A DNA stretch of 38,710 nucleotides from Armatimonadota bacterium (GCA_016235455.1 JACRKZ010000171.1:1-38710); one strand, 5' to 3'. Shown: positions 1 through 38,710, counted from the stretch's first letter. The notes: generated by a model not told the origin, from the letters alone. Numbers and translations: made by a program.

Positions 1-3000
1 GCCGCGCCCAACACGGTGTGGCCCTGCGCACGCAGCAGGCGCGTCGCCAGCCGCAGCACAGCCGGCTCATCCTCGACCACCAGAATGGTGGCGCTACGGC
101 CGGTCGGCGCGTCGGCGCCGGGCTCCGCGCCAGACGCCGCGGCCGGACCATGGTGGCGCGGCAGGTGGATAGTGAAGCAGGCGCCCTGCTGCGGCTCGCT
201 GGCCACACTGATGGTGCCGCCGTTCTGCTGGACGATGCCATAGACCGTGGCCAGGCCCAGGCCGGTGCCCTGGCCCAAGGCCTTGGTGGTGAAGAACGGC
301 TCGAACAGGCGCGCTTGCGTGGCCTGGTCCATGCCACGGCCGGTGTCGCGCACCGTCAGCCGCACGTAGTCGCCGGCCGCCGTTTCGGGATGCGCGGCGA
401 CGTAATCGGCGTCGAGCACGCAGTTGGCCGTGTCGATGTTGATCTGGCCGATGCCGGCAATGGCGTCACGGGCGTTGACGCACAGGTTGGCCAGGATCTG
501 GTCGACCTGCGTCGGGTCCATGCGCACCGGCCACAGGCCCCCGCCCGGCTGCCAGTCCAGGTGGATGTCCTCACCGATGAGCCGCTCCAGCATGCGCAGC
601 ATGCCCTCCACGGTGCGGTTCAGGTCCAAGACCTTGGGGGCCACGGTCTGCTGCCGCGCGAAGGCCAGCAGTTGCTTGGTCAGGTCGGCCGAGCGGCGCG
701 CCGCCTCCTGGATGCTGAGCAGGTCGTCGTGCAGCGGCTGCGACGAGTCGACCTCGTCCATGGCCAACTCGATGTGGCCGAGAATGACCGCGAGCATGTT
801 GTTGAAGTCGTGCGCCACGCCACCGGCCAGGCGGCCAACTGACTCCATCTTCTGCGCCTGGGCCAGTTGCTCGGACAGCGCGCGCTGGGCCTCCTGGGCA
901 TGGTGACGGTCGGTGATGTCCTGGATGGTGCCCGACATGCTGATGGGGTCACCGGCGTCGTCGTAGGTCAGTTGGCCGCGGCCGTAGACCCACCGCACTT
1001 CGCCATCGTTGGCGCGCACGATCTGGTACTCGCGGTCGAACGGCTTGCGCTGCCCCACCACCTCGTCAAGGAAGTGGTGTTGCATCAAGGCCCGGTGGTC
1101 GGGGTGCACCAGTTCCAGCCAGGCCGCCACGGTCCGCGGGTGGTCTGGCCCGAGGCCGAACATCCGGTCGAGCTCGTCCGAACTGCTCCAGACGCCGGCA
1201 ACCACGTCGAGTTTGTAGCTGCCCACATGGGTGGCGCGCTGCGACTCGCGCAGCAGAGCCTCGCTCTCGCGCAGCGCCTCATTGGCGGCGCGTCGTTCGG
1301 AGATGTCGTGGTAGTTGCCCAGGATGCCGCGTATGTCCGGATCGTGCAGGAGGTTGGTCCCCGTGAAAGCGATCCAGCGGTAGCTGCCGTCACGACAGCG
1401 GTAGCGCACCTCGGTGGTGCCCGAGGCGCCCGGCGTGCCGGCCAGTGCGGCGATGAACGCCTGCCCGGCGGGCACATCGTCGGGATGCACGTTGTCGAAC
1501 GCTGGCTGGCCGACCACTTCCTCGGGTTTCCAGCCGAACAGGCGCTCGATGTTGGGGCTCTTGTAGCGGTTGATGCCGTCCTGGTCGATGATGACGAGCA
1601 CATCGCCGATGTTGGCCACCATCTTGTCCTGCCGCGCGCGCTGCGCCCGTAGCGCCTCCTCGGCCAGGCGGCGTTCGGTGATGTCGGCCACCGTGCCTTC
1701 CCAGCACGCCACGTGCCCCTCGGCATCGCGCACCGCCCGCACGTTCTGCGTGACCCAGATGTGCGCGCCGTCGCGCCGTCGCGCCTCGTACTCGAAGCCC
1801 GTCACGGCTCCCTGCGCCTCGAGCCTGCGCCGCAACTCGCCGCGACGACCCGGTTCGACATAAGTCTGGCTGCCGATATCCTGGACCTCGGCCAGCAACT
1901 GCTCTGGCGAATCGTAGCCGAAGATGCGCGCCAGCGCTGGATTGGCGATGAGGATGCGGCCGTCGGGCGTGGTCTGGAAGATGCCCTGGGTGGCGTTCTC
2001 GAAGATCGAGCGGTATCGGTCCTCGGCCGCGGCCAGCGCCGCCTCGGCCCGTCGGCCCTCGGTGACATCGCGAAACGACCAGACTCGGCCGGCCACCCGT
2101 CCATCAAGGCGCATCGGCGCTGAGCGGCGTTCGTAGACCCGGCCGTCGCGGAAGAACAGGGTGTCCGAGTCCTCGGCGTCCGAGCCGTAGAGCGCGCGCA
2201 CCTTGGCCGTGAACGCCTCGGGCTCGACCAGCTGCGCCAGCACGAAGTCGAGCAGCACCTGGTCATCGCCCGCCTCGAGCAAGCCTCGGGGCACGCGCCA
2301 CAGCTCGGCGAACCGTTCGTTGGCGTAGAGCACGCGGCCGTCGTCATCCACGGCCAGGATGCCGTCGGCGGTCGAGGACAGCGTGGCACGCAATTGCGAC
2401 TCGCGCCGGCGGAGCTCCTCCTCGGCGCGGGTGCGTTCGGTGATGTCGAGGAACGAGACCACAACGCGCGACAGATCATTGGCGTTGTCGGCGATGACCG
2501 ACAGCCGGAGGTCGAGCAGCAGTTCCACGCCATGCCCGTTGACGATCGGGATGCGGGCGGCGAAGAAGCGCGCCCCCTGGGCCAGGGCCACCATCTCCTG
2601 CCGGATGACCTCCAGCGAACCGCCGGTGAAGTAGCTGGGCAAGTCGCGGAGCAGTTCGTCGGCGCTGGAGGCGCCCAGCATCTCGACGCTGCGCTGGTTG
2701 ACCGCCAGGACCCGCACGCGGCTGGCCAGGTCCAGCACTTCGTCAGGGCGCTCACAAAGGTACTTGTCGAAGTCGGTCACGCCGAGGCGGCGCAGTTCCT
2801 CGAAGCGCCTGCCGACCGCCGAGAAATCCTCTTCCCAGACAGCCACGGGCGACTCGTCGAACAGGGCTCGGTGGCGCGCCTCACTGGCGCGCAGCGCCTC
2901 CTCGGCCTCGATGCGCTCGGTGATCTCGCGCACCATGCCTTCCATGGAGACCACGCGGCCCTGGTCGTCGCGGAAGAGCTGGATGTTCAGCGACACCCAG

Positions 3001-4040
3001 GCCCGGCTACCATCCTTGCGGCGGGCTTCGCCGACGACATCCACCAGATGGCCGTGCCGGAACAGGTCGCCCAGCATGGCCTGCCGCGCGTCGTGGTCCG
3101 CGTAGAGCGCCGCGGCGGGCAGGCCGACCATCTCGTCGGCCGAGCCGTAGCCGTAGAGCCGCGCCGCTGACGGACTGACCATGGTGATCGTGCCGGTCGC
3201 GTCGGCCTGGACATAGGCATCCTGGAGGTTGTCCAAGATGCCGCGCAGCAACTCCTCGTTCGCGCGCAGGGCCGCGGCGCTGGTGTGGCGCTCAGTGATG
3301 TCGACATCCGTGCCGCGATAGCCGAGCAACTCGCCGTCGGCGCCGAGCATGGGCACGCCGTTGGTCGACACCCAGATGACCTGGCCCTGGCCGGTGACAA
3401 TGGGATTCTCGAAGTCGCAGAACGCTCCGTGCGCGGAGATCACGTCAAAGGCGGCCGCGCGATAGGCGTCGCGCCGCGCCTCGGGATACAGGTCATAGAA
3501 GCAGAGCTTGCCGACCACTTCGTCAATGGCGTAGCCCCAGACCGTCTCGCAGGCCCGGCTCAGGTAGGTGTACCGCCCCTCCGCGTCGACCTCCCAGACG
3601 ACCGTGCGGCTGTGCTCGGCCAACTCGTCAAAGCGCCGCAGCAGCGCGCGCTGGGCCTCTTCGGCGGCCTTGCGTTCGCTGATGTCGCGGATGAAGACCA
3701 CGAAGCGCCCGCCGTCGATGTCGCGGTACTGGATGGCGACCTCAACATCGAACGTGCTGCCGTCTCGGCGGCGATGACGCGACTCGAAGCGATCCTCGCC
3801 AACCACCAACAGCCTCGCCGTGCGGGCCCGCACCGCCTCGGGCGAGTCGATGGCATCGAGGTCACCCACGCTCAACGTCGCCAGTTCGGCCTGGCTGTAG
3901 CCGCTCATGCGGGCGTAGGCTTCGTTGGCCTCCAGGATGCGGCCCTCGGCGTCGACCAGCCAGAAGCCATCCATGGCGCTCTGGATGATGAAGCGGTGCA
4001 AGGCGTCAGGCGCTGACGACGTGCTGGTGCAACCCGCCAC
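1..4040 (-). CDS. Multi-PAS hybrid sensor histidine kinase/response regulator (about 8 PAS/PAC domains, HisKA, HATPase_c, receiver); 3' end runs off the window start
   Basis: Absent from the ORF track because no stop lies in the window; translated by hand. The frame contains repeated PAS ends (RDISERK, DVDITERH, REITERI, LDITERT, RDVTEGR, ADITERR, HDISERR, QDITDRH), the H-box QAQKMESVGRLAGGVAHDFNNML, RLFEPFFTTK..GTGLGLATVYGIV and the receiver start TILVVEDEPAVLRL. GTG at 4040 has GGAG 8 nt upstream; the exact start is uncertain. Confidence 0.93.
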   Translation of the reverse strand, partial: MAGCTSTSSAPDALHRFIIQSAMDGFWLVDAEGRILEANEAYARMSGYSQAELATLSVGDLDAIDSPEAVRARTARLLVVGEDRFESRHRRRDGSTFDVEVAIQYRDIDGGRFVVFIRDISERKAAEEAQRALLRRFDELAEHSRTVVWEVDAEGRYTYLSRACETVWGYAIDEVVGKLCFYDLYPEARRDAYRAAAFDVISAHGAFCDFENPIVTGQGQVIWVSTNGVPMLGADGELLGYRGTDVDITERHTSAAALRANEELLRGILDNLQDAYVQADATGTITMVSPSAARLYGYGSADEMVGLPAAALYADHDARQAMLGDLFRHGHLVDVVGEARRKDGSRAWVSLNIQLFRDDQGRVVSMEGMVREITERIEAEEALRASEARHRALFDESPVAVWEEDFSAVGRRFEELRRLGVTDFDKYLCERPDEVLDLASRVRVLAVNQRSVEMLGASSADELLRDLPSYFTGGSLEVIRQEMVALAQGARFFAARIPIVNGHGVELLLDLRLSVIADNANDLSRVVVSFLDITERTRAEEELRRRESQLRATLSSTADGILAVDDDGRVLYANERFAELWRVPRGLLEAGDDQVLLDFVLAQLVEPEAFTAKVRALYGSDAEDSDTLFFRDGRVYERRSAPMRLDGRVAGRVWSFRDVTEGRRAEAALAAAEDRYRSIFENATQGIFQTTPDGRILIANPALARIFGYDSPEQLLAEVQDIGSQTYVEPGRRGELRRRLEAQGAVTGFEYEARRRDGAHIWVTQNVRAVRDAEGHVACWEGTVADITERRLAEEALRAQRARQDKMVANIGDVLVIIDQDGINRYKSPNIERLFGWKPEEVVGQPAFDNVHPDDVPAGQAFIAALAGTPGASGTTEVRYRCRDGSYRWIAFTGTNLLHDPDIRGILGNYHDISERRAANEALRESEALLRESQRATHVGSYKLDVVAGVWSSSDELDRMFGLGPDHPRTVAAWLELVHPDHRALMQHHFLDEVVGQRKPFDREYQIVRANDGEVRWVYGRGQLTYDDAGDPISMSGTIQDITDRHHAQEAQRALSEQLAQAQKMESVGRLAGGVAHDFNNMLAVILGHIELAMDEVDSSQPLHDDLLSIQEAARRSADLTKQLLAFARQQTVAPKVLDLNRTVEGMLRMLERLIGEDIHLDWQPGGGLWPVRMDPTQVDQILANLCVNARDAIAGIGQINIDTANCVLDADYVAAHPETAAGDYVRLTVRDTGRGMDQATQARLFEPFFTTKALGQGTGLGLATVYGIVQQNGGTISVASEPQQGACFTIHLPRHHGPAAASGAEPGADAPTGRSATILVVEDEPAVLRLATRLLRAQGHTVLGA

Positions 4041-4136
4041 CGGAGTGGCTCCGGCAGGCTGTGATGGCTGGGCATCGCGGGTGGGTATCTCTCGGCTCCG
4101 GTACGCCCGCGCGGGTCGGCGTTCTCGCGTAACGGC

Positions 4137-4165
4137 ACTATGCCAGCCACGCAAGCTTTGGGCAA
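4137..4165 (-). promoter_or_regulatory. Putative sigma70-type promoter for the kinase (TTGCCC-N17-CATAGT)
   Basis: The minus strand reads TTGCCC (4165-4160), 17 nt, CATAGT (4142-4137), about 100 nt upstream of the GTG start. Confidence 0.4.
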
Positions 4166-4188
4166 CAAGCGTATGTAAGCCCAACGTG

Positions 4189-4208
4189 ACCCCGCCGAAG
4201 CCGGGGGC
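4189..4208 (-). terminator. GC-rich cUUCGg hairpin directly after the rep stop codon
   Basis: Minus strand gcccccggcTTCGgcggggt immediately follows the TGA at 4211-4209. There is no strong U-tract. Confidence 0.4.
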
Positions 4209-5405
4209 TCAGCAGCGTTCGGGGTCGATGCTGTGGGTCATGGCGAAGCGGATGACCGTGCGGATGTCGGTCGGCCAGACCGCCGGCCGGCCATTGGCCA
4301 CGGCCGCCGCGAAGCGCTCGGCGAACCGCAGGTAGGCGCGCTGCTCCTCGCTGGTCAGCAGGTTCCACAGCCCCTCGAAGGCCTCGGGCTCGTCGTCCGG
4401 ATAGCGCAGTTCGTAGTTGTTGCGAATGGCCTCGGTGACGTAACCGCCCGGCGTGGAGGGTTTGCGGAACTGCAGGTGATCCAGATGGCGGATGAGATGC
4501 AGCTCGTCGTAGCCCGCGGTCAGGTCGCGGCAGACCGCGGGGAACACCCCGTACTCGCCCAGGATGCGGCGAATCTGCGAGCGCAGGTAGTTGGTGAGCT
4601 GGAAGCGGAACTTGCCGCCGCGCTGGTAATCCCACGAGGTGATCACCCCGGACTCCACCAGCCGCTCGATGTGTGGCTCCACACGCTTGAGGAACTGCGC
4701 TGGTCGCGGGTAGTTCACGCTCATGCCAATGGCCTTGGCCAGCGTCTTCCAGCCGATCTCGTAGTTGGTCTCGCCGTGCAGCACGGCTCGGTCGAGGAAA
4801 CGGTACAGCGCCACGGCGATAGGGTTGTCCAGGTTCAGCGCGAGCTGCCAGTCGAGCCGCTTGAAGTCGCCCAGCTCGATGGCCTGGCGCACCAGCCCAC
4901 CCCACTCCACCGTCACCCAGTCGTTGGTGTCGTCCACCTCAACCCGGTCGATCAGGTGGCTGATGTCCAAGTGACGTCGATACGGCGTACCCGTGCGGCT
5001 GATCAGCTCGGTCTCAAACTTCATGGTCACCCCGGCCAGGCGCTCCAGCGCCTTCTCGAACTGCTCATAGCGCGCGCCGGCATCGGACCAGCGCATCTGC
5101 CGGAAGAGATGGGCACGGCGGAACGTCACGCGCTCCATGTTGCCCTGCTCGTGGCTGACCTGCAACAAGCCGAGGAAAATGACCTGGTCGGTCTGGCTGG
5201 GCAGCTCCAAGTGGGCGCCAGGCCGCATGGTCACCGAAATTCGTTGCGGGCGCCCGGCGACCATGGCCTGGTACTGAATGGTCACGGGCTGGGTGCGGTC
5301 GACCCGGCGATCGGCGAAGGGCAGCAGGGCCATGGTGGCCTGGTCGATGCCCCAGGCGGGATGGCTGTTGATGGGTTCGTCTTCGAACAACGTCGGCTGC
5401 ACCAT
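4209..5405 (-). CDS. repA: Plasmid-type replication initiator protein (RepA/RPA-like, winged-helix), 398 aa
   Basis: The pattern LPSQTDQVIFLGLLQ...VTFRRAHLFRQMRWSDAGARYEQFEKALERLAGVT...HLID...LDWQLALNLDNPIAVALYRFLD...IGWKTLAKAIGM resembles replication initiator protein A families, as does the C-terminal PGGYVTEAIRNNYEL. Iteron-like repeats lie directly upstream and parA is nearby. Confidence 0.85.
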   Translation of the reverse strand: MVQPTLFEDEPINSHPAWGIDQATMALLPFADRRVDRTQPVTIQYQAMVAGRPQRISVTMRPGAHLELPSQTDQVIFLGLLQVSHEQGNMERVTFRRAHLFRQMRWSDAGARYEQFEKALERLAGVTMKFETELISRTGTPYRRHLDISHLIDRVEVDDTNDWVTVEWGGLVRQAIELGDFKRLDWQLALNLDNPIAVALYRFLDRAVLHGETNYEIGWKTLAKAIGMSVNYPRPAQFLKRVEPHIERLVESGVITSWDYQRGGKFRFQLTNYLRSQIRRILGEYGVFPAVCRDLTAGYDELHLIRHLDHLQFRKPSTPGGYVTEAIRNNYELRYPDDEPEAFEGLWNLLTSEEQRAYLRFAERFAAAVANGRPAVWPTDIRTVIRFAMTHSIDPERC

Positions 5406-5489
5406 AGCTTGTTACCCTTCGCTCTTGATCTAACTACAAACTTAAGAGCCGCGGCAACCGCCTGTGGAGCGGGCCGGCGAGCTGCCGAC

Positions 5490-5736
5490 GTAGGCTGTAC
5501 CTACGGATCACCCCACCCCAATGTAGGCTGTAGCTACGGATCGGCGCTGAGGGCACGTAGGCTGTACCTGCGGAGCATAGCACGAAAGTCGGCCTCTGAA
5601 GCGGGTTGGGGCCGGTAGGCTGTAGCTACGGAGGCTTTCGCCGATCCGACGGTACGGCCTACTTCACGGGGGGTGTGGCGCGAAATAGTCGGGTCGGTCC
5701 GTAGGTACAGCCTACATTTCCGATCGCACGGCCTAC
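5490..5736. repeat. Iteron array / putative oriV: 18-bp GTAGGCTGTASCTRCGGA, four direct and three inverted copies
   Basis: Direct copies at 5490-5507, 5523-5540, 5557-5574 and 5615-5632. Inverted copies at 5645-5662 (15/18), 5698-5715 (18/18 to copy 1) and 5719-5736 (13/18). The first spacings are 33 and 34 bp. A locally AT-rich tract lies at about 5405-5446. Confidence 0.85.
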
Positions 5737-5906
5737 GTTGGCGACTCGCTGGCCGGGGATGGCGGCGTGAGCGGCGCTGGTCGGCGTCCAGCGCCCAGAG
5801 CCGGGCGCCAAGCCTTGTTGCGGGGTGGTTACGGATCACAGCGCGGCGGTGGCCTGGTGAGTCGGCCGGGTTGCGTTGGGCCTCGGCCGACTCGGTCCAG
5901 AGGCTA

Positions 5907-6356
5907 TCAGCGGGGTTCGCCGTCGGCCATTTCCTCGAGCAGCATCTGCACCGCCAGCATGCCGAAGTCCTGCGAGGAGAGGCCGCGCAACATGCACTGC
6001 TGAGCGATGACGTGGCGCAGCCACTTGGGCACGCGGATGGTGTATTGGCAGATGGACTCATCATCAGGAACCTGCATGCCATAGGCCTCTTTGAGCTCAG
6101 GGAGGCTCATGGCCCGGACTCGCTGCGTGGCCGGCCGCTCCGACTCGGCTTCAGGCGGCGCGACGGGGGCCGGTTTGGTCCGCCGAGTAGCCGACCGAGG
6201 CTCCGGCGCCGACTCGGCCGGCGGCGCTGGCGCTGGCTCAGGAGTGGGCTGCGGCTCGACCTCGGCGCTGGCGGCGGGCTTGACGACCAGGTCGGCCTGG
6301 CCGGCGGCGGCGAGCTGCAGGTTGCGGACGAGGTCACGCGTCGACTTGGCGGCCAT
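5907..6356 (-). CDS. ParG-like ribbon-helix-helix centromere-binding protein (type Ib partition partner), 149 aa
   Basis: A Pro/Ala/Glu-rich, probably disordered N-terminus is followed by YTIRVP-KWLRHVIAQQCMLRG-LS-SQDFGMLAVQMLL, a strand-helix-helix RHH pattern. The start overlaps the parA 3' end and has a GGAG RBS. Confidence 0.7.
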   Translation of the reverse strand: MAAKSTRDLVRNLQLAAAGQADLVVKPAASAEVEPQPTPEPAPAPPAESAPEPRSATRRTKPAPVAPPEAESERPATQRVRAMSLPELKEAYGMQVPDDESICQYTIRVPKWLRHVIAQQCMLRGLSSQDFGMLAVQMLLEEMADGEPR

Positions 6357-6948
6357 TGAGTGTCTCCAGGATTTCGTCGGTCAGGGTGCAGATGTCAGAC
6401 CAGGCGTTGTCGGCGCTGGGATAGGGGTAGTCGCACACGGCGCGCTCGTCCCACTGGGCCCGCTGGTAGCAGCGGTAGGCGCGCACGCTGGTGGTCAGGC
6501 AGGCGATGCCCGCGTCGCTCAACGCCTGGGCGCTGGTCTGGCCTTCGCGGCTGGTGGGCGGGAAGGCGTTGAGCAGCACGCGCACCAGCGGATTGATGGG
6601 CGCCAGGTGGGCGTAGAGGTCGATGGCGGCGCGCTGGCTCTCGCGGTCGGGCTGAGCGACGATGACGATCATATCGACGAGCTCGGCCAGGGTGCGGCGC
6701 ATGTCGGGCCCCGGGTGCGCCGGCGTGTCCCAGACGCGGACAGCGTGACTGGGCAGGCCGTCGGACAGCACCTCATAGGTATAGGCGGGCACGTACCCGG
6801 TCTCCCCCACCCAGGCGGTGGAGGCCGAGCGGCCGTCCAGGTCGATGAGACAGATGTCGGCGCCGACCTGACGCAGGCGTGTGGCGACGTGGTAAGCGAG
6901 CGTGGTCTTGCCGACCCCACCCTTGTCTGCGGCGAACGCGATGTCCAC
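6334..6948 (-). CDS. parA: ParA/ParF-family Walker-type partition ATPase, short form without N-terminal HTH, about 204 aa
   Basis: Deviant Walker A KGGVGKTT, A' IDLDGRSAS and Walker B VWDTP. GTG start at 6948 follows GGAGG; the longer track ORF to 7275 is an unlikely extension. Confidence 0.9.
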   Translation of the reverse strand: MDIAFAADKGGVGKTTLAYHVATRLRQVGADICLIDLDGRSASTAWVGETGYVPAYTYEVLSDGLPSHAVRVWDTPAHPGPDMRRTLAELVDMIVIVAQPDRESQRAAIDLYAHLAPINPLVRVLLNAFPPTSREGQTSAQALSDAGIACLTTSVRAYRCYQRAQWDERAVCDYPYPSADNAWSDICTLTDEILETLNGRQVDA

Positions 6949-7027
6949 GCGGTGGTACCTCCCAGCAATCTGACAGTGTGGCCCAGCGGCGGTTGCGCGG
7001 TCGCCATGACGCCGTGTGCCAGCGTGT

Positions 7028-7036
7028 AGTTTAGCA
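7028..7036 (-). promoter_or_regulatory. Extended -10 element (TGcTAAACT) for the parA-RHH operon
   Basis: The minus strand reads TG-c-TAAACT about 80 nt upstream of the parA start, in an otherwise very GC-rich tract. Confidence 0.5.
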
Positions 7037-7164
7037 TGCGGGCGGCCGGGGTGCGGTGGCGGCGGAGGGGCGCAAGGGGGCGCAGGCGGCGGGCGGCGGG
7101 GCGATGACGTGGGGCGGGGAGCGCGGCGCCGGACGGGAGAGGTGGCCGGCGGGATACGATGGCC

Positions 7165-7240
7165 GCACAAGGGCATGTCCGCATGTCCGCACGTGGACAT
7201 GGGTGCAGGCGTGGGGACATGTCCGCATGGGGACATGTCG
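7165..7240. repeat. 8-bp-periodic RCATG-type repeat array; putative centromere (parS) or operator for the RHH protein
   Basis: gcacaagg gcatgtcc gcatgtcc gcacgtgg acatgggt gcaggcgt gggg acatgtcc gcatgggg acatgtcg, located upstream of parA. Confidence 0.6.
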
Positions 7241-8026
7241 ACCTCTGGAGGGAACCGGCCCAAGCCAATCGCCACGCGTAAGCCTATGGTACGCCAGAGC
7301 GGGGCAGGACGGGAAGCGCGAACTCACCGCGTGGGAGTCGCACGACAGCCCGAGAAGAGCGGGGCAGACGAGGGTGAGCTCATCCGCTCGAGTTGGGCGA
7401 GGTGCCGCGGCGGCAGCGGCCGCGATCTTGACCAGCCGCTCAGCCTCGACCACTGTCGCGATCCGCCAGCGCCGCGGACCGGCGGTGGTCGACCTGCCTT
7501 GGCCTGGCGCCGAGGAGGACCAGGCGTAGCGCCACTGCGCGAGGCCTGAGAGCAGAGAGCCGAGCCAGCATCGCAGGGGCAAGCTGCAGCCTGGCAACGG
7601 CGAGACACCCGAGCGGGCGCAGCGCATGGGTCGCCTCGCATGCGTACCGCGAGCCGAGGCGTCATGGGCCGCCTGGGGCTACCGCTACGCCGAACCGGAG
7701 GGCATCCCGAGCACGCCGAACGGCCCCGCAGCTGCGAAACAGCACGGCCTTCGCCGGACCGGCATGCTGTAGCATCGGCGGGAGGCGAAGCCGGCGGCCG
7801 ACCGGGAAGCGATGCGGTTGGGAACGTCGGGCGTTCGACCCGATGCAACGCGGGAGGGCGGTGGTCGGCCACTGGCAACACCCGCTTCGTGCGATGCCAT
7901 CACCGCGGAGTGGGCGATGGACTCACCCACGGAGTCGCCCCCAGGTGAAGGGCGCACCCGAGCAAGGCGCTGCAACTAGTGCTGCCGGGCCGCGCGAGTG
8001 GGCGCCGTGCGTCAGACCGCATCGGT

Positions 8027-8055
8027 GAATGCCGTTCCGTTCCCGAACGGCGTTC
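8027..8055. repeat. Palindrome GAATGCCGTTC-N7-GAACGGCGTTC (copy 1)
   Basis: 11-bp arms with one mismatch and a 7-bp spacer; a second related copy is at 8360-8388. Confidence 0.55.
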
Positions 8056-8359
8056 GCACTGGCCGAACAACTGGCGGTCGCCGGAACCGCGGCCGCTCCC
8101 GTGACGGACCGCCATCCTGACGGAGGACGGACCCTTATGGCTAGCCCCAGGCGCGCCAGGATGGCTGCAAGCCGCCGACCGCTGCTTGGCCAGGGGTACC
8201 ACCGGTTTGAACGCGGGTGAGGCAAGAAGAGACGGCGATCAAGCATTCATGGCCGGCTGAGCAACTGCCTGACTGCAGCATGCGTGCAGCGAGGGCCTCC
8301 GGCGCCCTATCCTCGTGTTCGGGCGCGATGGCCCGCGCAGCGCGGATGGCGGCACTCCT

Positions 8360-8388
8360 GAACGCCATTCGCAGGCCGAACGGCGTTC
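8360..8388. repeat. Palindrome GAACGCCATTC-N7-GAACGGCGTTC (copy 2)
   Basis: Same right arm and spacer length as copy 1, extendable to ctg...cag. It ends about 70 bp upstream of the fucosidase start. Confidence 0.55.
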
Positions 8389-8456
8389 AGCGGCCCGCCG
8401 ACGGGGAGGAGCCACGGCGAGCAGGGCCAAGTCAGGCGCGACCGAGGAAGGCGACG

Positions 8457-9563
8457 ATGCCCGCACCCAGCTATCTGCGCGATCACGAAACGCTGTACGC
8501 CACCGACCCGCGCGCCGCGGCGCGCGCCTGGTTCGGCGAGGCCCGCTACGGCCTGTTCCTGCACTACGGGCTCTACAGCTTGCTGCGTCGCGGCGAGTGG
8601 GTGCAGTTCAAGGAGCGCATCCCGGTGGCCGAATACGCCCGGCTGCAGGCCGACTTCCAGGCCGAGTCGTTCGACGCCGAGGCCATCTGCCGACTGGCGA
8701 TCGAGGCGGAGATGCGCTACGTCACGTTGACCACGCGGCACCACGACAGCTTCTGCCTGTTCCGCACCGCGCAGACGGAGTTCAACAGCGTCAACGCGCC
8801 GTGCGGCCGCGACCTGGTCGGCGAGTTGGCCGAGGCCTGCCGCGCGCACGGGCTGGGGCTGTTCCTCTATTACAGCTACGCCTGCGACTGGAAGCACCCC
8901 TGGTTCTACCCGCGCGAGGCGGGCTGCACGTTTGCGCGGCCGGCCTATGAGCAGCCGCAGCCCGAGTACCTGTGGCGCGAGGACGCCGACATGGGCCGCT
9001 ACATTGCCTTCGTCCATGCGCAGCTCGAGGAACTGCTGACGCAATACGGGCCGGTGGCGGGCGTCTGGTTCGACCCGATCATGGCCTACTACGCGCGGCC
9101 TGACCTGTTTCCCATCGCGGAGACCTATGCGCTCATCCGGCGGCTCCAGCCCCAAGCGCTGGTCGCCTTCAAGCAGGGCGCCAACGGCGATGAGGACTTC
9201 GCCTCGCCCGAGCACTTTGCCGCCTCGCTGGCCGATCGCGTGGCGGCGAATGGCGGGTCGGAACAGGCCGTGGCGGCGGCGCGCGCGGCCTGGGCGGCGA
9301 ATGCCGTCAAGCCCAACGAGACGTGCACCACCATGCACCCAGCCTGGGGCTGCCAGGACTGCGCCGACAGCGAGCACAAGACGCTCGACCAGGTCTGGGC
9401 CGACCTGGCATCCGCCGCCGGTCAGGGCTGGAATCTGCTGCTCAACACCGGGCCGCTCCCCGATGGCAGCATTCATCCGCTGGACGCGGCGACGCTGAGG
9501 CGGGTGGGGCAGCGCATCCGCGCCGAGGGCTGGCCCGGGCCAGAGCCCACCGTCGCCAGCTAG
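8457..9563 (+). CDS. Alpha-L-fucosidase (GH29), 368 aa, no evident signal peptide
   Basis: WFGEARYGLFLHYGLYS, TTRHHDSFCLF, GLGLFLYYS, nucleophile motif GVWFD and NLLLNTGPLPDGSI. ATG 8457 follows GAGGAAGG. Confidence 0.92.
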   Translation: MPAPSYLRDHETLYATDPRAAARAWFGEARYGLFLHYGLYSLLRRGEWVQFKERIPVAEYARLQADFQAESFDAEAICRLAIEAEMRYVTLTTRHHDSFCLFRTAQTEFNSVNAPCGRDLVGELAEACRAHGLGLFLYYSYACDWKHPWFYPREAGCTFARPAYEQPQPEYLWREDADMGRYIAFVHAQLEELLTQYGPVAGVWFDPIMAYYARPDLFPIAETYALIRRLQPQALVAFKQGANGDEDFASPEHFAASLADRVAANGGSEQAVAAARAAWAANAVKPNETCTTMHPAWGCQDCADSEHKTLDQVWADLASAAGQGWNLLLNTGPLPDGSIHPLDAATLRRVGQRIRAEGWPGPEPTVAS

Positions 9564-9746
9564 CCGCCGCGGTCGACGATCGTTGACGGCCGCTACACGC
9601 CTTCACCCCCCAATGCCATGGCATGGCCCCATGGCGTGCGCCATCGCCTGTGCCCACAACAGCAGCAGGGGCCACCGGCGGCAACCGTGCTCGGCGGCCG
9701 GCTCCTGCTGTTGGCCCGCGCACGAGTGCGGCCCAGGGAGTTTGCT

Positions 9747-10634
9747 ATGAGAACAGTCTGTTCGCGCGCGTCGCTGGTTGCCGTGGCCTTGCTGGTGGGC
9801 GCCGTGGCGCTAACCGGCTGCAATTCGAGCAACGGCTCGGCCACCGGCACGACGGGCCGGGTGCAGGTCTCGCTGACCGACCAGTCCGGTACCTACAGCG
9901 CGGTCGTGCTCAGCATCAAGAAGGTGCTGGTCGTACCCGATGGCATGGAGAGCGCCGACACCACGCCCGCCTTCCATACCGTGGCCAACTTCACGCCCTC
10001 GCGCGTGGTCGACGTCCTGGACCTGGCCTACCAGCAGCAGTTGCTGGGCGAAGCCACCATGCCCGCTGGTGAGTACCATCAGGTGCGACTGGTGCTGGAC
10101 ACCAACCCCGCCAGCGGCGCGCCGCTCAACTACGTCATGCTGCCCGGCGATACCGCTCATTACGCGCTCGACACGCCCAGCGGCCATATGTCGGGCCTGA
10201 AAGTCACGGGCGACTTCACCGTGATGGCCGGGTACTTGGTGGCCATGGTCTTGGACTTCAATCCCCAGAAGGCGATCATCCATGCCGGCGCCAGCGGCAA
10301 GTACATCCTGAAGCCCACCGGCATCCGCATGTGCGAGCAGGCGGGCCTCCTGGCTCACTACGGCAGCCTGAGCGGCACCGTCCTGCCGAGCGCGGCATGG
10401 TCGACCGCCGTGGTGCGTGTCGTGCCCGTGGGTAGCTCCTCGGCTGTGGTCAGCGGCGCTGTCGACCCGGAGGATGGCAGCTACAGAGCCCTTGTGCCGG
10501 CCGGTAGCTACAACATCCTGGTGGACGCCACGGGCTTCGCGGCCTTCGACTCGCGCACTCTCGGGGCCGAAGGGACTCACACGGTCATGCTCGGCCAGGA
10601 GCACGCGGTGGAGGGCATCCTGCTCACGCGTTGA
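9747..10634 (+). CDS. DUF4382-domain lipoprotein with C-terminal carboxypeptidase-regulatory-like beta domain, 295 aa
   Basis: Lipobox ALTGC; motifs GRVQVSLTD, MPAGEYHQVRLVL, LDTPSGHMSGLK, VLDFNPQKAI and GKYILKP; C-terminal DGSY..LVPAGSYNI. ATG 9747 follows GGGAG. Confidence 0.8.
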   Translation: MRTVCSRASLVAVALLVGAVALTGCNSSNGSATGTTGRVQVSLTDQSGTYSAVVLSIKKVLVVPDGMESADTTPAFHTVANFTPSRVVDVLDLAYQQQLLGEATMPAGEYHQVRLVLDTNPASGAPLNYVMLPGDTAHYALDTPSGHMSGLKVTGDFTVMAGYLVAMVLDFNPQKAIIHAGASGKYILKPTGIRMCEQAGLLAHYGSLSGTVLPSAAWSTAVVRVVPVGSSSAVVSGAVDPEDGSYRALVPAGSYNILVDATGFAAFDSRTLGAEGTHTVMLGQEHAVEGILLTR

Positions 10635-10721
10635 CCGCGCGGCTAGCGGTCCCAGCCAGACGTGTCGGCGTCCCCGTTCCCCCGCGGAGCGAGGACGCCG
10701 GCGGTTTGGGCCTGGCCGGCA

Positions 10722-10750
10722 TTGACGCACCGGCGCAGCGTGCCGACAAT
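10722..10750 (+). promoter_or_regulatory. Sigma70-type promoter TTGACG-N17-GACAAT
   Basis: Near-consensus hexamers with 17-bp spacing, ending 37 nt upstream of ATG 10788. Confidence 0.55.
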
Positions 10751-10787
10751 GGTGCCACGAGCGGGGCTGCTCTCGAAAGGCACATCA

Positions 10788-13337
10788 ATGCTGCATACCA
10801 CGGGCCGTCGCCTGTTGTGCGCGGTCGGGTTGGCGCTGGTTGCGCTGGCGCCGCGGCCGACGCTGGCGAGTTACTACGACCTGATCCCCTCGTCCACCAC
10901 GCCGCTCGAAGCCGTGACCTACGACGCGCGCTACCCATACTGGACGCAGCAGATCTACATCGCGACCTACCCGCACCACGCCTGGTCGCGCGAGGGTTGG
11001 ACCAGCGAGTACTACGGCGGCGTGCAACTCAACTCCGCGGCCAAGAGCACCTTCCTGCTCTGGTCTACCTGGCAGGTACGCGGCAAGGACGCGCCGGCCA
11101 GCGGCATCGACTTCGTCCACGCCGGCCCGCGGCTGGGTTGGCGGCGGTCGACCTGGGAGGGTTCGTCCGGCGGCGTATCGGGCTCGTGGCCACCTGACGA
11201 GTTCCGCACCAACCAGTGGTACCGCTTCGTCCACCGCACCTGGCGGCCGATCGGCGATCTGGCCCACCTGGGGTATGCCGGCGTGTGGATGAAGGCGCTG
11301 GAGACCGGCCAGTGGTACCACATGGCCACCTTCAAGTTCCCCGCCGAGTTGACCGGCTTCAACAACATGTTCGGCTTCATGGAATGGTTCGGGCCGAACG
11401 CGCCCGACCGGGCCGCGGCCGAGTTCCGCAATGTCTACAGCTTGACCGACGGCAAGTGGACCTCGCGCACGGCCTTTTCCGCGCGCAACGCCGGCGGCAA
11501 CGCCGTCACGCTGACGTCGGGCGAGGGTGGGGTGGGCGTGCTCATGGAGACGGTGTCCAACCCCATCGACCCGGCGACCGGCAAGCGTCCCACGGTGCCC
11601 GTGGTGCGGCAGGAGCTCACGCTACGCCAGCCCGAGCAGCCGGAGTTCTTCGACCAGGCCAAGGTCGGCACGCTGGCCGCTGAGTGGCTGGGCCGGCAAC
11701 TCGTCGCGCGCTGGACGGTCGACACCAAGTCCTCACCGCAGCTCGGTTACGACCTCGAGGTGTATGACGGCGAACGCCGCCTGCTGGCCACGCGCGCCAA
11801 CGAGCCCGAGGCCCGCGAGTGCACCGCGTTGCTGCCGGAGCTGCCCCGCGCCGCGGTCAGCGTGCGCCTGCGCCTGCGCGACATCCTCGGCCAGACCTCA
11901 CCCGAGGCGCGCTGCGTGGCCGCGGCGGCGAAGCCCCTGGCCGCCGCCGCGACCGCTCGCCTGGCGCCGAGGCTGGCTTACCGATACTACGAGTCGCCTC
12001 AAGGCGAGACCTGGTCGAACCTGCCCGACTTCGCGGCGCGCCGGCCGGTGCGTAGCGGCATCACAGCCACGCCCGACATCACCCCGCGCCTGCGCCGCAA
12101 TGGCTATGCGCTGGCCTTCGACGGCTACCTGCGCGTGCCGGCCGACGGGCTGTACACCTTCGCGCTGACCGTGGCCAGCGGCGCGCGGCTGACGCTCGAC
12201 GGCCGCACCGTGGTCGACGCCGACGGCGACCGCTCCATCGCGGCTTACCCCGGCACGGTGGCGCTGCGGGCCGGGCTCCATGCGCTGGCGCTGAGCTTCT
12301 ACCACGGTCGTGGCCGACCCAACCAGGCGGACGACTACCTGCAACTGAGCTGGGCTGGCCCCGGCTTCGACCTGACGCCCGTGCCGGCTTCGGCGTTCTC
12401 ACACGCAGTGGCCGCGGGTGAGCAGACGCTGACAGCCGCCGCGCGGCCGCTCGACGCCGTGCGGATCACGTTGTCGAGCCGCTTGGCTGGAGGCGGGCCG
12501 CGGCCCAAGCGCACCGAGTACTACGCGGTCAACGACCAGTTCGACTACTTTGCTATGCAGGGCGGCCGTTCGGCGGGCTACTTCCTGGCCGCCACCGACC
12601 AGCCCGACCAGGCCGTGATCGTACCGATCTGGGGCGGGCGCCAGAGGACCGTGTTCGCCCGCGCGGTGCTCGACGACGGCCGCACCGTGGACAGCGCGCC
12701 GGTGGAGGTGACTGCCCTGGCAGCGCCGCCCGCGCTCGATGCCAACGGCATGCGGCTGACCGCGCTGGAGCATCATCTGTACCCCATGGCCAGTGGGGTC
12801 GACAATGGCACGGTCACCCTGGTGGGTGAGTCGATGGGCTTGTTGACCCGGCCGCACCGGGGCGACGTGACGATCACCGCGCATCTCACCGGCATCACCT
12901 CGAACCAGCCGCTGGCCGACGGCACGACGCTGGACAGCCCCGGCAACTGGTACTCGGGCCTCATCCTGCGCAACAGCGCCGCGCCCCGGCCGGGCGAGCC
13001 GTTGGGCGGCGCGGAAATCCCCTACATCGCCCTGTTCGGCTCGGCTGACGGCGCCACGCGGCGCTGCGACAGCACGATGATCAACGGTGCGGGCAATCAG
13101 CCCTCGGGCGACATCGGGCGCGATGCCAAGTGGTTCCGACTGACTCGCCAGGGCCAGGACCTGGCGGCTTACCTCTCTCGCGACGGCCAGACCTGGAGCA
13201 AGGTCGCCGGCATCACTCAGCCCAAGCTGGGCGAGGAGATCGAGGTCGGCTTCGTACACTATGCGCTGCCCTGCGCCACGCCGGTGGTGCACTGGGCCAG
13301 CTTCGACCATGTGCAGGCGCTGGATCGCGTGGAGTGA
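10788..13337 (+). CDS. Secreted multidomain protein: DUF3472-like N-domain, PA14 domain, C-terminal ConA/LamG-like beta-sandwich, 849 aa
   Basis: Signal peptide MLHTTGRRLLCAVGLALVALAPRPTLA. DUF3472-like YYGGVQLN..FLLWSTW..EGSSGG..WYRF..GFMEWF. PA14-like YALAFDGYLRVPADGLYTF..LRAGLHAL..LQLSWAGP. C-terminal WFRLTRQG..YLSRDGQTW. Confidence 0.7.
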   Translation: MLHTTGRRLLCAVGLALVALAPRPTLASYYDLIPSSTTPLEAVTYDARYPYWTQQIYIATYPHHAWSREGWTSEYYGGVQLNSAAKSTFLLWSTWQVRGKDAPASGIDFVHAGPRLGWRRSTWEGSSGGVSGSWPPDEFRTNQWYRFVHRTWRPIGDLAHLGYAGVWMKALETGQWYHMATFKFPAELTGFNNMFGFMEWFGPNAPDRAAAEFRNVYSLTDGKWTSRTAFSARNAGGNAVTLTSGEGGVGVLMETVSNPIDPATGKRPTVPVVRQELTLRQPEQPEFFDQAKVGTLAAEWLGRQLVARWTVDTKSSPQLGYDLEVYDGERRLLATRANEPEARECTALLPELPRAAVSVRLRLRDILGQTSPEARCVAAAAKPLAAAATARLAPRLAYRYYESPQGETWSNLPDFAARRPVRSGITATPDITPRLRRNGYALAFDGYLRVPADGLYTFALTVASGARLTLDGRTVVDADGDRSIAAYPGTVALRAGLHALALSFYHGRGRPNQADDYLQLSWAGPGFDLTPVPASAFSHAVAAGEQTLTAAARPLDAVRITLSSRLAGGGPRPKRTEYYAVNDQFDYFAMQGGRSAGYFLAATDQPDQAVIVPIWGGRQRTVFARAVLDDGRTVDSAPVEVTALAAPPALDANGMRLTALEHHLYPMASGVDNGTVTLVGESMGLLTRPHRGDVTITAHLTGITSNQPLADGTTLDSPGNWYSGLILRNSAAPRPGEPLGGAEIPYIALFGSADGATRRCDSTMINGAGNQPSGDIGRDAKWFRLTRQGQDLAAYLSRDGQTWSKVAGITQPKLGEEIEVGFVHYALPCATPVVHWASFDHVQALDRVE

Positions 13338-13394
13338 GTCCGCCGATCGTTCTCAGCCGGGACAACCAACGCCTGCCGGCCTGACCGACGGGGC

Positions 13395-14177
13395 CTACCC
13401 GTCGTCGCTGAGGCTCAGCCCGCGGTCGGCGTGCTGCGGGTCGTCGGGTCGCGACAACCCGCGCTCCATGCGGGCTTGCAGCGCCTCGTCCTGCTCGGCG
13501 CGGGCAGCGATGATCGCCTTGGCGACGCGCACCAACGGGGCGCTTCCGGGGCCCGCCAGGGCGAGCCAGCGGCCGTCCCGGAGATGAAGCACCGGCCGGC
13601 TGATCATCTCGTCGAGCCGCATCACATCGGCCCATCGCACGCACTCGACAGAGTGGGGCCCCTCGATCGTGAGGAATTCAGGGTCGGCCGTGACCGCGTG
13701 GTTCAGGCGTCGGCGTGCGGCGCGGACCGCGACCAGCCGCTGCTGCCAACGAGCGAGCCCTCGCCGCCAGGAGCCCTCCAGCGACAGGCTGGCCAGCAAT
13801 GCGCCAGACACGATCAGTGTCGCGCCCGGACCCTCAAAGACCCGGTCCCCATCGACCGTGGCATACATCAGCGCCACGCCGATCACCGCCATCGCGATGC
13901 CGCACAGCAGCCACCAGGCCGGGTGCGGCGGCAGGACGCGCGTTGCACGGACCACAGGCACCCGCGCGTCCACCTCATCCTCCCGCTCACCATGGCTGCT
14001 GAGCCGACCGGCGCAGCGGTCGAACCCACGCAGCCATTGGGCAATCCGCGCGGTAGCCGGCAGCCAGTCGTCGTCGAGTGCGGGCTCCCCTGGTTGTCCC
14101 TGACGCCCCTCATCCATGCCCGCCGATTCGGCTCGCGTCGGCAGTCTCCTCGCGGGGCTGGTCGTGTTCGCTGCCAC
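13395..14177 (-). CDS. Hypothetical membrane protein with two TM segments; alternative start ATG 14117
   Basis: Two hydrophobic stretches (WWLLCGIAMAVIGVALMY and ATLIVSGALLASL). It fills the gap between neighbouring genes on the same strand as the upstream gene. Confidence 0.55.
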   Translation of the reverse strand: MAANTTSPARRLPTRAESAGMDEGRQGQPGEPALDDDWLPATARIAQWLRGFDRCAGRLSSHGEREDEVDARVPVVRATRVLPPHPAWWLLCGIAMAVIGVALMYATVDGDRVFEGPGATLIVSGALLASLSLEGSWRRGLARWQQRLVAVRAARRRLNHAVTADPEFLTIEGPHSVECVRWADVMRLDEMISRPVLHLRDGRWLALAGPGSAPLVRVAKAIIAARAEQDEALQARMERGLSRPDDPQHADRGLSLSDDG

Positions 14178-14218
14178 GCTTTGAGCCGACCTGACTGAGA
14201 ACCCCGCGGCGCTCGGCG

Positions 14219-14665
14219 TCAGCCCCGCTCCGCCAGGCGCGCCTCGATGCGCTCCAGCCGCGCGACGATATCCGGGATGAGCCGGGCCAGGTCGTGCATC
14301 TCGGCGCGCGTCACCCGGGCCTCGGCCAGTTCGGTGACCTGTGTGACCTGGTTGGCCTTGACCAGCTCAAACTCCTTGGTGATGGTCTCGTGGTCCTCCT
14401 CGGCGCGCTTCTCCGAGGCGCGGTTGAGCACAATCCCACCAACCATCAGCAGCGGCAACGCCCATAGCTGGATCCAGGCGCTGGAGATCAGCAGGATGGT
14501 CTCTTTCCAGTGGGCCAACTGCGGTACAAACGCCAGCAAGCCCCACACGAAGAAGACGTAGAACGCCCACATCGAACCGAAGACCACCGTGCCCCGGGCC
14601 GCGACCTTCTCGTTGAACTCATTGATGCGAGCCAGCAGCGGGCTCGGCGCCGATTCCGTGGCCAT
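14219..14665 (-). CDS. DUF1003-like small membrane protein, 148 aa
   Basis: FNEKVA..GTVVFGSMWAFYVF..ISSAWIQLWALPLLMVG..RAEEDH followed by a coiled-coil tail. ATG 14665 follows GGGAG. Confidence 0.7.
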   Translation of the reverse strand: MATESAPSPLLARINEFNEKVAARGTVVFGSMWAFYVFFVWGLLAFVPQLAHWKETILLISSAWIQLWALPLLMVGGIVLNRASEKRAEEDHETITKEFELVKANQVTQVTELAEARVTRAEMHDLARLIPDIVARLERIEARLAERG

Positions 14666-14841
14666 GGCATATCTCCCGCGCGCACCTTCCACCTGCCTTG
14701 CGCTATCCCTGCCCGACGGCCGAACCTCGCCGTTTTGGTAATCCTGTGCGCAAGTGTGGAACTCTCGGCTCTTGTAGTCCCAAACCCCTTGAAACGGCCG
14801 GCGCTGGCGTGACAATGGCCCTCGGGTAGCGCGAGAGCGAT

Positions 14842-16128
14842 GTGAGACCGAATCTGCTGCGACGGCTGGTGACGCGGACCGAGGGCTTCGTCAAAGGCAT
14901 GATGTTCGACTGCCGGGCGTGCGGGCAGTGCGTGCTGAAGACGACGGGGCTGGTCTGTCCCATGACCTGCCCCAAGGCGCTGCGCAACGGGCCCTGCGGC
15001 GGCACGCTGGACGGCATGTGCGAGGCGGCCCCCGATCGGCCGTGCGTGCATGTGCGTATCCACGGCCGCGTGGTGGGCGGCGAGGGCACCGATCTGCCGC
15101 CGCTGCTGCCGCCCATCGATCCGCGGTTGATGCACACCAGCTCGTACCTGAACTACCTGAGCGGCGCCGACCAGCCGGGGCGGGTGCCGCTGCCATACCT
15201 GGATCTGGGCTGCGACCGGAAGCGCCAGCCGCAGCAGACGCAGTCCAAGCTGGAAGCTGCCATGAAGGCAGGCGAGTGGATTGTCACCAGCGAGATCCGC
15301 TCGCCGCGTTCGGCTGACTGGTCGGCGCTGGTCAAGAAGGCCGACCAGCTGCGCGGGCACTTCCATGCCATCAATGCCACGGCCTACCTCAATGGTCGGC
15401 CGTCGCTCAGTTCACCCGTGGCCGCGGCCAAGGTGCAGGAACTGGGGCTCGAGGCCATCGCCCAGACCACCTGCCGCGACCACACGCGGACCTCGTTCGT
15501 GTCCGAGGCCATGCAGAACCAGTTGGCCGGCGTCTACAACCTGCTGTGTCTGACCGGCGACTACTTCGTCGGCGCGCCTGCCATTCGCCAGGTCTACGAC
15601 ATGGACTCCGCGCTGATGCTGCACGAGGCGCGGCACCTGCGCGAGACCGGTGTCATCTGCTTTACCGGCCAGGAAGTGCCGGTGCCGCCCCGGCCCTGGC
15701 TGGGCGCGGCCATCAACCCCTTCACGACGCCCGAGAACGTGCCCATTCGCCGGCTCAAGCAGAAGGCCGCGGCGGGCGCGGACTTCATCCAGTCGCAGGT
15801 CATCCTCGATGTCGAGCGCTTCGCCGCGTTCATGGCGCGGGTCTGCGACGAGGGCATCGACCGCGACCTGTTCATCCTGGCCGGCGTGCCGGTGGTCATC
15901 GGCAAGCGCGCGCTGGAGATGCTGCCCACGGTGCCCGGCGTGTGGGTGCCCGAAGCCGCCATGCGGCGGCTGGCAGCGGCGGCCGACATGCGCGCCGAGG
16001 GCGTGGCCATGGCGGTTGAGACCTGTGAGGCGCTACGGGCCATCCCCGGTGTGTCGGGGGTGCATCTGATGCTGTTCGGAACGGATTCCTCGGCGGTGGT
16101 CGAGGTGCGTGAACGGATGTCTGCCTGA
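14842..16128 (+). CDS. metF: Methylenetetrahydrofolate reductase with fused N-terminal MetV-like Cys-rich domain, 428 aa
   Basis: N-terminal CRACGQCVL...CPMTCPKALRNGPCGG...CE...PC (MetV-type), then the MTHFR core TSEIRSP, QTTCRD, LCLTGD, LKQKAAAGADFIQSQ and GVSGVHLM. Confidence 0.88.
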   Translation: MRPNLLRRLVTRTEGFVKGMMFDCRACGQCVLKTTGLVCPMTCPKALRNGPCGGTLDGMCEAAPDRPCVHVRIHGRVVGGEGTDLPPLLPPIDPRLMHTSSYLNYLSGADQPGRVPLPYLDLGCDRKRQPQQTQSKLEAAMKAGEWIVTSEIRSPRSADWSALVKKADQLRGHFHAINATAYLNGRPSLSSPVAAAKVQELGLEAIAQTTCRDHTRTSFVSEAMQNQLAGVYNLLCLTGDYFVGAPAIRQVYDMDSALMLHEARHLRETGVICFTGQEVPVPPRPWLGAAINPFTTPENVPIRRLKQKAAAGADFIQSQVILDVERFAAFMARVCDEGIDRDLFILAGVPVVIGKRALEMLPTVPGVWVPEAAMRRLAAAADMRAEGVAMAVETCEALRAIPGVSGVHLMLFGTDSSAVVEVRERMSA

Positions 16129-16137
16129 GGAGGTGGC

Positions 16138-17025
16138 GTGGTGGCCATAGAGGGACTGAAGCTGATCGGCGAGCGGATCAACCCGGGCTTCCGCAGCTCC
16201 AAGGAGCTGCTGGACGCCAAGGATCTGCCGGGCCTGCAGGCGCTGGCCGTGGACCAGGTGCGCAAGGGCGGTTGCGCCTATCTGACCGTGAACGTCGGCG
16301 AGGCGGGCACGCGCGACCCGCAGTTTCTCGTGGATCTGATCCGCGCCATCCAGGCGGTGGTCGACCTGCCCTTGGCGTTCGACTACCCGGCGCGCGAGGT
16401 GCAGGAGCTGTGCCTGGACACGTATGACGCGGGCCGGGCGCAGGGCCGCTGGCCAATCATGAACAGCGTCACCGAGCTGCGTTGGGACATGCTCGACATC
16501 CGCGACCGCCAGCCGTTCAAGGTTGTGCTCATGGCCAGCGAGCGGCTGGAAGGCACCCGCGGCGTGCCCAACCGCACGGCCGCCGAGGTGCATCAGACCG
16601 CGCGCCGCATGGTGGAGCGCTTGCTGGGCGGCGACTATGGGCTGACCGCGGACGACCTGTTCATCGACGTCTCGCTCGGACCGATCTCGGCCGACCTGGA
16701 GGGGCTTACGCGGCAGGCGGTGGACAGCATTGCGCTGCTCGGCGCCGACCCCGACCTGGCCGGCACGCACAAGATGGTCGGGCTCTCCAATCTCAGCATC
16801 AGCACGCCGCCGCGCGCGCTGGACGGCGGGTTGCTCAAGGTGCGCCTGGAGTCGGCTTTCCTCACACTGACCGTGCCGCACGGGCTGGACTACATCCTGG
16901 GCACCCCGGGCCGCGACTACCAGGTGCTGCCCGACGACGACTACGTGATGATCGGCTTCCGCGAGGCCATCGCGCTGGACGGGTTCGACACGCTGATGCG
17001 CGTGCAAGCGCTGTACACGGAGTAA
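16138..17025 (+). CDS. Pterin-binding methyltransferase (methyl-THF:corrinoid methyltransferase, AcsE / MetH pterin-domain-like), about 295 aa
   Basis: LIGERIN, YLTVNVG, PLAFD, IMNSV, LFID and VGLSNLS motifs. GGAGG RBS, 9 bp after metF. Confidence 0.85.
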   Translation: MVAIEGLKLIGERINPGFRSSKELLDAKDLPGLQALAVDQVRKGGCAYLTVNVGEAGTRDPQFLVDLIRAIQAVVDLPLAFDYPAREVQELCLDTYDAGRAQGRWPIMNSVTELRWDMLDIRDRQPFKVVLMASERLEGTRGVPNRTAAEVHQTARRMVERLLGGDYGLTADDLFIDVSLGPISADLEGLTRQAVDSIALLGADPDLAGTHKMVGLSNLSISTPPRALDGGLLKVRLESAFLTLTVPHGLDYILGTPGRDYQVLPDDDYVMIGFREAIALDGFDTLMRVQALYTE

Positions 17026-17030
17026 CCACC

Positions 17031-18260
17031 ATGGACGCTGCCCTGATCATCGCCGACGCCTGCTTCGACGGCGAACGCCATCGGCCCGAGCCGACCTCCA
17101 TCCTGATCGAGGATGGCTGCATCACCCAGATGGCCAGCGGCGTGTTGTCGACCGGTACCGCCTCGACCGTGGCGCGCGTGCCGTTCGCCATGCCCGGCCT
17201 CATGGAGGCGCACTGCCACCTGTTCCTGGACGGCGACGAGACCGACCAGGCCATCCGCGCCGACCATCTGCGCAAGCCGTTCGAGGGCCTGCTGGCCACG
17301 GCGCATCGCAGCCTGGAGCAGTTGCAGGCGGCGGGCATCACGGCCATCCGCGATGCCGGCGATGCTCATGGCGTGAACACCGCGATCAAGACAGAGCTGA
17401 CCACCAGCACAGCCTACGCGCCTGATATGCTCTCGGCCGGCCTGGCTATCCGCCGAGCCAAGCGCTACGGCGCGTTCCTGGGCGTCGAGACCACGGGGCT
17501 GGAGGACCTGCCGCGCGTGCTGGCCCAGGTGGCGCCCACGGCCGACTTCATCAAAATCATGCTCAGCGGCATCATCGACTTCGAATCGGGCACGGTGAAG
17601 GGCGCGCCGCAGTTCGACGTGGCGGAGGCCACGCTGATCCAGGAGACCGCGCAGCGGCTCGGCGGCCGCACCGCGGCGCACATCAGCGGCCTCGACGGGC
17701 TCAAGGTGGCCACCGAAGCGGGGCTGAACACCATCGAACACGGCTTCTTCATGACCCGCGAGATCCTGGCGGTCATGCGCGACAAGCAGATCGCCTGGGT
17801 GCCCACGTTCATGCCGGTGCACTTCCAGTGGGCCTATCCCGAGTACTGCGGCTGGAACGAGGCCACGGTCGGCCAGCTCCGGCGCATCCTGGACAACCAT
17901 GACGAGCATCTGGTGGCCGCCTATGACATGGGCGTGCCGGTGGTGGCCGGGTCGGATGCCGGTAGCTACGGCTCGCCGCACGGCCGATCGCTGGTCGAGG
18001 ATCTGGTGCTCATGAGCCGCACCGGCGCGCCGCTGGAGAAGATCCTGGCCTCCGCGACCAGTGTGCCGCGCGGTCTGTGGGGCCTGCCCAGCGCCAACCT
18101 GGCGGTCGGGGCTGAGGCCAATGTGTTGTGCCTCGCCGGCTCGCCGTTCCGCAATGTGGAGTACGTGCGCCAACCGCGAGCGCTGTACCACCGTGGCTGG
18201 CGGTTCGGCGCGCCCGTGGCCGAACGGCGGCGGGAGACGGTGGCGGCGGCCGCCAGCTAG
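17031..18260 (+). CDS. Metal-dependent amidohydrolase family protein (Xaa-Pro dipeptidase-like subgroup), 409 aa
   Basis: PGLMEAHCHL (HxH), GITAIRDAG, FIKIM, AAH, TIEHG and AGSDAG. ATG 17031 lies 5 bp after the previous stop. Confidence 0.88.
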   Translation: MDAALIIADACFDGERHRPEPTSILIEDGCITQMASGVLSTGTASTVARVPFAMPGLMEAHCHLFLDGDETDQAIRADHLRKPFEGLLATAHRSLEQLQAAGITAIRDAGDAHGVNTAIKTELTTSTAYAPDMLSAGLAIRRAKRYGAFLGVETTGLEDLPRVLAQVAPTADFIKIMLSGIIDFESGTVKGAPQFDVAEATLIQETAQRLGGRTAAHISGLDGLKVATEAGLNTIEHGFFMTREILAVMRDKQIAWVPTFMPVHFQWAYPEYCGWNEATVGQLRRILDNHDEHLVAAYDMGVPVVAGSDAGSYGSPHGRSLVEDLVLMSRTGAPLEKILASATSVPRGLWGLPSANLAVGAEANVLCLAGSPFRNVEYVRQPRALYHRGWRFGAPVAERRRETVAAAAS

Positions 18261-20335
18261 AGCACGAACGAGACGCGCCGCACCTGGGTCTGCCCGCCGG
18301 CCAGCAACTTGACCGCGGCCTCCGCCACATGCGTGCCGGCGGCCAGGTCGGGCAGCTCCGCCAGCAAGTGCGGGTCGGGCAGGTTCCCGCTGCGCGCCAC
18401 GCTGCGCGTCGTTACCGGCTGGCCGTCGACCGTCAGCCGGTCCAGCGCCACCAGTGGCGCTTGCGGCGCGCCGTTGCGGGTGCACGCGTGCCACAGCCGC
18501 ACCCGGAGCACCGCGCCGCGCTCGGGTCGCGGCGACTCCAGCGTGTCCCGCGCGGTGACCGCGGCCAGCGCCAGCCAGGGGCCGCGCGGTGCTTCGCCCG
18601 GTTCTGGCCACCAGCGCCACTCTGCCAGCCGCGCGTGGATCCCCGTGGTGCCGCCGTACAGCCGGGTGCGCTCGCCGGTGAGCGCGTCATGCCGCACGGC
18701 AGCCACGCGGTGGCTGGCCAGCGCCGCCAGCCAGCCGTCCCATGTCGGCTCCTCGGCGGCGAACAGCGTCACGAACCCGGCCAGGTTGTCGCGCCACCAC
18801 CACGACTCGCCGCCGTGGGCGTCCTGGAGCGAGACGAACGGCAGGCGGTGCCGCCAGCGGTAGAGGAAGGGCTGGTTGACCAGGAAGTCCGGATTGCCAA
18901 AGTGGTGCGTGGCGATGGCCGCATAGCCGTGCGGGCGCTCGTCATCGAGCACGATGCGGGCAAACTCCTCGCTCTCCAGGTACTGCCAGACCATGCGCCC
19001 ACCGCCGGCCGCCAAGGGCTCCAGGCGCCTGGCCCGGAAGGCTTCATAGCCCAGACCCGGCTGGTTGGCCGCCGACGCGCCCAGGTCGGCGCCGGCCGGG
19101 CCCATGGGGTCGGCCAGATGGCTGTAGGTGCCCAGGCCCGGCAGGCGGTAGAAGGTGCCGTACTCCTCGTTGCCCACGCCGAACAGCGTCTTGACGTCAC
19201 GCTCGGTCGCCAGCCGCTGGGCTTGCGCCAGCCAGGCCGGCGCGGCGTTCTTGGCCAGCCAGAGATCGATGTGCAGGTCGCGCGCCAGGTCCACCGCGTC
19301 CGACGGACTGCCGTTGCCGGGCGCCTGGATCTGCGCGCGGAACAGCTTCAGGCTCGCCGGCCAGACCGGCGTGGCGGTCGGCACCGGCGGCGGCGGCGCG
19401 ACCCTCTGGTCCAACGCGCCGAGCGCCGCCAGCGTGTCCACCGCGTACCACGTCGCCACGGGGTTAGCGGGCCAGCCGGGTCGATCGCCGAACCCACCGT
19501 CGGCACAGCGCAGCCGCCCGAGCCAGGCCAGGCAGGCGGGCGCATCGGCCAGCGTGCCGCCCAGCAGCTTCAGCGACTGAACCGTCGCCCAGGTGTAGGC
19601 CACATCATCCACCGCCGACAGTGTGGCCGACGGTCCGTAGGTACAGCCTCCATTGGGCTGCTGGCAGCCGCGCAGCCAGGCGATGGTGGCGGCCTGGTCG
19701 GCCAGTGGCCAGCCGAGCGTCCGTTGTGCCCACAGGCCCCACCAGGTGTTGAGCACATGGCCGTCGCTGCCGTCGGCGGCGGGCGTGTGGTTGAACGTGC
19801 CGTTGGGCCGGCGACGGGCGCGCAGGTTGTCGAGCAGGGCGGGTGACACCTGGCCCGGCGGCAACCCGACCAGCGCACGGCATTGGATCTTGGCCATCTC
19901 GTGCTGCAGCGGCGACTGGCCCGACGGCTCATACTGCGCCGGGTAGCGCGTCAGCTCGGACCAGACCTTGTCGCGGTCGCGCCAGGCGGCCACATCCTGG
20001 CCGAGCCAGACCAGGCTCTGGATCTGCTGATAGTCGAAGTAGCGCAGGTTGTACTCGGGCTTCTTGCCCTCTTGGGGATGCGCCCGGCGCACGAACGCAG
20101 CCAACTGCGCGACGCGCGGCGGCGTCTGACCGAGCCGTTGGTAGCAGCCGATGATAGCCCAGGTCGGCGTCAGGTGTGACTCGGGCTGGTCGGGCCAGGC
20201 ATAGCCGCCGTCGGGCCGAGCGTGGATCTCCAGGTAGGCGATCAGCGGGTCGGTCGGCGCGGGCGCCGACTGCCCGGCCCGTGCCAGCGCGCCGAGGCCG
20301 GCCACGGCCAGCAGTGCGTCACGTCGGTCCATCAT
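18257..20335 (-). CDS. TAT-exported protein with prenyltransferase/squalene-oxidase-like repeats and an uncharacterised, possibly PHP-like C-terminal domain, 692 aa
   Basis: TAT-like signal MMDRRDALLAVAGLGALARA. Repeats HARPDGGYAW, RRRPNGTFNH, CQQPNGGCTY and LRCADGGFGD. C-terminal GNEEYG, SHLAD and LQDAHG. The ATG overlaps the upstream TGA (ATGA). Confidence 0.7.
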   Translation of the reverse strand: MMDRRDALLAVAGLGALARAGQSAPAPTDPLIAYLEIHARPDGGYAWPDQPESHLTPTWAIIGCYQRLGQTPPRVAQLAAFVRRAHPQEGKKPEYNLRYFDYQQIQSLVWLGQDVAAWRDRDKVWSELTRYPAQYEPSGQSPLQHEMAKIQCRALVGLPPGQVSPALLDNLRARRRPNGTFNHTPAADGSDGHVLNTWWGLWAQRTLGWPLADQAATIAWLRGCQQPNGGCTYGPSATLSAVDDVAYTWATVQSLKLLGGTLADAPACLAWLGRLRCADGGFGDRPGWPANPVATWYAVDTLAALGALDQRVAPPPPVPTATPVWPASLKLFRAQIQAPGNGSPSDAVDLARDLHIDLWLAKNAAPAWLAQAQRLATERDVKTLFGVGNEEYGTFYRLPGLGTYSHLADPMGPAGADLGASAANQPGLGYEAFRARRLEPLAAGGGRMVWQYLESEEFARIVLDDERPHGYAAIATHHFGNPDFLVNQPFLYRWRHRLPFVSLQDAHGGESWWWRDNLAGFVTLFAAEEPTWDGWLAALASHRVAAVRHDALTGERTRLYGGTTGIHARLAEWRWWPEPGEAPRGPWLALAAVTARDTLESPRPERGAVLRVRLWHACTRNGAPQAPLVALDRLTVDGQPVTTRSVARSGNLPDPHLLAELPDLAAGTHVAEAAVKLLAGGQTQVRRVSFVL

Positions 20336-21501
20336 TGGCCCCAGCAGAGCTGCCACCGCGCGCTTGGCATCGGCGGCACCCGCTCGGCGTACTTGCCGTC
20401 GGGCCACAGGCGCGCCGCCCGGCAGACCAGGCCGGCGAGGCCCTCATCCGGCCCCTTCAGCGCCTTGATCTGCTCGTGCGGCCAGGTGCTGCGCTCGGCG
20501 ATGTACGGCAGTAGATAGTCCAGCGCGGCGCGGATGCCACGGCCATCGTCGGTGTGGTAGCCATAGAGATCCACGTCGGCATGGCGGCCGATCTCGGCCA
20601 GGTTGAACCAGGCCGTCAGGTTCATGCCGCTGTAGCCGAACGAGTTGGTGCGCGCCAACTCCTCGGGCTGGCGGCCATCGGGCTGGATCTGGTGGGCCAG
20701 CTGCGCCTTGGCGCCTTCCAGCGTGGCCTTGGCCAGCGCGGTGTCGCCGGTGAGCAGCGCCATGCTGGCGACCTGCACCATGTACCAGGTGCGGTGGTTG
20801 TTGGTGGTGCGGGCCTCCTCCTGGCCATTCCGGCTGTCGCGCAGCCACTTCAGGTAGGCGCCGAACCAGGTGACCAGGCCGTCACGCAGTTCAGGCGTGA
20901 AGGCCCGCGCGCCCTCGAGCAGGCCCAGCGCGTCCGCTACGGGCACCAGCGAGGTCGTGTCGATGATACCGATGCCGCGGCCCTGGGTGATGCCGGGGAT
21001 GGCCTGGCCGTAGTTGAGGTTCGGGTTCATCCGCGTTGCCGGATCGAGGAACCAGACGCGCAGCAGCTCGACCGCGCGGTCGGCGTAGGGCTCATGTCCG
21101 GTCAGGTACCAGGCCAGGGCCAGCGTGGCGACCGACGAGGCCATGCGGCCCAGCGCGCCGGTGTCGGTGCCGGCACCGTCGCGGCTCTCGGGGTTGACCT
21201 CGCCGTCGCGGCGGATATACGGCTTGCCGTCGGGCTTGGCGGGGTCGGGCCACCAGTAGGGGCCCATGCTCATGTAGTCGTGCTTGTCGCCGCTGGGCGG
21301 AACGATGGTCTTGTCCATGACCGAGGGCGGCCGGCCGGCCAGCGCCTTGTCGGCCTCGGCGCGCAGGCGGGTCAGCGCGGGGTCGTCGGGCTTGACCGCG
21401 GCCCTGGCGGCGAGGAGGCGCGCGCCGTCGAGGGTGAAGACCCGCGGCGGCTCGGCCGAGCCGGCGGCGACGGTCAGAAGCAGGCATAGCGACAGATTCA
21501 T
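20332..21501 (-). CDS. Alginate/glucuronan lyase family protein (Alginate_lyase domain, PL38-like), paralog B, 389 aa
   Basis: Signal peptide; PPSGDKHDYMSMGPYWWPD, YIRRDGEVNPE, WFLDPATRMNPNLNYGQ, catalytic-type NNH and QPEELART. Confidence 0.88.
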   Translation of the reverse strand: MNLSLCLLLTVAAGSAEPPRVFTLDGARLLAARAAVKPDDPALTRLRAEADKALAGRPPSVMDKTIVPPSGDKHDYMSMGPYWWPDPAKPDGKPYIRRDGEVNPESRDGAGTDTGALGRMASSVATLALAWYLTGHEPYADRAVELLRVWFLDPATRMNPNLNYGQAIPGITQGRGIGIIDTTSLVPVADALGLLEGARAFTPELRDGLVTWFGAYLKWLRDSRNGQEEARTTNNHRTWYMVQVASMALLTGDTALAKATLEGAKAQLAHQIQPDGRQPEELARTNSFGYSGMNLTAWFNLAEIGRHADVDLYGYHTDDGRGIRAALDYLLPYIAERSTWPHEQIKALKGPDEGLAGLVCRAARLWPDGKYAERVPPMPSARWQLCWGQ

Positions 21502-22685
21502 GGTTGGTGTGCCTCGTTGGCCGCCGGCCAGAGCAACTGCAGTCGGGCAGGCGCCAGTTCCTTGGCGAGCGGCGCGAGCATGGCCTCGTAGCGCGGTTCG
21601 CCGTAGACCAGAGCGGCTTGTCGCAGCAGGCTGGCCAGGGTCTGGTCGGGCACGCGGACCGTCTCGATCTGCTTGTCCTTCCAGCTGGTCGGATCGGCCA
21701 GGTAGGGAGCCAGGTAATCCAGTGCGACGCGCAGGCAGCGACCATCGTCGGTGCGATAGTTGTACAGGTCGACGTCCAGATTGCGGCCGATCTGGGCCAG
21801 GCTGAACCATGCGTTCAGGTTGTAGACCGAGTAGGTGTAGGATTTGGTGCGCCGGAGTTCCAGCGGCTGTCGGCCGTCGGGCTCGATGTGGCTGGCCAGC
21901 AGCGGTTTGGCGCCCTCGACCAGCGCGCGTGCTTCGTCGCGCTGGCCGGCGAACAGCGCGAACGCCGCCGCCTGCACGCGATACCAGGTGCCGTGGTTGT
22001 TGGCCGCGCGTTCCTCGTTGCGGCCGTTGTGGCTGGTGCGCATCCAGCGGTAGTAGTCGCCGAACCACGTGGCAAGCGCGTCATGCACCGTCGGCGTGTA
22101 AGCAGGCGCGCCCTCGATCAGGCCCAACGCGTCCACCATCGGCACCAGCGCCGTGGTGTCGATGATGCCCGTGCCACTGCCGGTCCACTTGCCGGGCACG
22201 CCCTGGGCGAAGTTGAGGTGCGGGTTCATGCGCGTGGCTTCGTCGAGGAACCAGACGCGCAGGAAGGCCACGGCTTTGTCGGCGTAGGGCTCATGGCCGG
22301 TGTAGTACCAGGCCAGCGCCAGGCTGGTCACGGCGCCCGCCATCTGCACCAACGGGTCGTGGTCGGCGCCGATGCGGCTCTCGGGATTCACCTCGCCATC
22401 ACGGTTGATCCAGGGCAGCCCGTCGGGTTTGGCCGGGTCGGGCCAGGCATAGGTGCCCAGGCTCAGGTAGTCGTGCTTGTCGCCGCTGGGCGGCATGCGG
22501 GTCTTGTTCATCACCGACGGCGGTGTGAGTGCCAGCGCCTTGTCGGCCTCGCGCCGGAGCCGGCCGAGCGCTGGGTCGGCCGGCGTGAGCCGGGCTTTGC
22601 CGTCGGCGACTCGCGCCGGGTCGAGGCAGACCAGGTGGGGTGTGCCAGCAGCGACGGCCAGCAACAGGCAGAGGGCGAGGTTCAT
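21498..22685 (-). CDS. Alginate/glucuronan lyase family protein (PL38-like), paralog A, 395 aa
   Basis: Signal peptide; PPSGDKHDYLSLGTYAWPD, RDGEVNPE, RMNPHLNFAQ, NNHGTWY and QPLELRRT. ATGA overlap with paralog B. Confidence 0.88.
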   Translation of the reverse strand: MNLALCLLLAVAAGTPHLVCLDPARVADGKARLTPADPALGRLRREADKALALTPPSVMNKTRMPPSGDKHDYLSLGTYAWPDPAKPDGLPWINRDGEVNPESRIGADHDPLVQMAGAVTSLALAWYYTGHEPYADKAVAFLRVWFLDEATRMNPHLNFAQGVPGKWTGSGTGIIDTTALVPMVDALGLIEGAPAYTPTVHDALATWFGDYYRWMRTSHNGRNEERAANNHGTWYRVQAAAFALFAGQRDEARALVEGAKPLLASHIEPDGRQPLELRRTKSYTYSVYNLNAWFSLAQIGRNLDVDLYNYRTDDGRCLRVALDYLAPYLADPTSWKDKQIETVRVPDQTLASLLRQAALVYGEPRYEAMLAPLAKELAPARLQLLWPAANEAHQP

Positions 22686-22791
22686 GCCCGCGCATTCGTC
22701 GTGCGTTACCGATTCCCTACCGCGATGTGATCGGCCCTGGTGGCAGCCGCCGCGCGGCACGCTAGACTCGCAAGCAGGGAGTGAGATCGCC

Positions 22792-23640
22792 ATGTGTGCA
22801 AACGATCCGTCACGGCGGCGCCTGTGGGTCAGCGGGCTGCTGCTGGCTGGCGCGGTGCTGTTGGGCGCGTGCTCATCGAGCAGCCTGGCGCCGATTGTGC
22901 CCGTCACCGGGCGCATGACCAACCTGTTCTTCCTGCACCACTCGGTGGGCGACGGCATGGTCACCACCGGCAACATGCGCGGCGCGGTGACCACCTACAA
23001 CGCCGCGCACGCCACGTCGTTCGTGCTGTGGGACCATGGCTACAACGCCGACGGCCTGCGCAACGCCGGGGGCACCCAGACCGGCACCAACTACGGCGTG
23101 CCCGACGACAACACCGACCCGGTCGGGCTGTTCGGCCTGTGGACCGGCACTGAGGCGGCACAGGTAGCCTGTCGGCAGCGTATTCTGAGCAACCACCAGG
23201 TCATCGCCGTCAAGTCGTGCTTCCCCAACTGCGCCATCCCCGACGCGGCCACGGTGGCGCAGTACAAGACCTGGTACCTGGCCATGCGCGACGTCTTCGA
23301 CACGCGGCTCGACCGGCTGTTTGTGGTGGTCACCTCGCCGCCGCTGCACCGTCTGGGCACCAACCCGGTCGAGGCGGCCAACGCGCGGCTGGTGGCCGAC
23401 TGGCTGGGCAGCGCCGAGTTCCTCGGTGGTCACCCCAACGTGCGCTGCTTCGACCTGTTCAACCTGTTGGCCCGGCCGGCGGACGACGCCACGGCGCCCA
23501 ACACGCTGCGCGCGGAGTATGAGCAGGACCCCGCCGCCGACGAGTCGCATCCCAACGACGCGGGCTACCAGGCCACTGGCCCAGCTCTGGCGGCCTACCT
23601 GTGCGAGCAGGCGGCAGCCTATGAGGTGCCGACGCGCTGA
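22792..23640 (+). CDS. SGNH/GDSL-like lipoprotein, 282 aa
   Basis: SRRRLW followed by lipobox LLGAC. FFLHHSVG (Ser block I-like), KSCF and C-terminal DESHPN (DxxH-like). ATG follows GGGAG. Confidence 0.65.
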   Translation: MCANDPSRRRLWVSGLLLAGAVLLGACSSSSLAPIVPVTGRMTNLFFLHHSVGDGMVTTGNMRGAVTTYNAAHATSFVLWDHGYNADGLRNAGGTQTGTNYGVPDDNTDPVGLFGLWTGTEAAQVACRQRILSNHQVIAVKSCFPNCAIPDAATVAQYKTWYLAMRDVFDTRLDRLFVVVTSPPLHRLGTNPVEAANARLVADWLGSAEFLGGHPNVRCFDLFNLLARPADDATAPNTLRAEYEQDPAADESHPNDAGYQATGPALAAYLCEQAAAYEVPTR

Positions 23641-23654
23641 CCAGCCTGAACCAG

Positions 23655-23767
23655 TGCCGGACCGCCACGCGCCAGCGTGGCATCGGCCGCAGGCCGGCTC
23701 CGCCTCGCCGCCGTTGGGAACGTTGGGGCTTCGCCCCAATGCCACGCTGGAGCGTGGCGGTCCGGCA
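23655..23767. repeat. REP doublet (REPIN-like inverted pair of palindromic units) between convergent genes
   Basis: tgccggaccgccacgcgccagcgtggcatcgg (23655-23686) and its near-perfect reverse complement (23736-23767, 2 mismatches). Each unit contains the hairpin GCCACGC-N4-GCGTGGC. An inner ttggggcTTCGccccaa hairpin is also present. Confidence 0.8.
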
Positions 23768-23772
23768 TGGTC

Positions 23773-26700
23773 CTACTCGATCCGCAGCACGGTGAACGAC
23801 CGTGGCGGGAAGACCAGGCCGCGCTGCGCCATGTCCCACGTCGACTCCCGCGGCACGATGGCCGTTGGTTCCGCGGCGGTGTTGGTCGCCTCGCGCGCAC
23901 CGGACAGTTGCGTCATCTTGGCCGTCCTGCTCGTCGGCCGGAAGTCGACCAGGTCGAAGTTGGCCGTCACCGGCTGGTCCTCGGCGTTGACCACCTGCAG
24001 CACCAGATGCCGACCGTCCGCGCTGGCTTTGACCGTGACGTCGAACAGGTTCGGCGCGCCGGACACGTCGCAGCGCACCACGTTGGGCTGCCAGGCGCGC
24101 GACAGCATCTGCGTCACGTAGCCCGGCGGCTGTAGCCACGTGCTGGTCGGATTGAGGAACAGCAGGCCCTGGTCCCAGCCGTTGTCGTTCTGGCCGTCCG
24201 GCTGCAGGCAGTTGGCCGAGGTGATGATCGGTAGACGGCCGTCGCGCTCCAGGCGGTTCGTGGCCAGGGCATTGCCCAGCGCGCGGTTCTGGTCGTGGCG
24301 GTTGGCGTTGTACTCGAACACCACCACGCGATGCTTCGCGCCCTCGGCGATCTTGTCCAGCGCGTTGATGAACGACACCATCGCGTCGAACGACGACTCA
24401 GGCTTCTGCGGCCGCTCGGTCCAGATGTGCAGATCGAACCAGACCTCGCGGCCGTGCTCCTTGGCCAGCCGCAAGATGCGCTGTTGACCGGCAAGCGAGG
24501 TGATGCCGCTGGCCGCGCCGCCGAACCGGAACGGGTCGGCGATGCGCTCGTTGTAGACGAAGTCGCCTACCACCAGGATGATCGCCGGGTCCCTGGCCCA
24601 GATGGCCTTGGCCAGCGCCTCGAACCGGGCCGCATAGGCCTCGTCCACCCGCTCTTCGTTGCCCAGTTGCAGGTACCGGAGCCGGTACGGCGCCGGATGG
24701 CCGTCAGCCGCGCGGCGCCGGCCCCATTCGCTGTCGGCGGGCGCCTTGGCATAGTCGATGAAGGCGGCCATGTCCTCGGGCGTCTCGCCCATGTTGAAGG
24801 CCGGCACATACTCGAGCCCGGCGGCCTCGCACAGGTTCATGAAGTCGACGATGCCCCAGCCGTTGCTTGAGTAGGGGTACCACAAGCCCTTGTAAGGCGG
24901 TCGCTGGTCGCGCGGGCCGATCATCTTGCGCCAGCGGTAGCCGTCGTTGTTGACCATCGACCCGCCGTAGCGCAGCACGGTGACGCCCTGCTCGATCAGC
25001 TTCTCGGCCACATCACGCCGGACTGGCAGGCCACGGAACCGGCCCCATTCGCCCGGCTGCAGGAACACATGGCCCAGCGTCACGCTGCCCGGCTCGGCCA
25101 AGGTGAGCGCCAGCCGGCCAGCACTGTCCGCCGCATGGGGCGTCAGCGCGAACGGCAGCCGACGCCACTCGCCCGGCGCCACGCTCAGCGTCGTGGTCGC
25201 GTAAGTCTTGGCGCCATCGCGGCTCTGCAAGGCCACATGCAGCGTCGCCGCCTGCTCACAGCGGGCCCAGACCAACCCCTCATACGGCTTGCCGGCCACC
25301 AGGCCCAGGCCCCAGCGGTTCAGGCCCTGGTTCTCCACGCCCACCGTGCCCGTGCCGCTCACGAAGCGGATCTGCTGCGATTGCGCGCCGACGAACGGCT
25401 TCTCGCCCACCAGCGCGTATTCGCCTTGGGCCTGGCCCGTGCGCACCGGCCGCCACATGCCGCTGATCGCCGGCGCCGGCGGCGTCTTCTCGATGGTCAG
25501 CGGCTCGGGCTGTGCGCCGGTCTTGACCCACAGGCCGCGGAACTCGGCGGTCTTCTTCCAGACGCGCAGGCCCAGCGTGCCGGTGGTCAGGGCCTCGGCG
25601 CCGTCGTCGTACTTCAGCACCGAGCGGCCGTCGACCAGGATCTCGATGACGCTGCCCGTCAGCCGCGCTTCGAGGCTGATCCAGCGGCCCACGGCCACCT
25701 CGCACGGCTCGTCGCGCAGCAGCGCGAAGGCGTGCCGGTGCCGGCCCAGGCGCAGCATCTGGCGTTGCGGGTCGAGCGCCACCTCGTAGCCGTTGAACGT
25801 GTCGGCACCCACGCCCGCGTCGGACACCCGCACGATGAGCCCGGCGTTGTCACCTTCGCGTTGCTCGAAGCGCACCTGCACACCCACCGCGCCGTCGCCG
25901 AAGGCCGGGCGCTCGGCGATCAGCTTGGGCCCGTCATCGCCGGTGATCTTGAGGCTGTCACCGCCGGCCTGCCACTGACCGCCCAGTGTGCGGAACCCGG
26001 CGACCGCGGCGGGTACGGGTGGCTCCTGGAAGCTCTCGCCAAAGACCATCTGGCTGTAGATTCCGCCGTAGATCTCGTGATTCACATCCTCGATGCAAGC
26101 GCCCGTAAGCAGCCGGCTGACCGGGTGCAGCACCTCGCGCGGATGCACGGCCACGCTCACCGGCGCCGGCGCGGGTTCCGCCTTGAGCGGGTTGTCGGCC
26201 AGCCACACGGCCATCTCGGCCGGCTCGCGATTGGCGTTGGCGTAGTAGGGGATGGCCGTGAACTCTACGGGCGGCCAGTCGGGCGCCTGAGCGCCCTGGT
26301 ACAGTTCGCCCGGCCAGGCCGACGCGCGCACCGACCGCGCCGTGCCGCGGATGACGGTCACACCCCCCAGCAGCGCTTTGTCATGCACCGCGCGCAGCGG
26401 CGCCTCGGTCGGCAGCAGCAGGTCGCGCACATGCCCGCCGGTGTCCAGCGCCTCGACGCAGTAGACCAGCGGCCCGCGCCGCAGCGCCACGCGGCCGATG
26501 TTGGCCTCGATCAGTGGATTGGCCTTGACGCGCTCGACGGGCATGGGCAGGTCGAGCGTCAGCTCGTCGCCCGGCTGCCACACCCGGCGCAACACGGCAT
26601 AGCCACGGTCGCGGATGATGGCCTGCGCGCGGCCGTTGAGGGTCAGCTTGGGTGCGGCGCACCAGGCCGGCAGCCGCAGCCGCAGCGCGAACTCGGTGGC

Positions 26701-28122
26701 TTTGGCGGGGTCGACGGTCACCCTGACGCGGCCGTCCCACGGATAACGGGTGACCTGCCGCAGCGTGATGGCGGCGCCGCCGATGGTCAGGCTCGCGCGG
26801 CTGCCGGCATACAGGTTGACGCTGACGCTGTCGCCCTGTTGGGCATAGAGGTAGCCCGGCAACGCGCCCATGATCTTGGCGAACATCGGCGGGCAGCAGG
26901 GGCAGCCATGCCAGCTCCAACGCTTGCGCTGCGGGCCGGCGGCCAGCGGGTTCTCGTAGAAGTAGGTGTTGCCGGCCAGCGACACGCCGCTGAGCACACC
27001 GTTGTACAGCACGCGCTCGAGTTCGTCGGCGTAGCGCCCGTCGCCCGTGGCCAGGCTCAGGTTGTGGTGGAAGAAGCCGGCGCCGATGGCGGCGCAGGTC
27101 TCCAGGTAGCCGTCGTTGGGCAGCACATAGTCCGGCCCGAAGCCCTCATACTGCGGCACCGAGCCCAGCCCGCCGATGACATACATGCGCCTCTCGACCA
27201 TGTTGGCCCACAGGCGCTTGGCGGCGGCCAGGTAGTCGTCGCGGCCAGCTGCCTCGGCGGCGGCCACCAGCCCGGTGCACAGCAGCGTGGCGCGCACGGC
27301 GTGGCCCTCGATGGTGGTCTGTTGGAGCACCGGCAGATGGTCCTGGCCATACGAGCCGAAGTCGCGCCGGCCCTCGTGGTGGCCATGCTGGTCGATGAAG
27401 AACTCGGCCAGCGCCAGATAGCGCGCCGCATCGAGCGGCACGGGCATCTGCTGGGCCAGCGCCGGCTGCTCCGCGAACAGCAGATACAGCTTGACCAGCG
27501 CCTCCTCGCCGAGCGAGTGGCCGGGGATGACGTTCAGGCGCGGCGCCGGGCCCATCAGGTCGGCCATGTGGTTGGCCAGCTTGACGGCCACGCCCAGCAG
27601 CCGCGTCTTGCCCGTGGCGCGGTAGTAGTGCACGCCGGCCTCGATCATCGCGCCGGCGTTGTACAGCTCGTGCTGCCAGTTGTCGTTGCCGCCGTTCAGG
27701 CCCCAGCGGTGGGTGGGTTCCTTGAGCTGCGTGTAGGTATTCACATAGCCGTCGGGATCTTTGGCCGCCGCCGCCGCAATGCGCTCGATGTAGCCATCCA
27801 GTCGCGCCTCCAGCGCCGGGTCGCGGCGCGCGGCGAGGAAGTCGGCGCTGCCGCGGATCATCTCGTAGATGAGCCCGTCATACCACGGCGGCCCGCCATG
27901 CTCGCCGGTGACTCCATCGCGGATCTTGTCGAAGTTGGTCAGCGCACCGTCGCGCTCGAACTTGTCGAAGCAGTCAACAAGCGTGACCGAGCGCCAGACG
28001 GCAAGCTTGGGTGCCCAGAACTCATCGTCGATGACCACCTGGCCAACAGGCACCGGTACCATGGGCGGCGGAACTGCCATGGCGGCCAGAGCGGTGAGGT
28101 GCAGAGCAGCGGCGAACATCAT
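23773..28122 (-). CDS. Secreted GH127 beta-L-arabinofuranosidase-like / GH51 alpha-L-arabinofuranosidase-like fusion with inserted DUF1080-like domain, 1449 aa
   Basis: GH127 motifs HELYNAG, EGHAVRA, YLETCAAIG, YFYENPL and CPCCPP. GH51-like motifs IEDVNHEIYGGIYSQM, LRYGGS, LQLGNEE and VFEYN. An intervening beta-sandwich reads NAGLIVR..GYEVAL..GTLGLRVW. The start was moved to ATG 28122 because the upstream part of the track ORF is antisense to the deacetylase. Confidence 0.88.
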   Translation of the reverse strand: MMFAAALHLTALAAMAVPPPMVPVPVGQVVIDDEFWAPKLAVWRSVTLVDCFDKFERDGALTNFDKIRDGVTGEHGGPPWYDGLIYEMIRGSADFLAARRDPALEARLDGYIERIAAAAAKDPDGYVNTYTQLKEPTHRWGLNGGNDNWQHELYNAGAMIEAGVHYYRATGKTRLLGVAVKLANHMADLMGPAPRLNVIPGHSLGEEALVKLYLLFAEQPALAQQMPVPLDAARYLALAEFFIDQHGHHEGRRDFGSYGQDHLPVLQQTTIEGHAVRATLLCTGLVAAAEAAGRDDYLAAAKRLWANMVERRMYVIGGLGSVPQYEGFGPDYVLPNDGYLETCAAIGAGFFHHNLSLATGDGRYADELERVLYNGVLSGVSLAGNTYFYENPLAAGPQRKRWSWHGCPCCPPMFAKIMGALPGYLYAQQGDSVSVNLYAGSRASLTIGGAAITLRQVTRYPWDGRVRVTVDPAKATEFALRLRLPAWCAAPKLTLNGRAQAIIRDRGYAVLRRVWQPGDELTLDLPMPVERVKANPLIEANIGRVALRRGPLVYCVEALDTGGHVRDLLLPTEAPLRAVHDKALLGGVTVIRGTARSVRASAWPGELYQGAQAPDWPPVEFTAIPYYANANREPAEMAVWLADNPLKAEPAPAPVSVAVHPREVLHPVSRLLTGACIEDVNHEIYGGIYSQMVFGESFQEPPVPAAVAGFRTLGGQWQAGGDSLKITGDDGPKLIAERPAFGDGAVGVQVRFEQREGDNAGLIVRVSDAGVGADTFNGYEVALDPQRQMLRLGRHRHAFALLRDEPCEVAVGRWISLEARLTGSVIEILVDGRSVLKYDDGAEALTTGTLGLRVWKKTAEFRGLWVKTGAQPEPLTIEKTPPAPAISGMWRPVRTGQAQGEYALVGEKPFVGAQSQQIRFVSGTGTVGVENQGLNRWGLGLVAGKPYEGLVWARCEQAATLHVALQSRDGAKTYATTTLSVAPGEWRRLPFALTPHAADSAGRLALTLAEPGSVTLGHVFLQPGEWGRFRGLPVRRDVAEKLIEQGVTVLRYGGSMVNNDGYRWRKMIGPRDQRPPYKGLWYPYSSNGWGIVDFMNLCEAAGLEYVPAFNMGETPEDMAAFIDYAKAPADSEWGRRRAADGHPAPYRLRYLQLGNEERVDEAYAARFEALAKAIWARDPAIILVVGDFVYNERIADPFRFGGAASGITSLAGQQRILRLAKEHGREVWFDLHIWTERPQKPESSFDAMVSFINALDKIAEGAKHRVVVFEYNANRHDQNRALGNALATNRLERDGRLPIITSANCLQPDGQNDNGWDQGLLFLNPTSTWLQPPGYVTQMLSRAWQPNVVRCDVSGAPNLFDVTVKASADGRHLVLQVVNAEDQPVTANFDLVDFRPTSRTAKMTQLSGAREATNTAAEPTAIVPRESTWDMAQRGLVFPPRSFTVLRIE

Positions 28123-28268
28123 GGAGTCTCTCTCGGCGCGTGCAGTTCGCGCGGCCGCAGATGCCTCCTGCTGGTAACGATGCACGCGATCTGAGCTGGG
28201 CTCCGCCGCGGCCCGCGTCGGGCCGCATCCCCAGCCGCCACCGGTGCCTTGCGGCCGCCCAGCCCGAA

Positions 28269-28277
28269 TGCTATGCT
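28269..28277 (+). promoter_or_regulatory. Extended -10 element TGcTATGCT
   Basis: Ends 37 nt upstream of ATG 28315 in the divergent intergenic region. Confidence 0.4.
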
Positions 28278-28314
28278 CACCGCTAGCGGGCGGCCGCCCG
28301 CGCTGGAGGACCTG

Positions 28315-29145
28315 ATGAACCGTCGCGTCGCGCTGGCCACCACCGGGCTCGGGTTGCTGGGCCTGCACCGGCTGCTGGCCGAGGGGGACGCCGGTGCAGG
28401 TCCGGTGGTCGTGCTCAAGCTCGACGACGTCACCGTGCGTTCCGCCAAGGGGTCGGTGAATGCGCGCTGGCAGAAGGTCTGCGAGTATCTCGAGCAGGAG
28501 GACCTGCGTGCCGGCTGCGGCATCATCTGTAACTCGCTCGAGTACGACAACCCCGACTACGTGGCCTGGATCAAGGGCATCGCCGAGCGCGGCAAGATCG
28601 AGTTCTGGTTCCACGGCTGGGACCATGCCGTGCACGAAGTGGACGGCGAGAAGTTCAACGAGTTCAGCCACCGCACCTACGAGGACCAGAAAGAGCGCTT
28701 CGAGAAATCGATCCGCCTCGCCCGCGAGAAGCTGGGCATCACGCTCACCTGCTTCGGCCCTGGCGGCGGCGTGGGTACGCCGTCCTACGATGCGGTCACC
28801 GCGCGGGTCATGGGCGAGGTGCCCGAGATGACCGCCTGGCTGTACCCCATGCCCATCGAGAAGATCGGCGCCGAACTGGCCAAGGGCGGCCGGGTGACCA
28901 TCCTCGACCGCGTCTGGGCGGCCAACATCGAGAAGAGCGTCGGGGTGCCCGATCTGGCCAAGCTCGAGGCCGGCCTGGCTGCCAACCCCAAGCGCCCGTA
29001 CTTCGTGCTGCAGGGCCATCCCGCCATGTGGGATGACGCCCGCTTCGACGAGTTCAAGCGGATCTGCGATTTCCTGCGCGCCAAGAAGTGCCGATTCGAG
29101 CAGCCCACGGCCTGCGCCAAGTGGGTTGCGGCCGGGGCCAGGTAA
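28315..29145 (+). CDS. TAT-exported polysaccharide deacetylase (CE4/NodB-fold, DUF2334-like), 276 aa
   Basis: Signal MNRRVALATTGLGLL; motifs VLKLDD, FHGWDH and LQGH; GGAGG RBS. Confidence 0.78.
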   Translation: MNRRVALATTGLGLLGLHRLLAEGDAGAGPVVVLKLDDVTVRSAKGSVNARWQKVCEYLEQEDLRAGCGIICNSLEYDNPDYVAWIKGIAERGKIEFWFHGWDHAVHEVDGEKFNEFSHRTYEDQKERFEKSIRLAREKLGITLTCFGPGGGVGTPSYDAVTARVMGEVPEMTAWLYPMPIEKIGAELAKGGRVTILDRVWAANIEKSVGVPDLAKLEAGLAANPKRPYFVLQGHPAMWDDARFDEFKRICDFLRAKKCRFEQPTACAKWVAAGAR

Positions 29146-29170
29146 GCCCGGCCAACCAGGGAGGGCGCCC

Positions 29171-32100
29171 ATGCCACGAGGACGAGGCGGCTGTCGGGCC
29201 CTGTGGCTGCTGCTGTGCGCCGTCTGTGGCGCGACCGCCGCCGATCAGGCGCTGATCGAAGCCGACTGGCAGCGCCAGGCCGAGGCACTGGATGTCTGGC
29301 GGCGGGGCGACCTGCATCTGGGGCCGGTGACCACCGCCGACGACGCGGCCGGCGCGGTCGATGGCGTGCGCGACGGCAAGTACGCCTTCCACTGTGGGCT
29401 GGAGCCCAACCCCTGGTGGCAGGTGGACCTGGGCCAGAGCCGCGCCTTGCGCCGCGTCGTCGTCTACAACCGGCTGGACTACGCCCCTGGGCTGCACAAC
29501 GCCGACACGCTGCGCCTGCTGACCTCCGACGATGGTCGGGCGTGGACGCTCTGCCACGACCAGGCTGGTCAGCATTTCGGCGGCATCAGTGGCGCGCCGC
29601 CGCTGTCGGTGACCTTCGCGCCCGGCAGCGTGAGCGCGCGCTACGTGCGGCTGACCATTCCCAGCCCGACGCCCATCTACTTCCACCTAGACGAGGTGGA
29701 GGTCTACGGCGAGGCCGACCCCGCGACCAACCTGGCGCTCGGCCAACCGGCCGACCAGAGCAGCCTCAGCCAGTGGTCGGTGGTCAAGCCCAAGCCCCGC
29801 CGCGCCGGCGAGCCGTTCGTCTATGCCACGGCCGAGGTGCTGGCGCGCGGGCTCAAGCTGGCCGCCGATCTCGGCGCGACGGCCGACGCGCAGGCCCTGC
29901 GCGCGCTCTCGACCGCCGGCGACCGCGAGTCCTATCTGGCCGCGCGCCGCGCCGTGCGCCGGCTGGCCTTCGCCAACCCGCGGCTGCCCCGTCGGTTGCT
30001 GTTCTGCAAGCGCTTTACCCAGCAGACCTATCCCGACATCTGCCTCAACCACATGCCGTGGGTGTCACGCCCCGGCGGCGACCTGTGCGTACTGGAGGAT
30101 GCCTTCGGCGAGCGGCCGACGGTGCGCCCGCTGCTCAACGGGCGGCTCGGCCCGGGCCATGTGCATGGGCTCGACCTGTCGTACGACGGCCGGCGCATCG
30201 TCTTTGGCTATGCGCGGAGCAAGACCGCCGACCCGCCGCTGCTGCCGTGGCCGCCGGCGCCGGGCACCTGCCGCGCCAACGTCCATCTGGGCTTGCGCGC
30301 GCGCGTCGAGCCGACGCACATCTACGAGATCGGCGCCGACGGCAGCGGTCTGCGGCAGATCACCAACCATCCGTACTGGAGCGACCTCGACCCCACCTGG
30401 CTGCCCAACGGTGAGATCGCCTTCGTCTCCGAGCGCTGCGGCACCAGCCTGCAATGCAACCATGACCCGAGCCTCGACGAGACCTCCTGCAACCTGTACG
30501 TGATGGGCGCGGATGGGGGCCGGCTGCGCCGGCTGAGCGCCAACAAGGACGGCGACTACCTGCCGCACACGCTGGACGACGGCACCATTGGCTACACGCG
30601 CTGGGAGTACCAGGAGCGCAACCTGACCCAGATCCAGTCGCTGTGGTACGTGCGACCCGACGGCACCGGCGCCGACGCACTGTTCAAGCAGCACCTGGAC
30701 AACCCCTGGGCGCTGGAGGACGTGCGCTCGCTGCCCGGCGCGCCGGGCCGCTTCGTGGCCATCGCCGCTGGCCATCACACCCTGGCTGCGGGACCCATCG
30801 TCACCATTGAACCCGGACTGGGGCTCAATGAGCCCCGGTCCCTGGGCATCGTCACGCCCGGCTGCACACCGCCCGAAGGTGGCATGTCGGGCCAACCGGT
30901 GCCCGAGGGCGGCGTGCTCGACGATGGCGGGCACTACATGACTCCGTGGCCGCTGTCCGACCGGCAGTTCCTCGCCGCCTACAGCTACCAGAAGACCTGG
31001 CCGGCAGGCGCGCCCGAGCACTACCGCGGCAACGACGAGACGGGCTATGCGCTGTATCTCGTTGATGTGTACGGCAACAAGGAGCTGATCTACCGCGATC
31101 CGGCCATCTCCTGCTCGGCGCCGATACCACTGGCGCCACGACCGCGTCCGCCCGTGCTGGCCGACAGCACCGACCCGACCGACGCCTGGGCCACCTGCAC
31201 GCTGACCAGCGCCGCGTTCGGCAGCGACGGCATCGAGGCTGGCCGCGCGCGCTATCTGCGCATCTCGCGCGGGGTGGAGTGGCCCTATGACCAGCGCTTT
31301 GGCGGTCTGCGCTACGAGAGCGTGGCGCTGTCCGCGGGACTGGGCTGGACGCCGGTGCAGGTGCTCGGCACGGTGCCCATCGAGGCCGACGGCAGCGCGC
31401 ACTTCAGGGTGCCCGCGGATATGCCCGTCTACTTCCAGTTGCTCGACGCCGACAAGATGGAACTGCGGCGGATGCGGTCGTTCATCAGCTTCCAGCCCGG
31501 CGAGAAGCGCGGTTGCTTCGGCTGCCACGAGACCCGAGCCAAGGCGCCGGCGCAGGCGGCCGGGCTGCTGGCGCTGCGCCGCGAGCCGTCGCTGCCGACA
31601 CCGCCGCCGTGGGGCACGCGCGCGGTCAACTTCCTGCGCGATGTGCAGCCCGTGCTCGACCGACAGTGCACGAAATGCCACGTGGGTCTCAAGCCGGCGG
31701 CCGGTCTCGACCTGGGAGGCGGGCTGGTCGGCGGCCTGCGGTTCAAGACTCGCTATGGCGGCGAACTCGGGTTGGATGGCACCAACACTGCCTACCGCAG
31801 CCTGATCACCGGCGACCAGGTGGCCTACTCCAACAAATGGGACCCGGCCTCGGCGGTGACCCCGCCACTGGCCTTCGGCTCACATCGCAGCCGGCTGGTC
31901 GCCGCGCTGCGTGACGGCCCGTGCGCCAAGCGCGCGTCATTGAGCGCCGACGACTGGCTGCGGCTGGTCACCTGGATCGACGCCAACGCGCCATACCACA
32001 GCCATTTCATCAACACGCGGCCCACCAGGCCCGCCTACGACCTGGCGGTCGACCGCGACCTGGCCGCCGCGCTGGGCACCGTGCACCAGCGGCGCTGCAC

Positions 32101-32401
32101 GCCCTGCCACCAGCCAGCCGACGTGACGCGGCTCGACTGGATCGATCTGCGTGAGCCGCGCGCCAGCCTCTTCCTGCGCGCCGCGCTGTCCGGCGCGGGC
32201 GGTGACCATCGCTGCGCCAGGCCGCCCTACGCGGATGACCAGGACGCCGACTATCAGGCGGTAGCGGCGTTGGTCAGCGCGGCCGTGGCCCGCGCCTGGG
32301 CGGCGCCACGCCGCGACCTGCTGGGCCTGCTGCCCGAGGACACCAGCCCCGAAGGCAGGGCCGTCGCCGGCCACCTGGCGGGTCTGCCGCCGACGCGGTA
32401 G
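29171..32401 (+). CDS. Discoidin (F5/8 type C) plus hydrazine-synthase-alpha-like (HzsA-related) beta-propeller/cytochrome c protein, 1076 aa
   Basis: Signal peptide; AVDG..PWWQVDLG..ARYVRL (discoidin); PD40-like DLDPTWLPNGEIAFVSER and YTRWEY; HZS-alpha middle-type LGTVPIEADGSAHFRVPA..YFQLLD..MRS. Heme motifs CFGCH, CTKCH and CTPCH. Confidence 0.82.
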   Translation: MPRGRGGCRALWLLLCAVCGATAADQALIEADWQRQAEALDVWRRGDLHLGPVTTADDAAGAVDGVRDGKYAFHCGLEPNPWWQVDLGQSRALRRVVVYNRLDYAPGLHNADTLRLLTSDDGRAWTLCHDQAGQHFGGISGAPPLSVTFAPGSVSARYVRLTIPSPTPIYFHLDEVEVYGEADPATNLALGQPADQSSLSQWSVVKPKPRRAGEPFVYATAEVLARGLKLAADLGATADAQALRALSTAGDRESYLAARRAVRRLAFANPRLPRRLLFCKRFTQQTYPDICLNHMPWVSRPGGDLCVLEDAFGERPTVRPLLNGRLGPGHVHGLDLSYDGRRIVFGYARSKTADPPLLPWPPAPGTCRANVHLGLRARVEPTHIYEIGADGSGLRQITNHPYWSDLDPTWLPNGEIAFVSERCGTSLQCNHDPSLDETSCNLYVMGADGGRLRRLSANKDGDYLPHTLDDGTIGYTRWEYQERNLTQIQSLWYVRPDGTGADALFKQHLDNPWALEDVRSLPGAPGRFVAIAAGHHTLAAGPIVTIEPGLGLNEPRSLGIVTPGCTPPEGGMSGQPVPEGGVLDDGGHYMTPWPLSDRQFLAAYSYQKTWPAGAPEHYRGNDETGYALYLVDVYGNKELIYRDPAISCSAPIPLAPRPRPPVLADSTDPTDAWATCTLTSAAFGSDGIEAGRARYLRISRGVEWPYDQRFGGLRYESVALSAGLGWTPVQVLGTVPIEADGSAHFRVPADMPVYFQLLDADKMELRRMRSFISFQPGEKRGCFGCHETRAKAPAQAAGLLALRREPSLPTPPPWGTRAVNFLRDVQPVLDRQCTKCHVGLKPAAGLDLGGGLVGGLRFKTRYGGELGLDGTNTAYRSLITGDQVAYSNKWDPASAVTPPLAFGSHRSRLVAALRDGPCAKRASLSADDWLRLVTWIDANAPYHSHFINTRPTRPAYDLAVDRDLAAALGTVHQRRCTPCHQPADVTRLDWIDLREPRASLFLRAALSGAGGDHRCARPPYADDQDADYQAVAALVSAAVARAWAAPRRDLLGLLPEDTSPEGRAVAGHLAGLPPTR

Positions 32402-32517
32402 CGCCGGCTCGCAGGCCGACGAGACGCACTCCGCTCGCCGCGGCGATTGGTGTTGGCCCCGCGGGAGGTAGTGACCGCGCGGTGGCCAAACCGCCGGCAT
32501 TGCGAAGGAGACTCGCT

Positions 32518-35500
32518 GTGCGTCGTACGCCGCTGCTGCTCGCCCTGCTCGCCGCCGTGGCGGCCGTAGCTCAGCCGTTGGGCTCGCCCTTGCCCACGCT
32601 CTACCTGCCGCTCGACGACAGCCCCACGCCGGCCCTGGCCGCGGCCAACGGCGGCCAGCCGACGCTCGGGCCGCTGACCTTCGCCCCCAGCCCGCGCGGC
32701 GGCGCCGTGCGGCTGAACGCCGATCTGCGACTGCCCAGCGCCGGGCTGTGGAATCCGCGGCAGGGCACGTTCGCCGCCTGGGTCTGCCCGCGCGAGGCCG
32801 GCAGTGTGGCCACCGGGCGCTACATCGTCAGCCTGTATGGACCCGATCAGGGACCCGAAAGCTGGCGTCACAATCGCTTCTCGCTGTACCTGTCCGGGGG
32901 CAGCCTGCAGTGGCTCGTGTGGGACGCCGACGGCAAGACCGTCTCGGCGCAGGCCTCCGTGACCAACTGGGCGGCCGGCTCCTGGCACCATGTGGCCGCC
33001 ACCTGGTCGGCCGAGGGGCTGGGCCTGTACATCGACGGCAAGCCTGCCGCGCGCGGGCCGGCGCCGGGTGCGCTGACCGGAGTCGGCAGTCTGCTGGGCA
33101 TCGGGCGCGATAGCGACGGCTCGCCGGACTACCTCGACGGCTTGCTGGACGAGGTCTTCGTCTACGACCTGGTGCTGTCGCCCGCGGTCATCGCCGCGGC
33201 CGCCACGGCCGATCCTGTGACCGCCATGAACGTCACCACACCCGAGGGTGGCCCGCGTGCCGGCTGGTGGCATACCGGCTGGCCCTTCCGCGTGCCGCTG
33301 ACGCTGCCCGCCGCGCGGCTGGACCGCGGCCCGCTGGCCGTGGAAGTGGCCACGGGGTTCACCGCCGCCGCGGCGCGCCTGACCGGGCGGCCCGCGACGC
33401 TCGACCCGTCGAGTTGCCGCGTGGTGCCGGCCGAAGGTGGTGAGGCCGTGACCGCCGCCGTCAGCGACGGCCGCGCGGGCTGGCGCCTGGCCAGCCCCAC
33501 GCCCGCCGGCCGCGAGCGCCGCTTCTGGCTGTACTTCCGGCTACGCGAGTACGACCTGTCCGTACCTTTGCAGGCCAGGCGACCGACGCTGGTCGCGCCG
33601 ACGCGCGCCGCGCCGTTGCCGGACTTCGCCACCGACACCACCGGCGCGCCGTGGGATCTGAGCAAGATCGAGCATTTCGGCGACAAGCCCGAGTTCTGTC
33701 AGCATGAGATGGTCGACGGCGTGCTACGGCTCCGGGTCAAGCAGGACCCGTACTTCATCTGGGGCACCATGTGGGGTGCCGAACCCGCTGGCGCGAAGCC
33801 GCTGGATATCGACCTGGACCGCTACCACGTGTTGGAGATGCGGCTGCGCCAGAGCGTGCCGCAGGCCGAATGGACCACCTTCAGCCGCATTCCCGGCGGC
33901 GACACGCTGCGCACGTTCAGCTTCCCGGTGAGCGGTACCGACTGGCAGACCGTGCGTATCGACCTGGCTCGCGAGGCGCGCTGGCGCGGCCACGCCAGCG
34001 CCTTCCGCATCGACCCGACCAACAGCGTTGAGGCCACGGTCGAGATCGCCTCGGTCCGGCTGCTGGCCGTGGAAGCCGCGGACGCGGGCGCCGTGGAGTG
34101 CCTCGGCTGGCCGTCGGGCGTGGCTGCCAAGCTTGCGGTCGATCTGCCGGCGCGCGCCGTGGTCGGCTCGCGGCGCGACTTCGTGGTCAGCGTCACCGAC
34201 GCCCAAGGCCAGCCCGTGATCGGCCAGCCGGTCACCGTCCGGCTCGATGGCGGCGGCCGGCTCGAGGCCGCGGCCAAGGGCAGCAGCGACGGCCCGACCG
34301 CCGGTCTGCGCCGCGGCTTGACCGACGCGCGCGGCCAGGTGCATCTGGCCTACGAGGCCAGCCAGCGCGCCGGGGCCGCGGCCGACAAGCTGGCGGTTAC
34401 CGCCGACTACACCAGCCTGGCCACGCCGCTGACCGTGGCCGCCGAGCCTGGTCCGGCCGCCAGGCTGACGGTCACGCCGGCGCGGGCGACGATGCTCGCG
34501 CCGGGCGTCAAGACCCTGGCCGTGCGCGCGCAGGTGGCTGACTCGTTCGGCAACCCGTTGGCCATGGCCGGCCGCGCCGTGAAGCTCAGCACCTCGGCCG
34601 GCGCGACACTGTCCACCCCGTCCGCCGTCACCGGCGCCGACGGCAGCATCAGCGCGACGCTGACTCTCGACCCGGCGCGCTGCTGGGTGGCCTGGGTGGA
34701 CGCCGTCGCCGAGGGCCTGGCCGGCCGCTCGGCCGGCGTCTGCTACACCGCCGACCAGCGCGACTGGGGCGTCACCATGGGCGCCAACGGGTACTTCCGG
34801 ACGCCAAACGGCCGGGGCTGGCTGCCCTTGGGTGGGTTCTACGCCAACTGGGTCAGCGATGTGCCGGCCACCGGCGAGCCCGGACAGCGGCTGTTCAGCT
34901 TCGTCGACACGAACGACGCGCAGAAGACCGCCTGGCTCAAATATCTCGCCGACCAGGGCGTGACGGCCATGCGCTTCATGCTCCGCGCCCATCGGCCCGG
35001 CGGCATGGAGCCGATGGACATCGGCGGCCGGGTGAATCCCGAACTGTATGCCGAGGCACTGCACTACATGGACTTGGCGCGGCCGTTCGGCATCCGCTTC
35101 CTGCTGGTGCTGCACGAGGATTACGACAAGCCGATGTACGTCAATGCGGGCTACCGCGAGCGCTACTGCCTGCCCCGCTGGCAGGGCGAGGATCTGTCGA
35201 AGCTGCCGGCCTTCCAGCGGAGGTTCGTGGCCGAAGGGCGGCTGGTCGATACCGCGCGAGAGCGCTACACCGACGCCGACGCGATCGCCTGCCAGGACCA
35301 GTACACCACCGAGTTGGTGAAGCTGCTGGCGGGCAACCCGCAGGTCTTCTGCTACGAGCTGGAGAACGAGCAGGTCGATGTACCGCCGGCCTGGGTCAAC
35401 CACCAGTGCGACGTGATCCGCGCGGCCGACCCGCGCACGCCGATCTGCATGAGCCACGGCGGCGGCGGTCTGCGCACGGCCGACCCGCTCTACTGGCGAC

Positions 35501-36318
35501 AGAACACCAAGATCGACTTCTACACCTACCACCTGTATCCGGGGGACACCGTGGCTGACGGGACCGACTATGGCCTGGCCTGCGACGTGCTGGCGCGCTA
35601 TGGGCGCATGGTGGGCCGCTGCATGTACGGCGAGAGCGTCGGCGATGAATGGGGCTACGGCGCGCCCGAGGCCATGCGTCGCCGCATGGCGCGCGACGTT
35701 GTCTGGTTCAGCCTGGCCGAGGGCAACCCCGGCGTGTTCTTCTGGAACCAGCGTGGCTATGAGGTGGAGCAGTTCAAGCTGGCGCGTCGGCTGACCGACG
35801 GGCTCGACTTCGGCGCCTGGCAGCCGCGCGACATCGTGCCCAGCATTGCGGCCGACCATCCAGTGGCCACCGACGCCTGGTTCCGCACGGCCGGCGGCGG
35901 TGAGACAGTGCGCGCCATGTCGCGTGCCACCCAGCAGTCACTGCGCACGGGCGCCACGGCCGACTACGCGCGCGGTGGCCTGACCACGCAGCCACGGCGT
36001 GGCCCGGTCCAGCCGACGGACGGCTTCGAAGCCGCCAGTTGGTCCACCGCCGACGCCAGCCAAGGGCTGACCTACGTGCGCAACGTGGCCGGCTCCACCG
36101 TGTGGACCGCGGCCGACCAGCGCCAGAGCCGCATCCTCGTGCGCACCATGGCCGCCAAGCCGTGCCGGCCGACACTGGCGCTGCCCGCGGGCAACTACGC
36201 GCTGACCATCGCCGATCTGGACGCCGGCACCGTGACCACGCGGCGCGTGGCCGGCAACGCCGAGATCGACCTGGGTACGACGGACCATGACTTCGGGTTG
36301 GCGTGGCGCAGGGAGTAG
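32518..36318 (+). CDS. Large secreted multidomain protein: LamG, Ig-like (Big_1) repeats and a clan GH-A-like catalytic barrel, 1266 aa
   Basis: GTG after AAGGAG, then a signal peptide. LamG WHHVAATW..LYIDG..GLLDEVFVYD. Ig-like VSVTDAQGQPV and AQVADSFGNP. GH-A-like YELENE (acid/base), DFYTYHLY and MYGES (nucleophile). Confidence 0.75.
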   Translation: MRRTPLLLALLAAVAAVAQPLGSPLPTLYLPLDDSPTPALAAANGGQPTLGPLTFAPSPRGGAVRLNADLRLPSAGLWNPRQGTFAAWVCPREAGSVATGRYIVSLYGPDQGPESWRHNRFSLYLSGGSLQWLVWDADGKTVSAQASVTNWAAGSWHHVAATWSAEGLGLYIDGKPAARGPAPGALTGVGSLLGIGRDSDGSPDYLDGLLDEVFVYDLVLSPAVIAAAATADPVTAMNVTTPEGGPRAGWWHTGWPFRVPLTLPAARLDRGPLAVEVATGFTAAAARLTGRPATLDPSSCRVVPAEGGEAVTAAVSDGRAGWRLASPTPAGRERRFWLYFRLREYDLSVPLQARRPTLVAPTRAAPLPDFATDTTGAPWDLSKIEHFGDKPEFCQHEMVDGVLRLRVKQDPYFIWGTMWGAEPAGAKPLDIDLDRYHVLEMRLRQSVPQAEWTTFSRIPGGDTLRTFSFPVSGTDWQTVRIDLAREARWRGHASAFRIDPTNSVEATVEIASVRLLAVEAADAGAVECLGWPSGVAAKLAVDLPARAVVGSRRDFVVSVTDAQGQPVIGQPVTVRLDGGGRLEAAAKGSSDGPTAGLRRGLTDARGQVHLAYEASQRAGAAADKLAVTADYTSLATPLTVAAEPGPAARLTVTPARATMLAPGVKTLAVRAQVADSFGNPLAMAGRAVKLSTSAGATLSTPSAVTGADGSISATLTLDPARCWVAWVDAVAEGLAGRSAGVCYTADQRDWGVTMGANGYFRTPNGRGWLPLGGFYANWVSDVPATGEPGQRLFSFVDTNDAQKTAWLKYLADQGVTAMRFMLRAHRPGGMEPMDIGGRVNPELYAEALHYMDLARPFGIRFLLVLHEDYDKPMYVNAGYRERYCLPRWQGEDLSKLPAFQRRFVAEGRLVDTARERYTDADAIACQDQYTTELVKLLAGNPQVFCYELENEQVDVPPAWVNHQCDVIRAADPRTPICMSHGGGGLRTADPLYWRQNTKIDFYTYHLYPGDTVADGTDYGLACDVLARYGRMVGRCMYGESVGDEWGYGAPEAMRRRMARDVVWFSLAEGNPGVFFWNQRGYEVEQFKLARRLTDGLDFGAWQPRDIVPSIAADHPVATDAWFRTAGGGETVRAMSRATQQSLRTGATADYARGGLTTQPRRGPVQPTDGFEAASWSTADASQGLTYVRNVAGSTVWTAADQRQSRILVRTMAAKPCRPTLALPAGNYALTIADLDAGTVTTRRVAGNAEIDLGTTDHDFGLAWRRE

Positions 36319-36345
36319 CGGCGGCGGGCCTTTGCCCGCTACCGC
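36318..36345 (+). terminator. Stem-loop after the LamG/GH gene stop
   Basis: gcggcggcgggc-cttt-gcccgctaccgc; no U-tract. Confidence 0.35.
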
Positions 36346-36796
36346 ATCGGTGCCGTCATTGGCAGTATGCCCCTTGATGCAGGACCGGAGACGCGGGTCA
36401 CGTTGAGGCGTCAGGACCTGCCGGTGTGAGTTGACCCGCCGTTCGCCTGGAGGCGGGACAACAGACGTATCCTGCCCATCGGCCAGGCGGCGCCAGTGGC
36501 AGCCCCAGCCGGCCGAAGGCGTGACGCCGAGGGGCGCTTGGCCATGTCGCCAAGCGCCTTGTGTTTCTGGAACGGACACGTATCTGCTGCACTCACCGGT
36601 GACTGGACGAGGCTGCTGCGCTCGGACTCGCTCGCCAAGTCGATCCAACGCGACATCAACATGTAACACAAACGCGTGCTGACATAGGCTCGCACTGCGC
36701 TACTCTGCTCACAGGGACGAGGTAGGGACAGCGGCCCTGGCGGGACCAGAGGGATCCTGACAGGGCGTCGCAGCCCAGATGTCAAAGGAGTGTCGT

Positions 36797-37555
<759 letters not shown>

Positions 37556-37558
37556 GCC

Positions 37559-37792
37559 ATGGCGAGCACAAAGCGCAATCGCCTGATGGCGGCGGCGGTC
37601 GTGATCGGTGCGGGCCTGGCCATCACCGGCTGCGGCAAGGAACCCGAGCCCGAGGCGCCCGCCACGACAGCGGCCAAACCCGGCGACACCGGGGTGCCGG
37701 CTGCCAGTGGCAGCGTCCCGGCCATTCAGGCCAAGGCCAACGAGTTGCCGCCGCCGCCCGGCTGGAAGCCGCCGGCCGAGCCCGGCAAGTAG
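37559..37792 (+). CDS. Small Pro-rich lipoprotein downstream of the DUF1559 gene, 77 aa
   Basis: Lipobox AITGC after a basic/hydrophobic signal; starts 3 bp after the DUF1559 stop. Confidence 0.72.
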   Translation: MASTKRNRLMAAAVVIGAGLAITGCGKEPEPEAPATTAAKPGDTGVPAASGSVPAIQAKANELPPPPGWKPPAEPGK

Positions 37793-37796
37793 TGGG

Positions 37797-38699
37797 CTAC
37801 CGTGGCGGAGCCGCGGTGTAGCGCAGGTCATCGAGCTTGTCATCGCTGACCGGCAGCAGGTCCACTTTGCACTGGAACTGCCAGGAGACGTGGTTGAGCG
37901 CGAAGACCAGCGTGTTGTCGCCGGCGCGGAGGGTGACGGGCACGGTCTTGTGACGTTGTGGCTCACCGGTCAGCAGGCCGCTGTAGGCCACCACGAGGTG
38001 CAGGATCAGGGCAACGTAGACGCTGAGGGTGACCATGCCCAGGGGGCCGAAGGCTTCCGTGCCCTGCTCGCCGAAGACTACGGCAATGAGGGCGAAGACG
38101 CCGATGGGGGCATACTCCAGAATCCAGTTGACCACCTTGTACATGACCTCGGCGCAGCCGTCGAAGAAGGCAAAGACCGTGTTGGCCGAGGCGCGGATGC
38201 GCTCGTCCTTGCTTTCGCGCAGGTAGGCGATGCCCATTCCGAAGAGGATGGCGAAGAAGATGGTTTGCAGCATGTTGCCGTCGGTGATCGATTTGAAGGG
38301 GTTGAGCGGCACGATCTCCAGCACGGTTTGCAGCAGCGAGGTCGGCTCGGCCTTGAGCCCGCCGGCCCCGGCGGTACCGGCCAGCGTCATGCCCTGGCCG
38401 GGTTTGAACACATTGCCCACCAGCAGCCCGATGCCCACGGCAAAAGCCGTGGTGACGGTATAGAGCAGCAGGGCCTTGACCCCCACCCGGCCCAGGCGGG
38501 CCGGATGAATGCTGGCCGCGCCCACGATCAAGGTGAAGACCACCACCGGCATGACGATCAGTTTGAGCAGCCGCACGAAGATATCCCCCAGGGGCGCCAC
38601 CCACTGGATGTCCGGTCCGAAGATCAGGCCGGCCACGGCCCCGGCCCCCAGGCCGACGAGGATGCGCAGCAGCAGGTTGGTTTTGAAGTAGAGGCGCAA
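37797..38699 (-). pseudogene. gltP: Truncated dicarboxylate/amino acid:cation symporter (DAACS, GltP-like) fused in frame at about 37975 to an unrelated C-terminal fragment; the 5' end may extend past the window
   Basis: The first ~240 aa carry LGDIFVRLLKLIVMPVV, IVPLNPF, NMLQTIFFAILFG and YAPIGVFALIA. The ORF then switches to TGEPQRHKTVPVTLRAGDNTLVFAL and stops. The serine-rich HP1, NMDGT, HP2 and TM8 are all absent. Confidence 0.75.
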
Positions 38700-38710
38700 T
38701 ATTCTCCTCG

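Follow-up and report, generated by a model that had tools for sequence, protein, structure and literature searches.

The question raised by this locus is whether DNA with the composition of a chromosome carries the origin of a separate replicon. A sequence-only reading of contig C134, which is one of 185 contigs in a draft assembly and makes up the whole 38.7-kb stretch of DNA analysed (the window), had proposed a complete iteron replicon with a type Ib-like partition cassette, belonging to a chromid or megaplasmid. We find that the 3-kb stretch is an intact plasmid-style replication and partition cassette in which every element listed by that reading is present. Along the minus strand parA is followed by a gene for a ribbon–helix–helix (RHH) protein, a spacer of 500 bp that contains six to seven iterons of 18 bp, and the gene rep. 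All three genes are intact and have a host-typical GC3 of 0.82-0.89. A search for the syntenic module elsewhere recovered the order parA-RHH-rep in two metagenome loci, L042 (Rep 59% identical) and L049 (Rep 39% and ParA 51% identical), and a degenerate form is found in G002:C43. On balance, the stretch probably serves as the replication origin of a plasmid or megaplasmid of low copy number, in a Fimbriimonadaceae-type member of the little-studied phylum Armatimonadota.

The replication protein and its iterons

The gene rep (4209..5405, minus strand) codes for an iteron-type replication initiator of 398 aa, as judged from Pfam, an AlphaFold model, Foldseek and VIA-align. The protein is composed of a WH1-WH2 core (about residues 21-275) and a helical C-terminal domain (about residues 271-398). 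The Pfam families RPA (PF10134, 29.6 bits, cut-off 27) and Rep3_N (PF01051, 26.3 bits, cut-off 22.4) match above their cut-offs and TrfA stays just under its own (20.8 bits, cut-off 22); no match was found in NCBIfam, nor by sequence in the PDB. With the AlphaFold model (pLDDT 80.4), Foldseek retrieves initiators with E between 4e-8 and 3e-3 (RctB 4e-8, Pi 8e-4). VIA-align yields Z-scores of 13.4 for RctB, 13.0 for Pi, 9.4 for WH1 of MSBI1.176, 9.3 for RepE and 9.1 for WH1 of pPS10 RepA, whereas the next unrelated fold reaches 6.7 at most. The protein first described as RepA-like does have a Rep-like fold (Z 9-13). Its clade is small, with 16 clusters at E ≤1e-30 among 1.84 billion representatives, and the conserved helical C-terminal domain is also found in short separate proteins. 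Given the conserved origin geometry and this additional domain, the clade extends the iteron-initiator family by a branch of its own.

Upstream of rep the iteron GTAGGCTGTACCTACGGA is present four times on the plus strand with at most one mismatch (5490-5507, 5523-5540, 5557-5574 and 5615-5632), the distances from start to start being 33, 34 and 58 bp. Matches in the opposite orientation follow on the minus strand at 5645-5662 (three mismatches), 5698-5715 (no mismatch) and 5719-5736 (degenerate). The repeat array previously noticed at the 5′ end of rep is far above chance, as the window contains seven matches with at most three mismatches versus none in 100 dinucleotide shuffles; the whole 6.5-Mb genome has 13 such sites. 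In the 93%-identical relative L041, the iteron columns are conserved at 101 of 108 positions (93.5%) and the remaining intergenic spacer at 258 of 394 (65.5%). Thus, the iterons are under purifying selection.

The 33/34/58 spacing is also seen upstream of the homologue in L021, and in L005 and L020 a distance of 33 bp is followed by one of 92 or 90 bp. In eight of 16 Rep loci, more repeats are found upstream of rep than in any of 50 shuffles; in four they are matched by one or two of the 50 shuffles and in the other four they are indistinguishable from shuffled sequence. The repeat sequence differs between loci and the spacing is common, as co-evolving pairs of Rep and iteron would give.

Between the iterons and the start of rep lies an AT-rich patch (5401..5447), which contains the most AT-rich 40-mers of the window (0.60-0.62 AT; GC of the window 0.70) and is conserved in L041. 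With a length of only about 45 bp, the patch coincides in part with the region where the rep promoter is expected, and we regard it as a candidate DNA-unwinding element and/or as the candidate promoter of rep. No DnaA box (TTATCCACA with at most one mismatch) is found at the origin; the single match in the window, at 11284, compares with a chance expectation of 1.36. Such a box is a common feature of origins of this type but is not found in all of them.

The partition genes and a candidate centromere

The gene parA (6334..6948, minus strand) codes for a small Walker-type partition ATPase of 204 aa matching the Pfam families CbiA, AAA_31 and MipZ. The protein has a deviant Walker A motif (KGGVGKT, residues 9-15) and is devoid of an N-terminal helix–turn–helix DNA-binding domain. 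The short parA of the sequence-only reading is therefore present, but its end coordinate had followed the long open reading frame; the real start is the GTG at 6948 behind a GGGAGG Shine–Dalgarno sequence, and the corresponding MD[IL] is also where the five homologues examined all begin. ParA aligns end to end with the NCBIfam model ParA_partition (2-202 of 203) but scores only 62.6 bits, below the equivalog cut-off of 180 bits, and hence is not an equivalog of this family. The nearest plasmid ParAs, from Thermus, Nostoc, Synechocystis and Deinococcus, are 31-32% identical.

Overlapping the stop of parA by 23 nt is the RHH gene (5907..6356, minus strand), which had also been noticed before. 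Its product of 149 aa is predicted, from alignment, model and Foldseek, to be a ParG-like centromere-binding and repressor protein. A basic N-terminal helix with an invariant Arg7 is followed by a disordered Pro/Ala-rich linker and a C-terminal ribbon–helix–helix with the helix–helix at 111-145 after a conserved (I/V)RVP strand. This architecture is common to the small genes downstream of five parA homologues. No Pfam family matches the protein. The model is well defined C-terminally (pLDDT 84-94 over residues 101-140) and RHH proteins occupy the top Foldseek rows, all with E >1; among them are Arc, CopG, omega and ParG 1p94, the last with an rmsd of 0.8 over 41 columns.

The second repeat array that had been reported upstream of parA proved to be a cluster of palindromic half-sites of the GGACATGTCC type (7171..7242, 219-294 nt upstream of parA). 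Three of the four window matches to the GGACATGTCC 10-mer with at most one mismatch fall within 70 bp. We consider this cluster a candidate centromere and operator to which the RHH protein could bind. The parA homologues in L025, L024, L026 and L042 are preceded by palindromes or repeats of their own which are different.

What we observe is the integrity of the genes, the folds, the repeat architecture and the conservation and co-variation of these features. We suggest that they could work together in the following steps at a theta-type, iteron-controlled origin equipped with a type Ib-like partition system of its own, serving a replicon of at least 38.7 kb with host-like accessory genes. Judging from what is known of the family, Rep monomers would bind to the four 18-bp iterons, which are three helical turns apart. 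Rep would then bend and melt the adjacent AT-rich patch and recruit the host helicase and replisome. The oppositely oriented iterons further upstream might serve autorepression and/or handcuffing and in this way limit the copy number. The overlapping parA and RHH genes presumably form a translationally coupled operon. RHH dimers bound to the GGACATGTCC palindromes would repress this operon and build the partition complex, and the basic N-terminal helix with Arg7 could stimulate nucleoid-bound ParA-ATP so that the replicon copies move apart.

Genomic setting and the nature of the replicon

The host is an Armatimonadota bacterium of a Fimbriimonadaceae-type lineage, in line with the phylum assumed initially. 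Its dnaA gene is on contig C71 and the chromosomal parAB genes are on C167, so the search for a separate dnaA/parAB replicon leads to contigs other than C134. The composition of C134 is as host-like as had been stated: the GC content is 0.697 versus 0.693 for the genome, and the tetranucleotide distance ranks 44th of 156 contigs and in the 24th percentile among 63 size-matched contigs. The composition is thus indistinguishable from the rest of the genome, which also fits a chromosomal location. GC skew does not switch at the module but is uninformative here, as the left arm measures only 4.2 kb and the skew of the genome is weak (about 0.02 in either direction).

A family search of the window returned the signalling, C1-metabolism and CAZyme genes described for the flanks, namely a PAS histidine kinase, a fucosidase, an MTHFR-like and a pterin-binding protein, alginate lyases, GH127 and a DUF1559 protein. 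The multi-PAS histidine kinase (3..4184, minus strand, by Pfam), a neighbour outside the core module, starts 25 bp past the stop of rep on the same strand. In the metagenome locus L049, too, rep is directly followed by a PAS protein, which aligns colinearly over 399 columns with 35% identity. As stated before, the window has no match to integrase, relaxase or T4SS families; transposase families are likewise without a match.

Plasmids are often mis-binned, and a 44%-identical Rep is present in a metagenome-assembled genome labelled Burkholderiales. That C134 belongs to the plasmid of another organism is nevertheless highly improbable in view of the GC content and tetranucleotide rank given above. 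Further, the depth is even across C134 in contigs from three runs, the MTHFR cluster flanking the module is 74-78% identical at the DNA level to genomes of the same family, and a DUF1559/N_methyl protein of the kind found on C134 also lies beside a Rep homologue on the Armatimonadota contig G051:C3.

As the main rival explanation, a rep/par cassette of plasmid origin may have been integrated into the main chromosome, either as a whole plasmid or as a domesticated remnant. The origin would then be silent or fire only after excision, and any constraint on the sequence would stem from a regulatory role of Rep and the RHH protein as DNA-binding proteins. We consider such an integration possible but rather unlikely. 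It agrees with the tetranucleotide usage, by which C134 is nearer to the genome centroid than 76% of the 63 size-matched contigs, and with the ordinary genes for CAZymes, signalling and metabolism that fill its 38.7 kb, without any conjugation or mobilisation gene. C134 is unlinked in the draft, no end overlaps with other contigs being found. In G051, Rep homologues lie among ordinary genes inside contigs of 1.62 Mb and 1.01 Mb which are without dnaA, and this argues against a separate replicon. In three of the four same-family relatives having both genes, the homologues of Rep and ParA are split between contigs, and one ParA adjoins core genes. A second Rep paralogue on contig C2 has its own repeats, lacks par genes and sits among similar genes. 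Related Reps adjoin an integrase or defence islands (L021, L045 and G002:C43). Finally, single iteron copies are scattered over the genome, one of them inside a coding region of C134 14 kb from the origin (19634..19651, minus strand, one mismatch, flanking CAATG also matching) and others, some inside genes, on C130 (three copies), C75 and C67; the binding sites of a regulator could look like this.

Against integration stands that the parts for replication and partition are all intact and conserved together. The module borders show no integrase, no tRNA (Rfam; none in the window either) and no att-like repeat, direct repeats of at least 11 nt bracketing the module being absent. Among the joints listed for contigs of four runs, none with a side of at least 31 skips the module as an empty-site variant would. 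Selection usually acts against active plasmid origins within chromosomes. Moreover, in three assemblies with the chromosome essentially in one contig, no Rep homologue is on the chromosome contig.

Three near-closed Armatimonadota assemblies carry Rep homologues on contigs of 20-326 kb apart from the dnaA contig. In G073 a 3.48-Mb dnaA contig is accompanied by a 72-kb Rep contig, in G260 a 6.15-Mb dnaA contig by a 326-kb contig on which Rep adjoins ParA-ParB, and in G115 Rep is found on contigs of 20 kb and 100 kb. We use these assemblies as an analogy, as the homologues are distant and match the WH core only and the contigs are putative replicons as assembled. Such public assemblies with Rep-bearing contigs of plasmid size suggest that Armatimonadota do have replicons of this kind, though none has been studied. 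The only single-contig genome searched, G027, has no Rep match. Our literature search found no characterised plasmid, chromid, origin or genetic system of Armatimonadota, which agrees with the earlier statement that no characterised secondary replicon of the lineage was known.

The proposal of a true chromid, that is a large secondary replicon with core genes which is vertically inherited in the family, is not borne out by C134. The 38.7 kb contain no unique core gene, and the sole housekeeping-like gene, the MTHFR paralogue, scores 95 bits versus 315 bits for the copy on C121; the label is therefore not earned on this contig. A plasmid-type rep/par module combined with a chromosome-like composition would suit a chromid, as would the presence of the Rep family in four of the five other genomes of the same family, a ParA homologue 2.6 kb from the pyruvate dehydrogenase cluster in G005 and a Rep adjoining AddAB-like genes in G004 and L048. 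But neither Rep nor ParA has a match in G001, a genome of the same genus that is 80% complete. Between genera of the family Rep is only about 40% identical, compared with 74-78% (DNA) for the flanking MTHFR cluster, which suggests horizontally exchanged modules and not one old replicon. On both dnaA-free G051 contigs (1.0-1.6 Mb) a local minimum of the cumulative GC skew lies about 30 kb from Rep; these minima, however, do not exceed other fluctuations in size and do not coincide with the repeats. We therefore judge a chromid to be improbable.

In a wider and speculative reading, which we think unlikely although somewhat less so than the chromid, Fimbriimonadaceae and other large-genome Armatimonadota may be multipartite, with RPA-type Rep-iteron origins on large host-like secondary replicons, C134 being part of one, and with Rep also binding to scattered iterons. 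If true, Rep bound to the scattered iterons on C130, C75, C67 and C134 could either mediate cross-talk among replicons in the manner of RctB or regulate genes. The module offers a direct test whether the 6-9-Mb Armatimonadota genomes are multipartite. We still favour the origin of a low-copy plasmid or megaplasmid, and its compact 3.1-kb cassette with all parts for a stable low-copy vector is a starting point for an Armatimonadota shuttle vector. As the mechanism is a textbook one, a plasmid biologist would be no more than moderately surprised.

Comparison with known replication and partition systems

Like Pi of R6K, RepE of F, RepA of pPS10 and TrfA of RK2, Rep has the tandem winged-helix (WH1-WH2) fold, and like origins of the Pi/RepE/RepA type the one proposed here has a direct-repeat array, oppositely oriented copies and an AT-rich patch before rep. 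The structure-based identity to the classical iteron initiators is only 8-12%, and Rep differs from Pi, RepE, RepA and TrfA by its extra conserved helical domain (about residues 271-398). The iteron spacing of 33-34 bp is unlike that of classical plasmids, which is about 22 bp, and the origin further departs from these by the absence of a DnaA box and by a background of about 70% GC. The nearest catalogued plasmid Reps in PLSDB are annotated as 'Replication initiator protein A' or TrfA and come from Isosphaeraceae, other Planctomycetes, Rubrobacter and Allomeiothermus. Of 72,556 records 13 match, with only 22-25% identity and none from Armatimonadota; these plasmids measure 34-348 kb and 12 of the 13 are predicted to be non-mobilisable.

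The partition genes resemble the type Ib systems of TP228 (ParF/ParG) and pSM19035 (delta/omega) in the ParA of about 200 aa with a deviant Walker A motif, in the small protein after ParA, which is disordered in its N-terminal part and carries an RHH at the C-terminus, and in the repeats upstream of the operon. They differ from the type Ib reference in that the RHH protein has no Pfam match and ParA falls below the NCBIfam equivalog cut-off, and the repeat motif upstream of parA is lineage-specific.

Within the phylum, the 72-kb contig G073:C2 of a two-contig assembly similarly has an RPA-family Rep after about nine iterons, one ParA and a cargo of only host-like genes (polysaccharide synthesis), with no conjugation or integrase genes in the open reading frames scanned. 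Its Rep is a distant homologue matched only at profile positions 16-265. Unlike the origin on C134, that of G073:C2 contains sites resembling DnaA boxes as well as a long AT-rich tract, and ParA is about 27 kb away from rep.

The best structural match to Rep is formed by domains 2-3 of RctB (PDB 5ubf and 5tbf), the initiator of chromosome 2 of Vibrio cholerae, extending over 233 residues at 9-10% identity. Rep is a much shorter protein than RctB, and only the crystallised RctB fragment 155-483 is spanned by the match, which reflects the shared winged-helix fold and not membership. RctB has dispersed binding sites, and the single copies resembling binding sites away from the origin studied here may, by analogy, recall these.

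Gene layout and fold of the replication protein

The module lies on C134, a contig of 38,710 bp (GC 0.697) which makes up the entire window and stems from a draft genome of 6.52 Mb (185 contigs, 93% complete, GC 0.693). All its genes are encoded by the minus strand. Read as transcribed, the module begins with clustered palindromic half-sites of GGACATGTCC type (7171-7242). Then follow parA, the RHH gene (6356-5907, 149 aa), with 23 nt of overlap at the parA stop, a spacer of 500 bp and rep (5405-4209). At 25 bp past rep, on the same strand, comes a multi-PAS histidine kinase of 1394 aa that continues off the contig end. The sequence-only reading had correctly recognized parA but made its open reading frame too long. 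The true start is GTG 6948, preceded by GGGAGG, which gives a protein of 204 aa, and the equivalent MD[IL] opens all five homologues examined. Scans for promoters and terminators found no promoter-like site.

Upstream of the par-site repeats, some 0.9 kb (7276-8216) is without a codon-bias-supported open reading frame, an unusually long non-coding stretch for this contig; neither Pfam, for the two long frames scanned, nor Rfam gave a match there. Between 6.0 and 8.0 kb the GC skew is 0.13-0.15 and the AT skew is high (about 0.22). Elsewhere in the window ARAGORN reports a tRNA-Ser(GCT) at 28338-28414, within the region of a 1799-aa GH127-type open reading frame. This is probably a false call; Rfam has no tRNA there at gathering score, and matches none of its families anywhere in the window.

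The Rep protein matches the Pfam families RPA and Rep3_N above their cut-offs and TrfA slightly below. A structural model built from 19 sequences (pLDDT 80.4) retrieved with Foldseek domains 2-3 of RctB (4e-8), Pi (8e-4) and then RepE and related chains. The Rep-like fold expected for the 398-aa protein was also recovered by a search independent of Foldseek, with Z scores of 13.4 for RctB (233 residues aligned), 13.0 for Pi, 9.4 for the WH1 (winged helix) domain of MSBI1.176, 9.3 for RepE and 9.1 for the WH1 domain of pPS10 RepA. The next matches are unrelated helical proteins (Z 6.7), confined to residues 272-332. From these matches we assign residues 21-275 to a WH1-WH2 core and residues 271-398 to an added helical domain. 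A search of PDB sequences with the Rep profile gave no match. Judged by its predicted fold and its family profiles, the window Rep is an iteron initiator.

The C-terminal helical domain (4209-4595, residues about 271-398) is conserved. It is matched alone (profile positions about 277-391) in other Armatimonadota genomes. Short proteins of 115-181 aa match it as well, and the fold search gave generic helical matches only (Z 6.7 or less). The domain may be a separable module.

Iterons and partition genes

Upstream of rep the 18-bp repeat GTAGGCTGTACCTACGGA occurs with at most one mismatch at 5490, 5523, 5557 and 5615, that is, with start-to-start distances of 33, 34 and 58 bp. Copies in the opposite orientation are found at 5698-5715 (exact), 5645-5662 (three mismatches) and 5719-5736 (degenerate). 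The array noticed by the sequence-only reading is real: allowing three mismatches there are seven matches in the window and none in 100 dinucleotide shuffles, and 13 in the whole genome. The most AT-rich 40-mer of the window (0.62 AT) sits between the iterons and the rep start, and no DnaA box was found at the module origin. In a metagenome contig (L041) whose Rep is 93% identical to that of the window, 101 of 108 iteron columns are identical, as against 258 of the 394 other intergenic columns; thus, the spacer is diverging around the iterons and the AT-rich patch, which stay conserved.

Repeats are also found upstream of other rep genes. In 8 of 16 Rep loci they beat all 50 shuffles, in another four the observed number was reached by one or two of the 50, and in the remaining four the repeats were indistinguishable from shuffles. 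The motifs vary by locus and the spacing is common: 33/34/58 in the window and in L021, a locus of a metagenome-assembled genome labelled Burkholderiales, and 33 then about 90 in L020 and on C2, another contig of the source genome. Opposite-orientation copies lie farther upstream. Differing motifs with a common spacing are what co-evolving initiator-iteron pairs would give.

Isolated copies of the window iteron occur far from the origin, at 19634-19651 of the window and on other contigs of the genome (C130:10144, 10228 and 11595; C75:7940; C67:36290). Their flanks match, with (A/T)TG upstream and mostly A and C past the CGG core. The three copies on C130 are exact and bracket a multihaem cytochrome gene adjoining a PAP2 gene; those elsewhere lie within coding regions. 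These copies might titrate Rep, act in regulation or mark the same replicon. The last 591 nt at the right ends of C130 and C182 are mutual reverse complements. The two contigs probably join, the iteron on C182 then being the same site as C130:11595.

ParA has the KGGVGKT motif and no N-terminal extension. Its alignment with NCBIfam ParA_partition covers the full length, at a score under the equivalog cut-off. The 149-aa RHH protein matched no Pfam family. All five candidates found with its C-terminus were near-identical proteins, and we instead built the alignment from the small gene downstream of each of five parA homologues. In every member a basic N-terminal helix, in which Arg7 is invariant, is followed by a linker rich in Pro and Ala and then by (I/V)RVP-helix-helix at the C-terminus. 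The C-terminal part of the model (residues 101-140) has pLDDT 84-94. Its top Foldseek rows are ribbon-helix-helix proteins including Arc, CopG, omega and ParG (rmsd 0.8 over 41 columns for ParG), all with E above 1 as expected for a domain of 45 residues. Complex prediction for ParA2 with RHH(1-40) scored 0.28 at a mark of 0.32 and counts neither way. The parA homologues of L025, L024, L026 and L042 each have their own, differing upstream palindromes or repeats. By their motifs and the modelled fold, the partition genes fit type Ib.

Relatives of the module

Rep homologues are present in 13 of 41 relatives and in four of the five other same-family genomes; Fimbriimonadaceae is a family within the Armatimonadota. 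By profile, 55 of 401 genomes of the phylum have one. A word-indexed search gives a tight clade of 18 proteins, and among 1.84 billion representatives there are 16 Rep clusters at E<=1e-30, 190 at <=1e-10 and 669 at <=1e-3. The closest catalogued plasmid Reps (13 of 72,556 records) are only 22-25% identical and come from Isosphaeraceae and other Planctomycetes, Rubrobacter and Allomeiothermus; the closest plasmid ParAs reach 31-32%.

The arrangement seen in the sequence-only reading recurs. The order parA-RHH-rep is found again in two metagenomic loci, L042 (Rep 59% and ParA 43% identical) and L049 (39% and 51%, RHH detectable), and in degenerate form on contig C43 of another Armatimonadota genome, G002. 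From this gene order we regard parA-RHH-rep as a unit. A PAS protein directly follows rep both in the window (3-4184) and in L049 (2791-4440); the two are 35% identical and colinear, in spite of a Rep identity of just 39%. That a PAS sensor gene neighbours rep may reflect an ancient association or a functional one.

The source genome encodes a second Rep paralogue, 41% identical, on C2 (6280-7860). It has its own, differing repeats of GGTGTACA type (five to six copies, 33-bp spacing) and no adjacent par genes; its neighbours are GH39, chemoreceptor, phosphotriesterase and fucosidase genes. In other loci related Reps adjoin defence or mobile genes. Rep lies beside a tyrosine recombinase, Vsr and HATPase_c_3 plus Z1 (L021), beside a DarT/macro pair, type I restriction-modification and Shedu (L045), or beside an SNF2 helicase and DUF1156 (L050). 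On G002:C43 two rep genes 7 kb apart occur with an MmeI-type methylase, SNF2 and an N6/N4 methylase.

Replicon status and comparison with known systems

We lean slightly towards the view that the module belongs to an autonomous plasmid or megaplasmid. All parts of the module are present and intact, and it is under selection. A dnaA gene and parAB, which the sequence-only reading had proposed to look for elsewhere in the assembly, are indeed on other contigs (C71 and C167). As that reading had also observed for the flanks, integrase and relaxase families have no match in the window, nor have transposase families; Rfam finds no tRNA. No direct repeats of at least 11 nt bracket the module (shared 11-mers, 3201-4260 versus 7241-8400). 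Both borders are bridged in the same arrangement by contigs from three groundwater runs of one study, spanning kinase-rep (800-5904) and parA-fucosidase (6263-20000); the source sample is possibly among these runs. Among the joints listed, none that skips the module is credible: their sides are 41 or less, and the few above 30 all fall in the repeated kinase domain and therefore derive from repeats or other organisms.

More complete assemblies provide analogies. G073 consists of two contigs. The larger (3.48 Mb) has dnaA; the smaller, C2 (72 kb; loci L038, L029, L039 and L040), carries an RPA-family Rep, one ParA, a long AT-rich tract, DnaA-box-like sites of TTATCC type and, in both orientations, about nine 20-bp TTCCCCAACAAGGCGTGTTT iterons. 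Almost all the other genes of C2 serve the synthesis and export of exopolysaccharide, and a search for terminal overlap found none. This contig looks like an uncharacterised plasmid. In G260, where dnaA is on a contig of 6.15 Mb, Rep adjoins ParA-ParB on another contig of 326 kb; the Reps of G115 are found on two contigs, 20 and 100 kb long. No Rep match came from the only single-contig genome that was searched. By analogy with the near-closed G073, G260 and G115, the window Rep would likewise sit apart from dnaA; however, their Reps are distant homologues on contigs that may or may not be circular.

That the module is instead integrated in the main chromosome is less probable. In G051 the Reps (C1:102718-103782 and C3:694038-695147) are surrounded by ordinary genes inside contigs of 1.62 and 1.01 Mb, dnaA being on C8. 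Local minima of cumulative GC skew, at about 70 kb (C1) and 664 kb (C3), come some 30 kb before rep in coordinate order and are no larger than fluctuations elsewhere; they could be chance or a hint of megabase-size secondary replicons. Further against separateness, three of four same-family relatives have their Rep and ParA homologues on separate contigs, one same-family ParA is beside a pyruvate dehydrogenase cluster, and Rep is about 40% identical between genera as against 74-78% (DNA) for the flanking MTHFR cluster. The fucosidase and kinase flanks have no clear co-located orthologues in five same-family genomes. The ends of C134 overlap no contig of the assembly, where contig ends elsewhere overlap by 141 nt (the left end of C2 joins C156), and thus the contig is not extendable. 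GC skew, proposed earlier as a check, is uninformative: it is weak in window and genome (about 0.02 either way), with no switch at the module and a left arm of 4.2 kb. The composition of C134 is typical of the genome; that the contig was mis-binned is very improbable. A true chromid is unlikely, and the label given earlier is unearned since the only housekeeping-like gene of C134 is an MTHFR paralogue far outscored by a copy on C121.

Within the text available to us, the literature searched (including PMC12524902 and PMC9671151) describes no Armatimonadota plasmids or chromids. The supplementary tables of PMC9671151 list 'chromid-like' and putative plasmid contigs, and may hold Armatimonadota replicons. 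Public assemblies nonetheless do contain candidate replicons of this kind. The module could be useful as the backbone of a vector and for studying how genomes are organized in this phylum, which lacks genetics.

Compared with classical iteron plasmids the module is very distant in sequence, its iterons are three helical turns apart, its Rep has an extra C-terminal domain, its origin is without a DnaA box and the cargo of C134 is host-like. In mechanism, however, it looks like the classical iteron origins of pPS10, F, R6K or RK2 type, here joined to a partition cassette resembling ParF/ParG.
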